Assembly (NCBI GenBank): GCA_020057885.1 | Contig: JAGVEX010000019.1 | Span: forward strand, 8,165-72,164 | Source: a bacterium | GTDB lineage: Bacteria; Patescibacteriota; Patescibacteriia; Veblenbacterales; UBA10138 | DNA: 64,000 nucleotides | Direction of reading: 5' to 3' | Shown: in pieces, positions 1 through 64,000 of the stretch | How positions within the stretch are numbered: the stretch's first letter is position 1 | How the letters are laid out: the number at the start of each line of letters is the position of its first letter | Position numbers and translations under genes: made by a program | Notes under the pieces: generated by a model | Told to the model about the DNA's origin: nothing | Database searches by the model: none | The model's input: the letters and a program-made list of their open reading frames with translations, nothing else

Positions 1-646
1 CTGATAAAACCCACGAAGTTGAACCGGAATCAGAAGCTGAACCTGCGACATAAGGAAATCCGCCGTCGCTATTTTGCGTTTGATGCAAATATTGTAAGGC
101 GGCGGTAATTGATGAATCGCTCGCACTTAGGCCAACCTCTTGCAAAGCCATTAAAACCGCGACCGTGTCATTTGTATCGGCACCAGCACCCACGGCATAG
201 CCCCAGCCGCCATCGGTTTCTTGGTGAGCCAAAAGATAATCTTTGGCACCCATTACCACCGTGTCGGTTTGAGGCACGCCTGCCGCGCGCAAGGCTAAAA
301 TTCCCCACGCGTCATCATTTAATAAATTGGTATCGCCAATTTGCCCGCCTTGGGCTAAATCTTTTAAGCCTTGCACTAAATCAGTGCCGGCAAAAGTGCG
401 TGGATTTTCGCCCACGGCCACTATGGCTAAAATTCTTTTGGCGTAATCCGTAGCTAGTGGACCGCTAAAAGTTTTTAAGTAATCTTTGTTCACACTGCTC
501 TCACCGCCAGCGACCAACGCCATGGTTATCCATTCATTTGGCGTTTGTGATTTTAAATAAGTAACAGCGCTGGAAGTACCGGCTTGCAAAGCCAAGGACG
601 GCACAACAAGCGCGAGGGTGAGTAGGAAGATGAAAATTTTCCGCAT
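1..646 (-). CDS. Secreted prenyltransferase/squalene-oxidase-repeat (terpenoid cyclase-like alpha-alpha toroid) protein, 3'-partial. Start codon is at 644-646 and the gene continues beyond the window start.
   Basis: Reverse-strand translation from the ATG at 646 reads MRKIFIFLLTLALVVPSLALQA (signal peptide). Repeated QxxDGGWG-type motifs follow (HQETDGGWGY, QNSDGGFPY). It is not in the ORF track because it is cut by the window edge. The + ORF 109..453 on the opposite strand is spurious. Confidence 0.6.
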   Translation of the reverse strand, partial: MRKIFIFLLTLALVVPSLALQAGTSSAVTYLKSQTPNEWITMALVAGGESSVNKDYLKTFSGPLATDYAKRILAIVAVGENPRTFAGTDLVQGLKDLAQGGQIGDTNLLNDDAWGILALRAAGVPQTDTVVMGAKDYLLAHQETDGGWGYAVGAGADTNDTVAVLMALQEVGLSASDSSITAALQYLHQTQNSDGGFPYVAGSASDSGSTSWVLS

Positions 647-697
647 AAGAATAAATTAAATAATAATTAGAATAATGAATTAAGAATTATGAATGGC

Positions 698-729
698 GAA
701 TAAAAATCCCCGCTTTCGTAAGCGGGGAT
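698..729 (-). terminator. Rho-independent terminator on the minus strand. Hairpin is at 706-729, followed on the minus strand by a T-run.
   Basis: The minus strand reads GTACCATCCCCGCTTACGAAAGCGGGGATTTTTATTC, a GC-rich stem plus U-tract. It lies directly 3' of the structured RNA described below. Confidence 0.6.
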
Positions 730-732
730 GGT

Positions 733-1110
733 ACAAAAAGCACGGTTAGGGCTTATTTGAACCACCATGAACCACGCAGGGTTCATGGTGTCTGTACCCA
801 ATGCGGTACAGACACCTCCTTTCTCGCGAAGGAAGATTGATAAGGAATACTCCCTAAACTACATAGGGTTTAGGGTTCCACATCCGCTAAAGCGAATGTG
901 GAAAACAATTCAGTAATCGGGCTTGTCAACTTAGAGAGATCAATCTGCTGGTTTTTATGTCCAGCTGGACATAAAAACCCAATTAACAATGATACTCTAA
1001 ATCGAAATACCGTAGCGGGACTGCGCCGGACTCTCCATCCTCGATGGACCACCGGACTTCCCTGAAATGTTGGATAAAATTTGAAAAAACCTTACAAATC
1101 TTTTAAAAAA
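733..1110 (-). ncRNA. rnpB: Putative RNase P RNA (divergent, bacterial-type). The 5' boundary is uncertain.
   Basis: The minus strand contains CAGGGAAGTCCGGTGGTCC, which matches the universal P4/J3-4 motif AGGAAAGUCCGGGCUCC at 15 of 17 positions. The roughly 350-nt region is full of perfect hairpins (GGACATAAAAACC..GGTTTTTATGTCC; GGTGTCTGTACC..GGTACAGACACC; CACCATGAACC..GGTTCATGGTG). It ends in ...AAGCCCTAACCGTGCTT, a possible P4 3' strand, immediately before a terminator. No protein-coding potential is evident. Confidence 0.45.
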
Positions 1111-1166
1111 TATTAGTTTTACTTTTCAGATCCTACAAACATGATTTTTAATAATTCTAATTGCCA

Positions 1167-2183
1167 TCATTGCAAAATATTATACCTTGCACCAAAAGAA
1201 ATTTTTCTACAGTCCTCACATAATCCTTCATCTCTAAATAAACTTACAGGGTCATAATAATAAGGTTTCATACATTTTTTGCATTTACCATTAGCGATAT
1301 GATATGCTAAATTTCCAACAACAAAAGGACTCATAAAAGCACTTGCTCCTAGAGAATTTGCACCTAATACAACTTGCCCTGAAGTAGAGCTCAAGGCGCC
1401 ACTTACAGATAATCCCTCATTAGGAACATTTTTTAAGACTAAAGAATTAAAGGTGGATTCTGAAATATTTAATTGCCTTTCCTCTTTAATAATTTTCTTT
1501 GTTGCTACCTGTTTTTTAGTAAAATCATTTATGAACTCACCAAAAATAGTAAATAACTTAATTGTTTTTGCATACTTATTAGTAAATTCTTTTTCTAAAA
1601 ATTCATTTACCTTTTTATTGTTTACTTCACTGGCAAAATCACCATCTCCAGAAATTACTATTAAGTCGTCATCTGTATAACGAGCCAAGATTGTTTCCCA
1701 TATAATGGCGTCACCAAATGAATTGTTGTCTTTACGAGGAGGATTCCTTCTTAAAGTACGATAATAAGCTTTTTGAATCACTTCCTCTGTCTCATCTGTT
1801 TTTTCAGCTAGGACAAATAATTGTTTCAGTTTCTGATTTATTTTACTCTGAGGGTTTAAAATTCGTTTATTGTATTCAGCGAGAACTTCCTTACGAATAG
1901 TTTGTATTTTCCTTAACACTTCCTTTAAATCACGAACCCTCCTATAGGATTGCAAAAAAGTCGGTATACTAATATCTTCTATTGATAGCGACTCAAGTTT
2001 TTTTGTATATTCTTTGGAAACATACATTTTGTCTCTAAAAAACTCGTCTTGAATTTGTTTGGGGAGTATTAATTGCGCCTTTTTTTCTTTAATAATTTTA
2101 ATTAAAGAATCTAAAGATACCAAAGATTGGTCACTTAGTCGATAAAAATTCAAGTATATATTAGTATCAATAAGAACTCTCAT
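1167..2183 (-). CDS. PIN-domain (predicted nuclease) protein with a C-terminal Cys4 zinc-ribbon. The gene is AT-rich.
   Basis: The N-terminus MRVLIDTNIY... and a later GDGDF acidic motif are typical of PIN folds. The C-terminus carries CKKC...CEDC. Local GC is about 30%, versus about 45% in the flanking genes. Confidence 0.6.
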   Translation of the reverse strand: MRVLIDTNIYLNFYRLSDQSLVSLDSLIKIIKEKKAQLILPKQIQDEFFRDKMYVSKEYTKKLESLSIEDISIPTFLQSYRRVRDLKEVLRKIQTIRKEVLAEYNKRILNPQSKINQKLKQLFVLAEKTDETEEVIQKAYYRTLRRNPPRKDNNSFGDAIIWETILARYTDDDLIVISGDGDFASEVNNKKVNEFLEKEFTNKYAKTIKLFTIFGEFINDFTKKQVATKKIIKEERQLNISESTFNSLVLKNVPNEGLSVSGALSSTSGQVVLGANSLGASAFMSPFVVGNLAYHIANGKCKKCMKPYYYDPVSLFRDEGLCEDCRKISFGARYNILQ

Positions 2184-2201
2184 AAAAATACATTAAAAAA
2201 A

Positions 2202-2735
2202 TTAATTGCTTTTATGTTCAAAACTATAAATTGAAATGCTTTCCCTTAATGAATGAGCAATTAATAAGTATGCTCCAAATAACACACCAGTGAAAACCAA
2301 ATCCCCTAACATCGTATTTCTAAAAAATGGTAGAGCTAATGTGTAGCAAAGTTGAAGTCCGGCCCAAGTTTTAGGATACCAATCAGCTGTAGCCCATACA
2401 GCAAAGTTTGTGGTGATAAAGAAAAATGTTGACGAAGCCAATGAAGCCAGTAGTAAACGATGTGGTTGCATTTCGCGTAGCCAAGTACCAACAAAAGTCA
2501 TTAACGCAAAACTCGCATACACTGTTAACATCACCGGCAGATGGTAAAAACCGATAATAAAATCCCCGAGCAACATTCCTACAACCGGCACTACAAAAGC
2601 CCACTGGCGCGGCAAAATTGCGCCCGCGAGTAAAGCAACGGCCGCGACAGGCGCTACGTTCCAAACGTGGGGTACAAGGCGGCTAACAACCACTAAAATA
2701 ATTAACAATATACTTATGATTAAATTTTTCTTCAT
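2202..2735 (-). CDS. Polytopic membrane protein (about 5-6 TM helices). It may be a vitamin or B12 transporter S-component-like partner of the upstream DUF4430 protein.
   Basis: The whole 177-aa sequence is hydrophobic. It is co-oriented with, and directly downstream of, the DUF4430 gene. The transporter assignment is inference. Confidence 0.5.
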   Translation of the reverse strand: MKKNLIISILLIILVVVSRLVPHVWNVAPVAAVALLAGAILPRQWAFVVPVVGMLLGDFIIGFYHLPVMLTVYASFALMTFVGTWLREMQPHRLLLASLASSTFFFITTNFAVWATADWYPKTWAGLQLCYTLALPFFRNTMLGDLVFTGVLFGAYLLIAHSLRESISIYSFEHKSN

Positions 2736-2754
2736 ACTGGTAAATTCTGCATTT

Positions 2755-2792
2755 AAATCCTAAATCCTAATATCTAAATCCTAAATAAATCC
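2755..2792 (-). repeat. Short tandem repeat (AGGATTT)n in the 62-bp spacer between the DUF4430 gene and the membrane-protein gene.
   Basis: The minus strand reads GGATTTATTTAGGATTTAGATATTAGGATTTAGGATTT. This gives four AGGATTT units just upstream of the membrane-protein start codon. Confidence 0.5.
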
Positions 2793-2797
2793 AAATT

Positions 2798-3250
2798 TTA
2801 AAATTGCGAAGCACGAAAGGTCCACAATATTGTTTCTCCTCCCTTAAGTTCAAACTTATCCGCGGCCACCATTGGCTGTACGCCATTCACCCAATACTGC
2901 CAATACTTATTGTTTTGTCCGTTTATTTTATCGCCAATTTGTTTCACAAATGCGCCCATAGACGAACTAGCATCGAAATCCAGTTTTAAATTGTTTTGCG
3001 TAGTTACTACTTTTAAAAGTTCCAAAGCATTGGCAGGCTGAGGTAAGGCTAATTTTTCATAACCTGTTATTTTATCGCCGTTATCTATTACTACTACTGC
3101 CGGCAAAGTAACGGGCTTAGCAGTGGAAAATTGAGAGACTGATTCGTTATAAATCTGCGGGCCGGAACCAAGGCTCAACCCAAACAAAAAAATCCCAAAA
3201 GCCGCTACTACGGCCATGCCTACATAAACGATTTTCTGTTTTAAAGACAT
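2798..3250 (-). CDS. Secreted or membrane-anchored DUF4430-family protein (transcobalamin beta-domain-like, putative corrinoid-binding).
   Basis: It has an N-terminal signal anchor (MSLKQKIVYVGMAVVAAFGIFLFGL) and a conserved C-terminal ...GGETILWTFRAS signature typical of DUF4430. Confidence 0.65.
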   Translation of the reverse strand: MSLKQKIVYVGMAVVAAFGIFLFGLSLGSGPQIYNESVSQFSTAKPVTLPAVVVIDNGDKITGYEKLALPQPANALELLKVVTTQNNLKLDFDASSSMGAFVKQIGDKINGQNNKYWQYWVNGVQPMVAADKFELKGGETILWTFRASQF

Positions 3251-3271
3251 ATAATTTGCTATAATATTAAC

Positions 3272-3820
3272 GTGAATATTTATACTAAAACTGGAGATAA
3301 AGGCGAAAGCAGTCTTTATGGCGGAGAACGCCGCACTAAGGACGATCTTAGATTTGAGGCCTACGGCACGGTGGATGAGCTAAACGCTACTTTAGGTTTG
3401 GCTCTGGCGCAAGAGGGCGCGGCTGATTATCTTAAACGCTTGCTGGAAATTCAACAGGAATTATTCACTATCGGCTCCGAGCTCGCTTGCCCGCCAGACA
3501 AAAATGTTTCTGAGCTTAAACTAGTAGATGAATTCGAAGTAAAATCTTTAGAGGATGATATGGATAAACTAGGAACCGAGCTCCAGCCTTTACAAAATTT
3601 TATTTTACCGGGTGGCAGTAGCTTAAGCACTCATTTGCATTTGGCCCGCACTGTTTGCCGACGCGCCGAACGCGCGGCAGTGCGCTTGAATAAAATTGAA
3701 CCAGTGCGGCCAGTGTTATTGCAATTCCTTAACCGCTTAAGCGATTACCTGTTTGTAGTGGCACGACATGCTAATCAAACATTAGGTAAAAACGAACTTA
3801 TTTGGCCGGGACGCAACTAA
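3272..3820 (+). CDS. pduO: PduO-type ATP:cob(I)alamin adenosyltransferase, with a GTG start.
   Basis: The N-terminus (M)NIYTKTGDKGESSLYGGERRTKDDLRFEAYGTVDELNATLG is the canonical PduO/MMAB motif. An extended -10 TGCTATAAT ends about 7 nt before the GTG. Confidence 0.85.
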   Translation: MNIYTKTGDKGESSLYGGERRTKDDLRFEAYGTVDELNATLGLALAQEGAADYLKRLLEIQQELFTIGSELACPPDKNVSELKLVDEFEVKSLEDDMDKLGTELQPLQNFILPGGSSLSTHLHLARTVCRRAERAAVRLNKIEPVRPVLLQFLNRLSDYLFVVARHANQTLGKNELIWPGRN

Positions 3821-3846
3821 AAATTAAGCATCATTTTTTATTTTTA

Positions 3847-3879
3847 CCACACTCTCGCGGGCGAGCGAGAGTGGTTTTT
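3847..3879. terminator. Bidirectional intrinsic terminator between the convergent pduO and nrdJ genes.
   Basis: CCACACTCTCGCGGGCGAGCGAGAGTGG is followed by TTTTT on the plus strand. The minus strand has an A/T-run after the same hairpin. Confidence 0.6.
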
Positions 3880-3885
3880 AGTTTT

Positions 3886-6183
3886 TTACTTTAATTCACA
3901 CGCTCCAGAAACGCAGGCCAGCTCTTTGGAACCTTCGGTTTGATCTTCGTACTCATAAGTCACTATTTTGGAAAAATCAATCTCCGGGAACTGGCTAGCC
4001 ATCTCCTCATATTTTTCTTTAGTAATTTCTTCATAAGGCGCTAATTGATAAACATGTTCATCGCGCGGCAAAAAGGAAAGCCCACCCACCAAATCCCAAC
4101 TTTCATAAACCCAACTGCCTACTTTAAGCCATTCGTCGCCGCCGACTGAAATGGTAACGGAAGGATTGTGCTCGGTATATTTGGTTTTAAGCATTTTCCA
4201 GTGTGCCAAAAGATCCATGGCGGAAACATCACGCCGCACAATAGCGCCCGTGGGCGACTTAATAGGGAATTCCAGCACAAAAGTATTGGCGGTAGTTTCA
4301 GTTTGGCCTACTTCGGGATGATAAGTTACACCCATATCTTTAAGCATCATAAACAAAGGATTGTGTTTTTCAATACGGACGCGGCGAATATAGTAAGGCG
4401 CGTGCCTGGGGTGCATACCTGAAGATGAATCAAACAACTGTGATCCATTGCCCGAAGGTTTAACGCAAGTGATAGCCGTGGCTGGATTAATGCCAAAACG
4501 TTTGGCATATTCTTTGTTAACCTCAATAGCCAACTCACGCATCTTGTTAAGTGTTTCCGGATTACGCACCGCCGGACAATCCCACTGCCCGGTAATAGAA
4601 ACTCCCAAAAGCGCTTCTTGCTCACAATGGTCTTTCCACTCCGGCGAAAGATAGGGAAAGTTTGTTAAGCTGGCCTGATAAGTACCGAGGATAGTAGCAA
4701 TGCGAACTTTTTTAAGCAGGGTGGCTTCGGTATCTTCGGCGCGGGCCACTACTTCTGATAAATTACAAAATTGTTTTGACTTTAAAATTATTTCGCCGCA
4801 CGGATTTACGCCGCAAGTTTGATAATCCGGCTGGAACAAAGGCCAGCGACGAGCGGGAAGTTGCTTTTCCAAACTGCCGCGGTTATAAATACCACGCTCA
4901 CCCGAACCGGACTTTACTAAATTAAACCACTCGTCCATAAATTGAGTAAGCGGTGGTTTGGCGTTATACACCGCGGAATTGTTGGCCATACTGCGCTCGG
5001 GATGCGTTAAGTAAAATTGACCATTTTTAGCTTCACGCATTTCTTGATCATCTATATCAGAAATTGATATTAAAGCGGAACGCCTTACTCCTCCCATTAC
5101 TACCACTTCGCCAATTTTACAAACAATATCGTGCACATCAATAGTGGTTAAGTGTCGCCCCTGGCGTGAAAGAAGCTTAGCGCGCGTAAAATCTAGTAAC
5201 GCCTTTAAAGGACCTGGGCCTGAGGCGCGGCCTCCCATAGTTTTTAACCGAGAACCTTGCGGACGGATTTGCGAATAATCAAAATCAATATCTTTACCGG
5301 TGGCCCAAGTATTAAGTCCGAGTGCCAAAGCATCGCTCCAGCCTTCTTTGCTATCTTTTACTATGTGAGTAAAAAGTTTAACATTGCTTTGGCGTTTAAT
5401 AATAGGGAGCATTTCCACGGTCTGCCGCTCCACCGAAAAACCAGCGCCGGTGCCGCACATTAAAATGTACATAATTTCCGCAAAATCCTGCCAGCAGGTA
5501 GGCGCTACAAAAGAACAATTATAAGCGCAAACATTGGTAGCGCGAGCGGCTTGGCCAGCCCCCCACAACAAACGCATAGAACCAAGCGCTTCCATTTTTA
5601 ACATTGATTCTTTGATTTCGGTATATTCACCCTCGGTTAATTTGGTACCCAAAATTTCACGCATAAAATCAAGGTAGCGTAAAACTGTTTCTACCCAAGT
5701 TTCGCGACGCTGTGCATTGGGCAACCATTTAGAATAAGTGCTGTAATAAACAAACTCAGCAAGCTGGTTGCGAAAATATTTTTTACTCTCTTGGGCGAGC
5801 TGGCGAACTTCGGTGGGAATTTCGCGGCGAACTTTTCTTAGTTTAGCGTGCTCTTCACGATAAAGAATATAAACTTTAGCAGTTTTAAACCATTTAGAAC
5901 GCATTAACACAAGTTCCACAATATCCTGCACCTGCTCTACGGTGGGAGTAATATGACCATCGTACAAAGCTTCTAACTCCTCTGCTACTTTAAAAGCCAA
6001 ACGCGCCGCTTCGTCACGTTTGAATTCTTTTGTTTCGAGACCAGCTTTGGTTATAGCCTCCACAATTTTCTTAGGATCAAAATCAACCAACCGACCATCA
6101 CGCTTAATAATATGACTTAATTTTTTATCTTTCGCTCCACTACTAACAGTGGTGGTGGAACTAGCGTGACTTGGATTAGGCAT
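3886..6183 (-). CDS. nrdJ: Adenosylcobalamin-dependent (class II) ribonucleotide reductase with an N-terminal ATP-cone.
   Basis: The ATP-cone reads IIKRDGRLVDFDPKKIVEAI. The active site reads GVNPCGEIIL...FCNLSEV (NPCGE). A C-terminal Cys pair (CVSGAC) is present. No NrdB/F gene is adjacent, and the gene is flanked by nrdR and B12-handling genes. Confidence 0.8.
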   Translation of the reverse strand: MPNPSHASSTTTVSSGAKDKKLSHIIKRDGRLVDFDPKKIVEAITKAGLETKEFKRDEAARLAFKVAEELEALYDGHITPTVEQVQDIVELVLMRSKWFKTAKVYILYREEHAKLRKVRREIPTEVRQLAQESKKYFRNQLAEFVYYSTYSKWLPNAQRRETWVETVLRYLDFMREILGTKLTEGEYTEIKESMLKMEALGSMRLLWGAGQAARATNVCAYNCSFVAPTCWQDFAEIMYILMCGTGAGFSVERQTVEMLPIIKRQSNVKLFTHIVKDSKEGWSDALALGLNTWATGKDIDFDYSQIRPQGSRLKTMGGRASGPGPLKALLDFTRAKLLSRQGRHLTTIDVHDIVCKIGEVVVMGGVRRSALISISDIDDQEMREAKNGQFYLTHPERSMANNSAVYNAKPPLTQFMDEWFNLVKSGSGERGIYNRGSLEKQLPARRWPLFQPDYQTCGVNPCGEIILKSKQFCNLSEVVARAEDTEATLLKKVRIATILGTYQASLTNFPYLSPEWKDHCEQEALLGVSITGQWDCPAVRNPETLNKMRELAIEVNKEYAKRFGINPATAITCVKPSGNGSQLFDSSSGMHPRHAPYYIRRVRIEKHNPLFMMLKDMGVTYHPEVGQTETTANTFVLEFPIKSPTGAIVRRDVSAMDLLAHWKMLKTKYTEHNPSVTISVGGDEWLKVGSWVYESWDLVGGLSFLPRDEHVYQLAPYEEITKEKYEEMASQFPEIDFSKIVTYEYEDQTEGSKELACVSGACELK

Positions 6184-6253
6184 AAATATTTTTTGGTTAA
6201 TTGATTTTAAGTTTTATCTATCTGCTCATAAGGGCAGTGAATTATCTTTACAC

Positions 6254-6718
6254 TTACCGGCTAGTTGGTACACGACGCAAACCTTTAAGTTCGCGCGTGA
6301 AACTTTCCACGTCTTGAAAGGAACGGTAGACACTGGCAAAACGAATGTAGGCCACCTGATCAAAATTTTTAAGACGCTTCATTACAATTTCGCCAATTTC
6401 ACGCGAGGTAAGTTCTAGTTTACGTTTTTTTTGAATATCGCGCTCAATTTTTTGCACTAAACCCTTAAAAGCCTCAGCCGTATGTGGACGTTTTTCTAAA
6501 GAATGCTTTAGACCAGCCACTAACTTATCTTTACTGTAAGGCTCGTGCCGACCATCGCGCTTAACAACCGTCAGATCCAAAATTTCACTTTCTTCTACGG
6601 TAGAAAAACGAAAATTGCATTTAGTGCATTCACGGCGGCGGCGGATGCTAAAACCATCAGTGGAAACACGTGAATCTGATACTTTAGTGTCGCAATAATT
6701 GCACAAAGGACAGTGCAT
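6254..6718 (-). CDS. nrdR: Transcriptional repressor NrdR (zinc ribbon plus ATP-cone).
   Basis: MHCPLCNYCDTKVSDSRVSTDGFSIRRRRECTKCNFRFSTVE is the hallmark NrdR N-terminus. The protein is 154 aa. Confidence 0.9.
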   Translation of the reverse strand: MHCPLCNYCDTKVSDSRVSTDGFSIRRRRECTKCNFRFSTVEESEILDLTVVKRDGRHEPYSKDKLVAGLKHSLEKRPHTAEAFKGLVQKIERDIQKKRKLELTSREIGEIVMKRLKNFDQVAYIRFASVYRSFQDVESFTRELKGLRRVPTSR

Positions 6719-6734
6719 AGTTTTTTAGCACCAA

Positions 6735-6789
6735 CCACTATATGTAGTAGTACTATGATAAATTGTACCTCTATATATGGGGTTGTCAA
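6735..6789 (-). promoter_or_regulatory. The nrdR promoter on the minus strand (-35 TTGACA at 6784-6789, 16-nt spacer, -10 TACAAT at 6762-6767), with two NrdR-box-like palindromes.
   Basis: On the minus strand, box 2 (CCCCATATATAGAGGT) sits inside the -35/-10 spacer. Box 1 (ACTACTACATATAGTGGT) lies downstream of the -10. The box centres are about 32 bp apart. Both resemble the NrdR consensus acaCwAtATaTwGtgt. Confidence 0.55.
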
Positions 6790-6910
6790 AAATTGAACAA
6801 ACCCTTATTTTGCAGGCATTTACCGTGCTCTAGGTTGCCAGTAAGACAATGGTTGTGGATAACATTAGCTTGAATATTAAAATGGGCAAGTGGGTATTAA
6901 ATCTACAACT

Positions 6911-6938
6911 AAAAAAGCCCCAGAATTAACTGGGACTT
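6911..6938 (-). terminator. Intrinsic terminator downstream of ftsZ.
   Basis: The minus strand reads AAGTCCCAGTTAATTCTGGGGCTTTTTT. Confidence 0.5.
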
Positions 6939-6981
6939 TAAATATTTACTTATTTAAGTGTCGTAAAATAATGAAGCTTTG

Positions 6982-8163
6982 CTATTTCCCTAATTTGCGT
7001 CTAATAAAAGCCGGGATATCAAAAGCATCGTCTGCTTCCTTGGGTTTTTCTTTGGGGGTGGCCACTGTTGGCTTAGCATTTGCTCCTATGGTACGCTCGT
7101 GAAAAGTACTTCCCTCCTCGCGCTTGGGGGCGGGCACCCGCTCTTGTTTTAAAAAGGCGGGAGCGGTGTAGCTTGCCTGCGGCACAGGATTGACGGGATT
7201 TTTTTTAGTTGGAGTTTGAGCAAAACCAGTAGCGATTACTGTTACTTTAAGCTGATCTTTCATGGCCTCGTCTATAACAGCGCCAAAAATAATTTTGGCG
7301 TTAGGATCGGCCGAAGCGGTAATAATACGAGCCGCTTCGTTAACTTCGTACATCGTAAGATCTGGGCTACCAGTAATAGTAAAAAGGATTCCTTTGGCGC
7401 CATCGATACCAACTTCCAAAAGCGGTGAATCAACCGCCGCTTTAGCGGCATCAACTGCCCTGTTTTCACCAGACGCTACACCAATACCCATCAGAGCTGA
7501 ACCGGTGTTGGACATAATAGTTTTAACGTCGGCAAAATCCACGTTGATTAATCCAGGCACAGTAACTAATTCAGAAATTCCTTGCACACCTTGGTGTAAA
7601 ACTTCATCAACTATCGAAAAAGCTTCGAGTAAAGAAGTTTTTTTATCTATTAATTGCAAAAGCCTATCATTATGAATACTGATGATAGTATCTACTTTAT
7701 CAACCAACTCGTCATAACCGCGCTCCGACACCTCACGACGCTGGGCGCCCTCAAAACTAAAAGGTTTAGTAACAACCGCAATCGTCAACGCACCAGCCTC
7801 GCGCGCTAATTCGGCAATCAAAGGTGAGGCGCCGGTGCCGGTGCCGCCACCCAAACCGCAAGTTAAGAAAACCATATCAGCACCCTTAAGCGCTTCTTTA
7901 ATTTCATCACGGTTTTCTTCGGCTGCCTTACGGCCTAAATCGGGATCCATACCAGCACCTAAGCCACGCGTAGTACCTGTACCAATATGAAGTTTTAAAG
8001 GGGCGCGCGAATGATGCAAAGCTTGCGCGTCGGTATTAATCGCCAAAAATTCTACTCCTCTAATTTTAGAGGAAACCATACGATTAATAGCGGCGCCACC
8101 AGAACCACCCACACCCACGACTTTTATTTTGGCAAAAGTTTCTATGTCAGGCTTGACTTCCAT
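6982..8163 (-). CDS. ftsZ: Cell division GTPase FtsZ.
   Basis: The tubulin signature GGGTGTGASP and the N-terminal VVGVGGSGGAAINRM are present. Confidence 0.95.
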   Translation of the reverse strand: MEVKPDIETFAKIKVVGVGGSGGAAINRMVSSKIRGVEFLAINTDAQALHHSRAPLKLHIGTGTTRGLGAGMDPDLGRKAAEENRDEIKEALKGADMVFLTCGLGGGTGTGASPLIAELAREAGALTIAVVTKPFSFEGAQRREVSERGYDELVDKVDTIISIHNDRLLQLIDKKTSLLEAFSIVDEVLHQGVQGISELVTVPGLINVDFADVKTIMSNTGSALMGIGVASGENRAVDAAKAAVDSPLLEVGIDGAKGILFTITGSPDLTMYEVNEAARIITASADPNAKIIFGAVIDEAMKDQLKVTVIATGFAQTPTKKNPVNPVPQASYTAPAFLKQERVPAPKREEGSTFHERTIGANAKPTVATPKEKPKEADDAFDIPAFIRRKLGK

Positions 8164-8213
8164 AACAATTTATTGGTTAAAGAATTAAAATTTAAAAAAA
8201 TTATAAATAACAA

Positions 8214-9449
8214 TTAAGGCATTAACGATTGCAGCCACTTTTTTACCTTACCTGTAACATCGTGCATGCCTGACAAATGCGGTAAATGCAAGCCGCCTGG
8301 ACTCGTGCCTTGTTTTAATCCCCAACGAGCCAAACCGAGCGCTGTGCCAAAAGATAAATCATTAATGCGCTCCAAGGGGCTAGTAACTTCCAAAGGATAC
8401 CCTAAACATGCCGGCAAACGGAATCTTCGCTTAGCTACTTCTACTGCACCGGAAAGTTTAGCACCACCACCTGTTAAAACCACTCCGGCTGGCAATTTGC
8501 CAGAACGATCAATTTTGTTAAGTTCGCGATCAACTAAATCAAAAATTTCTTCTAATCTAGCTTCAATAATTTCGGCTAAATGCTTGCGGTTTATTAAAAT
8601 ATTTTCATCGGTAAACTCGCTTAAATTAATTTCATCACGTTTATTAATTTCATCCGCCACAGCGTGGCCATAATCAATTTTTAATTTTTCCGCTAAATCA
8701 ATGGAAGTACGCAAGCCAATAGCAATGTCATTAGTAATATGTCCTGACCCAACCGGCACAACCGCAGCGTGCAACGGGTCACCCTCTTCACACACCAATA
8801 TACTTGTAGTAGCTCCGCCGATATTAATTAGAATTACGCCTAACTCTTTTTGACGTTTGGATAAAACAGCTTCGGCGTTTGCTAAAACAGTTAAAACTAA
8901 ACCATCTATATCAACACCAGTGCGATAAACGCATTTAGTAAGATTTTTAATTTGGGCAGTTTGTCCTTGAATAATTTGTGCTTCAACTTCCAAACGCACA
9001 CCTGTCATACCAACTGGATCTTTTACGCCAGGCTGACTATCCACTGTAAAGCTACGTGGCAATACGTGCAAAATTTCATAATTGGGTGGCGTGGCCACTG
9101 TTTGCGCCGCTTCTACTACACGAGATAAATCATCTTCACCAATTTCACCATTTGGTTTAGAAACAGCAATTACACCATGGCTTGATTGAGCTAAAATATG
9201 ACTACCGTTAATTCCCACCCAAGCGTGCTCGGGGGGCGTGCCTGTCATACGTTCAACTTTTTCTAAACAACCAGAAATAGCTGACACAGCATCTTCAATG
9301 CTTGTAATTACACCTTTGTGAATACCTTCAGAAGGAACTTCCGCTAGGCCAAGCACTTGTAAATGCTCATGTGCTGTACCTTGAGCCACTGCTATGCGGA
9401 TAGCAGTTGAACCTATATCTAATCCTGTGACTAAAGGCAATCGAGACAT
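8214..9449 (-). CDS. ftsA: Cell division protein FtsA (actin-like ATPase).
   Basis: GLDIGSTAIRIAV starts the protein and VLTGGGAKLSG appears later. The gene lies immediately upstream of ftsZ. Confidence 0.9.
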   Translation of the reverse strand: MSRLPLVTGLDIGSTAIRIAVAQGTAHEHLQVLGLAEVPSEGIHKGVITSIEDAVSAISGCLEKVERMTGTPPEHAWVGINGSHILAQSSHGVIAVSKPNGEIGEDDLSRVVEAAQTVATPPNYEILHVLPRSFTVDSQPGVKDPVGMTGVRLEVEAQIIQGQTAQIKNLTKCVYRTGVDIDGLVLTVLANAEAVLSKRQKELGVILINIGGATTSILVCEEGDPLHAAVVPVGSGHITNDIAIGLRTSIDLAEKLKIDYGHAVADEINKRDEINLSEFTDENILINRKHLAEIIEARLEEIFDLVDRELNKIDRSGKLPAGVVLTGGGAKLSGAVEVAKRRFRLPACLGYPLEVTSPLERINDLSFGTALGLARWGLKQGTSPGGLHLPHLSGMHDVTGKVKKWLQSLMP

Positions 9450-9531
9450 GATACAAAAAAAGTAAACGTACCTAAATTATAAAACTTATCACCCTAAATG
9501 CCAAGTGACTAAAGCTGAACAATTTAATTGT

Positions 9532-9882
9532 TCAGCTAATATGGGACCAAATAAGCAGCAAACCAATTACTAAAGCCGCTAAACAAAGTAACAAAACAGC
9601 AGCGGCCAATAAATCTTTTAGTAAAGCTATGTGAATAGAAAGCCGCGGTTCTATTAAATCGAGTAATCTTTCCAAAATTGTGTTAAATACTTCGGCGCTT
9701 AAAACAACAGCTATGGTCAAAATTAAAATCAGCCATTCCGCCTTACTAAAACTTAGATACCATCCGACAATAATCGCGCCCCCAGCTATAAATAGCTCCT
9801 GCTTAAAACTTGATTCTCGTTTAAACACATATCCTAAACCTCTCCCCGCATAAATGAACTTCTTTTTAAAACGAAACCACAT
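9532..9882 (-). CDS. dgkA: Diacylglycerol/undecaprenol kinase (DgkA family).
   Basis: The protein is 116 aa with three TM helices and a DgkA-like AEVFNTILERLLD motif. It follows ybeY, as in many bacteria. Confidence 0.65.
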   Translation of the reverse strand: MWFRFKKKFIYAGRGLGYVFKRESSFKQELFIAGGAIIVGWYLSFSKAEWLILILTIAVVLSAEVFNTILERLLDLIEPRLSIHIALLKDLLAAAVLLLCLAALVIGLLLIWSHIS

Positions 9883-9890
9883 AAAATAAA

Positions 9891-10328
9891 TTAGTTGTTT
9901 AATATTTTATCTTCTAAGGCACGCATTAAGCGATGATCTTTTTTTTTCATATGATCATAGCCAGCTAAATGCAAACAGCCGTGGATAAATAATCGTTCCA
10001 ACTCATCATTAAAACTAATACCCTCATGCTGTGCTTGTTGTTTAGCTTGTGTGGCACAAATAATCAACTCTCCCATTACTGGTTTTGCCTGATAAGTAAA
10101 CGATAATATGTCGGTTATTTTATTATGGCCGCGATAAACCCGATTAAGCGAACGAATTATATTAGGGCGGACAAACACAACGCCGATTTCGTTGAATTTA
10201 GTATGAATTAATTTATTAATTATTCTGAGTAAAACTTTAGCTCGCCGGTAAAAGCGAGCTGGTATTTTACTATTAGTTAAATTTTGAGTAATAATTTGAG
10301 CGGGCATGCAAAATTTATTCTCCTCCAC
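9891..10328 (-). CDS. ybeY: rRNA maturation endoribonuclease YbeY.
   Basis: The H3xH5xH metal motif HGCLHLAGYDH is present and the protein is 145 aa. Confidence 0.9.
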   Translation of the reverse strand: MEENKFCMPAQIITQNLTNSKIPARFYRRAKVLLRIINKLIHTKFNEIGVVFVRPNIIRSLNRVYRGHNKITDILSFTYQAKPVMGELIICATQAKQQAQHEGISFNDELERLFIHGCLHLAGYDHMKKKDHRLMRALEDKILNN

Positions 10329-10467
10329 TGTTAATGCCCCGCGCTTGCCGCGGGAATAAAAATTGTGAGAATCCTCCGAAGCTTCAGCGTAGGAGGGTAT
10401 TGAGCTTCGGACGAATGAACATTTTTTGAAATGCCGCCGATACCTCGTCGGCTTGCCACGAGGTAGT

Positions 10468-12219
10468 TCATTTACATATCACTTGTTCCTGTGTGCCGTC
10501 GGCATAAGTTATTAGACTGCCAGATCCAGACTTTACTATACTAGCCGCCAAATAACCTTTTAAATAATCTCCACTAAGTGTTGAATTGCTTTTTTGGCTC
10601 TCGCTAAAATAACCATCTAAATATTTTTTACTAATTTCACAAACATTAGTGGTGGTTTGGCCAGTTAAACTGTCCACTTTAGGACCAGAAATTTTACAAA
10701 TTCCATTGGCACTCGAAAGTATTTCAAACACTAATTGATTATTAGGCTGAGCGCTATCCATGGCGGCATTTATACGAGCAGGTGTACAAGATTCAAAATT
10801 ATTCACAAAGCAACTCCAAGCTTGTTGGGTAATCGTACTAGCACTATAAACATTACTGCCAGGTGTATTAACTGGGCCTGCCAAACCACAATCTGTTATT
10901 CCACCAGTCGTAACAGCCAACGGCAAACCCGCTTCGCTGGTTAAATTAAACGAATGTAGTATAGCTTGAAAAAGAGTGCCGAAAGAAGCTTCGGTTTTAG
11001 TGCCTATATTATAACTAAAAGTAATAATATAACGATCAGTTGCTAGATAAGCATTAAGGCCATTTAATGAAGTAGCCCAAGTAAAGCTACCGGAATTAAT
11101 AATGGGAACTTCTTCTGGTTTTAAACCTAAACCCTGCTGGGCATACCAAGTTGTAGATGTTAATTTTTCCGGATTGTCAACTATTAATACTTCCATAAAT
11201 TCGCTAGCTTCCTCACTGCTAAATACCACCTGAGCTGATTCCTGATCAGTTGCTCTGGCGGTCCAAGCTTTGGGATATAATAAACTATAACCAAAACGAG
11301 AACTGGTATAAGTGAAAAGATAAGCGCTGTTTTTAAGCTTAGCGCTGTTACCAACAGCTGGATCATAATCTGAACCAACTTCCAAGCCATCTGTGTAGCC
11401 ATCATTATCTGTATCGATCTTACTCGGGTCAGCGCCCAACAAAGGCTCAGTGGCATTGGTTAAGCCGTCGTTATCACTATCAACTGAAGGCGAAGGCGGT
11501 GTGGCTTGGCGCGGACCATTTGGCGGAGTAGGTGGAATAATAGAAGCGTCAGTATCTATCCCGGCTGGCGTTAATTTGTGATCACCAGCTGTTAAACTAT
11601 TACTTCCCTCTTCTAATCTAAAAGAAATGGTATAAGTGACGCCGTCAAAACTATCATACAAATAATCCACTCCGCCGGGGGCAATATTTTGTGGGACTTG
11701 TTCTAAATAAATTGTACCTTGCGCTTGTGGCCCCCAACCAGCTGAACTCAAAACTACTGAATTACCACTCCCCAACACTAAGGGTAACGGCACTATAGGA
11801 TATTTACCTTGGTTATCAGTGGCATAACGACCCAAAGCCTCTTGCAATTTAATTATATTTTGATAACGAATATTATCCCGCTCTGAAGCTGGTGGCACTT
11901 GCACAGTAACAGGCGGTGTAGTTGGCTCAGTTGTCGGCGCCACACTCGGTGTGGTGTTAGTAGTATTGATCGACGGTTGACTAGGCTGAATTTTAGAGAA
12001 AAATGTTAAATAAATACCCACTCCACCAATGGCTAACAATAATACCATTAATGATATTATTAACCAGCGACGTTTAGATTTTGGCTCAGAATAAGTAACT
12101 ACCGTCGCTTGACCAGACGGAGTAACAATTGGCATGGTATATATATCACCCCACACCTCTGACTTAGGCGAGGTTGACTGGGCAGCCACAGAATTCTTTT
12201 TTTTAGTTAAACCAAACAC
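10468..12219 (-). CDS. Single-pass membrane-anchored extracellular protein with a Pro/Thr-rich linker, thrombospondin-type-3-like Ca-binding repeats and a C-terminal Cys-containing domain of unknown function.
   Basis: The TM segment is RRWLIISLMVLLLAIGGVGIYLTFF. The Pro/Thr-rich linker includes TTPSVAPTTEPTTPPVTV. The repeat region reads DSDNDGLTNATEPLLGADPSKIDTDNDGYTDGLEVGSDYDP. Confidence 0.6.
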   Translation of the reverse strand: MFGLTKKKNSVAAQSTSPKSEVWGDIYTMPIVTPSGQATVVTYSEPKSKRRWLIISLMVLLLAIGGVGIYLTFFSKIQPSQPSINTTNTTPSVAPTTEPTTPPVTVQVPPASERDNIRYQNIIKLQEALGRYATDNQGKYPIVPLPLVLGSGNSVVLSSAGWGPQAQGTIYLEQVPQNIAPGGVDYLYDSFDGVTYTISFRLEEGSNSLTAGDHKLTPAGIDTDASIIPPTPPNGPRQATPPSPSVDSDNDGLTNATEPLLGADPSKIDTDNDGYTDGLEVGSDYDPAVGNSAKLKNSAYLFTYTSSRFGYSLLYPKAWTARATDQESAQVVFSSEEASEFMEVLIVDNPEKLTSTTWYAQQGLGLKPEEVPIINSGSFTWATSLNGLNAYLATDRYIITFSYNIGTKTEASFGTLFQAILHSFNLTSEAGLPLAVTTGGITDCGLAGPVNTPGSNVYSASTITQQAWSCFVNNFESCTPARINAAMDSAQPNNQLVFEILSSANGICKISGPKVDSLTGQTTTNVCEISKKYLDGYFSESQKSNSTLSGDYLKGYLAASIVKSGSGSLITYADGTQEQVICK

Positions 12220-12231
12220 AAATAATAAATT

Positions 12232-12855
12232 TTAAGGTTTAGTAGGAATTTCATAATTAGGCAGACGGCCAGGGCCGTTGGGATTAAATCCGTTCTTAAT
12301 TTCCACGCTATCTATATAGCCATCGCCGTCAGAATCAGCTTGGCTTGGATTGGTATGATAAACTTTTACTTCTTCACCATCCATTAAACCGTCGGTGTCT
12401 GTATCCGCCTTTAAAACATTGGTACCCAACTGCTGCTCCTCGGCGTCAGTTAAGCCATCACCATCAGTATCTATCTCAACCACTTGAGTTGGCTGTTCTG
12501 TAGTTGTGTTTAAATTAGTAACTGATGGCTGATTGGTTGAAGGCAGAGAGTTGTTAGAAACAATTGATTTATTTTTTGCTTGCCCTTGCGACCACCACCA
12601 GTAACCTCCTACTGCAATCCCTGCCACTAATATTACTATAAATACCACTGTGAGCCAATGCTTTTTGGGTTTATCAACAAAAACTAAACTATCTATTTTA
12701 GGAACAGAGGTGGGTGATGGTATTGACGGTAAGGAAAATAATCGAGATGGCAAGGCTTGATTGTTCGTTGGTACGACAGGTGCGGGAATTTCCGCATCTG
12801 AAAAAATATCTTCTACCGAACTTGATTTTGACTTATTAATCATATCATTAAACAT
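12232..12855 (-). CDS. Small single-pass membrane protein with thrombospondin-type-3-like Ca-binding repeats.
   Basis: The TM segment is HWLTVVFIVILVAGIAVGGYWWW. The repeat region reads DTDGDGLTDAEEQQLG...DTDTDGLMDGEE...DSDGDGYIDSVEIKNGFNP. Confidence 0.6.
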   Translation of the reverse strand: MFNDMINKSKSSSVEDIFSDAEIPAPVVPTNNQALPSRLFSLPSIPSPTSVPKIDSLVFVDKPKKHWLTVVFIVILVAGIAVGGYWWWSQGQAKNKSIVSNNSLPSTNQPSVTNLNTTTEQPTQVVEIDTDGDGLTDAEEQQLGTNVLKADTDTDGLMDGEEVKVYHTNPSQADSDGDGYIDSVEIKNGFNPNGPGRLPNYEIPTKP

Positions 12856-12869
12856 AAAAATTACTCTGA

Positions 12870-15800
12870 TTACTTGGTTATTGTCAAAGTGCCAGCCTCA
12901 CTTGTCTTAGTCATATAACCAACACCTGGATCAATTTGGGCTACACCAGCAACCCAAGCATTATTATAATAATAAACATCACCGATTGTACCTGGGGAAT
13001 ATGTTATGGCACTAAGAGGTACTGAAGTAGACAATGAACCAAATCCATTCCATCCAAGAGGCAATGGTACAGAAAAATTTGAAATTGCAGAAAAACCAGT
13101 AATAGTTACATCTTCAGCGTAACCAAATTTGATAAAATAGGCCAACCCGACCTGAAGATTAGTCACACCAACATACGCACCATTTAAGTACTGATATGCT
13201 TCGCTAGTCGCGGTTGGAAACAGGACATTGGTAGCCGAGTTTAGCACATTAAATGGCAAAGAAATAAAATTCCAACTTGCTACCATATTATAGGTATGGG
13301 TCAAAACCGGAATAATGTTAAATGTCGCTGTCACGGTAACAGCTGAATTTACAGTACAAGTACCTGTGCCAGTACAACCTCCGCCGCTCCAACCGCCAAA
13401 GGTAGAACCTGCGGCAGGTGTAGCAGTTAAAGTAACAGACGAAGTAAATGATCCTGTACAAGTGGCACCACAATTAATTCCCGCTGGGCTACTAGTAACA
13501 GTGCCCGAGCCGGTTCCAGCCTTAGCCACTGTTACGGCAAATGGCGCAGTGGTGAAAGAGGCGGCCACTGATTTATTGCCATCCATTGTAATTACACAAT
13601 TGCCAGTGCCATTAGTACAAGCCCCGCTCCAGCCCCCAAAAGTAGCGCCCGCATCCGGAGTTGGGACAAGCGCAACTTGTGTGCCAGCAGGATAAGACCA
13701 ACTACACCCAACACCACTCGGAAGACAATTAATATTTGGACCTGTTACAACACCAGAGCCAGTAGTAGTTACGTTCAAAGTATAGTTTGTAGTACTAAAA
13801 GTAACTGTGACAGTTTTAGCCGCATCCATTGTTACCTGACAAGTAGATGGTGGTGGCGTTGGCAATGCTGGTTTACAAACTGCTGGAACATCAGTGCCGC
13901 TCCAACTTACAGTAGAGCCGAGAGAAGGGTTAGCAGTTAAGGTAACGGTTGTAATTGGACTGCCTGGATATACATATGTACAAGCATCACTACTACAGTT
14001 AGCACTAGGAGTGCTTAAATCAACAGTACCACTGCCACCGCCGCCACTAGCAATATTTAAAGTAAGTATATGAGAAGTGAAAGTGGCTGTGACATTTTTA
14101 GCTGTATTCATTGTTACTTGACAAGTGGCTGGTGGTGTTGGCAGTGCTGGCGTACAAGTTGCAGGAACATCACCACTCCACCCCTCAAAACTACCTAAAG
14201 TTGGTACGGCTGTTAATGTTACTACGTCAGTAGCGTTATAAGGCGCACTGCAAGTTGAACCGCAATCAATTTTAGTATCTGAACTGCTAACTGTGCCAGC
14301 ACCAGTACTGAGTCCTTTTGTTACAGTAAGTATGTTGGCGTTAAAAGTAGCTTCGGCAATTATATCGCCGGTAGTAGGTATTGTAACCGTACATTGGTTA
14401 CCAGTAAGAGAAGGACAAGCTGTCCAAGCTCCAATGCAATTATAAGGCCAAGCGCTAACTTGCGTACAAATTCTCCAGCCACCAAAAGTGCCTACCGTAA
14501 CTTGGGGAATTAAAGAAACAATACTCCCTTGTTGATAAAGTCCATCACAATCCGCACCACAGTTAATACCTGGCGGGTTACTGGTTATAAGGCCCGTACC
14601 ATTACCAGCTTTACGAGCAAATAAAAATTGAGAGGGGGCCAATTTAAACACAGCTGTTACTGTTTTATTGATATTAATGGTTAATGTACATTGACCACTG
14701 AGGGTGCAATCGCCTTCCCATTTATCAAAAATATACGCGCCAACTAGACTAGCCGGAACTGGCGGATTTAGATAATCAGCTGATGGCATTAAACTAACAA
14801 TTGAACCAGCCACAAAACGAGCGGAGCAACTACTACTACCATTACCACAATCAATACCTACTGGATTAGAAGTCACGCGATGATAAATAGTATCTATAGT
14901 ACTAGTATTTGATATCCATATTTTCTTATTAACTGTCAATGTATACGCCAAAGCAAAATTAGCTATAACATTTGTATTGGTATCCATAGTTACGGTGCAG
15001 GTAAGCGCCACGCCACAACTAGCCAAACTCCAGCTAGTAAATACTGAACTAGCATCTGCTGATGCAGTTAAAGTAACAGCATTGCTAGCGCTAGAACTTT
15101 TGCCATACGCCCCAGTACAATCAGATCCACAATCAATACCTATGGGGCTGCTTGTTACGCGACCTGTACCATTGCCCCCTTTGATCACATTGAGTGTTAC
15201 TTTTTCGGCAAATTGAGCTGTAATTATTCTATCTTGATCCATGGTCATATCACAAGTAAGGGAAGTACTGCCATAACATGGCGCACCTAGCGCGCTTAAC
15301 CAACTCATAAATATTGAATTACTATCGGGCGTAGCAATTAATTTTACAATAGTTGTTACTGGCGGCGTACCAGTACCACTCTGTTGATATGCCTGAATAC
15401 AGTGACTACCTCCCGAGCCGCACTTTATTGGATCAGATGAAGGAATATCGCTAATCACCGTACCAGTGCCTGTGCTATAACCAATAGGGGTGCTGGTAGA
15501 AACCGACAAAGTGGCACGTGGTTCAAAAGTAGCTGTTACTGTAGTTGCTCCAACCACAATAATCGTACAACTGCTATTACCGCCACATCTAACCGTACCG
15601 TTTACATCCCAACCCACAAAGAAATCTGTTAATGCTACGGCGGCATTTAACACCACGCTTGTTCCTCCTGTATAACTATCAACGCAATCAGACCCGCAAT
15701 TAATTTGTGGTGTAGGCTCGTTACTTTTTACTATGTTAGCGATATTATTCGCCCTAGAACCCTCTTTTGCCACTGTTAAATCGTAACCTCTGATACTAAA

Positions 15801-18800
15801 AGTAGCTGTGACATTTTTAGCCGTGTTCATTGTTACCTGACATGTAGTTGGTGGTGTTGTTGGCAGTGCTGGCGTACAAATTGCAGGAACATCACCAGTC
15901 CAACCAGTAAAAGTAGAATCAGAATTTGGCACTGCCTGCAAAGTTACTAAACTATCACCAATATAATCAAAACTACAAATTAAGCCACAATTAATTCCGG
16001 CTGGCGTACTTGTAACCGTGCCCGAACCGGTGCCAGTGCGCTGTGTTTGAAGACTGTAAGAAATGCGCGTAAAATTAGCAGTCACCGAAACATTACCAGT
16101 AAGCTTAATAGTACAAGTAGCACTAGTACCAGCGGCAGCACAAGCTCCGCCCCAACCTGCAAACACATAACCAGCTAGGGGTGTGGCGTTTAAAATTGCG
16201 CTCTCACCATCAGCGTAATCGGCTGTACATCCGCTAGCTGGCAAACCAGAACCGCAATTTACTTTTCCATCAACGCTCGTTACTGTACCCGATGAATTAA
16301 CAGTTAAAGATAAAGTTTGCTTAGGCACAAAAGTAGCTGTTACCGATAGCGCGGCATCTCTAATCATAATTGTACAAGTGCCCGTACCACTACAGGCTCC
16401 ACTCCAGCCAGCAAATATAGTAGAACCATCCATGGGGTTTACTGCGGTTAGAGCAATGGTGGTGCCGCTAGGAATATTGGCTGTAGAACAGGTTGTGGTA
16501 GTAAGAGTGGTACAAGTAGGCACACTTGCCACATTACTCGTCACACTGCCCTGACCTGATACGGTAATATTCAGGCCATACATATTTTCAGCAAAATTGG
16601 CCGAAGTTGAGAACGTACTCGTACCAGTTATAATATCTACTGTACAAATTGGGCCAACGGTACTGCTACAAACTCCACCCCAACCAATAAATCGGGAACC
16701 GGTTCTGGGCAAGGCTGTTAGGGCAACTTTTGTATTCACTGCATAAGCAGCGCTACAAGCTAAACCGCAACTTATTTTTGGCGTGGGTTCGTTACTAACC
16801 ACTGAGCCATTACCAGAAGAAGTAACGTTTAGTGTAGGTGATTCATAATTAATTAAATTTTTAATACTATCACACTCATCGGTGGTTGGGATTGTTATAG
16901 CGCTTCCTGTACCTTTCCACCACGTTACATTTTTAAATTCTGCATTAAAGGAAAGCTCAGCCCGACTGTTTGCCAAAACACGATATTGATATACATGAGA
17001 ACCTGCCGGACACGGTTCTACAAATTTTTTAGCATCAGCGCTCCAGCATGTTTTGGAATCATAACTCGTTGGACAATCTTTAAATTTATTAATCGGATCA
17101 ACTGGTAAACTGCGTGACATAGCGGCACCCAAGGTCTGTTGCCAAGAATACCAGGTACTAGCGCTGTGCCCTACTTCGTAAGAACCAGCTGACAAAGGAG
17201 GTACGCTATTAGAATGTGTGGCGGCATAACTATCCAAAGCTTTAGGAATAGTCCGCGCAACATCCGTTAGACGCTTTATATCATTTTTTATTTGTGCTTT
17301 GGCATCGGGCAAGGCAGATAAATTGGTATTAAAAACCCAATTCTTAATTAACTCTTGATAAATAGTTTGAGTAGAGGTAACTGCGCCTCGGTTATATCCC
17401 ATAACATACATATCGGTGTACATGGCATCGGGCGGAGTCACTGGATCTTCTGCTAAATTAGGAGCTGATATATAAACTGTAGTACCATCCTGAACAGCTG
17501 AATAACCATCAACTGTAACATCGTTTAATCCCCCTTTAACAATATCCGGACGAGACATATACCATGTACGGGGTAACATAGTATCAATAGATGTTTCATA
17601 AACACGCAAGCCGATGGCATCGGGACTGGCGGGATTTTTAAAGAAATATTCATAATTGCCTACCGGCTCGTTTGGTATGGGATTAGCAACGGAAACAGTT
17701 AAGGCTGGCAATATATCGCTGGCGCCAATTTTTTTTACTGTTAAGTTGTCAAAATAAATTGGAACACTGGTAAGAGTACCTGTAAGAGAAGTGTCCGCAT
17801 TTATACCTAAACATAAAGTTTGGATGGTTTGCGCGCCAGTGTTAAATACTAATTGCATAGCTTGCCAACCCTCTGCCCGAGGCAGTTGAGTAGACTGTGT
17901 CCAGCCGCAACTAGTGCCAGGCGCAATGGCCATAACGCCACTGACTGATTGTGTTATATTGGCACCTACATAAGCATAAACAAGAGCTGAATAACTAGTA
18001 TCTTTTTCTAAATTGATAAAAGTATGCCCTATGGAATAATTAGTTGGGGCTAAACCAATAGTGCGTGTGCTTATACTGCTAACATCCCCTGGCGCAAAAG
18101 TTTGGGGCGCGGAACTTATACTCCAAACAGCAGTATTGCCTACAGTCCATTCGCTTATATTATTAAAACTTTCTGTTTCGTTGGTTCCAATAAGTACGGG
18201 GGTTAAAGTACCAGTAATTGTTTTGGCGCGGCAATAGCGCAGACGGAAATTATGCTGGCTATCTTCAAACTCCCAAGGCACCTCACAAATATAAATATCC
18301 AAGGGGGCGGAGGCCTGCTTAACGCCAGCAATTCCGCCATTAACAGTAACCTTGAGTAAAGCTTGACCGTTGCGTGTACCAGATGTTACAAATGTTGGAT
18401 TAGCAGTGACCGAGGACAAACTAATTAAATTATTAGGATCGTCCTTTTGCCAAGCATAAGAAGCTGTTAGAAGTTGACCGTCTTTTGCTAAAGCATTGGC
18501 TCTAAATTCTTTGCGTTCGTTCGATTTAGTGAAACTCCAACTATTTGGACTAATTGTTACTTTATCAATTAAACATACTTCCGCACTTGTAGAAAAAATA
18601 ACTTCACAGCCTGGCACGCCGCCGCAATCCAAAACCTCTCCTAACACTCCTCTAATACTGGCGTCAACTGTTAAATGATATTGATTATTTGGTAGTAAGG
18701 GCGTTGTTGGTATAAAAGACACTCGACTCTTTTCAATTTTCAATTGACCAACCACAGGAATAAAGGGGTTTGATGTAGTATTATCTAATCTAAAACTAGC

Positions 18801-21800
18801 ATCGGTAACGGTGCTTGAATTAATGTTTGTATTAAAATTAGCTACCACCACCGCGTTAAGGCAAATATTTGTGTCGTTATTTTGAGGAACAAACGAAATA
18901 ACCCTAAGACTAACTGGTATGTTGGGCACAGCGCCAGTATTAACAGTAAATTTTTTAGGGTTGCTCAATAATATACGTTGTTCAATAACATCTTCCCAAC
19001 CACCAATACAATTTTCACCAATTTGGATTTTAGGCAAAGGACAATTTCTACCCACTACTACGTTAGCTACTTTTTGTACTGTTACGTCACCTGTCTTTGT
19101 GTCTATAGGTGGCACCAAAACTAAGTTTGAATCAGTCCAAGTGGTGACTTCAGGCAGAACACGTAGGAACGGCTTAGCTAAACTCGGCCAATTAATACCT
19201 TCTTGTGTTGAAGCGAGAAAATTTCCAAACCTATCACCAAGTAATTGCACGCTGAGTGGTAAGGTGACCACTGTTTCAGGATTAAGCTGGCACAAACCTG
19301 GCGCTAAAGGAATATTTTCATTAGCAGTAAAAGTTTTACTTTCTATTTCGTCATTAGCAGTAATTAAACCGGAGTGGGTTGTTACCCGCACACGCGCTGT
19401 TACAGCTATCCCGGGAGTTTTTATAATAATTTCTGAATCAGCCCATGGTTTAGTGCAAGCCGCTGGTAAAGAACCTGCTGGTATACCTCCAAATGACACT
19501 GAACCTTGCTCGTCACCAAAATTACCGCCCCTTACTGTAATCCAGGTGCCAATTGGACCGGTATTGGGAGTAAGGCTGGTTATAAACGGCCCACCTGTAA
19601 AAGTAACACCATTAGACGCGCGTAAATCTCCACCCAGCGCGCCATAGTCAACTGACACCCTTATATCACCAGTACGAACCTTGAGCGGAGTTAAAATAGT
19701 TATTTGTTTGTTGTTCCACCCAGTAACTTGGGTTGAGTTTGATAATTTATAACGATTAGAAACGGCTGGTAATAATGTCTCTTCAGTAATTGGTGCAACG
19801 GAACAATCTGAAATCGCTGGCACAAAATCAGCTGGATTGCAAGCCATGCTCACAAAACTACCAGTTATAATTGGCTTACGATTATCTGTAAAATTACGGC
19901 CTGAAATAGTTACGCGCGTACCAGTGGCGCCGCTCACAGGTGTAATAGAACAAATGCCTGGCCTAATAACAGTACTAACGGTAAAAACTGGATTCCTAAA
20001 AGCGGGTATAGACAATGGGTTACCCCATGATGTACCAGCACTCGTAATAACTTCAATATTATGAGTTGAATTAACAGGAGCTAATGCTGGAACAGCTACT
20101 ACTATTTCATTGTCCCTCCAATAACCGCAATCAACCAGAGAAGCTGAGTGGCTGCCAAATTTAACAATACCACCGCTTCCAAAGTGTTCACCTTTAATTG
20201 TAACAACTGTAGTCACTTCATTTTGCGCAACACCATCAATATGATCTATGTCGGTAATTCTTGGTCTCTCCGTGGGGCCAGTTGGTGAACCAGAGAGTAC
20301 ATCAAATTTTAACAAAGCTGACGGAACTCCGTTTTTAGTAACAAAAATGCGTTGATCTTTTTCCACTGCTGTAGTAACAGGGGTAATTGCTTTAACTGCA
20401 GTATTGGACCAACTAGGATAATTAGTGGCCTGTGTGGTAATACTGCCTTGATAATTAACAACGTCGCCTGCCCCCTGTGTGGCACCAAAACCATTACCGC
20501 TTAAGGTTACTGTGGCAGATGTGGTGCCGCGTTCTGTTTCATAAGAATAATTTGGCTCCACTTTACATAGACCAGGATGAACCACGGCATTGACTGTATA
20601 ATCTGTCACGGTTGTTTTTTGTACGCCATCTGTGCGTTCAATTGTAATAGGACCAGTTCTGGCATCATTGGCACTAGATACATCTGGCACTTCGCTGATA
20701 ATTTGTGTGTTAGTCCAAGTGTTACCACAAATAGCACTCGGAGGCCACAAACCATCAACTGTGCCGCCGCCAACTTTATCATAAATTACACGACCCTTGT
20801 TGCTACCAAAATAACAACCATTAATTCCTACCCACGTGCCAATAGCACCACTGGTAGGTGAAAAGTCTTGTATGACTGGGGTACAACTGCCAGCTTTACA
20901 AGTTGAAACTCCAGGCCCGCAAGCAGTACAATCGATACTACTAGTACAGGCCACATCATTCATTATTAAATCCGCTGTATCGCTTTTACCAGCCGCGCTG
21001 GCAGTAATTTCAATTGGCGGATTGGTGTCTGGAAAATTTGTTGAGGTAGGCGGCGTAACCGAAGCTGTAACTTTCCAAGGATCACTACCAGGGGTAAGTG
21101 TGGCTATGGTTTTAGAAGACGTCCAAGGATTCCAAGTATAACTTGCCGGATTTAGTAAATTACAATTTATAGCTTGTGTTGAAGCGCTATAAGCCTGAGT
21201 TTCATTTTGTGAACGAATGTATCCAGTAGAAGTACCATTGGAAGCCGTAACTGTAATGCTGGCTATACTACAAATATCACTACCGGTTTGAAATTGCCAA
21301 GTGTAGTTATAATCCATTGGCGTGCCATCAAGCGCGCGCATTGTTCTGCTGATAGTTACTTGATACCAACTATTAGCCTGCAGATTACTTGTGGGCACTA
21401 ATTGAAACCCTGTCGGTTCAGTATTATTAGGCAATAAAATAATACTACTAAAAGTAATTGGTGTTGGATTGGTGCAAGAAGTACTAGCGCTAGTGGCATC
21501 ACACAGCCAAGCTTGGATGTTGCCAGTAGTGCTACCCGCTAAACCAACTACTGTAAAATCAGCTGGGTTCATTGCTGTGCTAAAACGAGCGGCAACTAAA
21601 GCATTGCGACACACTCCGGTAGTGCCCGCGGCTGGGCTGGGGCTTTGAAAATTTGCACTGCACTGTGTATCTTCTATCACATAAGGTGCTGGTGAACATG
21701 GCACAGTAAAAGTTATGCTGTTGCTAGGCGGTAAATTTGGCACTATTACCGCCACACTATGCTGACCATTACCTAAATCAGTTCTCACTGGTACAGGAGT

Positions 21801-23822
21801 AATATTTTGGTCATTCCAAGTTCCGATCCAAGTTCCAGCCAGTGCATCCACTCCGGCAATTTGCACATTGCTAACGCCACGCGAAGTGCCGAACCTCACA
21901 CCACCCAAAGTAAGTGTTGCACCTCCTCCGGTTACCTGACTTAAAGAGCTACAAGTTGGCGCAACCGAACACAACCCCGGACCAATTGGTGAATTATCCA
22001 CTGTAAAGTTATAAGTATTGCTTTTTTTGCCGCCTACGCCATCGCTATTGGTAACTTGCACTTCATACGCACCAACTGGCAAACCAGCCGGCACTTTAAT
22101 AATAATTCGATTATCCTGCCAAGAACCTAAACCGCAAGCCAGTTCGGCATCAGTAAAAGTACGAGCCGCTCTGGTGCCAATAGCAACCGGATTCATAAAA
22201 GTAACCTTAGCCGGCGCCGCACTAGAATTGCCAAAAAAATTACCGCCCACTGTTACAAATTGTCCAGGCGGACCGCTTTGTGGCGACAATGACCTTACAT
22301 AAGGACTGCTCACATCAATAAACTGTGGCGTGCTATAAACTGTTCCCACCTGTGCCACTATTTTTGTATTAGGCACAGCAGGCCAATAAGACAAGGGGAC
22401 TCCAATTGGTATTCTCAAACGAATTGAAGTTGTGGTCCAAGAAATTATATTATCAGTAGCTGGATAAAAACTATTGCTGTCTGCCGGCAAACCATTAAAC
22501 AGTACATTGTTGGTCGCTAATCCTAAATTTTTACCAGTAAGATTTATCACATCACTATAGTAACCACTGGTTCTATCAATATTCGTAAGCTCTGGCGTGC
22601 AGTATTCAGTAGTACCTGTTTTAAAATCCCAAGTATAATCATTTTGCATGGTGTTTCCACAACTATCACTAATGCCACCCACTCCACCCTTTAAGGTAAC
22701 AGTGTAAGTAACATTGGGAGAAAGCGGTGTTAACGGATAAACTGTAAATGATTTAAAATTACTCCCTGGTACTACTTGACCGAGTGGCACATTATTGCCA
22801 CTGGCATCTGTTAAAGTAATATTACCTATCTTAGTTAACGAGGTAACACTCATTGTTTCAGAAAATACGGCCTGAATTGGTGTACGTAAACAAACCTCTG
22901 TAATGCCCAGCGCAATACCAGCATCTCTTTCTGGATTAGTTGGCGGCACAACTGTCGGTGCTACATTGTCTGTTTCTGTACCAGTTTTAAAATCCCAATC
23001 TTTAGCTGTATTTAAATTGCGTGGATTACCTTGCGAATCCATAGTCGCGCTCTGCACGCCAGTAGAAATGCTAACATGATAATCAGTATCTTTTTCAAAA
23101 TCAGGGTGGCTATAACTAAAAGCATTGGTCTTATTTTCCTCGGGCGAACCAACCGCCGGACTAAAATTGCCTGATCCTGTAACATCTACCCAAACATTAC
23201 TGGCATTACGATAAGTAACTTCTACATTACTTGGCACACTGGACGTTAATACTAAATCATTAAAAATAGCTTGTACTTGTTCGCATAATTTAACATCAAC
23301 TGCGCTATCGGCTGGTGAAACAGTGTCAACACTAAACCCGCGCTCCCCGCCGCCTGGCAAACAACCGGCTCCCACACAGCCTGTTAAACCACCACCATTA
23401 TTAACGCCCGTAGCACTTTCTAACTGTTTAAAAATAAAAGCCGCGATGCCAAAAGCGGCAAAAACAATTACCAAGCCAATAACTGCGCTTGATAATATTT
23501 TTTTTGCTTGAGCAATTTTTTCCTCGTTGCCTTGCGAGGTCATCCAAATAAACCCACCGTACAAAATCAAGGCAACCGCAATAACACCTAAAATACTTAA
23601 GAAAATATTAATTACCCTACCAACGGTTTGGATAATATTTTGATTACCCAAATTAACATTGCCGTTAAGCTCATCAAAACCAAAATTTTGCGCCGCCACT
23701 GGCAAAACACCTGTCCCAATACCAACACCAATCAGTAAAAAAACCAATATCCAAAACTGGTAACGTTTTAACCAATTAAATATGTTGGTAACCATAAATT
23801 TGGTTGAAAAATATTTATGCAA
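12870..23822 (-). CDS. Giant (3650 aa) cell-surface protein. It has a VirB2/TrbC-pilin-like two-helix N-terminal anchor, IPT/TIG- and Ig-like domains, and a long array of InlB-B-repeat-like (Listeria-Bacteroides repeat) modules.
   Basis: It is one uninterrupted ORF. The N-terminus ...ILGVIAVALILYGGFIWMTSQGNEEKIAQAKKILSSAVIGLVIVFAAFGIAAFIF resembles T4SS pilin hairpins. Roughly 80-aa modules recur many times with the pattern ..GSGTVTSSPAGINCG..C......VTLTA.P..GS.F.GW.G.C.G.G.C.V.....VTATF. IPT-like segments (PVIQDFSPTSGAIGTWVGINGCYFG) are also present. Confidence 0.8.
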   Translation of the reverse strand: MHKYFSTKFMVTNIFNWLKRYQFWILVFLLIGVGIGTGVLPVAAQNFGFDELNGNVNLGNQNIIQTVGRVINIFLSILGVIAVALILYGGFIWMTSQGNEEKIAQAKKILSSAVIGLVIVFAAFGIAAFIFKQLESATGVNNGGGLTGCVGAGCLPGGGERGFSVDTVSPADSAVDVKLCEQVQAIFNDLVLTSSVPSNVEVTYRNASNVWVDVTGSGNFSPAVGSPEENKTNAFSYSHPDFEKDTDYHVSISTGVQSATMDSQGNPRNLNTAKDWDFKTGTETDNVAPTVVPPTNPERDAGIALGITEVCLRTPIQAVFSETMSVTSLTKIGNITLTDASGNNVPLGQVVPGSNFKSFTVYPLTPLSPNVTYTVTLKGGVGGISDSCGNTMQNDYTWDFKTGTTEYCTPELTNIDRTSGYYSDVINLTGKNLGLATNNVLFNGLPADSNSFYPATDNIISWTTTSIRLRIPIGVPLSYWPAVPNTKIVAQVGTVYSTPQFIDVSSPYVRSLSPQSGPPGQFVTVGGNFFGNSSAAPAKVTFMNPVAIGTRAARTFTDAELACGLGSWQDNRIIIKVPAGLPVGAYEVQVTNSDGVGGKKSNTYNFTVDNSPIGPGLCSVAPTCSSLSQVTGGGATLTLGGVRFGTSRGVSNVQIAGVDALAGTWIGTWNDQNITPVPVRTDLGNGQHSVAVIVPNLPPSNSITFTVPCSPAPYVIEDTQCSANFQSPSPAAGTTGVCRNALVAARFSTAMNPADFTVVGLAGSTTGNIQAWLCDATSASTSCTNPTPITFSSIILLPNNTEPTGFQLVPTSNLQANSWYQVTISRTMRALDGTPMDYNYTWQFQTGSDICSIASITVTASNGTSTGYIRSQNETQAYSASTQAINCNLLNPASYTWNPWTSSKTIATLTPGSDPWKVTASVTPPTSTNFPDTNPPIEITASAAGKSDTADLIMNDVACTSSIDCTACGPGVSTCKAGSCTPVIQDFSPTSGAIGTWVGINGCYFGSNKGRVIYDKVGGGTVDGLWPPSAICGNTWTNTQIISEVPDVSSANDARTGPITIERTDGVQKTTVTDYTVNAVVHPGLCKVEPNYSYETERGTTSATVTLSGNGFGATQGAGDVVNYQGSITTQATNYPSWSNTAVKAITPVTTAVEKDQRIFVTKNGVPSALLKFDVLSGSPTGPTERPRITDIDHIDGVAQNEVTTVVTIKGEHFGSGGIVKFGSHSASLVDCGYWRDNEIVVAVPALAPVNSTHNIEVITSAGTSWGNPLSIPAFRNPVFTVSTVIRPGICSITPVSGATGTRVTISGRNFTDNRKPIITGSFVSMACNPADFVPAISDCSVAPITEETLLPAVSNRYKLSNSTQVTGWNNKQITILTPLKVRTGDIRVSVDYGALGGDLRASNGVTFTGGPFITSLTPNTGPIGTWITVRGGNFGDEQGSVSFGGIPAGSLPAACTKPWADSEIIIKTPGIAVTARVRVTTHSGLITANDEIESKTFTANENIPLAPGLCQLNPETVVTLPLSVQLLGDRFGNFLASTQEGINWPSLAKPFLRVLPEVTTWTDSNLVLVPPIDTKTGDVTVQKVANVVVGRNCPLPKIQIGENCIGGWEDVIEQRILLSNPKKFTVNTGAVPNIPVSLRVISFVPQNNDTNICLNAVVVANFNTNINSSTVTDASFRLDNTTSNPFIPVVGQLKIEKSRVSFIPTTPLLPNNQYHLTVDASIRGVLGEVLDCGGVPGCEVIFSTSAEVCLIDKVTISPNSWSFTKSNERKEFRANALAKDGQLLTASYAWQKDDPNNLISLSSVTANPTFVTSGTRNGQALLKVTVNGGIAGVKQASAPLDIYICEVPWEFEDSQHNFRLRYCRAKTITGTLTPVLIGTNETESFNNISEWTVGNTAVWSISSAPQTFAPGDVSSISTRTIGLAPTNYSIGHTFINLEKDTSYSALVYAYVGANITQSVSGVMAIAPGTSCGWTQSTQLPRAEGWQAMQLVFNTGAQTIQTLCLGINADTSLTGTLTSVPIYFDNLTVKKIGASDILPALTVSVANPIPNEPVGNYEYFFKNPASPDAIGLRVYETSIDTMLPRTWYMSRPDIVKGGLNDVTVDGYSAVQDGTTVYISAPNLAEDPVTPPDAMYTDMYVMGYNRGAVTSTQTIYQELIKNWVFNTNLSALPDAKAQIKNDIKRLTDVARTIPKALDSYAATHSNSVPPLSAGSYEVGHSASTWYSWQQTLGAAMSRSLPVDPINKFKDCPTSYDSKTCWSADAKKFVEPCPAGSHVYQYRVLANSRAELSFNAEFKNVTWWKGTGSAITIPTTDECDSIKNLINYESPTLNVTSSGNGSVVSNEPTPKISCGLACSAAYAVNTKVALTALPRTGSRFIGWGGVCSSTVGPICTVDIITGTSTFSTSANFAENMYGLNITVSGQGSVTSNVASVPTCTTLTTTTCSTANIPSGTTIALTAVNPMDGSTIFAGWSGACSGTGTCTIMIRDAALSVTATFVPKQTLSLTVNSSGTVTSVDGKVNCGSGLPASGCTADYADGESAILNATPLAGYVFAGWGGACAAAGTSATCTIKLTGNVSVTANFTRISYSLQTQRTGTGSGTVTSTPAGINCGLICSFDYIGDSLVTLQAVPNSDSTFTGWTGDVPAICTPALPTTPPTTCQVTMNTAKNVTATFSIRGYDLTVAKEGSRANNIANIVKSNEPTPQINCGSDCVDSYTGGTSVVLNAAVALTDFFVGWDVNGTVRCGGNSSCTIIVVGATTVTATFEPRATLSVSTSTPIGYSTGTGTVISDIPSSDPIKCGSGGSHCIQAYQQSGTGTPPVTTIVKLIATPDSNSIFMSWLSALGAPCYGSTSLTCDMTMDQDRIITAQFAEKVTLNVIKGGNGTGRVTSSPIGIDCGSDCTGAYGKSSSASNAVTLTASADASSVFTSWSLASCGVALTCTVTMDTNTNVIANFALAYTLTVNKKIWISNTSTIDTIYHRVTSNPVGIDCGNGSSSCSARFVAGSIVSLMPSADYLNPPVPASLVGAYIFDKWEGDCTLSGQCTLTININKTVTAVFKLAPSQFLFARKAGNGTGLITSNPPGINCGADCDGLYQQGSIVSLIPQVTVGTFGGWRICTQVSAWPYNCIGAWTACPSLTGNQCTVTIPTTGDIIAEATFNANILTVTKGLSTGAGTVSSSDTKIDCGSTCSAPYNATDVVTLTAVPTLGSFEGWSGDVPATCTPALPTPPATCQVTMNTAKNVTATFTSHILTLNIASGGGGSGTVDLSTPSANCSSDACTYVYPGSPITTVTLTANPSLGSTVSWSGTDVPAVCKPALPTPPPSTCQVTMDAAKTVTVTFSTTNYTLNVTTTGSGVVTGPNINCLPSGVGCSWSYPAGTQVALVPTPDAGATFGGWSGACTNGTGNCVITMDGNKSVAASFTTAPFAVTVAKAGTGSGTVTSSPAGINCGATCTGSFTSSVTLTATPAAGSTFGGWSGGGCTGTGTCTVNSAVTVTATFNIIPVLTHTYNMVASWNFISLPFNVLNSATNVLFPTATSEAYQYLNGAYVGVTNLQVGLAYFIKFGYAEDVTITGFSAISNFSVPLPLGWNGFGSLSTSVPLSAITYSPGTIGDVYYYNNAWVAGVAQIDPGVGYMTKTSEAGTLTITK
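13795..13900. repeat. Intragenic near-identical DNA repeat, copy A, encoding ...CTPALPTPP..CQVTM..AK.VT.TF.
   Basis: About 100 bp closely matches the copies at 14085-14180 and 15800-15900 (GTGACA.TTTTAGC....TTCATTGTTACCTGACA.GTAG.TGGTGG.G.TGGCA.TGCTGG). Confidence 0.7.
14085..14180. repeat. Intragenic near-identical DNA repeat, copy B.
   Basis: See copy A. GTGACATTTTTAGCTGTATTCATTGTTACTTGACAAGTGGCTGGTGGTGTTGGCAGTGCTGGCGTACAAGTTGCAGGAACATCAC. Confidence 0.7.
15800..15900. repeat. Intragenic near-identical DNA repeat, copy C.
   Basis: GTGACATTTTTAGCCGTGTTCATTGTTACCTGACATGTAGTTGGTGGTGTTGTTGGCAGTGCTGGCGTACAAATTGCAGGAACATCACC is almost identical to copy B. Confidence 0.7.
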
Positions 23823-23863
23823 AATGATTTTTATTTTTTTAGAATTCGTTTATTTTGATACTT

Positions 23864-24316
23864 CTATTTTAATACTTCACGCACCAGTGAGCTAACTGTT
23901 TGCCCATCGGCCGCACCGTTATAATGCGCCATCACCGCTTTGGTAAGCTGGCCCATAGCATGGACCCCGCTTAAATTTAATTCTTGTTTTAAACGGACAA
24001 CAGTATTTTTAATATCATCTGAGTTAGGAGCCGCTGGTAAATAATTAAAAATTATTTCAGCTTCATCTTTTTCTTTAGCCGCTAAATCTAAACGCCCACC
24101 CTGCTCATAAAGCTTGGCTGCTTCTTGGCGCTTTTTTAATTCGCGGCGGAAAATCGCCAACGCGCCATCTTCGTCCAGACCAGTCTCTTTTCCTACTCGT
24201 GCAATAACTTCGTTATGCAGAGCAGATTTAAGTATACGCAAGGTAGCGAGCTCTGGTAATTTGCCTCGCAATGCTGAATTAATATCTGCTTCCAAACGAC
24301 TTACTATCTCAATCAT
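23864..24316 (-). CDS. yqeY: GatB/YqeY domain protein.
   Basis: The sequence is 150 aa and has the conserved YqeY family pattern. The gene is downstream of rpsU, the classic rpsU-yqeY arrangement. Confidence 0.8.
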   Translation of the reverse strand: MIEIVSRLEADINSALRGKLPELATLRILKSALHNEVIARVGKETGLDEDGALAIFRRELKKRQEAAKLYEQGGRLDLAAKEKDEAEIIFNYLPAAPNSDDIKNTVVRLKQELNLSGVHAMGQLTKAVMAHYNGAADGQTVSSLVREVLK

Positions 24317-24340
24317 AAATATATTAATTTAAGAAAGATT

Positions 24341-24619
24341 TTATTTGCGCAGGGCGCGTTTAATCATAGCAATAGTGCGTGGATTACGGCTACGTAAATC
24401 CTCTTCTTCTAATTGACCTGTTTTTCTTAAATACTCTTTACGACTGCGTATAGATAAACGACGCACAGCGTCTTCACGTTGTTCACGCTTGGTTTTGGGT
24501 GTCTCAAAAAAGCGCCTCTTTTTGGTTTGTAGAATCAAACCAGACTGTTGAACGCGCTTTGAAAAACGGCGAAGCATACCTTCTACCGATTCTCCTTCTT
24601 TACGTTTTACTTCTATCAC
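24341..24619 (-). CDS. rpsU: 30S ribosomal protein S21, with an extended basic C-terminus.
   Basis: MIEVKRKEGESVEGMLRRFSKRVQQSGL matches the S21 N-terminus. The protein is 92 aa, against a usual length of about 60-70. Confidence 0.85.
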   Translation of the reverse strand: MIEVKRKEGESVEGMLRRFSKRVQQSGLILQTKKRRFFETPKTKREQREDAVRRLSIRSRKEYLRKTGQLEEEDLRSRNPRTIAMIKRALRK

Positions 24620-24754
24620 GGTAAATACACCTCCTTACTAAAAAGATGATTAAATATTTTACTATTCTATTATACACTATTTTTTACAAATAGTCAAATC
24701 TAAAAGGTAATTATAAACAAATAGCCACAAAACATAGTTAAATTGGCACCAACT

Positions 24755-24784
24755 AAAAAGCCGTCCCAATTAAATCGGGACGGC
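24755..24784 (-). terminator. Intrinsic terminator of the second giant gene.
   Basis: The minus strand reads GCCGTCCCGATTTAATTGGGACGGCTTTTTAG. Confidence 0.6.
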
Positions 24785-24797
24785 TTAAGAGGAAAAT

Positions 24798-27700
24798 TTA
24801 TTCAAATTCACCAACTTCTATTTTTCGTAAATCATCATTCTTAATACCCAATGATTTAGAACGCATAACCTGATAAGCACTATCACCATCACCCATATAA
24901 TAACGTTTACCATCCAACACGTACCAAGCTTCGCCACGCGACTCAACTTGCAGTAATATTTTACCATTAAGTCTATTCGACAATTTTAAATTTAAGGATA
25001 ACTTTTTTCCGCCAACCAACAAAGGATTATAATTATTTTTTATTTCATCACCATCTAAATAACCATCCCCATCGGAGTCTGGATTATTAGGATTAGTGCC
25101 TATGGCCACTTCTAATTTATCTTCCAAACCGTCTTTATCGGTATCGTTTAATTGAGAATATGATCCAACGCCAACAGAAATTTTAGCTAAATCTGCATTG
25201 TTAATTCCCAAACCAAAAGTTTTTAAAGCAGTGTAAGCGGAATCTCCGTCTTTAAGATAAAAACGTTTACCAGTTTTAGGATCTAAATACCAAGCATAGC
25301 CATTATTTTCAACTTGAAGCAAAATACGCCCCTTAAGACGATTGGTGAGTTTAGTATCAATAGCTCTACTAACTAATTTTTCTTGTGCCACAACCGCCGT
25401 TGATGTTGAAGGAATAACGGGGGTAGCTGAAAAAGTAGGAAGTTTCTGGGTAGCCGGTGCGGGAATAAAAGTGCTTGGTTTTAAATTGGTTGTACTGCTC
25501 CCACCACCTCCACCGCTGGTTGTTTTTATTGGTATATTATTAACTGTCACTATTACAGACGTGGAAGTGGCTTTATTTCCAACAGCATCACTGGCTACGG
25601 CAGTAATAGGATACTGACCATTAGTACTTTGAGTTGTGTCCCATTTGATAGTATACGGACTAGTAGTAATTTTATTTCCAATATCAACACCATTTAATTT
25701 AAATTGAACATCGGCTACACTAATATTATCAGACGCTTTAGCAAACAGAGTAATAATATTAGACATGGTAGAACCAGTTTTAGGTGAAAAAATGATGATT
25801 ATTGGTGGGGTGTCATCTTCTATTTGCGAGGGGTGCGCTGGTATAATATCTGGTATAATATTTTTTACTATAATACTAATTGGGGACGATACCGCTTGAT
25901 TACCTGCGGCATCTCTGGCTACTGCTATTAGTGTATATATTTTATCAATAGCATTGGTTGTGTCCCATTCTATTGTATAAGGATTAACTGCTAATTCAGT
26001 TCCTAAATTAGTGCCATTAAGTTGAAACTGAACGCCAACCACGCCTACATTATCAGTAGCGGTAGCAGATATAGTTACAACTTCACCAGAAATTATAGAA
26101 CCAGTCACGGGTTCAGTAATAGAAATTTCTGGCAAAATAGTATCGAGTATTCGGTATATAGCTGTCCTGCTGATAATAATTGACATCAATCCGGAACCAT
26201 CAATAGCTTGCGCTTCAATTATGTTACTACCTGAAGCTAAAGTTAAAGTAGCATTCCAAGAGGTTGTGCCAGTGGCAGTTTGCCACACCGATCCATTTAC
26301 TCTAACTCGTACAGATGAAATCGCCGCATTATCTGAAGCTGTACCGGAAACTGTAATATTTGCAGTGTTAAATATTTGGTTTGCGGTGGGTGAGGTAAGA
26401 GCTATAATTGGCGGAGTGGTATCAACTGGTGGTGGCGTTACATTTGTTATATTATAAGTCACACTTACACTTTGTATGGCTGAATTAAGGTTCGAGCTAT
26501 CAATAGCTTGCGCTTCTATAAGGTTGCTACCTGAAGCTAAAGTTAAAGTAGCATTCCAAGAGGTTGTGCCAGTGGCAGTTTGCCAAGTTCCTCCATTAAC
26601 ACGTACTCGGACTAAAGAAACTGATGCATTGTCAAACGTAGTACCTGAAACAGATGCTGAATTAGTTGTAAAAATTTGATTAGCTGTAGGACTGACGATA
26701 GAAATTGTTGGTGGGGTGGTATCAGAACTATTAGTTGAACCAGCGTATACAAATTTAAAGGCATCCGCTAAAACATATCCATTAGCATTATTTGTAATTG
26801 TTATAGAAGCGTGTGAGTTATCAAAAGAATAGGTACCAAGCAAATTCCATTGGCCAGGATTCACACGCTGATTAATGGTCAAATTCGCAGTTCCACCAGT
26901 ATGAACAATCGTGGCAGGAACATTTGTTGCTTCCATATTCGTTTGGTTGGCGCCATACCACCCATGCCATTCATACACGCGGTACTGCCCCGGCACGTTT
27001 ATTGTGGGACGAAACACCGCAGTCGCTGAACCATTACCCGCCGGAGCATAATGCTGTTTGTGCCATATTGGTCTAAAATTGTTAGGATTTTCAGGAGTTA
27101 TAGGTTCATCTCTGTATCCTCCTGGAGTCCAGGCAGGATTAATATTTGTTTCTGGATTACTTGATGCCATTGTATCCCAAGAGAATCCTGTCATCGCGGC
27201 ATAATCAGAACCTGGGCTTGTTCCAGCATATGCGTTGTCAACATAAATGTCAGAAACAACTGTTTTGTTTGGTTGTGTTACCAATAATATACCATCTCCT
27301 ATATAATCAGTGCATTTTCGTCCAGGATTTCTTGGCGATAAATTTTTCTGTAGTGTTATGCTTGTAAATAATTGTCCATTATTCCATGTGGGGTCTTGAT
27401 TTCCTTTTAATCTATAATATGGTCCTGCGTATCCTGAAAGTCCTTGTAACATAGTATTTGTAACGGTTACTGTCCTAGTGTCGTTACAATTATCTGGATT
27501 AACTATATATGCTCCATTGTCGAAGAATCTGACCCATGCGCCATTTGATAAATCAATTGCAGGACCTTTTGGATGTCCAAGATTTGCATCAAACTCATCA
27601 TAATACAAATAATAATTATGTTCGGCATCCTGTATTGAGAAATATACATCTTTCATCAACGCCCATCCAAGCATCCATCTCATATATCTATAGAATTCTT

Positions 27701-30320
27701 TCATTTTTGTCGCTGGAGGGCCATAACTTGGAGCAATCCACCCAGAACTAAAAGGATCGGCTAATTCGTAACCCGGTCCTCCACCATAGGCCGCCCTAAA
27801 ATCCGCGCTTAAGTAATTTATTTTTGGATTGGGTTCGTGCGCTTCAAAATAGGTTAATTGCGTCATATAATCGCTAAATTTCCAAGGTCCATTAACATAA
27901 AAAACGTCTTCCGAGCCTACACCATTAATTTTATCCGCACCCATACGACTAAACTGTATGTTATTGAATGTCTCAATATCACCCATGGTATGATAGGTTA
28001 TCAACTTCTGACCGCCAAATTTTTGCTGATACTTGTTTCTGATATTGTTCAGTGCTGTGTCATATCCTACTTGCCACATACCTGCAACAAGCGCTTCTCC
28101 TCCTTCTGACCAATCATTTACACCATTTCTATTTAAATCAACATTATTGTAGGCAAAAGGCATTTGCCAGCTACCATCGCTTCCAATACCGTCAAACGCA
28201 TTCCAGTCAACCTGCGTATCTATAAGAACCCTGGGGAACGCAGTATTATATTTTTCATTTGTGACCATATCATTATATGGTCCCACGGACCCTGTATAAC
28301 TGGGAGCATTATCTGTAATATCAACCATGCCAGGTGCATAACTTATTGGGAATCTTAAGCTATTTGATTGGCGTATGTACCATTGTTCTGGAATATAATC
28401 TATGCGGCCATGATAAAATGGCCCACCCACATTCCAGTCGGTTGTTGCCAAGTAATATGCATTAGGATTAAGTGCGCGTGTTTTCTTTATCCGCTCCGCG
28501 TCTCTGGCGAGAGTGATAACCATATCGAATTTACTCAAATATTCCGGCGATCCACTCCCCCATTGCAAAACATAAGTTCTGGGAAAATCATGATTGCTAT
28601 CTTTTAAGGCGGTTGGTGTTGAAATTATTGTATTCGCTACCGTCACCGTTATGGGCGCAGAAATACCTATATTTCCCGCCGCATCCCGCGCCACAACGGT
28701 TATGGAATGAGAACTATTCGCCACAGAGGCAGAATTCCAAGAAATAGAATATGGAGAAGTGGTGTCTTCAGAACCAACATTTAAACCATCTACGCGGAAT
28801 TGAACACCTGCTACACCTACGTTATCAGTAGCAGAGGCGGAAAGTGTAATTGTTCCAGAAGCTGTAAATCCGCTTACGGGAGCAATAACAGAAACGGACG
28901 GCGAAGTTGTATCACTGGACGAAATCGTTTGCGTTGTTCCAGAAACAGAGACGGATTGGGACGAAATATTTCCAGCGGCATCATAAGCAGACACAGTATA
29001 ACTGTAGGTGGTAGCGGCAATGAGGCTAGTATTGGAATATGATGTAGTGTTAGAAGTTCCTATTTGAGTGCCACTTCGATAAATACGGTATCCAACAACA
29101 CCTACATTATCGGTAGATGCAGTCCAAGAAAGATTAAGTTGAGACGAGGAGATGGGGATTACGGTAAGTCCTGTGGGGACAGAAGGAAATTGGGTATCAG
29201 CGGAAGGCGAAGAATTTACTGTGACAGTCCGCACTCCAGATGTATTTATGCTCCCTAAAGTATCTGTCGCAGAAGCAGAAAATGTATAACTACCACTTAA
29301 AAGATTTGTTTGCGTATTTTCAAAACTCCATTTGGTAGTATCGTATTTTCTAAAGGCGGAGGTATAGGCTTGCTGAATTTCAGTAGCACTAAGTGCTCGA
29401 TTCCATACCTTTACTTCATCCAACAGTCCGTTGTATCCATTAAGAATTCCGCAACAACTAGCATATCCTATCTCCAGCGGACTAATGGTATTAGGAACAA
29501 AGGCGGTAGTATTAACGGAACTGGATTGAAGAGTGCCATTAATATACATACGCTGTACGCTTCCATCGTAAGTAACCACAACCTGAGTCCAGGTATTTAC
29601 AGGAATTACTTGATTAGAAATAAGATCTGTATATCCTAATCCACGCCCATTGGCAAGATTGTAAATAATTCTTCCATCAGAAAGCTTAGTAATTCTAAAT
29701 CCTTCACCTTCTCCCATTTTATTAAATATAGTAGAGGCAAGAGAACTGCTTCTAGGGTTAACCCACAATTCTACTGTGTGTCTACTTAGGGTATTAAGAC
29801 TAGAGCTAGTGTTAATTAAAATATTTCCTGTTGTGCCTGTAAAATTCATCGCCTGGCCATATTTCCCAGTTGTCCAAGGGCACCCCGTACCTAAATTAGT
29901 ACAAGTTCCTTTGTTAGCATACAAAGAAGCATCGGTTACGGTAGTAGATGATAAACTTTCGCCTAAAGCAGTAATATTATCAAAATTAAACATGGCCACC
30001 AGAGAATTGTTGTATATGGCATAGCTTTGATTATTCCAATTCCATAAAAACTCTCTTATCCCGGCTGTATTGGTAATATCCATAATAACCGGTACAGTGC
30101 CTGCTGAAAAATTAGCACTGTTGGCTGGAGTAGTTATAGAAATCATAGATGTATCAGCTACTAATTGCACTCCCGCCACTCGAGTATTAGGTTGTAAAAT
30201 TGTTTTATAAACAAACAAAAATCCATGATTGTTACTAAACCAAAATCCGCCAGCCAAAGAAATAGTTAGTGCTAATATGCTAAATAAATTTCTCTTCATA
30301 ACCATATTAATAATCTCCAA
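24798..30320 (-). CDS. Giant (1840 aa) secreted multidomain protein. Domains include LamG/ConA-like, fibronectin-III, bacterial Ig-like, a central glycoside-hydrolase-like region with a golvesin-C-terminal-like domain, duplicated Ig-like modules, thrombospondin-type-3 repeats and a duplicated C-terminal module.
   Basis: The signal peptide is MVMKRNLFSILALTISLAGG. The LamG motif is LDEVKVWNRALSATEIQ. The FN3 region reads PTGLTVIPISSSQLNLSWTAS..YRIYRSG. The golvesin-like signature is GQYRVYEWHGWYGANQTNMEATNVPATIVHTGG...NQRVNPGQWNLLGTYSFDN...GYVLADAFKFV. The TSP3 region reads DTDKDGLEDKLE..DSDGDGYLDGDE. The C-terminal ...ILLQVE..G.AWY...G.R.Y..DGDSAY module appears twice. Confidence 0.8.
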   Translation of the reverse strand: MEIINMVMKRNLFSILALTISLAGGFWFSNNHGFLFVYKTILQPNTRVAGVQLVADTSMISITTPANSANFSAGTVPVIMDITNTAGIREFLWNWNNQSYAIYNNSLVAMFNFDNITALGESLSSTTVTDASLYANKGTCTNLGTGCPWTTGKYGQAMNFTGTTGNILINTSSSLNTLSRHTVELWVNPRSSSLASTIFNKMGEGEGFRITKLSDGRIIYNLANGRGLGYTDLISNQVIPVNTWTQVVVTYDGSVQRMYINGTLQSSSVNTTAFVPNTISPLEIGYASCCGILNGYNGLLDEVKVWNRALSATEIQQAYTSAFRKYDTTKWSFENTQTNLLSGSYTFSASATDTLGSINTSGVRTVTVNSSPSADTQFPSVPTGLTVIPISSSQLNLSWTASTDNVGVVGYRIYRSGTQIGTSNTTSYSNTSLIAATTYSYTVSAYDAAGNISSQSVSVSGTTQTISSSDTTSPSVSVIAPVSGFTASGTITLSASATDNVGVAGVQFRVDGLNVGSEDTTSPYSISWNSASVANSSHSITVVARDAAGNIGISAPITVTVANTIISTPTALKDSNHDFPRTYVLQWGSGSPEYLSKFDMVITLARDAERIKKTRALNPNAYYLATTDWNVGGPFYHGRIDYIPEQWYIRQSNSLRFPISYAPGMVDITDNAPSYTGSVGPYNDMVTNEKYNTAFPRVLIDTQVDWNAFDGIGSDGSWQMPFAYNNVDLNRNGVNDWSEGGEALVAGMWQVGYDTALNNIRNKYQQKFGGQKLITYHTMGDIETFNNIQFSRMGADKINGVGSEDVFYVNGPWKFSDYMTQLTYFEAHEPNPKINYLSADFRAAYGGGPGYELADPFSSGWIAPSYGPPATKMKEFYRYMRWMLGWALMKDVYFSIQDAEHNYYLYYDEFDANLGHPKGPAIDLSNGAWVRFFDNGAYIVNPDNCNDTRTVTVTNTMLQGLSGYAGPYYRLKGNQDPTWNNGQLFTSITLQKNLSPRNPGRKCTDYIGDGILLVTQPNKTVVSDIYVDNAYAGTSPGSDYAAMTGFSWDTMASSNPETNINPAWTPGGYRDEPITPENPNNFRPIWHKQHYAPAGNGSATAVFRPTINVPGQYRVYEWHGWYGANQTNMEATNVPATIVHTGGTANLTINQRVNPGQWNLLGTYSFDNSHASITITNNANGYVLADAFKFVYAGSTNSSDTTPPTISIVSPTANQIFTTNSASVSGTTFDNASVSLVRVRVNGGTWQTATGTTSWNATLTLASGSNLIEAQAIDSSNLNSAIQSVSVTYNITNVTPPPVDTTPPIIALTSPTANQIFNTANITVSGTASDNAAISSVRVRVNGSVWQTATGTTSWNATLTLASGSNIIEAQAIDGSGLMSIIISRTAIYRILDTILPEISITEPVTGSIISGEVVTISATATDNVGVVGVQFQLNGTNLGTELAVNPYTIEWDTTNAIDKIYTLIAVARDAAGNQAVSSPISIIVKNIIPDIIPAHPSQIEDDTPPIIIIFSPKTGSTMSNIITLFAKASDNISVADVQFKLNGVDIGNKITTSPYTIKWDTTQSTNGQYPITAVASDAVGNKATSTSVIVTVNNIPIKTTSGGGGGSSTTNLKPSTFIPAPATQKLPTFSATPVIPSTSTAVVAQEKLVSRAIDTKLTNRLKGRILLQVENNGYAWYLDPKTGKRFYLKDGDSAYTALKTFGLGINNADLAKISVGVGSYSQLNDTDKDGLEDKLEVAIGTNPNNPDSDGDGYLDGDEIKNNYNPLLVGGKKLSLNLKLSNRLNGKILLQVESRGEAWYVLDGKRYYMGDGDSAYQVMRSKSLGIKNDDLRKIEVGEFE
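26200..26587. repeat. Tandem in-frame duplication of about 298 bp inside the second giant gene. The two copies share an almost identical 88-bp core.
   Basis: CAATAGCTTGCGCTTC...CTACCTGAAGCTAAAGTTAAAGTAGCATTCCAAGAGGTTGTGCCAGTGGCAGTTTGCCA appears at 26200-26288 and again at 26498-26587. The encoded protein segment RVRVNG..WQTATGTTSWNATLTLASGSN.IEAQAID is duplicated. Confidence 0.75.
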
Positions 30321-30364
30321 TTTTTTAGTTTAATTTTTGGCTAATACTATTGATTTATATACTA

Positions 30365-30394
30365 ATTTTAGCACAAAAATGACCTTTTGTCAAC
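30365..30394 (-). promoter_or_regulatory. Candidate sigma70-type promoter for the second giant gene.
   Basis: The minus strand reads TTGACA, then a 17-nt spacer, then TAAAAT. This is about 45 nt upstream of the ATG at 30320. Confidence 0.4.
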
Positions 30395-30458
30395 GCCAAC
30401 TGGTAATGTCCACACATATTGCGCTTTTTGTAGTGTTATAATTTACCCATAAATCAAA

Positions 30459-30498
30459 ATACCCTGCCCCGTTAAATATCGGGGCAGGGTATTTTTTA
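30459..30498 (-). terminator. Intrinsic terminator after hisS. The hairpin is symmetric and may act in both directions.
   Basis: ATACCCTGCCCCGTTAAATATCGGGGCAGGGTAT is flanked by T-runs on both strands. Confidence 0.55.
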
Positions 30499-30507
30499 AG
30501 AACAAGT

Positions 30508-31881
30508 TTAACTAACTGTTAAAATATTAGACTGTCTGGCTACTAAACGTTTTTTAACCTCTTCCACCACTTTCTTTAAATCAACAATTTCTTGAATACC
30601 ATTTTCCATATCGCGCACAATAATAGTTCCATCCATTAATTCTTTTTGTCCCAACACCAAAGCAAACTTCACCCCCAAGCGATTCGCAATTTCTAATTGA
30701 CTCTTTAGGCCTTCTTTAGTAAAACTTTCCGCTACTCTTATACCCTGCCGACGTAAATCTTCAAAAAGTTTAAAAGCTCTTTTACGAGAAGCTTCTCCCA
30801 AACAAGCTAAAAATAAATCTGGCGCGGGTGCGGTTGGCACTGCTATTTGCCTTACTTTAAGTTCATTAATAATCCGCTCCACACCACCACCAAAACCAAC
30901 GGACGGAGTAGGTTGTCCGCCGAGCTCGCTAACTAAATTATCATAACGTCCGCCGCCAGCTAAAACTGTTTTGCCTTCATCTCCTCCCCATACTTCAAAT
31001 ACTGTCCTAGTGTAATAATCAAGACCACGTACCAAATAAGGATTAAGCTGATAAGCTAACTCAACTTCATCAAGATATTCCAATAATCTGGTAAAATGGT
31101 TTTTACAAATTTCACACAAAAAATCAACCATCTGTGGAGCGTTTTTGGCAAGCTCGTGGCATTCTTCTTGTTTACAATCTAAAATACGTAAAGGATTACG
31201 CTGTAAGCGTCGTTTACAATCTTCGCACAAAACAGAACGCTTGGTTTTATAATAATCCTGCAAAGCCTGCTTATAAGCTGGTCGGCAAGCCTGGCAACCA
31301 ACACTATTAATTTGAATAGTGACCGGCAGTTTTAGATTTTCAAATAAAGCGGCGGCTAATAAAATTAACTGTGTATCGGCAGTAGCTTGAGCCTCGCCAA
31401 ATATTTCAAAATTAAGTTGCCAAAATTGGCGAAAACGACCAGCCTGAGGACGCTCATGACGGAATAGTTGGCCAAAAGAATAAAGCTTAACTGGTTGTGG
31501 CAATGACAACATACCATGCTCAATATAAGCCCTAGCTATACCAGCAGTATACTCCGGCCTTAAGCTCAAATGATCCTCTGATTGATCAACAAAGGAATAC
31601 ATTTCTTTTTCAACAATATCCGTGGTACTGCCAATAGCACGCGTGAATAAATTTGTTTTTTCCAAAATTGGTGTTTCAATTCTTTCAAAACTATATGATA
31701 AAGCGTACTCTTGTACTTGGGCCCATAAAAAATTCCACCAACTCCATTCTGTTGGTAAAATATCACGCATACCGCGCACTAACTGTGGCGGGATTATTTT
31801 CTTAACCTTAATAACAGCTTCACCAGTGGCTGATTTATCTTGTTTATCTATTTTTTCTTTTTCCATAGTTGATAATGACAT
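30508..31881 (-). CDS. hisS: Histidine--tRNA ligase.
   Basis: Class II aaRS motifs are present, including the HisRS motif-3 LAGGGRYDNLV. The protein is 457 aa. Confidence 0.9.
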   Translation of the reverse strand: MSLSTMEKEKIDKQDKSATGEAVIKVKKIIPPQLVRGMRDILPTEWSWWNFLWAQVQEYALSYSFERIETPILEKTNLFTRAIGSTTDIVEKEMYSFVDQSEDHLSLRPEYTAGIARAYIEHGMLSLPQPVKLYSFGQLFRHERPQAGRFRQFWQLNFEIFGEAQATADTQLILLAAALFENLKLPVTIQINSVGCQACRPAYKQALQDYYKTKRSVLCEDCKRRLQRNPLRILDCKQEECHELAKNAPQMVDFLCEICKNHFTRLLEYLDEVELAYQLNPYLVRGLDYYTRTVFEVWGGDEGKTVLAGGGRYDNLVSELGGQPTPSVGFGGGVERIINELKVRQIAVPTAPAPDLFLACLGEASRKRAFKLFEDLRRQGIRVAESFTKEGLKSQLEIANRLGVKFALVLGQKELMDGTIIVRDMENGIQEIVDLKKVVEEVKKRLVARQSNILTVS

Positions 31882-31884
31882 AAT

Positions 31885-32526
31885 TTAAATGGTTATTGAG
31901 TTGGTATTAAAAACTGTCCAACGATCAAACGGCCAACCACGAATCCAAATACGACCAATGATCTCGCGTTTAATAATTGGGCCAAAACTACGGGAATCCA
32001 TACTCGCACTTCTGTTATCACCCATTACATAATATTGTTGCTCTCCTAGCACTGCATCAAGATAAGATGGGGTTTGGCCTTGAGTGCGCACCCATTCACC
32101 CAAATAAGACTCCTTATATAATTTTAATTCACTACCGTTTTCACCCAGCCAAACTTCTCCATCACGCACCACCACGCGATCACCTGGCAAACCGATTACT
32201 CTTTTAATAAAATACTGCTTAGGATCACGCGGATAACGGAATACTATTACCTCACCACGATGTGGCTCTCGCCAACGATAAGATATTTCATCAATCAACA
32301 AATAATCATGATCCAAAAAAGTAGGCTCCATGGAAGCTCCTTTAACATAAAAAGGTTGTACCAAAAAATAACGAATTGGTAAAATAATAGCCAGTGACAA
32401 AAGTGCCACTTTCATCACTTCCCAAAAAAACAACAAAGCGGTTTTTAAATAACTCATCATAAATAAATTTAGTTTGAAAATAAAGTAGATTAAATTATAA
32501 ATTTTTTTGATATTTTGGCCTGCCAT
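31885..32526 (-). CDS. lepB: Signal peptidase I (S26 family).
   Basis: The catalytic Ser box GASMEPTF and the Lys box are present, together with a ...YYVMGDNRSASMDSR box. Confidence 0.85.
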   Translation of the reverse strand: MAGQNIKKIYNLIYFIFKLNLFMMSYLKTALLFFWEVMKVALLSLAIILPIRYFLVQPFYVKGASMEPTFLDHDYLLIDEISYRWREPHRGEVIVFRYPRDPKQYFIKRVIGLPGDRVVVRDGEVWLGENGSELKLYKESYLGEWVRTQGQTPSYLDAVLGEQQYYVMGDNRSASMDSRSFGPIIKREIIGRIWIRGWPFDRWTVFNTNSITI

Positions 32527-32588
32527 GTACCAAGGTTAAACAATTAGTATATGGCCTGCCATGTACCCGAGCACAAGCGAGTGGTACA

Positions 32589-32665
32589 TGGTGGATGATA
32601 CTGGATTCGAACCAGTGACCTCTGCAATGTGAATGCAGCGCTCTAACCAGCTGAGCTAATCATCC
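32589..32665 (-). tRNA. tRNA-Val (anticodon CAC), with encoded CCA.
   Basis: The minus strand reads GGATGATTAGCTCAGCTGGTTAGAGCGCTGCATTCACATTGCAGAGGTCACTGGTTCGAATCCAGTATCATCCACCA. It folds as a cloverleaf with a 7-bp acceptor and anticodon loop TTCACAT. Confidence 0.85.
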
Positions 32666-32808
32666 TTAAAAATCACTTTAATATAACCCGCCTTTAGATA
32701 ATTACCTGTTTTTCTGTTTTTAGGCTAAGATAAAACTTTAAATTAACGCTAGGTTGACAGCCAAACAGACCGAATGGTAACATCTTTTATACTGGCTGTA
32801 AAGTAACT

Positions 32809-34158
32809 ATGACAACATTAAACCCTCAAACTATCTTACCGCCCTCTGCACCAGCTGTGACTCGAGGGAAATTTTTTTTGTACGCCCTGATAATTATTAC
32901 TTTTCTGGGCGGTGGTTGGCTGTTGCAACAACCACGCGTACAAGTGACTATTGTAGAATGGAATAAATATTCCTTGTGGGAAAACGTTAAAAGATTAGCT
33001 GGTAGCGAAGACTTATTGTTAAAAGGCGAAAATGAGGGGCGTATTAACTTTTTAATACTAGGTCAGGGTGGAGTAGTACACGACGGTCCTTATCTTACAG
33101 ATACTATCATTTTAGCTAGTATAAAGCCAGACACTAAACAAGTGGCTTTGTTATCTCTCCCACGTGACCTGGTCGTTAACATACCTAGCTGGGGATTTAA
33201 AAAAATAAATAGCGCTAACGCTTATGGTGAAGAAAAAGGTACAGGGCAGGGAGCCGTGCTAGCCACTGAAGTAGTTAATAAATTAGTTAATTTGCCGATC
33301 CATTATTATATAAGACTTGATTTTGATGGTTTTAAAAAAATTATTGATCAGATCGGCGGAGTATCAATTAACATTGAGCGTAGTTTTACTGACAATCAAT
33401 TTCCCACTGAAAAAAATGGTTACACTACTATAAGTTTTGAGGCGGGATGGCAATTACTTTCGGGTGAGCAAGCTTTACAGTACACGCGCTCGCGTCATGG
33501 TAATAATGGTGAAAGCTCTGACTTTGCGCGCGCCAAAAGACAACAACAAGTTTTGTTGGCAGTTAAAGAAAAATTATTTTCTGCTTCCACGCTTTTTAAT
33601 CCAAGCCTAGTACTTAAACTCTATCGTACTTTTAGTCAAAGTGTCGACACTAATCTAGGGGCAGGCGAAGCGGTTAAATTGGTACACCTAATTCGTTCTA
33701 TTAAATCCAAAGATATTTCTACGCGTGTGCTTGATACTTCGCCTGGTGGACTATTACATGAAACCGTTGGTGTTGATGGCGCTTACTTATTGGTGCCAAA
33801 CGTAGCTGATTATAGTGAAATAAAAAATCTGGCAAATAATATTTTTGATATTAACCGTGTGGCAGCCGAAGAGGCAAAGGTAATAATAGAAAATGGTACT
33901 ACTACCGTGGGTTTAGGCGAAGCCACGGCTCTTAGTTTAAAAAGTCAAGGATTTAATATTACACAAGTTACCAATGCTACCACTGGTGATTTTGTCCGTA
34001 CACTATTGTATGATTACTCTGGTGGGTCTAAGCCTATCACCCGACAAATTTTAGAGGCTATTTTTCACACCCAAGCTTTAAATTTGGAAAAAACAACAGC
34101 CAACGATGTCCCGCCTGATTTTCGTATTATATTAGGAGCAAATTACCTAATACCATAA
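32809..34158 (+). CDS. LytR-CpsA-Psr (LCP) family cell-wall glycopolymer transferase with an N-terminal TM anchor.
   Basis: The LCP core reads INFLILGQGG...TDTIILASIKPDTKQVALLSLPRDL...IDQIGGVSIN. Confidence 0.8.
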   Translation: MTTLNPQTILPPSAPAVTRGKFFLYALIIITFLGGGWLLQQPRVQVTIVEWNKYSLWENVKRLAGSEDLLLKGENEGRINFLILGQGGVVHDGPYLTDTIILASIKPDTKQVALLSLPRDLVVNIPSWGFKKINSANAYGEEKGTGQGAVLATEVVNKLVNLPIHYYIRLDFDGFKKIIDQIGGVSINIERSFTDNQFPTEKNGYTTISFEAGWQLLSGEQALQYTRSRHGNNGESSDFARAKRQQQVLLAVKEKLFSASTLFNPSLVLKLYRTFSQSVDTNLGAGEAVKLVHLIRSIKSKDISTRVLDTSPGGLLHETVGVDGAYLLVPNVADYSEIKNLANNIFDINRVAAEEAKVIIENGTTTVGLGEATALSLKSQGFNITQVTNATTGDFVRTLLYDYSGGSKPITRQILEAIFHTQALNLEKTTANDVPPDFRIILGANYLIP

Positions 34159-34167
34159 ACTAAATAT

Positions 34168-35451
34168 ATGAAACAAGCTGCTGTACTGGTGGGTAGAACT
34201 AACGTCGGTAAATCAACTTTATTTAACCGCTTGATTGGTCGTGGTCGCGCGATTGTTTCAGCCGAAGCTGGCACTACCCGTGATTTAAACCAAGGCATTG
34301 TAAAATGGAGAGGAATTGATTTTTGGTTAATTGATACTGGCGGTAGTGATCCAAATGCGAACGATCCTGCAGGCAAATTAAGTGTTAAACAAATGGAACG
34401 CGCTGTTGCTAAGGCGTGCGTTTTGATTTTAGTAATTGATGGACAAACTGGCCTATTACCAGCCGACAGAAATTTAGCCCAACGTTTAAGAAAATTAAAA
34501 AAACCGGTTATTTTAGTAATCAATAAAATTGACAGCTTATCTAAACGCACGTCAGCTGAAAAAATTTCTCTCGGTTTCAAAAATACTTTTTTAGTATCGG
34601 CTCAAAACGGCAATGGCCTGGGTGATTTATTAGATTGTGTTATTGAATACCTGCCGCCAGCCGCCATTACCGAACCAAAATTAAAATTAGCTTTTTTAGG
34701 AAAAACTAATGTTGGTAAATCTTCGCTGTTTAATAAATTATTAAAAGAAGAACGAAGTATTGTTTTGTCTACTCCTCATACTACTAGGGACAGATTGCAT
34801 GATTATATTGAAATTGATAATACTCTATTAGAGCTCATTGATACAGCTGGCGTTAGACGTCAACTCAGCAAAGCTAATCGCTTAGAACAGCAAAGTGTTG
34901 AGCAAAGTTTAGGAGCTTTAGAGGAAATTGATGTTGCTATATTAGTGGTAGATGCCGCCGATGAACCAACTTGGCAAGAACAACACTTGGGGGGATTAAT
35001 AACAGAAGCACAAACAGCTTGCGTGGTATTACTTAACAAAGCCGACTTAATACCTTTTGATCAACGTAAAAATATAATAAAAAAGCTAGGACGTTTTCTG
35101 CCTATGCTCTCCTTTGCTTCTATTTTATGGGTCTCGGCCAAAGATGGAGAAGGAGTTAATAAAATTATTCCTGAGGCCAAGATGGCGGCGGCGGACTGGG
35201 GTAAAACGTTAGATAGCAAAGAACTTGTTCGTTTTTTTAATTTTCTTAAAAAAACCAAAACTACAAGTAAATTGCCTTTAAAGCAACTGGAACAAATCAA
35301 CACCAAACCACCACGATTTTTACTACACCTTAAAACTAAGGAAAATCCGCCTTGGGCCATAGGCCAATGGGTAGAAACCAAACTAAGACAATTTTATAAT
35401 TTTAAAGGCACGCCTGTTAAGGTTAGACTAATGGGTACGCGCAAAAATTAA
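34168..35451 (+). CDS. der: Ribosome-biogenesis GTPase Der/EngA (tandem GTPase domains).
   Basis: Two P-loops are present (GRTNVGKSTLFN and GKTNVGKSSLFN), together with a KH-like C-terminus. Confidence 0.9.
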   Translation: MKQAAVLVGRTNVGKSTLFNRLIGRGRAIVSAEAGTTRDLNQGIVKWRGIDFWLIDTGGSDPNANDPAGKLSVKQMERAVAKACVLILVIDGQTGLLPADRNLAQRLRKLKKPVILVINKIDSLSKRTSAEKISLGFKNTFLVSAQNGNGLGDLLDCVIEYLPPAAITEPKLKLAFLGKTNVGKSSLFNKLLKEERSIVLSTPHTTRDRLHDYIEIDNTLLELIDTAGVRRQLSKANRLEQQSVEQSLGALEEIDVAILVVDAADEPTWQEQHLGGLITEAQTACVVLLNKADLIPFDQRKNIIKKLGRFLPMLSFASILWVSAKDGEGVNKIIPEAKMAAADWGKTLDSKELVRFFNFLKKTKTTSKLPLKQLEQINTKPPRFLLHLKTKENPPWAIGQWVETKLRQFYNFKGTPVKVRLMGTRKN

Positions 35452-35473
35452 TAATATTCTATACTATAAATGT

Positions 35474-36031
35474 ATGAAACTAATTGTTGGTTTGGGCAAT
35501 CCAGGTAAAAAATACGAGGATACTAGGCATAATCTTGGATTTATGGTAGTAGAAAAAATTTGCCGTGAAGCAGAAGGCTCCTGGGAGTTTAAACCATCAA
35601 AGGAGGATAAAATTTGCCGCTTAAAATTGACAGACCAAGGCATTATTTTGCTTGAGCCTCAAACCTATATGAATGAATCTGGTAAAAGTGTGCACGAAGT
35701 AGCAAATTTTTATAAAATTACCACAGCCGATATTTGGGTAGTACACGATGATTTAGATTTACCAATTGGCCAAGCGCGTTTATCTAAAGATAGCACAGCA
35801 GCCGGACACAAAGGCGTGCAAAGTATTATTGATAATTTAGGCACCAAAAATTTTTATCGTTTTCGCATCGGTATTGGTAAACCTATTGATCAAAAACCAG
35901 TCGAGGATTATGTTTTAGAAAAATTCACAACCAGTGAAAAAACTATAATTAAAGAAGTTGTAGAAAAAACGGTAAAATTAATCATCAGCTCTGTAACAAA
36001 TGGCTTGCCTAAAAATATCTCTGATTTTTAA
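35474..36031 (+). CDS. pth: Peptidyl-tRNA hydrolase.
   Basis: MKLIVGLGNPGKKYEDTRHNLGF is the canonical Pth N-terminus. Confidence 0.9.
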   Translation: MKLIVGLGNPGKKYEDTRHNLGFMVVEKICREAEGSWEFKPSKEDKICRLKLTDQGIILLEPQTYMNESGKSVHEVANFYKITTADIWVVHDDLDLPIGQARLSKDSTAAGHKGVQSIIDNLGTKNFYRFRIGIGKPIDQKPVEDYVLEKFTTSEKTIIKEVVEKTVKLIISSVTNGLPKNISDF

Positions 36032-36037
36032 AACAAA

Positions 36038-36062
36038 AAACTCCGCGAATGGCGGAGTTTGT
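36038..36062 (+). terminator. Hairpin terminator after pth.
   Basis: AAACTCCGCGAATGGCGGAGTTT is followed by a T-rich tract. Confidence 0.5.
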
Positions 36063-36317
36063 ATGTATTTTAGCCTACTTACCAGCGTTAATTTAAACCA
36101 GTAAACTGATCTAAATTAACTTTGCAGATAACTCTCGTTAAAGGAGGGGTCACAAGAGAAATCACTGGCAAGCAGGCTAAAATACACCAAAACAAATACT
36201 TTAAAGAACTAATTATCGTATTGTAAGTACACCCACTTTAGCACCACGATGGTCCGCTGTCAAGAGGGTGACTTTAGATATATTCACCTAATAATAAACT
36301 AAGTTTAATTATCCAGC

Positions 36318-39300
36318 ATGCAAAAATCAGATACTCTGCCACCCAATTTAACAGCCCAAGCTTTTTTTATTGCCAACCTACCTCACCACCTGTTAAGTGG
36401 GGGGGTTTTATGGTTTTTACCTTCCAGCCACGATCTTGGGCGCGCCCGAGAATTAATAAAATTTTTTACTAAACTAAATAAAATATCCACTGAACTCTTA
36501 ACTTTTCCGGATGATTTTGTTTATTGGCTGAAATATCAAAACGATAAAACACCTACTATAATGTTCGTGGTACCTGATCATATTAATTTGGCTTTACCTA
36601 CCAAAAAAGATATTGCTACACACACTGTAAAAATATCTGCTGGTGAAAACAAAGCACCTTTTGCGCTCATACGGGAACTTGAGTCTGCTGGTTTTGAACC
36701 CGGACCATTGCCCGACGCTACAGGCTGGTTTTTAAAACAAGGTGGCGCTATAACAATTGCTAGTGCTACCGAGGCTTGGCGCATAGATTTTAATAGCAAT
36801 ATCATAGAGGATATTTTTAAATTCAATCTAGCTACTGGCCTGACATGCGAAAAAATTAAAAACATTACTTTGCTACCACAAAAATTAACGCCCCACTCAG
36901 AAATTACTTTAAAAAAATACCTTACCAATCAAATTACCCTCATAGCTCCCCCTTCCGAAATTGTCCAAACTGGAAAAAATACACAGTTAGTAAGTTTATT
37001 AAAACCGAGTAACTTGTTCGGCTCTGTACCTTTGTTTGGTAAACAATGGCCGGAAATTACCAGCTATCTACAAGAAAAAAACACCAAGGGAAAAAATGTG
37101 GTGATTTTTACTAACGAACCACAAACCATCTTAGCCAACCTTGTTAACCTAACTTATAAGCCAAAAATAATAGAAGTCGGTGAATCGATTGTTGTTGAAT
37201 TGGAAGGTTTTGAAAACTTAAGTGAAAAAACTATTTATCTTACCGACCGAGAACTTATTGGTCTTAAAAGAAAACGCACTTTTGCCAGCCTAGCCTCTTT
37301 TGAACATTTGGCGATAGATGATTATTTAGTACACATTGATCACGGCATTGGCAGATTCCGCGGGCTCACTAGTCAGACTATTGATAATATAGCGCGCGAA
37401 TATTTTTTAGTGGAATATGCTGAAGAAGACAAGCTTTATGTGCCTATTGAGCATACGGATCGCCTCTCGCGTTATTTAGGCGAACCGCATCCTAAAGTCG
37501 AAAGACTTCATAGTGCCAGCTGGTTCCAAATTACTAAAAAAGTTAAGGCGGAGGCGGCTAGTTTGGCGCGCGAATTATTAAATCTTTATGCGCGTAGACA
37601 AAAAAGCAAGGTTAAACCTTGGCAACATTTTCCTGAAGAGGAGATATTAGCTGCTAACTTTCCTTGGCCTTTAACTCCCGACCAGCTTAAAGCTTGGTCT
37701 GAAATTTCAGCTGACCTCGACCGCACTATGCCAATGGATAGATTAATTTGCGGTGATGTTGGTTTTGGTAAAACCGAATTAGCGGTACGCACTACCTTAC
37801 GCGCCGCACTTAATAATTATCAAATAGCACTACTCACTCCCACTACTATTCTCGCTCAACAACACTTTGATACTTTTAGTGAACGCTTGGAAAAACTTGG
37901 CGTAAAATTAGGTTTAATTTCACGCGCTCAAACCGCTAGCACAATAAAACAAACTTTAACAGATGCGGCCGCGGGTAAAATAGATATTATTATTGGCACC
38001 CATCGCTTGCTAGCGCGGGACGTACATTTTAAAAATCTTGGTCTTTTAATTATTGACGAGGAACAACGCTTCGGCGTGAAACAAAAAGAAGAACTTAAGG
38101 CTGTTAAGCCAGAGGTACACGTGTTATCACTTTCAGCTACCCCCATACCACGTACTTTAAATTTAGCTGTTTCCAATGTCAGGGATCTTTCCATTATCAC
38201 CACACCGCCCACTGGTCGGCAAGGAGTTGTTATGGAATTTTGCGCACCGCATGAAGCTACTATTAAACGCGCCATTGAACAAGAGTTAACACGTGGTGGT
38301 CAAATTTATTATTTGGTAAACCATATTAGTAAATTGCCGCAAATTGAATTAAAACTTAAAAAATTATTGCCACATCTCAAGCTTGGTACTATCCATGGCC
38401 GGCTTAACCCGCGCGAAGTAGCGCAAACCATGCACGCTTTTGATAAAAAAGAATTACAATTATTACTCGCTACCACTATTATTGAAAATGGACTTGATTT
38501 ACCAAATGTAAATACCTTAATAGTAGAGGGGGCGGAAAATTTTGGGTTGAGCGATTTGTATCAACTGCGGGGCAGAGTTGGTCGCGGCCGCACACGCGCC
38601 TATGCTTACTTTTTAGTTAAAGATTCACACACGCAAGCTGCCAGTAAACGCTTAGAAGCTTTATCACAGGCGCCAGCTTTAGGCGGCGGCTTAACCATCG
38701 CGCTAAAAGATTTGGAGCTCAGAGGCGCTGGCGCAATTTTAGGTAAAGAACAGCATGGCCAAGTTTCCGCCGTCGGTTTGCATCTTTACGGCCAGCTCTT
38801 AGCTCAGGCGGTGGAGGAATTACAAACTGGTGAAAGTTTACCAAATATTCCCGAAGTGTTGCTTCGTTTGCCGCTGGAGGGGCGTATTCATACAGATTTG
38901 ATACCAATTGAAGCTAACCGCATTCAGGTTTATCAGCGTCTCGCTGGTATTCGTGAGCCAGCTGAACTAAAAATTATAGCCGAAGAAATTATCGGCCGTC
39001 CACTAACCAGTGAACCAGCTGATAGATTATTGCAAAATTTATTAACTCTTTTGGAAATCAAATTACTTGCCGAGAGAGCACGGCTGGGTGAAGTATCTTG
39101 TCAAACATCTAATGGTTTTGGTCAATTTACTTTACGCTTTTTGGAAGCACCTTCAGTTGAAATTATTGAAAGACTAACATCATTTGATAGCCGTTGGGGA
39201 GTGGAGCCTCTGGGGGGCGGAACCCTATACCGTCACACCGAGGGTGGGGCTGGCATAAGGGCCAAGCACCCCCTCGCCGTCGGAGCCTGGATTCCTTGGC

Positions 39301-39332
39301 TTAAACAAAGTTTAAAGTTATTAGGAAAATAA
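36318..39332 (+). CDS. mfd: Transcription-repair coupling factor Mfd (compact, 1004 aa).
   Basis: The CarD/TRCF-like segment is YLVHIDHGIGRFRGL. The helicase has Walker A GDVGFGKTE and DEEQRFGV. A TRCF C-terminal domain is present. Confidence 0.85.
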   Translation: MQKSDTLPPNLTAQAFFIANLPHHLLSGGVLWFLPSSHDLGRARELIKFFTKLNKISTELLTFPDDFVYWLKYQNDKTPTIMFVVPDHINLALPTKKDIATHTVKISAGENKAPFALIRELESAGFEPGPLPDATGWFLKQGGAITIASATEAWRIDFNSNIIEDIFKFNLATGLTCEKIKNITLLPQKLTPHSEITLKKYLTNQITLIAPPSEIVQTGKNTQLVSLLKPSNLFGSVPLFGKQWPEITSYLQEKNTKGKNVVIFTNEPQTILANLVNLTYKPKIIEVGESIVVELEGFENLSEKTIYLTDRELIGLKRKRTFASLASFEHLAIDDYLVHIDHGIGRFRGLTSQTIDNIAREYFLVEYAEEDKLYVPIEHTDRLSRYLGEPHPKVERLHSASWFQITKKVKAEAASLARELLNLYARRQKSKVKPWQHFPEEEILAANFPWPLTPDQLKAWSEISADLDRTMPMDRLICGDVGFGKTELAVRTTLRAALNNYQIALLTPTTILAQQHFDTFSERLEKLGVKLGLISRAQTASTIKQTLTDAAAGKIDIIIGTHRLLARDVHFKNLGLLIIDEEQRFGVKQKEELKAVKPEVHVLSLSATPIPRTLNLAVSNVRDLSIITTPPTGRQGVVMEFCAPHEATIKRAIEQELTRGGQIYYLVNHISKLPQIELKLKKLLPHLKLGTIHGRLNPREVAQTMHAFDKKELQLLLATTIIENGLDLPNVNTLIVEGAENFGLSDLYQLRGRVGRGRTRAYAYFLVKDSHTQAASKRLEALSQAPALGGGLTIALKDLELRGAGAILGKEQHGQVSAVGLHLYGQLLAQAVEELQTGESLPNIPEVLLRLPLEGRIHTDLIPIEANRIQVYQRLAGIREPAELKIIAEEIIGRPLTSEPADRLLQNLLTLLEIKLLAERARLGEVSCQTSNGFGQFTLRFLEAPSVEIIERLTSFDSRWGVEPLGGGTLYRHTEGGAGIRAKHPLAVGAWIPWLKQSLKLLGK

Positions 39333-39399
39333 AAAGAACCCATCAATGTAATAACATATCCGGGTTCACTGGCTCTAGTACCTTATATAACGAATTTAC

Positions 39400-39612
39400 C
39401 TAATCCTTAATAGGTTCTTTCCACACTAATTGGGGATCACGATATAGTTCTTTAAAAGACCCTTCGGATCTTTTTTGCTCACCCCACTTAATTTTGGCCA
39501 ACGATTTAGCCTTTTCTTTTTTAGAAAAGTCCTCAATGCCTAAGGGAAATAAATGAGTATGCTCATTACTGTCATATTCATTTTTACCGCTAGTATATTC
39601 TAAGTACCACAT
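39400..39612 (-). CDS. Hypothetical small protein (70 aa) in an AT-rich islet.
   Basis: Support is the ORF only, with no recognisable motif. Confidence 0.3.
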   Translation of the reverse strand: MWYLEYTSGKNEYDSNEHTHLFPLGIEDFSKKEKAKSLAKIKWGEQKRSEGSFKELYRDPQLVWKEPIKD

Positions 39613-39836
39613 TTTAACCTCACTAATTATTTTGTTATTTTGATATTGTTTATTAATTTTACTATTCTCTCTTAGGCACTAAAATATACCCAAAAGAGAA
39701 TGGTAAATATTTGTTAAAGAATGTATAAATTTAGCCTACTTTGATATATTTGTCAAGTGGTCCCATAAAAATAAAACAAAATAGTATAAAACCTAACTCA
39801 CTCTTAATAATCAGATTAATTTCTCTTTTCACAAAA

Positions 39837-40064
39837 TTAGGAAAATAAATCAGGCTCTTTTTTATTTAACCTGCTTTCTAATGATTTATTAATTTTTATA
39901 AATTCTTTACCAATTTCCATTTCCGCTTGTTTCTTATCTTTACGCCGTTTCTTTTCTTCCTCCATTATCTGCTCTATAACTAAGGGATCAGGTTCGCTAT
40001 TAATATTATCTTCTACTGGCTCTAAGAGGCCTTCATTTCCTCTATAATACTCACCTTGTCTCAT
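39837..40064 (-). CDS. Hypothetical small charged protein (75 aa) in an AT-rich islet.
   Basis: Support is the ORF only. The sequence has an acidic N-half and a K/E-rich C-half. Confidence 0.3.
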   Translation of the reverse strand: MRQGEYYRGNEGLLEPVEDNINSEPDPLVIEQIMEEEKKRRKDKKQAEMEIGKEFIKINKSLESRLNKKEPDLFS

Positions 40065-40135
40065 AAAATTTTGTGAAAAATAGTCAATTAGTCTACCCTT
40101 ACTATAGCACTACTAACACTAAAATATAATATCCT

Positions 40136-41227
40136 GTGACACAATCACTCCCCCAAAACGACTTACCCTACTGGATAGCGCTGTCACACTGTCCTAAAAT
40201 TGGACCGACTCGCTGGTCTATCTTGCGACGCAGTTTTAGTACTATGAAAGAAGTGTGGGAAGCTTCGGCGAACGAACTTAAAAGAACTGGTTTAGAAGAA
40301 TATATTATAGTGGCGCTGGTCGATCATCGTCAAAAAACTAACGTGACAGAAAAATGGGAAGAACTTGCCAAATTAAGAATTGAAGTGGTAAATATTATTG
40401 ACGAGCGCTACCCCAAACTTTTGCGCGAAATCTACGATCCGCCGGCACTGCTTTTTTACCGCGGCGATATTAACGCACTAAATAATAATTCTTTGGCTGT
40501 GGTCGGTGCAAGACAGGCCACCAGTTATGGCCTTAGGGTAGCGGAAGAATTTGTACATACTTTAGCTTATGCCGGACTTACTATTATTTCTGGCTTAGCC
40601 TACGGTATAGATGCCGCCGCGCACCGCGCCACACTTAAAGCGAATGGCATTACAGTAGCAGTCTTAGCCTCGGGTTTGGACCAAATTTATCCCACAGCTA
40701 ACCAAGCTTTGGCCAATGAAATGGTAAAACATGGCGGATTGCTCTTAACCGAATTCCCGCCCCACACCGCTCCTTTAAAACAAAATTTTCCTTATCGCAA
40801 CCGGGTTATTGCCGGCCTGGCCCGTGGCACATTGGTAATAGAAGCGGCCCATGGTTCGGGCGCGCTTATTACTGTTAAACAAGCGCTAGAGGCTAACCGT
40901 GAGGTTTTTACAGTGCCGGGCAATATTTTTTCCGAATATTCCAAGGGAACTAATGAACTTTTAAAACTCGGCGCTCATCCTGTTACCGAAGCTCAGGATA
41001 TTTTAAACGTTTATGGTTTAGAAAACACTGCTAAATCAGAAGTATTACCTTTGGCTGATGAGCAAAAAACTTTGCTGGAATATTTGAGTAGCGAACCGCT
41101 TCATATTGATGAATTAGGCCGACAAGCACGAGTACCGGCGGCGGAATTAACAGCCCAATTAACAATTTTGGAGCTAGCAGGCTATGTGCGTGATGTAGGC
41201 GGGCATACGTACATAAAACTAACTTAG
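40136..41227 (+). CDS. dprA: DNA-processing protein DprA/Smf.
   Basis: The Rossmann-like core ISGLAYGIDAAAHRATL is present and a C-terminal winged-helix extension follows. Confidence 0.9.
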   Translation: MTQSLPQNDLPYWIALSHCPKIGPTRWSILRRSFSTMKEVWEASANELKRTGLEEYIIVALVDHRQKTNVTEKWEELAKLRIEVVNIIDERYPKLLREIYDPPALLFYRGDINALNNNSLAVVGARQATSYGLRVAEEFVHTLAYAGLTIISGLAYGIDAAAHRATLKANGITVAVLASGLDQIYPTANQALANEMVKHGGLLLTEFPPHTAPLKQNFPYRNRVIAGLARGTLVIEAAHGSGALITVKQALEANREVFTVPGNIFSEYSKGTNELLKLGAHPVTEAQDILNVYGLENTAKSEVLPLADEQKTLLEYLSSEPLHIDELGRQARVPAAELTAQLTILELAGYVRDVGGHTYIKLT

Positions 41228-41321
41228 GATTTGCCAAACCAAAGCTAGTTGTGCTATAAACAACACTGTTAACAAAATCTTGAATTTTCCAAACTTGCCT
41301 CAGATAATAATTTAGAAACTT

Positions 41322-43547
41322 ATGTCCAAAAATCTCGTCATTGTCGAATCCCCTACCAAAGCTAAAACCATTAGCCGTTTTTTGGGTAAGGGTTACATAA
41401 TTGCCTCTTCTTATGGCCATGTGCGCGATTTGCCGAAATCAAAATTAGGTGTGGATGTAGACAATAACTTTGAGCCGCAATATGTCATGCCCGTAAAGGC
41501 CAAAAAAAACGTGGCGGAGCTTAAAAAACAAGCAGCCAAAGCCGATATTATTTATCTCGCCACTGATGAAGATAGAGAAGGCGAAGCGATTGCTTGGCAT
41601 TTAGCAGAACTGCTTAAGCCGGATCCTAAAAAAACAAAGCGCATTGCTTTTCACGAAATCACGGAAACCGCCATACGTGAAGCTTTGGAACATCCACGTG
41701 AACTAGATTATAACCTTATCAATGCCCAGCAAGCGCGCCGCATTTTGGATAGATTAGTGGGTTACGAACTATCTCCTTTCTTATGGAAAAAAGTTGTTAA
41801 GGGTCTTTCGGCCGGACGCGTGCAATCAGCCGCCCTAAGACTAGTTGTGGAACGTGAACGAGAAATTTCTTCTTTTAACTCCGAAGAGTATTGGACTATC
41901 GAGGGTATTTTTAGCAAAAATAAAATTGAATTTTCCGCCCAGCTTAATAAACTGTCCGATAAGACTCTGGATAAATTCGATATTCACAATACATCCCAAG
42001 CCGATGATATTGTTAAACAAATTAAAAATGTAAAAAAATGGCAAATAACTAGTCTAGAAAAAAAAGAAGTTAAACGTTCCCCAGCCGCTCCTTACACCAC
42101 CTCTACCCTACAACAAGATGCCAACCGCCGCCTCAGTTTCTCTGCCACTCAGACTATGATGCTCGCACAAAGACTTTACGAGGGCGTAGATTTACCCGAA
42201 GGTTCAGCTGGTCTTATTACTTACATGCGTACCGACTCCACTAATTTGGCGGAAAAATTTCTAACTGAAACTCAAAATTTTATTAAAGAAGAATGGGGTG
42301 ATAAATATGCCACCGGCGCTCACCGCTATGCCACAAAATCTAAAAATGCCCAAGAAGCTCACGAAGCTATTCGCCCTACCGATATCAAACGCCACCCCGA
42401 TGCTCTAAAAGATATTATGAGGCCGGCGGAATGGAGACTTTATAATCTCATTTGGCGCCGCACTCTCGCGAGCCAATTGCCCGAAGCTATTATGGAATCC
42501 ACTGGTATTGATATTACGGGCGATGAAACTGTAGCCACTTTCCGCGCCAATGGTTCTCGACTGCTGTTTGATGGATTTTTAAAAGTTTTTCCGGAACAAT
42601 ATAAAGATAATTTGTTGCCCGAATTAGCCGAGAATGATATTTGTCAACTTAGTAAGCTCACGCCCGAACAGCATTTCACTGAACCTCCGGCCCGCTATTC
42701 CGACGCTACTTTAGTAAAAGCTTTAGAAAGCTATGGCATTGGTCGGCCTTCCACTTATGCCCCCACCATCGGCACTATTTTAGCGCGTGGTTATGTGGAA
42801 CGTCTTGAACGCCGCCTTAAACCTACCGAGCTCGCTATGCTGGTAAATGATGTGCTGGTGCAACATTTCCCTCAAATTGTGGATTATGAATTTACTGCCA
42901 AAATGGAAAACGATCTGGATGAAATTGCCGAGGGCAAGGCTGAGTGGGTGCCAATTATCCGTAGTTTTTACCAACCATTCAAAGGACATTTAAATTCCAA
43001 ATACGAAGAGGTTAATAAAAAAGATCTCACTGAAACGGCTACTAATGAAATTTGTGAAAAATGCGGTAGCTCGATGATAATTAAATTTGGACGTTTTGGA
43101 AAATTTTTAGCCTGTTCTAAATATCCAGAGTGTAAAAATACCAAACATATCGCGGCTAATGGCGAAATTGAAGCGCCAGAAACTACCGACGAAAAATGTC
43201 CGGAGTGTGACAGCGCTATGGTGGTAAAGCGTGGACGTTTTGGAAAATTTTTAGCCTGTTCTAAATATCCGGAATGTAAAGGCATTAAAAAAATTCTTAA
43301 ATTAACGGGTGTTAAATGCCCCGAATGCAAGGAGGGTGATATTGCTGAAAGGCGCTCTAAACGCGGCCGAAATTTTTATTCCTGCTCCCGCTATCCTGAT
43401 TGTAAATTCGCTCTCTGGAGCAAACCAACCGGCGAAACTTGTACTAAATGTAACTCACTGATAGTGTATGGTAAAAAAGGCACGGCCAATTGCTCTAATA
43501 AAGAATGTGATTTTAGTAAAGAAATAAAAGAATCTGCTGAAAGTTAA
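41322..43547 (+). CDS. topA: DNA topoisomerase I with three or four C-terminal Cys4 zinc ribbons.
   Basis: The TOPRIM start reads MSKNLVIVESPTKAKTISRFLG. The active-site region is GLITYMRTDST. Repeated C..C....GRFGKFLACSKYPECK ribbons follow. Confidence 0.95.
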   Translation: MSKNLVIVESPTKAKTISRFLGKGYIIASSYGHVRDLPKSKLGVDVDNNFEPQYVMPVKAKKNVAELKKQAAKADIIYLATDEDREGEAIAWHLAELLKPDPKKTKRIAFHEITETAIREALEHPRELDYNLINAQQARRILDRLVGYELSPFLWKKVVKGLSAGRVQSAALRLVVEREREISSFNSEEYWTIEGIFSKNKIEFSAQLNKLSDKTLDKFDIHNTSQADDIVKQIKNVKKWQITSLEKKEVKRSPAAPYTTSTLQQDANRRLSFSATQTMMLAQRLYEGVDLPEGSAGLITYMRTDSTNLAEKFLTETQNFIKEEWGDKYATGAHRYATKSKNAQEAHEAIRPTDIKRHPDALKDIMRPAEWRLYNLIWRRTLASQLPEAIMESTGIDITGDETVATFRANGSRLLFDGFLKVFPEQYKDNLLPELAENDICQLSKLTPEQHFTEPPARYSDATLVKALESYGIGRPSTYAPTIGTILARGYVERLERRLKPTELAMLVNDVLVQHFPQIVDYEFTAKMENDLDEIAEGKAEWVPIIRSFYQPFKGHLNSKYEEVNKKDLTETATNEICEKCGSSMIIKFGRFGKFLACSKYPECKNTKHIAANGEIEAPETTDEKCPECDSAMVVKRGRFGKFLACSKYPECKGIKKILKLTGVKCPECKEGDIAERRSKRGRNFYSCSRYPDCKFALWSKPTGETCTKCNSLIVYGKKGTANCSNKECDFSKEIKESAES
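43089..43270 (+). repeat. Exact 38-nt direct repeat, two copies, inside the topA zinc-ribbon region.
   Basis: GGACGTTTTGGAAAATTTTTAGCCTGTTCTAAATATCC appears at 43089-43126 and at 43233-43270. Confidence 0.8.
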
Positions 43548-43564
43548 AATAAACTATTAAAAAT

Positions 43565-43596
43565 AACCCCGCCCTACAGCGGGGTTATTTTATTTT
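43565..43596 (+). terminator. Intrinsic terminator after topA.
   Basis: AACCCCGCCCTACAGCGGGGTT is followed by ATTTTATTTTAT. Confidence 0.65.
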
Positions 43597-43685
43597 ATCC
43601 TCTTGACAACTCTACTAAAAAGGACTTAGATAGAGGCAAACAAATCTAAAATTGATATTTTATAAACAAACAAAAAGGTAACATT

Positions 43686-44189
43686 ATGAAAAAATTAATC
43701 ATTTGGACATCTGTTGTTGTCATAATACTCGGCACTGTTATTGTCTATCTTGTATACAACAAACAACAGCAAGATAGTTTAAAAAATAAAAGCTATCGTA
43801 GTGCGCCCAGCGACAGTATGAAAATTGTTTATCTGGCTAACGCGGATACAATTGCCAAGGCAAAGGATGGTGTGGCAAATTTACTCTATAAATTGAGTAA
43901 TTATTTTGACGCTGTAATTTGGATTACAACTACGCCTGATTCATTTCCCTCAGCTGATCCGCTTGATCCACGAATTAAATATTATACGTCGCCAAACGAC
44001 AGTGAGGCTATTTTGTTAGCCAAAAAAATATTTATTGACAATGGTTGGCCACAAACTGCTCGTATACGTTATATATTCCACAGCAATATGCTTATCTCCT
44101 CACAAGAAGAGATGATTAAAAAATTGGTCAAAGATGGAATTATAATAACAGGTGTACAAGTGGGATATAATTATACTCCACTAAAATAA
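43686..44189 (+). CDS. Hypothetical membrane-anchored protein (167 aa).
   Basis: An N-terminal TM segment reads LIIWTSVVVIILGTVIVYLVY. No other motif was recognised. Confidence 0.45.
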   Translation: MKKLIIWTSVVVIILGTVIVYLVYNKQQQDSLKNKSYRSAPSDSMKIVYLANADTIAKAKDGVANLLYKLSNYFDAVIWITTTPDSFPSADPLDPRIKYYTSPNDSEAILLAKKIFIDNGWPQTARIRYIFHSNMLISSQEEMIKKLVKDGIIITGVQVGYNYTPLK

Positions 44190-44291
44190 CAATTAACCAA
44201 ATAATAATCGGTCAAGGCGAAGACTAAACCTCTTCGCTTTTTTATTTCTTGAAAAAAACTTCACTCTATGTTAATCTGAAACATAACTACT

Positions 44292-45770
44292 ATGGCTACA
44301 TTTGAGGACATAAAATCAATCATTATAAAAAATAATCCTGAGGCCGAGGTGGCGGTACTACAACGCGCCTATGATTTTGCTACTCAAGCCCACGCCGGCC
44401 AAAAACGGCTAGACGGCTCTGACTATGTTCAGCATGCCATTGAAACGGCCTACACTTTAGCACAAATGAATTTAGATTTGGATACTATTACCGCCGGCCT
44501 GTTGCACGATGTACCCGAGGACACGGCTGTAACTTTGGACGAGATAAAAAAAGAATTCGGCGCTGAGGTGGCAAAATTAGTGCGTGGTATTACTAAACTC
44601 GGTAAATTAAAATACCGCGGCTTGGAACGCTACGCCGAAAACTTGCGCAAAATGTTCGTGGCTATGGCCGAAGATGTCCGCGTAATTCTAATAAAATTAG
44701 CCGATCGCTTGCATAATCTACAAACTTTAGACGCCCTGCCGCCCGTAAAACAACAACGCATTGCTCGTGAAACTCTGGAAATTTACGCACCTATCGCCAA
44801 TCGTTTAGGTATTGGTGAACTCAAGGGTAAGTTGGAGGATTTGGCTTTTAAATATGTTTACCCCGAAGAATATGCGTGGGTGGTAAAAAATGCCAAGGCA
44901 CGCTTAGATGAGCAACTCGCTTATGTAAATACAATAATAGAAAAAATGAAAGATCTTTTAAAACAAAATAATATTCAACTTATACATATACACGGACGAG
45001 TTAAACATTATTACAGCCTATACCGAAAACTTTTGCGCAAAGATATGGACTTAAATAAAGTTTACGATTTAGTAGCTATACGCCTCGTAGTGCCCGACGT
45101 ATCCGCCTGCTACCATATGTTGGGTTTAATTCACGCCCAATGGAAACCCTTGCCCGGCCGCATTAAAGATTACATTGCTCAGCCCAAACCAAATGGTTAT
45201 CGCAGTCTTCATACTACTGTTTTTGGTGATGACGGTCGTATTGTGGAAATTCAAATTCGCGATAAAGCCATGCATGAACACGCTGAATATGGTATCGCCG
45301 CCCATTGGCATTACAAAGAAGGTAATAAAAAAAGTTTTCAGCTTCCGCCGGAACAGCTTAAGTGGATTACTGAACTTTTGGAATGGCAAAAAGAAATTAA
45401 AGATAATGAACAATACTTAAGCGCTCTTAAAATAGATACCTTTCAAAACAGAATTTTTGTTTTTACGCCCAAAGGCGATGTGATAGATTTACCGGAAAAT
45501 GCTACACCGGTGGATTTTGCTTACTATATCCACTCTGATATTGGCAATAAATGTTCTGGTGCGCGCGTGAATGAAAAAATAGTAACACTCGATACTAAGC
45601 TTGCCAGTGGTGATTTAGTAGAAATAATTATCGATAAAAACCGCGCTGGGCCAACGGAAGATTGGCTGGAATTCGTTAAAACCAATATGGCAAAAAGTCA
45701 TATTAAAAGTTATGTTAAAAAGAAGCATGGCAGACTGTTGGGCATTTTTAGTCGTAAAAAAGAGGGGTAA
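44292..45770 (+). CDS. rel: Bifunctional (p)ppGpp synthetase/hydrolase Rel/SpoT, short form. It has HD, synthetase and TGS domains and no ACT/RRM C-terminus.
   Basis: The HD motif is HDVPEDT. The synthetase core is YRSLHTTV...G.VEIQIRDKAMHE. The TGS segment reads IFVFTPKGDVIDLPENATPVDFAY. The ORF ends at 492 aa. Confidence 0.9.
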   Translation: MATFEDIKSIIIKNNPEAEVAVLQRAYDFATQAHAGQKRLDGSDYVQHAIETAYTLAQMNLDLDTITAGLLHDVPEDTAVTLDEIKKEFGAEVAKLVRGITKLGKLKYRGLERYAENLRKMFVAMAEDVRVILIKLADRLHNLQTLDALPPVKQQRIARETLEIYAPIANRLGIGELKGKLEDLAFKYVYPEEYAWVVKNAKARLDEQLAYVNTIIEKMKDLLKQNNIQLIHIHGRVKHYYSLYRKLLRKDMDLNKVYDLVAIRLVVPDVSACYHMLGLIHAQWKPLPGRIKDYIAQPKPNGYRSLHTTVFGDDGRIVEIQIRDKAMHEHAEYGIAAHWHYKEGNKKSFQLPPEQLKWITELLEWQKEIKDNEQYLSALKIDTFQNRIFVFTPKGDVIDLPENATPVDFAYYIHSDIGNKCSGARVNEKIVTLDTKLASGDLVEIIIDKNRAGPTEDWLEFVKTNMAKSHIKSYVKKKHGRLLGIFSRKKEG

Positions 45771-45788
45771 TTAATATTTATACTAACA

Positions 45789-45826
45789 AAAATCACCCCG
45801 CCATTTGGCGGGGTGATTTATTTATT
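45789..45826. terminator. Bidirectional terminator between the convergent rel and parB genes.
   Basis: AAATCACCCCGCCATTTGGCGGGGTGATTT has A/T runs on both sides. Confidence 0.65.
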
Positions 45827-45840
45827 AAAAACAATTCTAC

Positions 45841-46740
45841 TTAATCTTTCTCCAATAACTTTTTCACCAAAGCCACCAACTCCTGGGTGGAATAAAATAT
45901 CACTTCAATGGCGCCCGCATGCTTAGTACCCTTAATTTTAACTCTAGTGCCCAAGGCATGCTGTAACTCATTTTCCCACGCTTTAAGTTCGGGATCAGCC
46001 GACATTTTACGCTCATGTCCTCGCACACGCACTTTTTGCACTTTAGCTTCGGCCAAACGTACCGGCAAACCTTCTTTAACAATAGCGTTAAATAATTTTT
46101 CCTGTTCTACTTTATTTTCCACACTCAAAATAATTTTAGCGTGACCAAAAGTAATAACTCCCTGCCGCAAAGCTTCTTGTATGGCTGGTAGTAACTCCAA
46201 AAGCCTCATAGTGTTGGCCACTTGTGCGCGCGACTTGCCTACCTGCTTGGCAATTTTCTCCTGCGTTAAATCAAATTCACTTTGTAACCTCACGTAAGCC
46301 TCTGCCTCTTCCATGGGATTTAAATCTTGGCGTTGTAGGTTTTCCACTAACGCGATCTCTAAACTTTCTTGTTGAAGCACTTCGCGTACAATAGCTGGTA
46401 CCGTAGAAAAGCCGGCTATTTGCGCTGCACGCAAACGCCGCTCACCAGTTATTAAATCATAACGTCCGTCTGAACGTGGTGTAACAATTAACGGCTGTAA
46501 TATGCCATGAACCTTAATCGAACCGACCAAATCTTCCAAACTACTGTGATCAAAATGATGACGCGGCTGCTGAGGATTAGGATTAATGAGCTTTATCTCG
46601 ATTTGTTTAATCTCACTGGCCTGAGGCGTGGCTGACGCAGCTGACGCTTGATTATTGCCGCCCCAAAAATTCGCCCCTTCATTTTTTCTAGAAGGAATGA
46701 GAGAGCTTAAACCTTTACCTAATTGAAATGTTTTTGCCAT
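45841..46740 (-). CDS. parB: Chromosome partitioning protein ParB.
   Basis: The ParB box GERRLRAAQIAG is present along with a helix-turn-helix region. Confidence 0.9.
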   Translation of the reverse strand: MAKTFQLGKGLSSLIPSRKNEGANFWGGNNQASAASATPQASEIKQIEIKLINPNPQQPRHHFDHSSLEDLVGSIKVHGILQPLIVTPRSDGRYDLITGERRLRAAQIAGFSTVPAIVREVLQQESLEIALVENLQRQDLNPMEEAEAYVRLQSEFDLTQEKIAKQVGKSRAQVANTMRLLELLPAIQEALRQGVITFGHAKIILSVENKVEQEKLFNAIVKEGLPVRLAEAKVQKVRVRGHERKMSADPELKAWENELQHALGTRVKIKGTKHAGAIEVIFYSTQELVALVKKLLEKD

Positions 46741-46751
46741 GGTGTTTTTAA

Positions 46752-47519
46752 TTAAATTCCTAATTCATTTAAAACTTCCTGCGTTAGTGCTTGGTAAGCT
46801 GTGGCGCCTTTAGAATGTGGGTCATAAAGCATAATAGGCTGTCCATAACTTGGTGCTTCAGCTAAACGCACATTACGTGGAATCATTGTTTGAAATAATT
46901 TGTTGGGGAAATGAGTTTTAAGTTCTTGCAAAACAGCGGCTGAAAGTCGGTTGCGGCTATCATACATAGTGATTAAAGCTCCTAAAATTCCCAAATCGGA
47001 TTTAAGATTAGCTTGCACTAAATTTATAGTGTGAAGCAATTGGCCTAACCCTTCTAAAGCATAATATTCAGCCTGCAAGGGTATTAATACTTTATCAGCC
47101 GCTACCAGACCATTAATGGTAAGTAAACCCAAGGATGGAGGACAATCTATTAAGATAATATCATATTCCGGCCGCAAAATCTCTAAAGCTTGTTGTAATT
47201 TAAATTCACGGCCTTCTATATTAACTAATTCCACGGCCGCGCCAGCCAAATCGGCGTGTGCCGGCAAAACCACCAGTCTCTCCACGGCCGTTGATTTTAC
47301 TATATCTGTTACAATTGGTGGCTCTAGTAATACATGATAAACATGTTTGTCAGAATTTTCCAAATGCACTCCCAAACCAGCTGAAGCATTGGCTTGTGGG
47401 TCAATATCAACTAATAATACCTTCCTGCCAAACGCAGCCAAATAGGCTGCCAAATTTACAGCGGTAGTGGTTTTACCAACTCCACCTTTTTGATTAACTA
47501 AAGCAATAATATGTCCCAT
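46752..47519 (-). CDS. parA: Chromosome partitioning ATPase ParA/Soj.
   Basis: The deviant Walker A reads LVNQKGGVGKTTTAVNLAAYLA. Confidence 0.9.
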   Translation of the reverse strand: MGHIIALVNQKGGVGKTTTAVNLAAYLAAFGRKVLLVDIDPQANASAGLGVHLENSDKHVYHVLLEPPIVTDIVKSTAVERLVVLPAHADLAGAAVELVNIEGREFKLQQALEILRPEYDIILIDCPPSLGLLTINGLVAADKVLIPLQAEYYALEGLGQLLHTINLVQANLKSDLGILGALITMYDSRNRLSAAVLQELKTHFPNKLFQTMIPRNVRLAEAPSYGQPIMLYDPHSKGATAYQALTQEVLNELGI

Positions 47520-47714
47520 AGTACTAATTTAGTATACGTTGAGGCTTGCACTTTGACAATTTTTTCAGTTGCTATTATGATAAGTTATGCTTTAATAATT
47601 GCCGAAGTGGGCGAAAAGTGAGTAGGCATAACTTTTCGCGGGTAACAAAAGTTACCCAGGCCGCCACGAGGCACAATTTTTTGCTTGAGGCCAAAGCCGA
47701 GAAATTTAATAATT

Positions 47715-47799
47715 GCCGAAGTGGCGGAATTGGTATACGCACACGACTCAAAATCGTGCGGAGAAATCCATGAGGGTTCGAGTCCCTCCTTCGGCACCA
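47715..47799 (+). tRNA. tRNA-Leu (anticodon CAA), with a long variable arm and encoded CCA.
   Basis: GCCGAAGTGGCGGAATTGGTATACGCACACGACTCAAAATCGTGCGGAGAAATCCATGAGGGTTCGAGTCCCTCCTTCGGCACCA. The acceptor is GCCGAAG/CTTCGGC and the anticodon loop is CTCAAAA. Confidence 0.85.
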
Positions 47800-48013
47800 C
47801 GTAAAGCTCATGCGCTCAAAGCGCATTCGCCACGTGGCGCAGCCATAATCAAATGTTAACCTTAAATCATCTTGGCTTTACGTGCCCCGTGATCCTGCTT
47901 TAGCAGGATTTTACGGGGCAGAAATAACAGCCTTGCTAAAAATGCTTTATTCGGCTATTCTAAGATAGCTTAACGTAAAATATTGCATAGTAAGCAAAGT
48001 TAATTTTACACGA

Positions 48014-48088
48014 CGCGGGGTGGAGAAGTGGCATCTCGCCTGGCTCATAACCAGGAGATCGTGGGTTCGAATCCCACTCCCGCAACCA
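48014..48088 (+). tRNA. Initiator tRNA-fMet (anticodon CAT), with encoded CCA.
   Basis: CGCGGGGTGGAGAAGTGGCATCTCGCCTGGCTCATAACCAGGAGATCGTGGGTTCGAATCCCACTCCCGCAACCA. It has a C1-A72 mismatch and the same 5'-CGCGGGG...CCCGCAACCA-3' ends as E. coli tRNA-fMet. Confidence 0.85.
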
Positions 48089-48149
48089 AGTATTTTCTTC
48101 GGCGCGTGGCTAGACCAGCCGCGCGTCGTATGGTATACAAGCATAGTAT

Positions 48150-48226
48150 GGCAGGGTAGCTCAGTTGGTTAGAGCGAGGGACTCATAAGCCCTAGGTCGT
48201 GGGTTCGATTCCCACCCCTGCTACCA
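48150..48226 (+). tRNA. tRNA with anticodon CAT (elongator Met or lysidine-modified Ile2), with encoded CCA.
   Basis: GGCAGGGTAGCTCAGTTGGTTAGAGCGAGGGACTCATAAGCCCTAGGTCGTGGGTTCGATTCCCACCCCTGCTACCA. The cloverleaf has an A31-G39 mismatch at the base of the anticodon stem. A hairpin and T-run terminator follow it. Confidence 0.8.
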
Positions 48227-48347
48227 GAATAAAAGTATCTCATTTTATGGGGTACTTTTATTCTTTATAATTATAGGTAACCTTAAAAATATTAGTCTCT
48301 AAACATATGCTACTACAAAGTTATCAAATTACTGCTATACTTAATGT

Positions 48348-48719
48348 ATGAAAATACTTTTAAAAATAATTATTGGTTTCTTAGCTGTAGTAGGCGCATT
48401 AACTATTGCCGCCGGCACCTACTTATACATAGCTGACCCTTTTGGGCTCAAAACTTTATTTATGGCGCCAGATCTAAATACAACCAATATAAATGCTAAA
48501 CAGACTGATATTAAAAACTCTACAAACCCATTAATAACGCCAAACCAAGCTGCTGCGCTACAAAAATTAGGTATTGATCCGAGTAAGTTGCCAACCGAAA
48601 TATCACCAGCTAAAGAAGCTTGTTTTGTGGCATCGCTTGGCCAAGCCAGGGTCAATGAGATCAAAGCTGGCGCAGTGCCTACGCCAATGGATCTACTAAA
48701 AGCCAAATCATGTCTATAG
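48348..48719 (+). CDS. Small secreted or membrane-anchored hypothetical protein (123 aa).
   Basis: The signal or TM segment is ILLKIIIGFLAVVGALTIAAGTYLYIA. The only other feature is a single C-terminal Cys pair. Confidence 0.45.
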   Translation: MKILLKIIIGFLAVVGALTIAAGTYLYIADPFGLKTLFMAPDLNTTNINAKQTDIKNSTNPLITPNQAAALQKLGIDPSKLPTEISPAKEACFVASLGQARVNEIKAGAVPTPMDLLKAKSCL

Positions 48720-49025
48720 GATAAATACGTCCTCTCTTCAATAAAACTCCCTAACATCCACTATTACTTTAATTCCAGAGCAAATTAATTATCTGCCCTG
48801 CGTAGCGGTGGCCACCTCTGCTACCATGTGGTAATAAGCGAGGTTAAAGCCTCGCTTATTATATTAGTTAAAGACTTTTTGTTCAGTGCTAACCTAACAC
48901 ATTTACATTCAACAATTGGATATCCCTTTGCTATTAGTTGTAACTATTCAAAGGTTTAAATATTGGGCTTTCCACTTTTCAAGCTAAAATTCGAGCCTAA
49001 ATATTTTTTAGTGTATAATGAAAAT

Positions 49026-49946
49026 ATGGGAATTGAACAAAACTTATCAAATCAAAACAAACAAGAGACTCAAGAAATTATTGAGGATACTAAAAAAGTG
49101 CCTTCGATTGAATTACCTAATACTCAGGAGGTAGAAGTAAGAACTATAATGAAACAATTAGAAAAAGACAAAAAAAATATGGAGGGAGCAAAAGAAACGC
49201 CCGAAGACTTTAGAAAAGCATGTTGTTTATTGTTAGAAGTACTAGAAAAGCAAGAAAAGACTGCAAAAGAAGGATATATTTTTACTTATGGATCTGAAAC
49301 AGAAAAAACAAGTCGTGGTGAAACAATTTTAGTTGATACTTTAAGTTGGTTAGATAGAAATGATGCATTTGATGATATAAAAAAACGATTAGTACTTATT
49401 GCTACAGACCCTACAAATAAAAAAATTATAGGTTTACGATTATCAGATATACAAAAAGGTAGTTTATCTAAAGATGAGGAGGAAGATAATTATATAAACA
49501 ATGAAAATGTTAGGGGGGAAATATTAACTAGATATAGAGGAGAAGGGATTGCTACCGCTGTAGACACAGTATTTATGAGAATATTAACTAAGGTTGCTAA
49601 CGAATATAAACAAAATTATCCTGGTAGTTATCAATTAAATTGGAATGTAGAAAACCAAAATCTTAAAAGAATAGAAGAAAAAAATAATTTAATTAAACCA
49701 ATTACTAAGACTGATATTAAGAATAAAGAAGAACAAAAAAGATGGCAATCATTATATGGAGAGGGTGGTAAGTTTGGATTTAGTAAACTTAATGATTACG
49801 ATTATACAAAAACAATACAGCCTGATATCACTGATGAGTCATTGTCTAAAGATCAATCAATATATTCTAAAAAAAATTTTATGAAACCTGTAGATCTCAA
49901 TAAATTTCAGGAAATAATAGAGTCATTAAAGGAGTTTAATAATTAA
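49026..49946 (+). CDS. AT-rich, K/E-rich hypothetical protein with a central GNAT-acetyltransferase-like motif. The start was chosen at the ATG directly after an extended -10; the longest ORF would start at 48963.
   Basis: GNAT motif-A-like residues read LVLIATDPTNKKIIGLRL...RYRGEGIATAVDTVFMRIL (R-x-x-G-x-A). GC is about 30%. The promoter TGTATAAT lies 7 nt upstream of the ATG. Confidence 0.4.
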   Translation: MGIEQNLSNQNKQETQEIIEDTKKVPSIELPNTQEVEVRTIMKQLEKDKKNMEGAKETPEDFRKACCLLLEVLEKQEKTAKEGYIFTYGSETEKTSRGETILVDTLSWLDRNDAFDDIKKRLVLIATDPTNKKIIGLRLSDIQKGSLSKDEEEDNYINNENVRGEILTRYRGEGIATAVDTVFMRILTKVANEYKQNYPGSYQLNWNVENQNLKRIEEKNNLIKPITKTDIKNKEEQKRWQSLYGEGGKFGFSKLNDYDYTKTIQPDITDESLSKDQSIYSKKNFMKPVDLNKFQEIIESLKEFNN

Positions 49947-50167
49947 AACTAATGATAGTGTAACTAATCTAAGGCTATCTCTTTGAACCACAATTCTGGC
50001 TCTAGCGTCGCCCATTAATCCTTACTAAAATTTTCCTCAAAAATGACTGTCTTTGGAGTCATTTTTGGTTTAGGGAAAAAATCAAATCAGTAAAGCTCCT
50101 CACTTATTATCTAAAATTTGCTATAATAAGAGTATATTTAATCCCTTAAGGAAAGGGGGTGAATCGT

Positions 50168-50440
50168 ATGGCCTGTAAAAATAAGGGCCTACATATGGTC
50201 ACCTGGATTCTACTGGTTATTGGAGGCTTAAATTGGCTATTAGTAGGAGCCCTGCAATGGGAAATCGGCCAACTTTTTGGCGGTATGGATAATTGGTTTT
50301 CCAAACTAATTTACATACTAGTGGGATTGTCGGCTATTTATGAAATATTCTCCCACAAATGTTGTTGTACTTGTTGTGAAAAGTCGGAGAGTAAACCACC
50401 TGCCAATCAAGGCGGACCTGGTATACCACTGAATATTTAA
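50168..50440 (+). CDS. DUF378-family small membrane protein with a Cys-rich tail.
   Basis: The segment WILLVIGGLNWLLVGALQWEIG has the DUF378 signature. The tail reads CCCTCC. An extended -10 TGCTATAAT and RBS AGGAAAGGGGG lie upstream. Confidence 0.55.
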   Translation: MACKNKGLHMVTWILLVIGGLNWLLVGALQWEIGQLFGGMDNWFSKLIYILVGLSAIYEIFSHKCCCTCCEKSESKPPANQGGPGIPLNI

Positions 50441-50534
50441 TTTTTAAATTAAAAAACTCTTGGCAAAAAACTAGGAGTTTTTTAATTAACCTAATATGCT
50501 ACAATATAAAACATAAACAATAATTTAAATAATT

Positions 50535-50993
50535 ATGTATTTAACAGTTCACGGCGCGGCAGCCTTATTTATCGCCCGAGCCATACCCAACCCATTTGTT
50601 TCTTTTGGAGTAGGCCTAGCTTCACATTTTATAATAGATTTAGTGCCTCATGGCGACGAGCATATAATTCCTAGCCACCTTACTAGACCTAAAAAAATAC
50701 GCCGCTTAATGGGCGCCGCACTACTCGACGGCATTATTTTAGCAGGCTTTCTTATACTTTATCTTTGGTTAAATCCAACGCTGTCGCTCAATACCGTATT
50801 AGCTTGCCTAGTTGGCTCGCTTTTACCAGATTTTTTGCAAGGCCTGTATTTTGTTACAGAAGCAGGTTGGCTAAAAATGCTTAACAAATTTCATATTAAA
50901 ATACATAACCTGCCTGGTAGTAAATTAAATTGGAGATTAGGAATGTTAATACAAGTGCTTACTTTTATGGCCTTTTGGTTACTGATTATTTAA
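50535..50993 (+). CDS. Membrane-bound metal-dependent hydrolase-like protein (YdjM/DUF457-like).
   Basis: His-containing TM motifs HFIIDLVPHGDEH are present along with four TM helices. The family assignment is tentative. Confidence 0.4.
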   Translation: MYLTVHGAAALFIARAIPNPFVSFGVGLASHFIIDLVPHGDEHIIPSHLTRPKKIRRLMGAALLDGIILAGFLILYLWLNPTLSLNTVLACLVGSLLPDFLQGLYFVTEAGWLKMLNKFHIKIHNLPGSKLNWRLGMLIQVLTFMAFWLLII

Positions 50994-51130
50994 CTAAAAA
51001 ACAAAAAATACAAACTCACACAAAAGTGTCCACCTGGACACTTTTGTACATCTATGTTTTATATCCCAAAATACCTTAATAAAACCATGGGCGTAAATCC
51101 GTGGAGTTTTATTAAATAAATAAGTTTAAA

Positions 51131-51814
51131 TTACTTTTTCTTATGCCACTGCCTAACCTTCCCAATTTTAATTTCTATGGGATGGGTGGGGCGCAAACTA
51201 GCTATCATAGAACGCGTTAAAATCGACTTATGGGGCATTTTGTCCAAATACCGAGGAATATACCATATATCCTTTTCCGACGTCATCCAGCCCTTTCTAT
51301 CGAAGATTGATAAATCTACCGGCACAGAATAACTACGCAAAGTTTTTTTACCGTCATCTGTAAAATATTCATGAAAAAATGACATAACCAATTCTCGTAT
51401 AGTGCGATAAATTGGTTCGCGATAACGCAACACTGCGTAATTGGTTTTACTCAAAGCGCCCCAATGGCCACGTTGTTTAAAAACAGCTATCACGTGATCA
51501 AAATCATCTCTAGTGGATTTTAAGTCAACCACCAAGGGTTTATAACCGTTAAATCGCAAAGCCACAGCCGCCAGCATGGCTCCCTCCATACAATGCGCCC
51601 GCTTTTCCGCCAAAACACAACGTGGTGAACGACACCTATCACCTCCCTTGCCTACTATGGGAATGGTGTCTAAAAAATCCTGTATTTGCTGTGGGCTACG
51701 CAATTTTTTGAATATTTGTAATTCTACTGCTTTAAAACCAAACATATTATTAGGGTTACCTAAATAGTATAACAAAAACTCCCCCTGACGAGGGGGAGTT
51801 TTTAATTTAATCAC
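51131..51814 (-). CDS. Transglutaminase-like (papain-fold Cys-His-Asp) domain protein.
   Basis: AHCMEGAMLAAVALRFNGYKP...DFDHVIAVFKQRGHWGAL fits the transglutaminase-like C...H...D core. Its start overlaps the cspA stop. Confidence 0.5.
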   Translation of the reverse strand: MIKLKTPPRQGEFLLYYLGNPNNMFGFKAVELQIFKKLRSPQQIQDFLDTIPIVGKGGDRCRSPRCVLAEKRAHCMEGAMLAAVALRFNGYKPLVVDLKSTRDDFDHVIAVFKQRGHWGALSKTNYAVLRYREPIYRTIRELVMSFFHEYFTDDGKKTLRSYSVPVDLSIFDRKGWMTSEKDIWYIPRYLDKMPHKSILTRSMIASLRPTHPIEIKIGKVRQWHKKK

Positions 51815-52011
51815 TAGGCGCGGCGCACATTGATAGCGCGCGGACCTTTGTCAGACTCTTCGGTCTCAAAAGAAACCTTATCGTCAACGTGAAGTTCATT
51901 AAATGAAACTTCAACAAGAGCGGACGAGTGAAAAAACACGTCCTTGTCTGATCCTTCAGGGGTAATGAATCCAAAACCCTTGTCGGTTAGACGCTTGATT
52001 ATTCCGTTCAT
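51814..52011 (-). CDS. cspA: Cold-shock protein (CspA family).
   Basis: GIIKRLTDKGFGFITPEGSDKDVFFHSSAL contains the RNP1 and RNP2 motifs. Confidence 0.9.
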   Translation of the reverse strand: MNGIIKRLTDKGFGFITPEGSDKDVFFHSSALVEVSFNELHVDDKVSFETEESDKGPRAINVRRA

Positions 52012-52187
52012 AGTAAAGTATATAATTACGAATTATCCGCAAATATCAGCCTCTTGGCGGAAATTCGACCTCTCTCCACTCTAGGCGTTTTTTGCAGACC
52101 TAAGATTACCATACTCTAATAAAAATGTAAAGCTAATTTTAAACCTTCTATCAAAAACAAAGCCGAATCCTACAACACCAACATTAA

Positions 52188-54137
52188 TTAAATATTTATA
52201 ATTTCTATATCAACTTTATTGTCATCACCTAAACCATAATAACTAGTCATGGGTTTAGCATAACGCCACATATAATCCAATAATATTATACGCATCCTCC
52301 TTAAAATATTGCGCGGCCTAACAACAAAACGATCCATAGCAACAAGAACTAACCATTTTTCTGGATCGCTTGGAATTTTAATTTTATTCTGACTTTTTAA
52401 TTCACTTAAAATATACCTTATATCTGGCATCTGCATATATCCATAATTAGCCTGAACAGAAATAATAGTACCCACGTTAATATCATTTTGAAAATTAGTA
52501 ATATTATATCTTATAGTCTTCTCAGCGCGAGGACTGTTTAAAAATGTTATGTTTAAAAAAACTATATGTTTAGGAATAGACAATCCCCATTTTGAAAAAA
52601 ATGAATCCAAGGCAACTGGAATGCGATCATCATTATTAATTATTGGCCTAGAGGACATTACAACTACGGAACGCTTTAATAAATTATTTTTATGTTCAGC
52701 TTGCATCTCAACCAATTTTCCAACTGATAACCCTGGCAAAGCTAAATGCGCAGTATGTGATAATATTCTGCCCCAGTCCCAAGTAGACATAATAACAAAT
52801 AATAATATACCAACAATGATTGGGATAAACCCGCCTTGCCAAAACTTTAACATGGTACCAACAAAAAAAGACAAATCAATAATAACTAAAAACGTAAAAA
52901 CAGGAGCAATAATCCACCAGGACCATCGCCAAAGGTGTCGAGTAATTGAATAAAAAACTAAAGTAGTAATAATCATTGTACCTGTAACCGCAATGCCGTA
53001 CGCTGCCGCTAAGCCACCTGAGGTATGAAATATTAAAACTAAAATAATACAGCTGATGGCTAGGGCCACATTAATAAATGGTATGTAGATCTGACCCTCA
53101 ACTTCTGAATTGGTGTGAACAATTCTAATCTTAGGGAATAATCCCAAAGAAACAGCCTGACTTGTCAGTGAATATACGCCAGCTATTAAAGCCTGGCTGG
53201 CGATAATAGTGGCCGCTGTCGCTAAAATAACCACGCCCATAAAAGCCCACTGTGGGGCTAAGGCATAAAAAGTATTATTGCCCGCAATAGTCTCGTTTGA
53301 TAAAAGTAAAGCTCCTTGGCCAAAATAATTAATAATCAGCGCTGGATACACTAAACCTGCCCAAGCCCAAGTAATTGAACGACGATTAAAATGCCCCATA
53401 TCAGCATAAAGTGCCTCACATCCAGTAATACACAATGCTATGGAACTTAAAACAAAAAATGTATACCAGGTGTGTTGATAAATGAATCTAAAAGCAGATA
53501 TTGGATTAATAGCTTGCAGTACCTGAGGATATTTTATAATCTCTGGCAAACCAAGCAATATCAATACTATAAACCATATAATCATAACGGGACCAAATAG
53601 TTTACCAACTTTACCAGTACCTTTCTTTTGGATAGAGAATAAAGCAATCAAAATGGCGATTGTAATTGGAATAACATATTTAGCTAAATTAGGCGATAAA
53701 ACTTCAATACCTTCAACTGCCGATAATACTGAAATAGCTGGGGTAATAACACCATCTCCATAAAGCAAAGTAGCGCCGAATAATACTACAGCTGTGAGGC
53801 TTAGCCCAAAAATTTTTTTAACCTTGCTTTGCCTAAGCAGTGACAATAATGCAAAAATTCCACCCTCGCCATTATTATCAGCCCGCATAATTAAAAATAT
53901 ATATTTAACAGTAACAACAATCATTAATGTCCAAAAAATCAAGGACAAAACTCCTAACACATTTTCTTGATTTCGAACCAAAGGATGAAGACCAAAGAAA
54001 GTTTCTTTCAGAGCATATAAAGGGGAAGTGCCAATGTCGCCAAAAACAATACCTAAGGCACCAACTATCAATGCCAAACTAAAAGTTTTCTTAGTTAAAT
54101 TATTTTTCAAATTCATAAAATAGAAAAGCGTCAACAA
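52188..54137 (-). CDS. kup: Potassium uptake transporter Kup/HAK/KT.
   Basis: The signature FGDIGTSPLYAL is near the N-terminus, followed by about 12 TM helices and a cytoplasmic C-domain. Confidence 0.9.
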   Translation of the reverse strand: MLTLFYFMNLKNNLTKKTFSLALIVGALGIVFGDIGTSPLYALKETFFGLHPLVRNQENVLGVLSLIFWTLMIVVTVKYIFLIMRADNNGEGGIFALLSLLRQSKVKKIFGLSLTAVVLFGATLLYGDGVITPAISVLSAVEGIEVLSPNLAKYVIPITIAILIALFSIQKKGTGKVGKLFGPVMIIWFIVLILLGLPEIIKYPQVLQAINPISAFRFIYQHTWYTFFVLSSIALCITGCEALYADMGHFNRRSITWAWAGLVYPALIINYFGQGALLLSNETIAGNNTFYALAPQWAFMGVVILATAATIIASQALIAGVYSLTSQAVSLGLFPKIRIVHTNSEVEGQIYIPFINVALAISCIILVLIFHTSGGLAAAYGIAVTGTMIITTLVFYSITRHLWRWSWWIIAPVFTFLVIIDLSFFVGTMLKFWQGGFIPIIVGILLFVIMSTWDWGRILSHTAHLALPGLSVGKLVEMQAEHKNNLLKRSVVVMSSRPIINNDDRIPVALDSFFSKWGLSIPKHIVFLNITFLNSPRAEKTIRYNITNFQNDINVGTIISVQANYGYMQMPDIRYILSELKSQNKIKIPSDPEKWLVLVAMDRFVVRPRNILRRMRIILLDYMWRYAKPMTSYYGLGDDNKVDIEIINI

Positions 54138-54426
54138 AATTTACTTAAAAAACCTAACGGCGCACAATAAATTTCATACTTGCTACTAACAAAAACTACT
54201 AATCAAATAACGATCTTGAATATTTTATAATGCTACTCTAATTTCATCAAATAGTCAATGCAACATTTTGTAATTTGTTTACATTAAACATACTAACAAA
54301 GTTAAGCAATAAACTAAAAGCTTTTTCAAAATAATTATAATATGACGTTTTTTTAATGCACTTTTATCATAGTCGATAAATAAAAATTTTTATTTATAAA
54401 AGGCAAATTTATGCTATTATTTACAC

Positions 54427-55425
54427 ATGGAAATATCACACTTGCCTGAAATATTGGCCCTTGAGCCTAAATACCGGGCTAAACAAATACAGCAAGCCCT
54501 ATTTATTGACTTGGTCGCCAGTTGGCAGGCTGCCACTATACTACCCCAAAAATTAAGAACTACCCTCCAGGCCAACTGTCCCATAGATATTAAAGCGGAA
54601 ATAGTTGTAGCTAAAGACAAAAAAACCATTAAAGCCCTGCTGACTTTGGCTGATGAAAAATTGGTCGAAACAGTTTTAATGAAACATCAGGCTGGCCGAA
54701 ATACAGTCTGTATTTCTTGTATGGTAGGGTGTCCTATGCGCTGTGCCTTTTGTGCCACTGGTGAAATGGGTTTGGTACGAAATTTATCCGCCGACGAAAT
54801 GATCGAACAAATACTATTTTTTGCCAGATATCTAAAACCTCAAGGAGCGCGCATTAACAGTGTGGTATTTATGGGTATGGGTGAACCATTTTTAAATTAT
54901 GATAATGTCATACAAGCCATACGCTTGATACAAAGCCCAAATGGTTTAAATGTTGGGGCTCGGCATATTTCTGTTTCTACCTGCGGAATTTTAAATGGCA
55001 TAAAAAAATTAGCCCAGGAGAAATTACCAATTAATTTGGCTATTTCCTTGCACGCGCCCACTGATGAAGTACGCCAACAATTAATGCCGATAGCCAAAAC
55101 TTACCCTATAAAAAAACTACTGACCGAAGTTGATTATTATATTACTCAGACCAACCGCAAAGTAATGTTTGAATACCTAATGATTAAAGGTGTGAATGAT
55201 TCAGTTAAACATGCCCAAGCGCTGGCCGCGCTTATGAAAAACAGATTATGTGTTGTAAACCTTATTCAATACAACCCAACTAATAAATTTATTCCTTCCC
55301 CTTATAAACAAATGAATTATTTTAAAAGTATTCTGGAAAAAGAAGGGGTAAATACAACTATGCGCTACAAATTTGGCCAAGATATTAAAGGTGCTTGTGG
55401 CCAGTTGGCCACCAAGAAAAACTAA
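54427..55425 (+). CDS. rlmN: 23S rRNA/tRNA m2A methyltransferase RlmN (radical SAM).
   Basis: The radical-SAM cluster motif is GCPMRCAFCATG. The GMGEPFLNYDNV motif and a C-terminal catalytic Cys are also present. Confidence 0.85.
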   Translation: MEISHLPEILALEPKYRAKQIQQALFIDLVASWQAATILPQKLRTTLQANCPIDIKAEIVVAKDKKTIKALLTLADEKLVETVLMKHQAGRNTVCISCMVGCPMRCAFCATGEMGLVRNLSADEMIEQILFFARYLKPQGARINSVVFMGMGEPFLNYDNVIQAIRLIQSPNGLNVGARHISVSTCGILNGIKKLAQEKLPINLAISLHAPTDEVRQQLMPIAKTYPIKKLLTEVDYYITQTNRKVMFEYLMIKGVNDSVKHAQALAALMKNRLCVVNLIQYNPTNKFIPSPYKQMNYFKSILEKEGVNTTMRYKFGQDIKGACGQLATKKN

Positions 55426-55454
55426 TTGCCTCATATAAAAATGTATACAAAACT

Positions 55455-56720
55455 ATGACGCGGGTTAATCATACTAAAGTAGCTATTATTGGCGGCGGTG
55501 CGGCCGGGTTGATGGCGGCCGCGGCTCTTCACGAAACCAGTCACCAACCAAAAATTATTATTATAGAAAAAAATGATTCACTGGGAAAGAAAGTAATAAT
55601 CTCTGGCGGCGGGAGGTGCAACCTAACCACTGGTCTGCAAAATATAAAAATCATTTTAGACAAATATCCTCGGGGCGGCAAATTTCTCTCCTCGGCTATG
55701 CGGCAATTTCCTCCCGTAGAAGTTTTTAAATGGTTTGAAGCACACGGAGTACCACTTAAAATTGAAACTGATCAACGAGTTTTCCCTCAATCTAATAATG
55801 GGCATGATGTAGTGCAAATTTTTAAAAAAATTTTCCAAAATTCCTCCATTCAAACACTTATAAAAACTAAGCTCATAAACGTTAAAAAGCACTCCTCGGG
55901 ATTTGAATTAATTTTAGCAGGAAAAGCCGAGCCGCTAATTGTTAATAAATTAGTACTAACCACTGGCGGACAAGCCTATCGTCAAACTGGTTCCACTGGC
56001 GATGGTTACGCTTTCGCTGTATCACTTGGACACTCATTAACAAAACTAGCGCCTAGTTTAAGTGCTTTAGCAACCAAAGAATCTTGGCCTAAAAATATTG
56101 CTGGATTATCTTTTGCCAATACAAAACTGGCGGTTAAAAGTAAAACGGCCCCAACTGCTAATGGACCGATTCTTTTTACACACCAAGGTATCAGCGGTCC
56201 AGCAGTGTTTGCCTTATCGTCATTAATGGCTTATGAAAAATTTAGCCCGGAAAAACCTCTATCAATTGTGATTGATTTATTTCCGGACGAATCAGCTAAC
56301 AATCTATGTGATTCGCTCAAAAAAAATATTATTGTCAATTTAAAAAAAGACTGGCTTAACATTCTATCGATTTTAATACCAAGGTCATTTGCGCAAATCA
56401 TAAATCAAGAATTATCTTTAACTGGCTCCAAACATGCCGGAGAAATGGGTAAAAAAGATCTGATGAAAACTGCTGCTTGGTTAAAAAATATTCCTCTCAA
56501 TATTGTCGCACGAGGGGGTGGAGATGAATTTGTAACCGCTGGCGGCATTAATTTAAAAGAAGTAAATCCTGCTACTATGGAATCAAAAATCTGTCCGGGG
56601 CTTTATCTTGCCGGAGAAATTTTAGATATAGATGGTTTTACCGGCGGTTTTAATCTGCAGTCTGCTTGGGCTACTGGACACCTGGCCGGAATAAGTATTG
56701 CTAAAATCAATCAATCCTAA
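55455..56720 (+). CDS. HI0933/BaiN-like NAD(FAD)-utilising dehydrogenase family flavoprotein. The start was chosen at the internal Met preceding the dinucleotide-binding motif.
   Basis: The dinucleotide-binding segment reads VAIIGGGAAGLMAAA, followed by the family-specific IISGGGRCNLT. Confidence 0.8.
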   Translation: MTRVNHTKVAIIGGGAAGLMAAAALHETSHQPKIIIIEKNDSLGKKVIISGGGRCNLTTGLQNIKIILDKYPRGGKFLSSAMRQFPPVEVFKWFEAHGVPLKIETDQRVFPQSNNGHDVVQIFKKIFQNSSIQTLIKTKLINVKKHSSGFELILAGKAEPLIVNKLVLTTGGQAYRQTGSTGDGYAFAVSLGHSLTKLAPSLSALATKESWPKNIAGLSFANTKLAVKSKTAPTANGPILFTHQGISGPAVFALSSLMAYEKFSPEKPLSIVIDLFPDESANNLCDSLKKNIIVNLKKDWLNILSILIPRSFAQIINQELSLTGSKHAGEMGKKDLMKTAAWLKNIPLNIVARGGGDEFVTAGGINLKEVNPATMESKICPGLYLAGEILDIDGFTGGFNLQSAWATGHLAGISIAKINQS

Positions 56721-56941
56721 AAAATATCTAAATACTCTCTTAGTTTATTAATAATGAATGATGGGCGTTTTTTGGCAATGGCAAACTCTAATATATTTTC
56801 CACCAATTTATAAATTTGTTCATGATCATGCTTCCCAGTAGTTTTCCATAAAATGGCTAAAAATTCTTCCACATCCATCTCGCTCATCCAGCCTAATACT
56901 AAATTTTTATCCACAGTCTTATTTTCCAACATAGTAGTCAA
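56717..56941 (-). CDS. Hypothetical small protein (74 aa).
   Basis: Support is the ORF only. A perfect hairpin terminator (CCACCCTCATGGGGTGG) lies at 56990-57006. Confidence 0.3.
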   Translation of the reverse strand: MTTMLENKTVDKNLVLGWMSEMDVEEFLAILWKTTGKHDHEQIYKLVENILEFAIAKKRPSFIINKLREYLDIF

Positions 56942-57014
56942 ACTAGTTTCTAGAGAATTAAATTTACCATATTTGGCCTTATGGATAACAAAAAACCACC
57001 CTCATGGGGTGGTC

Positions 57015-57641
57015 CTAAAATTTTGGTACCCCGCAATTTTGCAAATCTTTAAATGTTAATAATTGATTTACTTTTGCTCGTTCGTTCATTATAGTGCATG
57101 GCAGTATGAGCGGTTCCGGTTTTCTACCAGCTATAAAATCTGCAGTAGTAAGGCCGCTCCTATATTCAAAATGGGAAATATCACCTTCGTCGCTTGGCTC
57201 AAGTCCACAAAATGTAGCAATTTTTCCAAGCTTTTTCCAATCAATATTATATTCATGCCAACGATCAACCACATCTACTGCGAAGCCATAATTATGAATA
57301 CTCTTTCCTCCTGGTGCTTCGGTGACTATATGCCCATTTATTGTTCGTCCTTGGTTATATAATTGATCTTGCTCTTCTACCGTACGGAATCCAGATGAAA
57401 TACGTAATGTATACCCATAAATCGTCGCTGTAGCGATAAAACATTCATTAACCTGGGTCAAAAAATTTTGGTCAATATCTGTAGGCATCGGAACTGATTG
57501 AACAATAATTGGTAATTCAAAAATAGGCGGAGCTTTTGATTGTACTTTATTTAGTAAAAATAAAAATCCACCACTCATAAAGAGGAAAGCGATGACGGTT
57601 ATTAAAATACGAAACCCACTTGTCTTGCTTTTCAGAATCAT
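57015..57641 (-). CDS. Peptidase M15 family (D-Ala-D-Ala carboxypeptidase/VanY-like) with an N-terminal membrane anchor.
   Basis: SGFRTVEEQDQLYNQGR...IHNYGFAVDV matches the M15 zinc-binding and catalytic motifs. Confidence 0.7.
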   Translation of the reverse strand: MILKSKTSGFRILITVIAFLFMSGGFLFLLNKVQSKAPPIFELPIIVQSVPMPTDIDQNFLTQVNECFIATATIYGYTLRISSGFRTVEEQDQLYNQGRTINGHIVTEAPGGKSIHNYGFAVDVVDRWHEYNIDWKKLGKIATFCGLEPSDEGDISHFEYRSGLTTADFIAGRKPEPLILPCTIMNERAKVNQLLTFKDLQNCGVPKF

Positions 57642-57809
57642 TTTTTAATCTTAATAAAAAATTATTTTATAAACAAATTTTTATTTTCTATATACTATGA
57701 TACGAATTAAATACTGAAATTGGTGCACTAACAAAATGTGTATATTTACATTCCAGATTTTAGCAGAAAAAACGGCCAAACAATTTATGCATATTTTTGG
57801 CACTTTCAA

Positions 57810-58493
57810 TTAAGTGATATTTTTTTCGCGATAAGCTTTGGTGTATTCGTAAATTGTAGACCAGAAAGCGCCGGCAAAAAATGCAACCCCTATTTCTTCT
57901 AAAGGAACGCCTAAAACCAAAATGCCCCAGGTATTTTTTAAATTATAAAAATTTTCCACCAAACCTTTGAATATCAAATTTATCAATACAAATACTACAA
58001 AATATAGAGAGCTAAAAATAAAAGCACTGGCAAATATTTGCTTCCACAAATCTCTACGAAAATAGGCTGTAATAATGTCTCCAACTGCACCAACAATCAT
58101 CAAATTATAAACAGCTTTTAGTGGAAACAAAATTGACATAGCCACATAAGCAAGGGGAATAAAAAAGATCAACCAAAAATGAGAGCGGCCGCCATGAGCT
58201 AATTTCACCAATTTCTCTTTTCGTAAAAATTCGTAGATAACCGAAGCAATGCCAGTCATAACGAAAAGAAAAATAAAACTTTCTATACCTACGCCGTATT
58301 TCTTTATAAGGCCAAAAAGTGAATCGGGATTCCAATAGGCTGGTACAAGAAAAAAATCAATGAAACCAAAAGGTATTCCACAACAACTCGCCCAAAGCAT
58401 TTCCCGTCGCAAATCCTTTCGTCTCAGGAATATGAATAACCAAAAAAGGAAAAGAATTAAACAACCGGTAATGTACGCGTATTTATAAGACAT
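57810..58493 (-). CDS. Polytopic membrane protein of unknown function (about 7 TM helices).
   Basis: The whole 227-aa sequence is hydrophobic. No motif was confidently recognised. Confidence 0.45.
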   Translation of the reverse strand: MSYKYAYITGCLILFLFWLFIFLRRKDLRREMLWASCCGIPFGFIDFFLVPAYWNPDSLFGLIKKYGVGIESFIFLFVMTGIASVIYEFLRKEKLVKLAHGGRSHFWLIFFIPLAYVAMSILFPLKAVYNLMIVGAVGDIITAYFRRDLWKQIFASAFIFSSLYFVVFVLINLIFKGLVENFYNLKNTWGILVLGVPLEEIGVAFFAGAFWSTIYEYTKAYREKNIT

Positions 58494-58633
58494 TTAATTT
58501 TACTGGCCGAGAGTAGATAATACTAAAACCTATCTTCAAAATAACTCCTAATTCGAAAATGGAAGCAATGGGAGGGCATAATCTGCCTTACCTCTAAAAC
58601 CGCCTGGGTGAAGAAAAAAGAATTTTTTAAAAT

Positions 58634-59413
58634 CTATTTTTTAACTAAACCATCAAGTGCCCTCAATGCCTCAACTGGTATCATATAAACAACGGTGTTG
58701 GAAGCATCCGAAGACATATCGTTTATTGATTGAAGAGTTCTAAGATGAAGTGCTCCTGGTGTAGAAGAAAGCATTGCTGCGGCTTTTGCCATATTTGAAG
58801 ATGCCGCAAGTTCGCCTTCTGAATTTATAATTACAGCCCTTTTCTCTCTTTCTGCCTCTGCTTGTTTACCAATTGTTCTTTCCATCTCAGCTGGCAAACT
58901 AACATCTTTTAATTCAACATTATTAACTTTCAAACCCCAAGCATCGGTTTCTTTATCAACAATCTCTCTTATTCTATCTGCAATCTTATCTCTACTTGAG
59001 AGTAATTCATCAAGAGTAACTTCGCCAACTATATTTCTCATTGTTGTTTGAGCATATTGAGAAATTGCATATCGAAAATCTTCTACCTCAATAATAGCTT
59101 TGGGCGCATCACTAACCTTATAATAAATAACGGCATTAACTTTTACAGAAACATTATCTCTTGTAATTGCATTTTGGTCGGGCACATCGACTGCTTTTAC
59201 CCTTACATCTACTTTCTGATAACTTTGAATAATAGGTAAAACAATCCTCCAACCTGGTTCCATAACAGAAGTGAATTTACCAAATGTAAACTTTATGCCT
59301 TTTTCATATTGGTTAATTTGACGAATACTTATGATTACTAAAAATAAAACTAAAATAGGAATATACCACATACAATTTAATAATTTAATAATAATATATC
59401 TTAATAACCTCAT
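58634..59413 (-). CDS. SPFH/Band-7 (stomatin/HflKC-like) membrane protein.
   Basis: An N-terminal TM segment precedes the SPFH core ...VDVPDQNAITRDNVSVKVNAVIYYKV... and a coiled-coil tail EAEREKRAVII. Confidence 0.85.
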   Translation of the reverse strand: MRLLRYIIIKLLNCMWYIPILVLFLVIISIRQINQYEKGIKFTFGKFTSVMEPGWRIVLPIIQSYQKVDVRVKAVDVPDQNAITRDNVSVKVNAVIYYKVSDAPKAIIEVEDFRYAISQYAQTTMRNIVGEVTLDELLSSRDKIADRIREIVDKETDAWGLKVNNVELKDVSLPAEMERTIGKQAEAEREKRAVIINSEGELAASSNMAKAAAMLSSTPGALHLRTLQSINDMSSDASNTVVYMIPVEALRALDGLVKK

Positions 59414-59580
59414 TTTACCACCCTGGACTTAAAAAGACAAAAATCTTTGACGGAAGAAAAAGCCATGATTAATATAAAAAACACCCAATAAAATTAGGTG
59501 TTTCTGAAATGGCTCCACATCGCGCCTGCCTACGGCTCGATTGAGCTCGTCGAAATCCGGTAGGCAGGTTAAAACCTATC

Positions 59581-59784
59581 TTAGTTAGAAGTTTTCTTCT
59601 TGCTCTTTATTATACCTACAATTCCAGCAATACCCGCCAGAAGCCCAAGCCCTTGAGCTCCCGGGCTATCATCAAATTCACCATATACAAACATAAATGC
59701 CCCAAATAATATTGCCAGAACGGAATATAATATTCTAATTTTGTTCATATAAAAATCATACCACAACCGTGTAGAGGTGGGCAA
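59581..59784 (-). CDS. Small two-TM hypothetical membrane protein (67 aa).
   Basis: Support is the ORF plus hydrophobic segments. It is followed on the minus strand by two hairpins. Confidence 0.35.
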   Translation of the reverse strand: MPTSTRLWYDFYMNKIRILYSVLAILFGAFMFVYGEFDDSPGAQGLGLLAGIAGIVGIIKSKKKTSN

Positions 59785-60011
59785 AAAATTGGTTCTGCAT
59801 TGTGGACGGTGTTAGAACAAAGATTATGGAAACTGGAATGGTTTATATGCCAAATTTATGACCTTATGGGGCGGCGCATATTTATTTAATAACCACCCTG
59901 CTTTACACAATAGTCGACTTCTATTTTATTTTGCGCAACTAATATTTACTCTTTGCTTGGATCTTTATCTACCCCGAAGAGGTGGCCAAAAACATCATTA
60001 TTAACTAATTG

Positions 60012-60641
60012 CTATAATTTTACTTCTTCGTCGTCCCCTATAAAGATACAAGAATTATCTTTAATGAAAAAAGCTTGGTTATCTCTTAATACTCTAAGTG
60101 GATATTTTAATGTCTTTACTTTTTCTAAGACTTTTTCTTTTAAATCATCTGTATAATGAGACTTTATTAAAAAAGGAACGTATCCAAGTGCGGTAAAGTT
60201 AGTAACCCCATGCTTATTTCTTGTAGTTTTCCATCCACCAACTTCAATTGTTGGACACATTATAGATGAACCTGAACTACAGCCAACATAACATAAACCA
60301 TTGTTTAATAGATCTTTCAAAACTTTATCAAAACCACTTTCGTAAATAGATTTCAATAAATAAAAAGGATTTCCTCCAGAAACTTGGACTACATTTTTAT
60401 CTGCAAAAAACTCTCGTATTTCTTTTTCAGTCTTGTCCTTAATGTTAAACTCCCTGAAATAAATACCCTCCTCAACCATCTCTTTTTCATATTCTTTCAT
60501 ATAAGCTAAATACTCTAAATCCTCAACTACTTTCAAGGCAGTAGTTATGTAGCCAATTCTTAATTTATCTTTTGGTATATCCAATAAACTATATCCTTTT
60601 TGAATTAAAAACTTTTCTTTTGATACTAAAAGTAATTTCAT
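60012..60641 (-). CDS. Peptidase E-like (S51 family) protein.
   Basis: VSGGNPFYLL plus VGCSSGSSIM (nucleophile-elbow Ser) and a downstream His are consistent with S51. Confidence 0.65.
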   Translation of the reverse strand: MKLLLVSKEKFLIQKGYSLLDIPKDKLRIGYITTALKVVEDLEYLAYMKEYEKEMVEEGIYFREFNIKDKTEKEIREFFADKNVVQVSGGNPFYLLKSIYESGFDKVLKDLLNNGLCYVGCSSGSSIMCPTIEVGGWKTTRNKHGVTNFTALGYVPFLIKSHYTDDLKEKVLEKVKTLKYPLRVLRDNQAFFIKDNSCIFIGDDEEVKL

Positions 60642-60700
60642 ATACTGTGATTATATCATAAAAAGTGCTAAGCCCTATTTAGGTGAGGCTATGTATACTA

Positions 60701-61198
60701 TTATGACGCTTCTACATTTCCAGCGTTTGGGTTTGGATTATTTGGATCTGGACAATCGCCATCGAGATTAACTTGCGCATTGCAATAGGTTCCATCTATT
60801 CTTTTGCACATTGGGGTAGCTGTTCCTACACCCTCTACTTGTCCACCGGTAATCGCGCAATAAATTTCCGCATCATTATCGTAACCGGTTATTTTTAAAC
60901 CACCCTCTGGACACTGGCCACGGAAAAACGTCCATTCTTCACACTGTCGATTATCTTCAAACAAGCAGACTCCATATTCCCCTATTTTGTTTTTTCTAAT
61001 TTCAAGCCTTCCACCTTTGTTTATACAATTCTGCGATGCTGGATTAGCCACCATAACTTTTGAACCAGTATTGTCTAAACTTATAAGACTTATTTGCTTT
61101 TGTAAAAAAGTGGCACAACCGGCAGCTATTAATAAAACAAAGACTATTGCTATAACTGTGATAAATGATGAGGTAAAAAGATATTTTCTTAATTCCAT
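60701..61198 (-). CDS. Secreted DUF333-domain (putative hemolysin-like) protein with two Cys-rich repeats.
   Basis: A signal or TM segment precedes NPASQNCINKGG.L......G..GVCLFEDNRQCEEWTFFRGQCP, and a second similar module follows. Confidence 0.6.
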   Translation of the reverse strand: MELRKYLFTSSFITVIAIVFVLLIAAGCATFLQKQISLISLDNTGSKVMVANPASQNCINKGGRLEIRKNKIGEYGVCLFEDNRQCEEWTFFRGQCPEGGLKITGYDNDAEIYCAITGGQVEGVGTATPMCKRIDGTYCNAQVNLDGDCPDPNNPNPNAGNVEAS

Positions 61199-61438
61199 AT
61201 ATTTTTTATTTAATAATTATCTAAATTAATTATACCCCTTACTATAATCAAAAACCACCCTCATCAAGATACTCTATTTCTAACTCTACATTGGGGTATA
61301 CAAAAAACACCCAATAAAATTAGGTGTTTTAAATATCCCTGGGGATGGGGCTCCTACTCGCTCCGCGTCGTAGACGACATTAGAGCCTATTGGTTGTATG
61401 TAGCGCGGGATAGTACTTTGAAATCACTTTTATATCTC

Positions 61439-61777
61439 CTAAGCCGCCAGGAGTACCCCGCTTGCATACAACACGAAATCAATAGGATCAAAAACACGTG
61501 CAAGAGCATAAATACCGAAATACTGTAGTATCTCGGATGTTGATACAAGCAAAAATACAGCGAGTGCTTTATTGTGCCACAGCCGTAAAAACGAGAAACT
61601 GTCTTCAATCAGGATAAGAAGAAAATAATAACCAAACGGCACGGCAATATCGGCAAAGTAGCTATAAAAGAACCGATGAGCACTCTCTCTTGCCCAGTCT
61701 GCGCCTATGAAAAAAAATAGAGCGATAAAGAGCTCTATCCCAATAACGATAGTTATCTTTTTTTGTCGTTTTTCCAT
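61439..61777 (-). CDS. Small multi-TM membrane protein (VanZ/DUF2809-like).
   Basis: Support is the ORF with 3-4 hydrophobic helices. The family call is tentative. Confidence 0.4.
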   Translation of the reverse strand: MEKRQKKITIVIGIELFIALFFFIGADWARESAHRFFYSYFADIAVPFGYYFLLILIEDSFSFLRLWHNKALAVFLLVSTSEILQYFGIYALARVFDPIDFVLYASGVLLAA

Positions 61778-61834
61778 AATTAAATTTTACCAAAAAAATC
61801 TAGAATTTTATAATACTCACACAATGCACTCTTT

Positions 61835-62578
61835 TTAATAAATAACCAACGCCCTATTATCAAGTACCGTCCAATTAGTCAAGAATTTTTCAGCGCTAAA
61901 TCTTATTTCACCATAGACTGGATCTAAAAGAATTATTAATTTTGGATTATCTGAAATACCAGTATAGCCAATTAGAGTTCGCGCGTGTTCATCCATTTTA
62001 GCATTAATAACTTTTCCCTCAGAAGTTTTCCAAGAAATACCTTCTCCTCTACCACTTACTCCCCAAACCACAACTGGATTACCATTTATTAATTCATGGA
62101 TTAAATCATTAATCGTAGCATTATTAATAATTTTGGCATCTCTATATTTTAAAGCAAGATCATAAAGTGGTTGTTCATAAACGCCATAACCAGTATTCGG
62201 CATTATGCCATTGATATTGCCGACAAAACCAAGATTTGGATCGCCCCAAATATTATCTTGATTACGATGGCCGGAATCAGAAATTGGCAACTGTTGAATT
62301 AATTGGTTTTCAGTAACATCTACTCCTCTATATTTTAATGCCATTAATAAAGAAGCTATTTCGCAAGAAAGTGTATGTTCTTGTCTATGAAAAGGAACAG
62401 CCAATCTAATGGCTGGTTTGATTGGTAAAATGCCAGTAATTTGAAAATAAATTCTTTTAACAAGATTTTCCTTACCCTTTACATCTGGCAATGTCAACTC
62501 AAAAACAATCCAACCAATAAAAAGAATGGCTACAAAAGAAATACAAAAGAAAATAATTTTTTTCTTTCTTATAATCAC
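61835..62578 (-). CDS. Membrane-anchored peptidase C39-like (papain-fold) domain protein.
   Basis: The N-terminal TM segment is followed by ...HRQEHTLSCEIASLLMALKYRGVDV... (Cys box of Peptidase_C39_2-like domains), with His further downstream. Confidence 0.55.
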   Translation of the reverse strand: MIIRKKKIIFFCISFVAILFIGWIVFELTLPDVKGKENLVKRIYFQITGILPIKPAIRLAVPFHRQEHTLSCEIASLLMALKYRGVDVTENQLIQQLPISDSGHRNQDNIWGDPNLGFVGNINGIMPNTGYGVYEQPLYDLALKYRDAKIINNATINDLIHELINGNPVVVWGVSGRGEGISWKTSEGKVINAKMDEHARTLIGYTGISDNPKLIILLDPVYGEIRFSAEKFLTNWTVLDNRALVIY

Positions 62579-62773
62579 ATTAATATTATAACATGATTTT
62601 TATAAAAATAATACTAAAAAGAACCTCACAATATGGCTCTCTTTATACTGACCAGACATCACATTGACGAACTTTTGAAATTAAATCAGATAATTTTCAA
62701 AAATAGTAAAATAAAAAATCCCCAAATTACTGGGGATTACTTAAAACCTTCTGCGGTTATAAAAAAGACTGAT

Positions 62774-62838
<65 letters not shown>

Positions 62839-62848
<10 letters not shown>

Positions 62849-63099
62849 ATATACGGAATCAATTTATATTTTTTAATAAACCTTCTGCCAGCAGCACTCT
62901 TTAAATATTTCTCCCTTTTACGAGCCTCCATTAGATTATTATATTCCTCTTGATAGATAATAATCCAAGGACGATATCTCTTAGTATAAACTGATTTTCC
63001 ACTATAATTATGCTCATACAATCTCCGCTTTATGTCAACCGTACTACCCACATATGTCTTATGATATTTGGTACTAATAATAATATAAACGTGCGGCAT
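62839..63099 (-). CDS. GIY-YIG nuclease-domain protein (86 aa). Its stop overlaps the 5' end of tRNA-Asn.
   Basis: MPHVYIIISTKYHKTYVGSTVDIKRRLYEHN carries the GIY..YIG motif and the conserved R and E residues. Confidence 0.8.
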
Positions 63100-63109
63100 A
63101 ATATTATGT

Positions 63110-63170
63110 AACTGAGCTACCTGCCTCGCGTCGACGAACTCCGCGAGTCGAGGCGGGCCCCGGAATATTA
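63110..63170 (-). repeat. Duplicated 5' fragment of tRNA-Asn (acceptor and D-arm, plus 4 nt of upstream flank) interrupted by a 36-nt GC-rich hairpin. It lies 11 nt upstream of the GIY-YIG start.
   Basis: The minus strand reads ATATTCCGGGG[CCCGCCTCGACTCGCGGAGTTCGTCGACGCGAGGCA]GGTAGCTCAGTT. The intact tRNA reads ATATTCCGGGGTAGCTCAGTGG. Confidence 0.6.
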
Positions 63171-63246
63171 ATGTACTTTTTACAAAAGGCGCTTCACCTT
63201 GAAACGCCTTAGTATACTAAACTATCTTTTCCTTTATGACAAGCCC

Positions 63247-64000
63247 CTAAGCTTTGTCCAAAAAGTCAGCCCAGCGTTGAGCCTTACGCTCCTTCCACGC
63301 GCCGCTATGGTACGCGTGTGCGGCTATTAAAGGAAGTACCAAAGTGGCCTCGGCATAAACCATTTGTTCATAATTAGTCTCTACCTTACCCCAAGAGCTG
63401 GCCTCCTTAAGAGTGGAACTGGAACAGGCTCCATCGCGCACGTCAGCCACTGTAATTTGCACAGCGTATTTGTGCATAGGAACGTCTTTGCCCAAAACTT
63501 CAGCCGCTACCACTGTATCCTGAATAAAATTCTTAGGCACACCTCCACCCACCATCAAAAGTCCTGAGGTAGGCGCGGACATTTTGATTTTGGTTAATTC
63601 CAAAAAATCTTTTACCGAATCAATGGATAAATGTTTCTCAGGATTATGGTATTGGTGATACACCAAACCAAAACCAGCACTAGAATCAGAAAAAGCTGGA
63701 CAAAAAATAGGCATGCCTTCTTCGTAAGCCACCTGCACTAACGACTCTTGTTTTTTAGCGCCGCCCTCTTTTAAAAACTTACCCATCTCGCGAATAAACT
63801 CACGTGAGGAATATGGCCGCGGCTCCAATTTGTCGGCCAATTTAGCAATTATTGTATCACACTCTTTTAGTTGATCTTCATCAATAAAAGTATCATAAAT
63901 TCTGTCCACATGCAGATCGCGAAGTTGGTTATCATCCACAAACGGGGTACCGCGATAGTGTTTAAAACCCAAAGCTTCAAAAAAATCCATATCCACAATC
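63247..64000 (-). CDS. Deoxyhypusine synthase-like (DHS family) protein, 5'-partial. The N-terminus probably lies beyond the window end.
   Basis: GLLMVGGGVPKNFIQD and ...KEASSWGKVE resemble the DHS GGG..KHH and DEAVSWGKI motifs. A hairpin terminator lies at 63185-63215. Confidence 0.6.
   Translation of the reverse strand, partial: IVDMDFFEALGFKHYRGTPFVDDNQLRDLHVDRIYDTFIDEDQLKECDTIIAKLADKLEPRPYSSREFIREMGKFLKEGGAKKQESLVQVAYEEGMPIFCPAFSDSSAGFGLVYHQYHNPEKHLSIDSVKDFLELTKIKMSAPTSGLLMVGGGVPKNFIQDTVVAAEVLGKDVPMHKYAVQITVADVRDGACSSSTLKEASSWGKVETNYEQMVYAEATLVLPLIAAHAYHSGAWKERKAQRWADFLDKA

What the first reader, a model, noticed from the sequence alone, without database searches (positions are those of the whole stretch)
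2202..6789. B12 acquisition/activation module wired to a class II RNR under NrdR control
Five adjacent genes all point to cobalamin-dependent dNTP synthesis. They are a secreted DUF4430 protein (transcobalamin beta-domain-like), a small polytopic membrane protein in the same operon (a possible corrinoid transporter component), a divergently transcribed PduO-type ATP:cob(I)alamin adenosyltransferase, nrdJ (NPCGE active site, ATP-cone, no NrdB partner), and nrdR. The nrdR promoter (TTGACA-16-TACAAT on the minus strand) holds two NrdR-box-like palindromes about 32 bp apart, one inside the -35/-10 spacer and one just downstream of the -10. This is the classic architecture for cooperative NrdR repression. 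In a reduced genome this looks like a self-contained salvage, adenosylation and use unit for B12. The DUF4430/membrane pair is a candidate corrinoid uptake system that has not been characterised.
Basis: partly seen in the sequence, partly recalled or inferred. Interest (0 to 1): 0.6.

Follow-up and report, generated by a model that had tools for sequence, protein, structure and literature searches.

The report
Vitamin B12 uptake-and-use gene island
A small-genome (Patescibacteria) bacterium keeps its genes for capturing, importing, activating and using vitamin B12 for DNA-precursor synthesis in one place, and the importer belongs to a large, unstudied protein family that looks like a distant cousin of a known B12 transporter.

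Summary
All five genes exist at the stated coordinates. They encode a DUF6580 membrane protein, a membrane-anchored DUF4430 protein, a PduO-type adenosyltransferase, an ATP-cone plus RTPR-like class II RNR, and NrdR. The nrdR promoter (TTGACA-16-TACAAT) carries two NrdR boxes. With a matrix built only from relatives, these are the two best matches in the 64 kb window. Their layout is conserved in related genomes.

The DUF4430 model matches transcobalamin, intrinsic-factor and haptocorrin beta-domains. The DUF6580 model has an ECF S-component fold and is a remote homolog of CbrT, the Lactobacillus B12 S-component. Among 80 DUF6580 loci, 47 have DUF4430 immediately upstream. Cobalamin riboswitches precede 13 of 39 loci scanned. 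One natural DUF6580-DUF4430 fusion exists.

The island extends past the finding. A sub-threshold but positionally conserved AdoCbl riboswitch (1083-947) precedes a transcobalamin-like secreted protein cut by the window edge.

It is not unprecedented. Lactobacilli carry nrdJ-cbrS-cbrT-pduO, and I show cbrS is DUF4430. I rate it a new variant of a known kind. Three points are open: DUF6580 itself is uncharacterised, no ECF module lies nearby, and the role of the transcobalamin-like partners is unknown.

The parts
2..646 (-). N-terminal 215 codons of a secreted transcobalamin-like protein (signal peptide plus alpha/alpha-toroid). The gene is cut by the window edge.
   Evidence: Pfam SQHop_cyclase_C/N hits. 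Full-length orthologs of about 590 aa in L001, L085 and L021 carry alpha/alpha toroid, DUF4430 and Ig-like domains.
706..729 (-). Hairpin plus T-run between the aptamer and the ATG at 646. It is a candidate riboswitch expression platform (terminator).
   Evidence: Terminator scan: 10 pairs, 6 of them GC, with a TTTTATT tail.
947..1083 (-). AdoCbl-riboswitch-like aptamer, below Rfam's threshold.
   Evidence: RF01482 scores 32.2 bits against a gathering score of 50 (E=5e-4 in 701 nt, E=0.0056 in 7.3 kb). Orthologous positions in relatives score 50.8 (L006), 39.9 (L001), 37.9 (L004), 30.0 (L005) and 33.9 (L085). The B12-box core CAGTCCCGCTACGGTA is identical in the window and the four close relatives aligned, L001, L004, L005 and L006.
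1167..2183 (-). PIN-domain gene in a variable slot. It is probably not part of the B12 function.
   Evidence: Pfam PIN_12 and PIN_8. The same slot holds a Schlafen AlbA_2 gene in L085 and a trypsin-like gene in L001. No PADLOC hit.
2202..2735 (-). DUF6580 membrane protein. It is S-component-like and the predicted corrinoid translocator.
   Evidence: PF20221, E=9e-50. AF2 pLDDT 93.4. The top 20 Foldseek PDB hits are all ECF S-components, with BtuM first. The profile's only PDB sequence hit is CbrT, 6FNP_A. hhalign against the CbrT family gives 95.4% probability, E=1.9e-8.
2798..3250 (-). Membrane-anchored DUF4430 protein (CbrS-like, transcobalamin beta-domain fold).
   Evidence: PF14478, E=9e-13. 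AF2 pLDDT 85.8, with a TM helix at 3-28 and a beta-domain at 51-147. Foldseek hits to TC, IF and HC beta-domains. hhalign against L. helveticus CbrS gives 91% probability, E=1e-6.
3272..3820 (+). PduO-type ATP:cob(I)alamin adenosyltransferase.
   Evidence: TIGR00636, 186 bits against a cut-off of 108. PDB 1RTY and PduO/MMAB structures at E of 1e-40 to 1e-33.
3850..3873 (+). Terminator hairpin between the convergent pduO and nrdJ genes.
   Evidence: 9 pairs, 6 of them GC, followed by GTTTTTAGTT.
3886..6183 (-). Class II (adenosylcobalamin-dependent) ribonucleotide reductase. It is RTPR-like with an added N-terminal ATP-cone.
   Evidence: PF03477 at residues 24-113, plus PF17975 and PF21995. TIGR02505 scores 293 bits, below its cut-off of 340. 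1L1L at E=7.5e-48, with NPCGEI and the C-terminal Cys pair aligned.
6254..6718 (-). NrdR repressor (Zn-ribbon plus ATP-cone), the first gene of the nrdR-nrdJ operon.
   Evidence: TIGR00244, 174 bits against a cut-off of 125. The 70-nt gap to nrdJ has no predicted promoter or terminator.
6735..6750 (-). NrdR box 2 (CTACTACATATAGTGG). It covers roughly +6 to +21 of the predicted transcript.
   Evidence: PWM score 16.3 bits, rank 2 in the window. Conserved in L085, L004 and L005.
6762..6789 (-). Sigma-70-like nrdR promoter: TTGACA (6789-6784), a 16-nt spacer and TACAAT (6767-6762).
   Evidence: Matches 11 of 12 positions and is the best site in the region. The hexamers are conserved in L085 and L004.
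6768..6783 (-). NrdR box 1 (ACCCCATATATAGAGG). It is exactly the -35/-10 spacer.
   Evidence: PWM score 16.6 bits, rank 1 in the window. Conserved in relatives.
6854..6862 (-). Perfect DnaA box TTATCCACA, 65 bp upstream of the -35.
   Evidence: Invariant in the window, L085, L004 and L005 while the flanks diverge. Only 2 perfect copies occur in 64 kb, against 0.49 expected.
6914..6939 (-). Terminator after ftsZ. It isolates the nrdR promoter from upstream transcription.
   Evidence: 10 pairs followed by a T-run.

Best explanation
The region is a vitamin-B12 salvage-and-use island in a Patescibacteria (Kerfeldbacteria-like) genome. It is a distant counterpart of the Lactobacillus nrdJ-cbrS-cbrT-pduO cluster.

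Proposed mechanism:
1. Outside the cell membrane, corrinoid is captured by transcobalamin-like proteins. One is a long secreted alpha+beta protein whose mRNA leader carries an AdoCbl-type riboswitch (window 1083-947, gene from 646 leftwards). The other is a short, membrane-anchored beta-domain-only protein (DUF4430, CbrS-like).
2. The corrinoid is handed to DUF6580. This is a six-helix S-component-like membrane protein remotely related to CbrT, and it carries the corrinoid across the membrane. It works either alone, like BtuM, or with an ECF ATPase module encoded elsewhere.
3. PduO adenosylates cob(I)alamin to adenosylcobalamin.
4. Adenosylcobalamin serves the RTPR-like class II ribonucleotide reductase, whose own ATP-cone probably provides dATP/ATP activity control.
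5. nrdR and nrdJ form one operon. Its sigma-70-like promoter is overlapped by two NrdR boxes with a 17-bp linker. dATP/ATP-loaded NrdR tetramers would therefore block RNA polymerase and autoregulate the operon. A conserved DnaA box upstream may add replication-linked control.

Shown here: gene identities, folds, homologies, motif significance, conservation of gene order, riboswitch linkage and the fusion protein.

Inferred: corrinoid binding, the direction and energetics of transport, hand-off between the proteins, and repression in vivo.
For: - Gene identities.
- DUF4430 fold: all 19 significant Foldseek hits are DUF4430 or TC, IF or HC beta-domains.
- DUF6580 fold: the top 20 Foldseek hits are all ECF S-components, and the B12-specific BtuM is first. 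The only PDB sequence hit of the family profile is CbrT, 6FNP_A, at E=0.0028. The profile-profile match to the CbrT family has 95.4% probability, E=1.9e-8, over 150 columns.
- Known precedent: the L. delbrueckii nrdJ-cbrS-cbrT-pduO cluster, with ECF-CbrT shown to transport cobalamin (PMC5997447). I verified that the cbrS position holds a DUF4430 gene in L. helveticus and on a contig carrying a 99%-identical copy of L. delbrueckii CbrT.
- Gene neighbourhood in 80 DUF6580 loci from GTDB species genomes: DUF4430 lies immediately upstream on the same strand in 47. A corrinoid adenosyltransferase is within 6 kb in 24 (PduO in 14, CobA-type in 10, a non-orthologous replacement). A class II RNR is within 6 kb in 23, and a TC-like alpha+beta protein in 22.
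- Riboswitches: cobalamin or AdoCbl riboswitches at Rfam gathering score lie on the same strand upstream in 13 of 39 loci scanned. The phyla include Bacteroidota, Ignavibacteria, Rokubacteria, Thermoanaerobaculia, Actinomycetes and Patescibacteria. L006 adds one more.
- In Bacteroidota and Ignavibacteria the riboswitch operon is TonB-dependent receptor followed by DUF6580, and next to MetH in L031. This is the same context that led to BtuM (PMC6072759).
- Rosetta-stone fusion: P0312 is DUF6580, then a TM helix, then DUF4430 in one 337-aa protein.
- NrdR boxes: ranks 1 and 2 in the window, with 0 of 100 simulations reaching the tandem score. Tandem boxes at 32-33 bp spacing occur upstream of nrdR in 8 of 11 relatives. 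Promoter and boxes align across 4 genomes. A 17-bp linker lies within the experimentally functional 14-17 bp class (PMC12051234).
Against: - There is no biochemical evidence for any step.
- The window has no cobalamin riboswitch at Rfam's curated threshold. The one found scores 32 bits against 50, and its outer helix is partly broken.
- DUF4430-DUF6580 in this window has no recognisable B12-responsive control. Only 21 bp separate it from the divergent pduO gene.
- Foldseek E-values for DUF6580 are weak (0.02-0.06), although probabilities are 1.0 and TM-scores are 0.6-0.7.
- ECF-CbrT works without CbrS in E. coli and in liposomes (PMC5997447), so the DUF4430 partner may be dispensable or have another role.
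- Solitary CbrT did not support growth in that study. DUF6580 may therefore need an ECF module, and none is within 10 kb.
- A related ECF plus TC-like operon in L. sakei has been linked to haem, not B12 (bioRxiv 10.1101/864751).
- RTPR family membership is below NCBIfam's equivalog cut-off (293 against 340 bits).
Confidence: 0.78

Rival explanations
1. The genes are the same, but DUF6580 is an ordinary group-II ECF S-component. It would dock onto a shared EcfA/A'/T module encoded elsewhere in the genome, exactly like ECF-CbrT. DUF4430 would be an accessory. This differs from the main explanation only in the energetics.
For: Remote homology to CbrT. Some CbrT-family members also hit PF20221 (P0230, P0233 and P0271). 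Solitary CbrT did not support growth in E. coli (PMC5997447). Group-II S-component genes are typically unlinked to their ECF module (established knowledge from Rodionov 2009, which I could not read here).
Against: Only 3 of 80 DUF6580 loci have any ABC ATPase within 6 kb. None is among the ORFs of at least 150 aa examined at 10000-64000 of the window. None is within 10 kb in L085. The family is common in Bacteroidota and Ignavibacteria next to TonB receptors, the context of the ECF-independent BtuM. Whole genomes could not be searched.
Confidence: 0.35
2. The DUF4430/DUF6580 pair imports a different tetrapyrrole or metal chelate, such as haem. That claim has been made for the L. sakei Lsa1836-1840 system, which has transcobalamin-like alpha and beta proteins. 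Its position next to B12 genes would then be secondary.
For: The L. sakei preprint links an ECF plus TC-like operon to haem content. The PDB entry 3U7Z for DUF4430 is titled 'putative metal binding protein'.
Against: Cobalamin riboswitches directly precede DUF4430/DUF6580 in many phyla. The pair is repeatedly linked to corrinoid adenosyltransferases of two unrelated types and to B12-dependent RNR and MetH. No haem-related gene turned up in the neighbours that were Pfam-scanned or that carry precomputed Pfam annotation in L085.
Confidence: 0.07
3. The adjacency is incidental packing in a compact genome. DUF4430/DUF6580 would have a cell-envelope role unrelated to B12, since some database entries call DUF6580 proteins MreD-like and the cluster sits beside ftsA and ftsZ. 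The AT-rich palindromes would be chance.
For: One UniRef name for a homolog begins 'Rod s...', read here as rod-shape protein MreD (P0080). ftsZ and ftsA are adjacent. The genome is AT-rich.
Against: The linkage to B12 genes and riboswitches holds across unrelated phyla with different surrounding genes. The palindromes are the two top PWM hits in 64 kb and are conserved in position.
Confidence: 0.03

Closest known systems
Lactobacillales nrdJ-cbrS-cbrT-pduO cluster and the ECF-CbrT vitamin B12 transporter (Rodionov 2009; Santos et al. 2018, PMC5997447, PDB 6FNP)
   Same: It has the same four functions side by side: an RTPR-type class II RNR, a small DUF4430 protein, a six-helix S-component-type membrane protein and a PduO adenosyltransferase. 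DUF6580 and CbrT are detectable homologs and share an R-x(6-8)-NVxPV loop motif.
   Different: The membrane protein belongs to PF20221 (DUF6580), not PF12822, and the relationship shows only at profile level. The window's DUF4430 has an N-terminal membrane anchor, whereas Lactobacillus CbrS has a cleavable-looking signal peptide. The RNR here carries an ATP-cone and is co-transcribed with nrdR under NrdR boxes. There is an extra riboswitch-led transcobalamin-like alpha+beta gene. No ECF module is known for this organism.
BtuM, a solitary S-component-like B12 transporter and decyanase of Proteobacteria (Rempel et al. 2018, PMC6072759; PDB 6FFV and 8OVV)
   Same: It is the best structural match to the DUF6580 model. 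Both are small S-component-fold proteins. BtuM is found with BtuB and without an ECF module, as DUF6580 is in Bacteroidota and Ignavibacteria loci.
   Different: The DUF6580 profile does not detect BtuM by sequence. No cysteine is invariant or nearly invariant in DUF6580, so BtuM's cysteine-cobalt ligation is probably not conserved. BtuM has no DUF4430 partner that I know of.
L. sakei Lsa1836-1840, an ECF-like system with separate transcobalamin alpha-like and beta-like extracellular proteins (bioRxiv 10.1101/864751)
   Same: An S-component is combined with extracytoplasmic transcobalamin-like proteins proposed to scavenge the ligand and pass it on.
   Different: That operon encodes its own EcfAA' and EcfT and was linked to haem. 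Here there is no ECF module, and the context (PduO, NrdJ, riboswitch) points to corrinoids.
Streptomyces coelicolor nrdRJ operon and the tandem NrdR-box/NrdR-tetramer mechanism (Rozman Grinberg et al. 2022, PMC9110341; PMC12051234)
   Same: nrdR lies upstream of nrdJ in one autoregulated operon. There are two 16-bp partial palindromes about three helical turns apart, overlapping the promoter.
   Different: The linker is 17 bp, against the most common 15-16 bp, and relatives have 16-17 bp. The NrdJ is the monomeric RTPR type. A conserved DnaA box lies upstream.
Mammalian transcobalamin, intrinsic factor and haptocorrin
   Same: The short DUF4430 protein matches their beta-domain (for example 5NO0, TM-score 0.68). 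The ~590-aa proteins combine an alpha/alpha toroid with a DUF4430 domain in the same order as TC.
   Different: Sequence identity is 13-21%. The bacterial proteins are membrane-anchored or carry extra Ig-like domains. Ligand binding is untested.

Membership tests
ECF-transporter S-component (CbrT-like, vitamin B12-specific) | Six-helix S-component fold | tested here: met
   AF2 model with pLDDT 93.4. The top 20 Foldseek PDB hits are all S-components (BtuM, FolT, ThiT, RibU, PanT), with TM-scores of 0.5-0.7.
ECF-transporter S-component (CbrT-like, vitamin B12-specific) | Sequence membership in the CbrT / PF12822 family | tested here: not met
   Pfam gives only PF20221 for the window protein, while CbrT hits PF12822. 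The relationship shows only at profile level (95.4% probability, E=1.9e-8; PDB profile hit E=0.0028).
ECF-transporter S-component (CbrT-like, vitamin B12-specific) | Works with an EcfA/A'/T energising module | tested here: inconclusive
   No ORF with Walker A plus the ABC signature among the ORFs of at least 150 aa at 10000-64000 of the window. Only 3 of 80 loci have one within 6 kb, and none is in L085 within 10 kb either side. The rest of the genome could not be reached.
ECF-transporter S-component (CbrT-like, vitamin B12-specific) | Binds and transports cobalamin or cobinamide | not testable with these tools
   Only contextual evidence is available: riboswitches in 13 of 39 loci, and neighbouring ATR, NrdJ and MetH genes.
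BtuM-type solitary B12 transporter | Conserved cysteine that ligates cobalt and decyanates cyanocobalamin | tested here: not met
   No Cys is among the invariant or >=90% conserved columns of 44 DUF6580 sequences. His23, Arg19, Asn26, Asp58 and Tyr64 are conserved instead.
DUF4430 / transcobalamin beta-domain | Pfam PF14478 above the gathering score and a beta-domain fold | tested here: met
   48.9 bits against 23.8. Foldseek gives 3U7Z at 3e-6, 2BB6 at 9e-6, 2PMV at 2e-5, 5NO0 at 3e-5 and 4KKI at 5e-5.
DUF4430 / transcobalamin beta-domain | Corrinoid binding | not testable with these tools
   No ligand assay or docking is available. The conserved motif is NGxxxKYWQYWVNGxQPxVAAD.
PduO-type ATP:cob(I)alamin adenosyltransferase | NCBIfam TIGR00636 above its cut-off, full length | tested here: met
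   186.1 bits against 108.45, covering residues 4-178 of 182. Matches solved PduO, MMAB and YvqK structures.
Class II RNR, monomeric RTPR subclass | TIGR02505 equivalog score | tested here: not met
   292.9 bits against a cut-off of 340.05. The protein is RTPR-like but outside the curated equivalog.
Class II RNR, monomeric RTPR subclass | Active-site NPCGE loop, the RNR-II insertion domain that replaces the dimer partner, and a C-terminal redox cysteine pair | tested here: met
   PF21995 at 29.7 bits against 27. The alignment to 1L1L (E=7.5e-48) shows NPCGEI aligned and CVSGAC against CEGGAC at the C-terminus.
Class II RNR, monomeric RTPR subclass | Uses nucleoside triphosphates as substrate; adenosylcobalamin dependence | not testable with these tools
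   Requires an enzyme assay.
NrdR regulon | NrdR protein (Zn-ribbon plus ATP-cone) | tested here: met
   TIGR00244 at 174.3 bits against 124.65, plus PF22811 and PF03477.
NrdR regulon | Two 16-bp partially palindromic boxes separated by 14-17 bp at an RNR promoter | tested here: met
   Boxes at 6783-6768 and 6750-6735 with a 17-bp linker. PWM ranks 1 and 2. Conserved in relatives. The functional spacing range is given in PMC12051234.
Cobalamin riboswitch (RF01482 AdoCbl / RF00174) | Rfam gathering score | tested here: not met
   Window 1083-947(-) scores 32.2 bits against 50.
Cobalamin riboswitch (RF01482 AdoCbl / RF00174) | Conserved position and B12-box core in orthologous loci | tested here: met
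   The same slot before the TC-like gene scores 50.8 (L006, above the gathering score), 39.9, 37.9, 30.0 and 33.9 bits in relatives. The core CAGTCCCGCTACGGTA is identical in the window, L001, L004, L005 and L006. Covariation could not be assessed, because the MAFFT/RNAalifold alignment was uninformative.

The most novel reading that the evidence does not exclude
DUF6580 with its DUF4430/transcobalamin-like partners is a distinct, widespread corrinoid importer. In it, an extracytoplasmic binding protein loads a solitary S-component-fold translocator that works without any ECF ATPase module. ECF-type and BtuM-type systems are defined by having no binding protein, so this would be a new transporter architecture. 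It would also be the main route by which Patescibacteria, and many Bacteroidota and Ignavibacteria, obtain B12. The family has about 6,300 clusters at 50% identity.
Probability: 0.3. Interest if true: 0.75.

Novelty: new variant of a known kind. Interest (0 to 1): 0.5.

Why it matters
Most bacteria that need B12 cannot make it, and for many lineages the inner-membrane importer is unknown. Patescibacteria depend on neighbouring cells for cofactors, and here dNTP synthesis itself appears to hinge on scavenged B12.

The analysis turns an anonymous Pfam family, DUF6580, into a concrete candidate. The family has about 6,300 clusters at 50% identity and at least 590 GTDB species genomes. It is a CbrT-related corrinoid translocator that travels with transcobalamin-like capture proteins.

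This gives a testable function to CbrS/DUF4430, which has been left unexplained since the Lactobacillus cluster was described. It also raises the question of whether S-component-fold proteins can be fed by binding proteins and work without an ECF module.

The NrdR and RNR part is textbook biology and mainly serves as a well-conserved anchor for the annotation.

Tried and rejected
- Single-sequence searches of PDB sequences gave nothing useful for either DUF protein. Profiles were needed.
- Literature searches for DUF6580, DUF4430, PF20221 and PF14478 found no functional study. Rodionov et al. 2009, the source of the cbrS/cbrT names, is not held. I therefore established cbrS = DUF4430 from Lactobacillus contigs instead.
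- L047 seemed to hold a 618-aa DUF6580 fusion. It was an artefact of a long stop-free frame in GC-rich DNA; the real gene starts near 2724, after a separate 629-aa ORF that matches the TonB-dependent receptor query.
- Attempts to reach the rest of the 171-kb contig with the look-up of encoding contigs returned only a 4.4-kb duplicate assembly. The genome-wide ECF question stays open.
- RNAalifold on a MAFFT alignment of the riboswitch candidates gave no usable consensus structure.
- The PIN protein has no PADLOC match.
- The other PWM hits, at 45110 and 43883, lie inside coding regions and were dismissed as chance.
- The hypothesis that the palindromes are chance AT-rich sequence was rejected.

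Full report
**What is in the sequence**

- 2202-2735(-), 177 aa: DUF6580 membrane protein (PF20221, E=9e-50).
- 2798-3250(-), 150 aa: DUF4430 protein (PF14478, E=9e-13).
- 3272-3820(+), 182 aa: PduO-type adenosyltransferase (TIGR00636, 186 bits against a cut-off of 108).
- 3886-6183(-), 765 aa: ribonucleotide reductase with an N-terminal ATP-cone (residues 24-113), RNR_Alpha and the class II insertion domain.
- 6254-6718(-), 154 aa: NrdR (TIGR00244, 174 bits against 125).

The RNR's best solved relative is the monomeric Lactobacillus leichmannii RTPR (1L1L, E=7.5e-48). The NPCGEI loop and the C-terminal cysteine pair align. It scores 293 bits on the RTPR equivalog model, below the 340-bit cut-off, so I call it RTPR-like with an added ATP-cone. 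Upstream lie ftsZ and ftsA, and there is no NrdB-type gene in the operon. Homologs show the organism is a Patescibacteria, closest to Candidatus Kerfeldbacteria MAGs.

**The NrdR site**

The promoter is TTGACA (6789-6784), a 16-nt spacer, then TACAAT (6767-6762). It is the best promoter-like match in the region. It follows a terminator that closes ftsZ (6939-6914).

Box 1 (6783-6768) is exactly the -35/-10 spacer. Box 2 (6750-6735) begins 11 nt after the -10. I collected candidate boxes upstream of nrdR in 11 relatives. Eight have a tandem pair 32-33 bp apart.

A position weight matrix built from those relatives only, excluding the window, ranks the two window boxes first and second among all 16-mers of the 64-kb window. 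They score 16.6 and 16.3 bits, and the next best is 13.4. About 0.02 sites of that quality are expected by chance, and none of 100 simulated sequences reaches the tandem score.

The alignment of four promoter regions shows the -35, box 1, the -10 and box 2 as conserved islands.

The linker is 17 bp, one more than the usual 15-16. Published binding and reporter data place 14-17 bp in the functional class (PMC12051234). The nrdR-nrdJ autoregulated operon is the classical Streptomyces arrangement. This part of the finding is correct and ordinary.

**The DUF4430 protein**

The AlphaFold model (pLDDT 85.8) has an N-terminal transmembrane helix (3-28), a disordered linker and a compact beta-domain (51-147). 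All 19 Foldseek hits with E<=1e-3 are one of two kinds. One is the DUF4430 crystal structure 3U7Z. The others are beta-domains of transcobalamin, intrinsic factor or haptocorrin, including the isolated human TC beta-domain 5NO0 (TM-score 0.68). I would call the protein membrane-anchored rather than secreted.

**The DUF6580 protein**

The model is confident (pLDDT 93.4). Its top 20 structural matches are all ECF-transporter S-components, and the B12-specific BtuM (8OVV) is first.

The family profile hits only one sequence in the whole PDB: chain A of 6FNP (E=0.0028). 6FNP is the ECF-CbrT vitamin B12 transporter (PMC5997447). Searching with that chain's aligned residues returns a 182-aa PF12822 S-component at 99% identity, so I take chain A to be CbrT. 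A profile-profile comparison with an alignment of CbrT homologs gives 95.4% probability (E=1.9e-8) over 150 columns, and a loop motif R-x(6-8)-NVxPV is shared.

CbrT itself belongs to PF12822, not PF20221. DUF6580 is therefore a sister family, not CbrT proper.

**Comparative genomics**

A scan of GTDB species genomes found at least 590 DUF6580 loci, and I kept the best 80.
- A DUF4430 gene lies immediately upstream on the same strand in 47 of them. About 13 more have one within 6 kb.
- A corrinoid adenosyltransferase is within 6 kb in 24. It is PduO-type in 14 and the unrelated CobA-type in 10, a non-orthologous replacement that points to function rather than ancestry.
- A class II RNR is nearby in 23, NrdR in 11, and a ~600-aa transcobalamin-like protein (alpha/alpha toroid plus DUF4430) in 22.

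Rfam finds cobalamin-class riboswitches at gathering score, on the same strand and upstream, in 13 of 39 loci scanned. The phyla are Bacteroidota, Ignavibacteria, Rokubacteria, Thermoanaerobaculia, Actinomycetes and Patescibacteria.

In Bacteroidota and Ignavibacteria the riboswitch operon is a TonB-dependent receptor followed by DUF6580. In L031 it sits next to metH. This is the same kind of context that led to BtuM (PMC6072759).

An exhaustive profile search counts 6,310 cluster representatives of the family. Among the top hits is a natural fusion, P0312: DUF6580, then one transmembrane helix, then DUF4430. The fusion supports a physical partnership and an outward-facing DUF4430 domain.

**The known precedent**

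Santos et al. state that in L. delbrueckii CbrT lies in an nrdJ-cbrS-cbrT-pduO cluster. I retrieved the locus from L. helveticus and from a contig carrying a 99%-identical CbrT. The gene at the cbrS position is a DUF4430 protein, flanked by an RTPR-type nrdJ and pduO. It aligns with the Patescibacteria DUF4430 family at profile level.

The window therefore holds the same four-function module as the Lactobacillus cluster. The differences are:
- a more divergent S-component family;
- an ATP-cone on the RNR;
- NrdR control;
- a membrane anchor on the DUF4430 protein in place of a signal peptide.

A preprint on L. sakei already proposes that transcobalamin-like alpha and beta proteins feed an ECF S-component, though for haem.

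**Beyond the finding's coordinates**

A permissive Rfam search shows an AdoCbl-riboswitch match at 1083-947 on the minus strand. It scores 32.2 bits against a gathering score of 50 (E=5e-4 within 701 nt). It is followed by a terminator-like hairpin (729-706). An ORF then starts at 646 and runs off the window. That ORF encodes a signal peptide and an alpha/alpha toroid.

In the closest relatives the same slot carries an AdoCbl or cobalamin hit, always in front of the ~590-aa transcobalamin-like gene. The scores are 50.8 bits in L006, 39.9 in L001, 37.9 in L004, 30.0 in L005 and 33.9 in L085. The B12-box core is identical in the window and the four close relatives aligned, L001, L004, L005 and L006. 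I regard it as a genuine but divergent riboswitch. Covariation could not be shown.

Between DUF6580 and this leader is a variable slot. It holds a PIN gene here, a Schlafen AlbA_2 gene in L085 and a trypsin-like gene in L001.

**Energetics**

None of the ORFs of at least 150 aa examined at 10000-64000 of the window has a Walker A motif plus the ABC signature. Only 3 of 80 loci have such an ORF within 6 kb, and L085 has none within 10 kb. Group-II S-components are normally unlinked to their ECF module, and solitary CbrT was inactive in E. coli. I therefore cannot decide between a shared ECF module and a BtuM-like solitary mode. The rest of the contig could not be fetched.

DUF6580 lacks a conserved cysteine, so it is unlikely to use BtuM's cobalt ligation chemistry.

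**Verdict**

The system is best described as a Patescibacteria variant of the CbrS/CbrT-PduO-NrdJ B12 salvage module, joined to a standard NrdR-controlled nrdRJ operon and to a riboswitch-led transcobalamin-like scavenger.

It is not categorically new. Its value is that it gives a large unknown family (DUF6580) and its DUF4430 partner a specific, testable role. It also raises the possibility of a binding-protein-fed, ECF-independent S-component transporter.

Noticed in passing
window 947-1083 (-), 706-729 (-), 2-646 (-): A sub-threshold AdoCbl riboswitch (32.2 bits), a terminator hairpin and the start of a secreted transcobalamin-like alpha/alpha-toroid protein lie just left of the finding. 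The riboswitch and gene recur in the same order in L001, L004, L005, L006 and L085.
   Followed up: yes
window 6854-6862 (-): A perfect DnaA box, TTATCCACA, lies 65 bp upstream of the nrdR -35. It is invariant in four related genomes while the flanking sequence diverges. Only two perfect copies occur in 64 kb (the other at 56907-56915). This suggests DnaA input into nrdR-nrdJ expression.
   Followed up: partly
window 1167-2183 (-); L085 10572-11519; L001 1508-2233; L004 6583-7467; L005 6541-7792: The slot between DUF6580 and the riboswitch/TC-like gene holds a different gene in each relative. Here it is a PIN_12 protein with a C-terminal Cys-rich tail, in L085 a Schlafen AlbA_2 gene, in L001 a trypsin-like gene, and in L004 and L005 other small ORFs. 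It looks like an insertion hot spot. The PIN protein has no PADLOC match.
   Followed up: partly
P0312 (337 aa, metagenomic protein): A natural single-chain fusion of DUF6580, a transmembrane helix and DUF4430. P0293 (372 aa) has an unassigned 196-aa N-terminal extension on DUF6580.
   Followed up: partly
L077 5309-5998, L075 2835-3746, L047 (phmmer hit): A Diphthami_syn_2 (PF01902, DUF71 ATP-binding) gene sits between the cobalamin riboswitch or TonB receptor and DUF6580 in Bacteroidota and Rokubacteria loci, and a match to it also occurs in the Thermoanaerobaculia locus L047. It is an unexplained recurrent member of these B12 operons.
   Followed up: no
L036 4447-5958, with homologs in L024, L043 and L070: A ~504-aa protein with no Pfam hit lies directly upstream of DUF6580-PduO in L036, where an AdoCbl-II riboswitch precedes it. 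phmmer finds homologs within the flanks of three other loci, whose riboswitch status was not checked. It may replace DUF4430 or the TC-like protein.
   Followed up: no
window 2741-2790 (intergenic between DUF4430 and DUF6580): There are four copies of GGATTT (three of them GGATTTA) on the coding strand of the 62-nt intercistronic spacer. Relatives have other short repeated motifs at the same place (TTTTGCA x3 in L085; GAATC/GATTC arrays in L001 and L005). The function is unknown.
   Followed up: partly
window 3251-3274: Only 21 bp separate the divergent DUF4430 and pduO start codons. TGcTATAAT (3257-3265) is a perfect extended -10 whose predicted start would coincide with the pduO GTG, giving a leaderless mRNA. 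In L085 a ~146-nt palindromic element is inserted at this point.
   Followed up: partly
L010 4673-5176, L021 1030-1557 and 8 other loci: A CobA/BtuR-type adenosyltransferase replaces PduO next to DUF4430-DUF6580 in 10 of 80 loci, a non-orthologous displacement. L010 keeps the ftsA-ftsZ-nrdJ synteny of the window and has a full-score cobalamin riboswitch directly before DUF4430.
   Followed up: partly
window 12870-23822 (-) and 24798-30320 (-): Two giant ORFs of 3650 aa and 1840 aa, each with a hydrophobic N-terminus. They are typical of Patescibacteria surface proteins and were not analysed.
   Followed up: no
window 45110-45125 and 43883-43898: The third and fourth best NrdR-box PWM matches (13.4 and 12.2 bits) lie inside coding regions (ORFs 44292-45770 and 43686-44189) and have no tandem partner. 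They are probably chance.
   Followed up: partly

Follow-up and report, generated by a model that had tools for sequence, protein, structure and literature searches.

A giant adhesin-like protein fronted by a VirB2-type pilin hairpin in a conserved gene string of Patescibacteria

The minus-strand locus described here, found in a 64-kb window (the whole stretch of DNA analyzed, 64,000 nucleotides), encodes a putative giant adhesin on a modular pilin or anchor of the VirB2 type, followed by two smaller membrane proteins with TSP3 repeats (Table 1). We consider it probable that the locus forms a conserved module of the cell envelope in an ultra-small CPR (Patescibacteria) bacterium, in which the giant adhesin would be tethered by its pilin hairpin and would likely serve attachment. 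The three open reading frames (ORFs) lay on the minus strand exactly as listed in the original prediction, with gaps of 14 and 12 bp. The three outcomes named there as arguments against it did not arise: the N-terminus matched a pilin profile, the repeats belonged to the predicted family, and the genes were conserved together.

Table 1. Features of the locus (positions in the window; residues of the giant protein are counted here and in the text from the TTG at 23822)
Feature	Position	Strand	Details and basis
rpsU, yqeY, promoter-like site	23864..24697	(-)	rpsU 24341-24619, yqeY 23864-24316, promoter-like site 24697-24669; Pfam; promoter/terminator scan
Giant gene	12870..23795	(-)	3,641 aa from ATG; stop codon 12870-12872; listed ORF from TTG 23822
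Sec-type signal peptide	23688..23795	(-)	ORF residues 10-45, ...GVLPVAA/QNFG; hydropathy, pilin alignment, AF2
VirB2-like pilin hairpin (PF18895)	23415..23633	(-)	ORF residues 64-136; TM1, loop TSQGNEEKIAQAKK, TM2
Ig-like stalk	18633..23330	(-)	~residues 165-1730; Big_5 x4, IPT/TIG x4 or more, unassigned beta-rich stretches; Pfam, whole and fragments
CORE	16833..17675	(-)	~residues 2050-2330 (~280 aa); without a Pfam model
InlB B-repeats (Flg_new_2)	13287..16772	(-)	13 units, residues 2351-3512; Pfam E 5e-65; self-built HMM
C-terminal domain	12873..13286	(-)	~135 aa, ...GTLTITK; without LPXTG or C-terminal TM sorting signal
207-aa single-pass membrane protein	12232..12855	(-)	TM 64-89; 3 TSP3 repeats (129-185)
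583-aa single-pass membrane protein	10468..12219	(-)	TM 50-77, P/T linker, 2 TSP3 repeats (247-280)
ybeY, dgkA, ftsA, ftsZ	6982..10328	(-)	Downstream genes; Pfam

The pilin hairpin and ectodomain of the giant protein

The giant gene had been listed as a 3650-aa ORF (12870-23822, minus strand). Translation most likely begins with the ATG at 23795 and not with the TTG at 23822, as judged from the 3621-aa homologue P0024, residues 1-156 of which align with residues 1-156 of the query when counted from that Met. Hydropathy analysis located a hydrophobic segment at residues 21-45, followed by ...LPVAA/QNF. In the pilin alignment, this segment falls on the signal peptides of the free pilins, and AF2 placed a helix at 5-27 of its query, in the signal-peptide region; cleavage is predicted. 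The initial view that the N-terminus was not a classical signal peptide had to be abandoned, since one sits upstream of the hairpin, as in VirB2/TrbC. Hence, the hairpin does not substitute for a signal peptide.

The two hydrophobic helices with a short loop, anticipated at the N-terminus, were confirmed by hydropathy (residues 63-96 and 106-136) and by the AF2 monomer model (54-86 and 91-129), and the previously quoted hairpin motifs LILYGGFIWMTSQGNEEKIAQAKKIL...VIGLVIVFAAFGIAAFIF were located at residues 84-131. The proposed similarity to T4SS pilins was borne out by the match of residues 64-130 to PF18895 (T4SS_pilin), with 37.8 bits (gathering score, 26.6) over profile positions 6-71 of 71, and by the end-to-end identity of 35-50% with stand-alone Patescibacteria pilins of 115-135 aa. 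PF04956 or a similar pilin profile had been expected: the similar profile, PF18895, scored above threshold, but the Pfam scan gave no PF04956 match in the giant protein. Some close free-pilin homologues (P0174, P0183) have both domains. Every invariant residue of the pilin alignment (A2) is kept in the giant hairpin, i.e., L69, G81, W84, M85, G89, and I106-V109. As for other relatives, a weak NCBIfam match linked the hairpin to a Mycoplasma ICE pilin-like protein, and hhalign aligned it in register with a sequence for A. tumefaciens VirB2 at a marginal probability of 43%. A PDB sequence search with the pilin profile gave no match, and the fold search with the hairpin returned non-specific matches.

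An exhaustive search with the hairpin region showed that the PF18895 family includes large fusions, since, of the 150 cluster representatives that matched best, 54 were at least 1,000 aa long. The giant homologues (3,076-3,689 aa; those of 3,076-3,621 aa have the N- or the C-terminus in common with the giant) came from this search, the word-indexed protein search with pilin and core queries having returned short proteins only. Judging from these sequences, the giant-fusion architecture is common in databases. The hairpins of 103 large proteins and 161 free pilins gave one consensus, with column entropies correlated at r = 0.90 and a mean column entropy of 1.46 bits in the former versus 1.80 bits in the latter. 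The hairpins of large proteins were 50% identical to one another versus 42% to array pilins, and the nearest neighbor was another large-protein hairpin in 81 of 94 cases. Such a homogeneous subgroup may have a specialised, non-polymerising role, and conservation of the hairpin beyond the needs of a plain anchor hints at an extra one, e.g., assembly with pilins or a machine.

The IPT/TIG-like and Ig-like domains foreseen for the giant were recognized by Pfam (four Big_5 and four TIG). The most widely conserved stretch after the hairpin, among large ORFs of the same locus in distant lineages, was the CORE region, which matched nothing in Pfam and no PDB sequence. In its first half, it shares homology with the PsbP-like domain found in the 583-aa family (hhalign to alignment A1, probability 96%, E 4e-9), and its second half carries the pseudopilin-head-like motif KRLTDVARTIPKALDSY...LPVDPINKF...TCW...YQY (alignment A3). 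The CORE domain occurs in unrelated contexts too. PF18998 (Flg_new_2), the repeat family predicted for the distal part, matched in nine stretches, and TIGR02543 scored 25 bits against a cut-off of 20.95. The repeats were of the InlB B type as proposed, but the "dozens" of units came down to the 13 recognized by the self-built HMM, each at E 1e-17 to 1e-29. The array is common to the closest relatives only. The DNA copies were just 63-86% identical, which ruled out a recent repeat expansion.

The C-terminal domain, without a Pfam match, recurs in P0047, P0104, and P0044. The giant ends in ...EAGTLTITK with no C-terminal LPXTG, LPxTG-like strings being internal only (2371, 2527), and no sortase was found within the 64-kb window; a sortase-anchored adhesin was rejected for lack of the LPXTG signal. 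Across lineages, only the hairpin and CORE are conserved and the distal part varies, as would be expected if a constant base bore a binding tip that differs between lineages.

The two TSP3 proteins and the conserved gene string

Both smaller gene products turned out to have the predicted layout of one TM helix, a linker, and TSP3 repeats. In the 207-aa protein, a cytoplasmic MF.D...EDIFS motif is followed by the TM helix and a polar Ser/Thr/Asn/Pro-rich linker, and TSP3_bac (PF18884) scored 62.3 bits with three DxDxDG motifs; in the alignment of 58 syntenic homologues, MFD[DE] and EDIF[AS] were conserved. The 583-aa protein has a 49-aa cytoplasmic tail with a WGDIYTMP motif, then the TM helix and a disordered linker. 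Its TSP3_bac score was 26 bits versus the cut-off of 25, with two motifs, and the Asp columns of these motifs were invariant across 18 homologues of the family. Both TSP3 proteins are predicted from their sequences to bind calcium.

The structure model of the 583-aa protein contained a pseudopilin-like head (~110-225) and a PsbP/Mog1-like domain (~297-450), and no divisome-like fold was found in it. Residues 455-583 form a lineage-specific Cys-rich alpha/beta domain, so that the Cys-rich C-terminus foreseen for this protein is present but limited to the three closest homologues aligned. The protein lacks a prepilin leader and an N-methylation motif and gave no N_methyl or T2SSG match in Pfam even at E <= 10. 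The missing leader, the head joined by a linker, and the absence of T2SSG indicate a borrowed head domain and not a pilin. The giant CORE and the 583-aa protein have one domain type in common at the sequence level, and a second is recognizable in both from motif and fold.

The gene order rpsU-yqeY-[pilin-fronted large protein(s)]-[TSP3]-[583-aa family]-ybeY-dgkA-ftsA was found in 62 loci spanning Kerfeld-, Falkow-, Uhr-, Buchanan-, Komeili- and Magasanikbacteria, the nearest named relative in the scan being a Kerfeldbacteria genome. The housekeeping neighbors and the organism names of the relatives fit a CPR origin. In the 62 loci, the gene of the 583-aa family stands directly upstream of ybeY, the small TSP3 gene precedes it in 60, and an ORF of at least 500 aa comes before the small TSP3 gene in 52. 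Median gaps were 45 nt between the large ORF and the TSP3 gene, 14 nt between the latter and the 583-aa family, and 3 nt between this family and ybeY; ftsA and ftsZ come next in nearly all loci of the family. Pilin-fronted were 17 of the 25 5'-complete large ORFs, the remaining 8 giving no pilin match with our own HMM. Viewed from the pilin side, S21-YqeY preceded pilin-fronted large ORFs in at least 35 of 80 loci and was their immediate upstream neighbor in at least 34 metagenome loci, and TSP3-583-ybeY followed wherever such a locus extended far enough. The expected conservation of the three genes together was seen in distant relatives. The conserved order takes in unrelated housekeeping genes, hence synteny alone is no proof of joint function.

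The promoter-like site upstream of rpsU had 11 of 12 matches, and the promoter/terminator scan found no terminator inside the gene string or ahead of the giant gene. An Rfam search over the window returned tRNAs only. The 583-aa gene and ybeY lie 139 nt apart in this genome, and the hairpin-rich spacer between them (10329-10467) could terminate or regulate transcription. The transcription unit likely exceeds the three genes and may run from rpsU to ftsZ.

VirB4, VirB6, VirD4, and the like were not detected by Pfam among the 53 scanned ORFs of the window, and no T4SS ATPases were found among Walker-A candidates in the 10-kb flanks of the 80 pilin loci most similar to this one. The candidates scanned were identified as FtsH, ComM-type Mg-chelatase, and SMC, the ~455-aa ORFs with two Walker-A motifs were taken as Der from motif layout only, and the adjoining ORFs encoded PilT-like proteins, RecA, and RecQ. 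The pilin-type locus is flanked by rpsU-yqeY and ybeY-dgkA-ftsA, i.e., by housekeeping genes and not by a T4SS cluster. With no T4SS machinery nearby, the link to type IV secretion is one of homology only.

Proposed model and competing explanations

In the model we favor, Sec would export the giant protein and the signal peptide would be removed, with the VirB2-type two-helix hairpin holding the protein in the cytoplasmic membrane, both ends outside and the Lys-rich loop inside. A fibre of ~3,500 residues would extend from the membrane, made of the Ig-like stalk, then CORE, then the lineage-specific distal part, in which the 13 InlB B-repeats and the C-terminal domain would be the likely ligand-binding end. 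The TSP3 proteins, with their cytoplasmic motifs and putative extracellular calcium-binding repeats, would act as membrane-proximal partners of the giant. The module is probably co-transcribed with the rpsU-yqeY-...-ftsZ string, which would imply constitutive production, and its most likely function would be attachment to a partner cell or a surface. The "Ca-dependent attachment apparatus" of the original prediction is a putative one.

The hairpin might instead be extracted into a VirB2-type filament by a VirB4-type machine encoded elsewhere in the genome, which would make the giant a true modular pilin, a tip, priming, or sparse subunit displaying the adhesin among small pilins. This is conceivable but on the unlikely side. 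The hairpin is a full PF18895 member with all invariant residues, those of the loop included, and is under a constraint equal to or stronger than that on free pilins. C-terminal peptide fusions to F-pilin appear on F pili, which also counts for a modular pilin. In Southlakia epibionticum, small VirB2-like pilins are indispensable and linked to the T4SS (PMC10633639), and 1,135 of 1,948 assemblies have such pilins near virB4 (PMC12102498); Patescibacteria are monoderm (PMC12857230), and on steric grounds such a cell would have no outer-membrane channel to block a bulky C-terminal extension. Weighing against the filament are the lack of VirB4, VirB6, and VirD4 in the window and of T4SS ATPases among the Walker-A candidates near the most similar pilin loci, the housekeeping setting in place of a T4SS cluster, the separate homogeneous subgroup formed by large-protein hairpins, and the lack of any known precedent for a pilus subunit extended by 3,500 aa; the fold search with the hairpin was uninformative. 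A bolder reading takes PF18895 not only as the shaft subunit of a conjugation-type pilus but as a CPR-wide surface-display/assembly module, and the rpsU-ftsZ locus as encoding the core host-attachment organelle of an entire class within Patescibacteria, with the giant as a true modular VirB2-type pilin priming or capping a filament in a monoderm cell and the TSP3 proteins, whose pseudopilin-like and PsbP-like domains mirror the giant CORE, as its calcium-dependent base. We find it unlikely.

It is highly doubtful that the locus is just a frozen housekeeping neighborhood, in which the TSP3 proteins serve the envelope or division together with ybeY-dgkA-ftsA-ftsZ and the giant is an unrelated adhesin inserted at a permissive site. 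Even between lineages as far apart as classes (25-30% identity), large pilin-fronted ORFs stay beside the TSP3 genes, their ectodomains otherwise replaced, the giant CORE and the 583-aa family have a homologous PsbP-like domain and a pseudopilin-like head, and the 583-aa model lacks a divisome-like fold, all of which speaks against this explanation, even though the tightest coupling of the 583-aa family is with ybeY (median gap 3 nt), ftsA and ftsZ nearly always come next, the conserved short cytoplasmic motifs suggest a cytoplasmic partner, and the CORE domain is also found elsewhere. That the long ORF arose from misassembly of the repeats or is a pseudogene in decay, a concern raised by the repeat-rich and metagenome-derived gene, is extremely improbable: the 10.95-kb frame is open, without a stop codon, homologues of similar length match the giant at the termini, the repeat copies are only 63-86% identical in DNA, and many assemblies carry syntenic giants.

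In the single species examined so far, epibiotic growth requires the Patescibacteria T4SS and its VirB2-like pilins, yet the system lacks relaxases, and no adhesin had been linked to it (PMC10633639, PMC12102498, PMC11665869), and adhesins such as PrgB were not detected (PMC12102498). The claim that the system had not been described holds for the giant fusion, which is not mentioned in the searchable literature, but not for the small VirB2-like pilins, the only ones dealt with there (PMC12102498, PMC10633639). A large share of the proteins nearest to this hairpin carry huge extracellular domains, and one such gene set is fixed at a housekeeping locus in many CPR lineages; taken together, the two findings make a link between the pilin module and host attachment concrete and testable. 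The analysis further yields candidate partner proteins, a conserved domain without a name, and a marker locus for comparative genomics and metatranscriptomics. If the hairpin only anchors, PF18895 counts should not be taken as evidence of T4SS pili.

Comparison with known systems

The 583-aa protein resembles T2SS pseudopilins and type IV pilins (EpsG, PulG, the Shewanella pilin 4d40) in the head fold only, and its second fold likeness is to PsbP/Mog1. In type IV pilins and T2SS pseudopilins a continuous hydrophobic alpha1 helix goes with a prepilin leader of the form G/(F/M)xxxE, whereas in the 583-aa protein a disordered P/T linker joins the head to the TM helix. In modular type IV pilins, e.g., PilB and PilC of Streptococcus sanguinis, the filament subunit carries an adhesive domain. 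These and large minor pilins represent the same concept in a filament superfamily unrelated to the VirB2 type, and their added domains have tens to hundreds of residues, in contrast to the thousands in the giant, whose incorporation into a filament is hypothetical.

The TrbC/VirB2 proteins (PF04956) of the T pilus and F-type pili resemble the giant in the layout of a signal peptide and a hydrophobic hairpin and differ in that the giant has no PF04956 match, comes from a monoderm organism, and has no linked VirB machinery. Closer are the VirB2-like pilins of Patescibacteria (PMC10633639, PMC12102498, PMC12857230), with PF18895, a signal peptide, and a hairpin with GGFxWMT..GNEEK..AKK..IGLVI; however, they are small (~100-150 aa) and encoded in arrays, often near virB4, whereas in the giant ~3,500 extracellular residues follow the hairpin. 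The pilin array of the Southlakia epibionticum T4SS cluster is essential; the locus described here is a housekeeping string without T4SS genes nearby. Long arrays of Ig-like domains or B-repeats, like those of the giant, are present in giant adhesins of monoderm bacteria such as that of Mobiluncus mulieris (7,651 aa, PMC10619420) and SasG (PMC4458895), and in Listeria InlB, but adhesins of the Mobiluncus mulieris/SasG type are held by C-terminal LPXTG/sortase or wall anchors, whereas the anchor of the giant is an N-terminal pilin-type hairpin.

The N-terminal pilin hairpin

The giant protein, whose residues are counted from the TTG codon at 23822, had been proposed to begin with a pilin-like hydrophobic hairpin instead of a signal peptide. 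The hairpin was found (hydrophobic stretches 63–96 and 106–136), but the absence of a signal peptide was not upheld, as the additional stretch 21–45 is a predicted Sec-type signal peptide with putative cleavage between LPVAA and QNF. The expected T4SS pilin profile was matched above the gathering score, as PF18895 (Pfam, residues 64–130, 37.8 bits vs. 26.6), and AlphaFold2 predicted the expected helices. When aligned with 31 stand-alone pilins (101–181 aa, mostly 115–135 aa), the N-terminal 156 residues matched from end to end at 30–50% identity, with all invariant pilin positions kept. These pilins carry PF18895, two of them also PF04956, and one is named 'pilin' by one source. NCBIfam gave a sub-threshold match to the Mycoplasma ICE 'Mbov_0395 pilin-like conjugal transfer protein', and hhalign against A. 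tumefaciens VirB2 gave a marginal match, in register, with 43% probability. The sequence search of PDB with the pilin profile returned no match. The ATG at 23795 is the more likely start than the TTG, most probably the real one, because residues 1–156 of the 3621-aa homologue P0024 (N-terminus 88% identical) align with 1–156 of a query beginning at that Met.

An exhaustive HMMER search with the 156 residues against 1.84 billion cluster representatives matched 31,681 proteins at E ≤ 1e-3, of which 7,095 also reached E ≤ 1e-10. Among the best 150 of the 31,681 matches, 54 had at least 1,000 aa, 37 at least 2,000 aa, and 24 at least 3,000 aa (longest, 5,289 aa). Nearly all of the large proteins had just one matched stretch, and in these the hairpin was N-terminal; proteins with 2–16 tandem hairpins were also present. 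Five of these (P0035, P0027, P0141, P0165, P0166), with 8–16 PF18895 hairpins (e.g., 16 stretches in 1775 aa), look like fused pilin arrays.

The ectodomain, the core, and the TSP3 proteins

Pfam matches on the ectodomain comprised four Big_5 and four TIG domains as well as Flg_new_2 (E 5e-65), so the InlB B-repeat family had been correctly named; instead of the predicted dozens of units, a self-built HMM counted 13 (residues 2351–3512). No C-terminal LPXTG signal was found on the giant. When the giant was compared with the large ORFs that occupy this locus in distant lineages, the hairpin (~50–200) and a ~280-aa core were by far the most widely conserved parts. Some lineages share parts of the Ig-like stalk; only the closest relatives share the B-repeat array and the C-terminal domain.

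Features of the surface module and its surroundings
Feature	Window position	Strand	Residues or size
Giant ORF	12870–23822	−	3650 aa
207-aa protein ORF	12232–12855	−	207 aa
583-aa protein ORF	10468–12219	−	583 aa
Core of the giant	16833–17675		~2050–2330
Tail motif, 207-aa protein	12799–12816		14–19
Tail motif, 583-aa protein	~12130–12153		23–30
Spacer, 583-aa gene/ybeY	10329–10467		139 nt
Surface module within gene cluster	6982–24697	−	
Terminator	24786–24758		13-bp stem
Second giant surface protein	24798–30320	−	1840 aa

Searches of Pfam and PDB gave neither a model nor a sequence relative of the core. By hhalign, the first half of the core is homologous to residues 340–430 of the 583-aa family (probability 96%, E 4e-9), and its second half, with the motif KLxRDxxRLxDLxxIxxxLxxYxxxNGxYP...LPxDPxN...TCW...YxY, resembles pseudopilin heads. 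The core begins a separate ORF right behind a pilin-fronted one in several loci, and it also occurs on stand-alone secreted proteins of 260–590 aa in unrelated gene contexts (e.g., L165, L166). One such protein is annotated 'MopE-related / cysteine-rich repeat protein'.

The accessory pair proved to be one-TM membrane proteins as proposed; besides the single TM helix, each has a predicted cytoplasmic tail, a linker that is polar or rich in Pro/Thr, and TSP3 repeats (three DxDxDG motifs in the 207-aa and two in the 583-aa protein). Strongly conserved tail motifs were MFD[DE] at residue 1 and [EV]EDIF[AS] in the 207-aa family (58 homologues), and WGxIYTMP (DIHTMP variant; M29 and P30 invariant) in the 583-aa family. 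Since both families fit [DE]-I-[FYH]-[AST], the tails may bind a common cytoplasmic partner. Of the homologues aligned, only the three closest have the Cys-rich C-terminal domain (455–583) of the 583-aa protein. The 583-aa protein is not a pilin, because it has no prepilin leader and a disordered linker lies between the TM helix and its pseudopilin-like head.

Gene order and genomic setting

The three ORFs were found tightly spaced as predicted, with gaps of 14 and 12 bp, and the 583-aa gene has a GTG start that agrees with the 'MFGLTKKK' start of homologues. The same order recurred in relatives: all four close homologues inspected singly had the giant, a ~200-aa TSP3 protein, the 583-aa family, and ybeY-dgkA-ftsA-ftsZ. 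A 583-aa-seeded scan (one genome per species) gave 80 loci, and the converse scan of metagenomes, with the hairpin as seed, gave 80 loci of two kinds. When the 583-aa-seeded loci were pooled with metagenome loci from the hairpin scan, the 583-aa family lay immediately 5' of ybeY in 62 loci, was preceded by small TSP3 gene(s) in 60, and these by an ORF of at least 500 aa in 52 (median gaps: large ORF–TSP3 45 nt, TSP3–583-aa family 14 nt, 583-aa family–ybeY 3 nt). Twenty-five adjoining large ORFs were 5'-complete; 17 of these cases had a pilin-fronted protein of 500 aa or more, and 11 had two in tandem (~550–1,050 aa, then ~1,600–2,300 aa). At least 35 hairpin-seeded loci had S21-YqeY followed by pilin-fronted large ORF(s), with TSP3, the 583-aa family, and ybeY next wherever the locus extended far enough; ~29 were arrays of 3–14 small pilins of the literature-described type. 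The observation of a three-gene module with a pilin-fronted giant is real rather than an artefact.

The module lies inside what we take to be the ancient rpsU-yqeY...ybeY-dgkA cluster known from Firmicutes, which here runs straight into ftsA-ftsZ. The best promoter-like site of the window (TTGACT-17-TATAAT) stands 5' of rpsU, right after the strong terminator of the 1840-aa gene, and the terminator scan found no terminator-like site inside the rpsU-starting string. The spacer, single-copy within the window, holds three GC-rich hairpins (−46.9 kcal/mol). Because the same junction is short in related loci (median 3 nt in 62 loci; 8 nt in L002, a relative with 77% identity), the spacer seems to be an insertion specific to this lineage, possibly an attenuator or REP-like element. 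The 1840-aa protein starts with a signal or anchor sequence and carries Laminin_G_3, fn3, five Big_7, a GHL15-like stretch, Golvesin_C, Glucodextran_B, Big_13, and, close to the C-terminus, two TSP3 repeats; it has no pilin hairpin.

The window (~40% GC) carries housekeeping genes of small-genome type (RNR, NrdR, FtsZ, FtsA, DgkA, YbeY, S21, YqeY, HisRS, signal peptidase, Der, Pth, Mfd, DprA, TopA, RelA, ParAB, and others). The best-matching relative of the 583-aa protein in the genome scan was labelled Candidatus Kerfeldbacteria, and wider relatives Komeili-, Falkow-, Buchanan-, Uhr-, Magasanikbacteria, and 'Parcubacteria group', all CPR/Patescibacteria.

Hairpin function and relation to type IV secretion

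Large-protein hairpins (n = 103) and free pilins (n = 161) had identical consensus sequences and correlated column entropies (r = 0.90; means 1.46 vs. 1.80 bits, the former somewhat more conserved), and coarse clustering did not split large-protein hairpins from other pilins. The large-protein hairpins were more homogeneous (50% mutual identity vs. 42% to array pilins), the nearest neighbour being another such hairpin for 81 of 94. The strong conservation, loop included, argues that the role of the hairpin goes beyond anchoring. That role may be co-assembly of the giant with free pilins into a filament, as a modular pilin, which we consider possible but less likely than not. The evidence best supports a conserved envelope module, probably expressed out of a housekeeping gene string, in which the VirB2-type hairpin would tether a giant surface fibre with a constant base (hairpin and core) and a variable distal binding region. 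Two predicted calcium-binding TSP3 membrane proteins would accompany it, one mirroring the core domains of the giant. For a CPR organism, partner-cell adhesion is a plausible function.

The tie to type IV secretion appears to be one of homology only. Pfam found no VirB4, VirB6, or VirD4 families in the 64-kb window, the syntenic loci were flanked by housekeeping genes, and the small-pilin arrays closest to the giant hairpin by SMC, solute-binding protein, PPDK, and glycosyltransferase genes. The Walker-A candidates for T4SS ATPases scanned near other pilin loci turned out to be FtsH, ComM-type Mg-chelatase, and SMC, and adjacent ORFs included in the scan were PilT-like, RecA, and RecQ. In five metagenome loci (L094, L121, L129, L150, L152) a ~457-aa ORF with a PF18895-domain ORF directly behind it stood beside the small-pilin arrays, with no T4SS genes among the ORFs scanned; the ~457-aa ORF is an SBP_bac_1 solute-binding protein in L094 and L129, the other three matching by size and position only.

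In the searchable literature, small VirB2-like pilins and pilin arrays are known from Patescibacteria; they are reported to be essential in Southlakia, and 1,135 of 1,948 assemblies are reported to have one or more of them near virB4 (PMC10633639, PMC12102498, PMC12857230, PMC11665869). Adhesins such as PrgB were not detected according to PMC12102498, and large C-terminal extensions are mentioned in none of the four papers.
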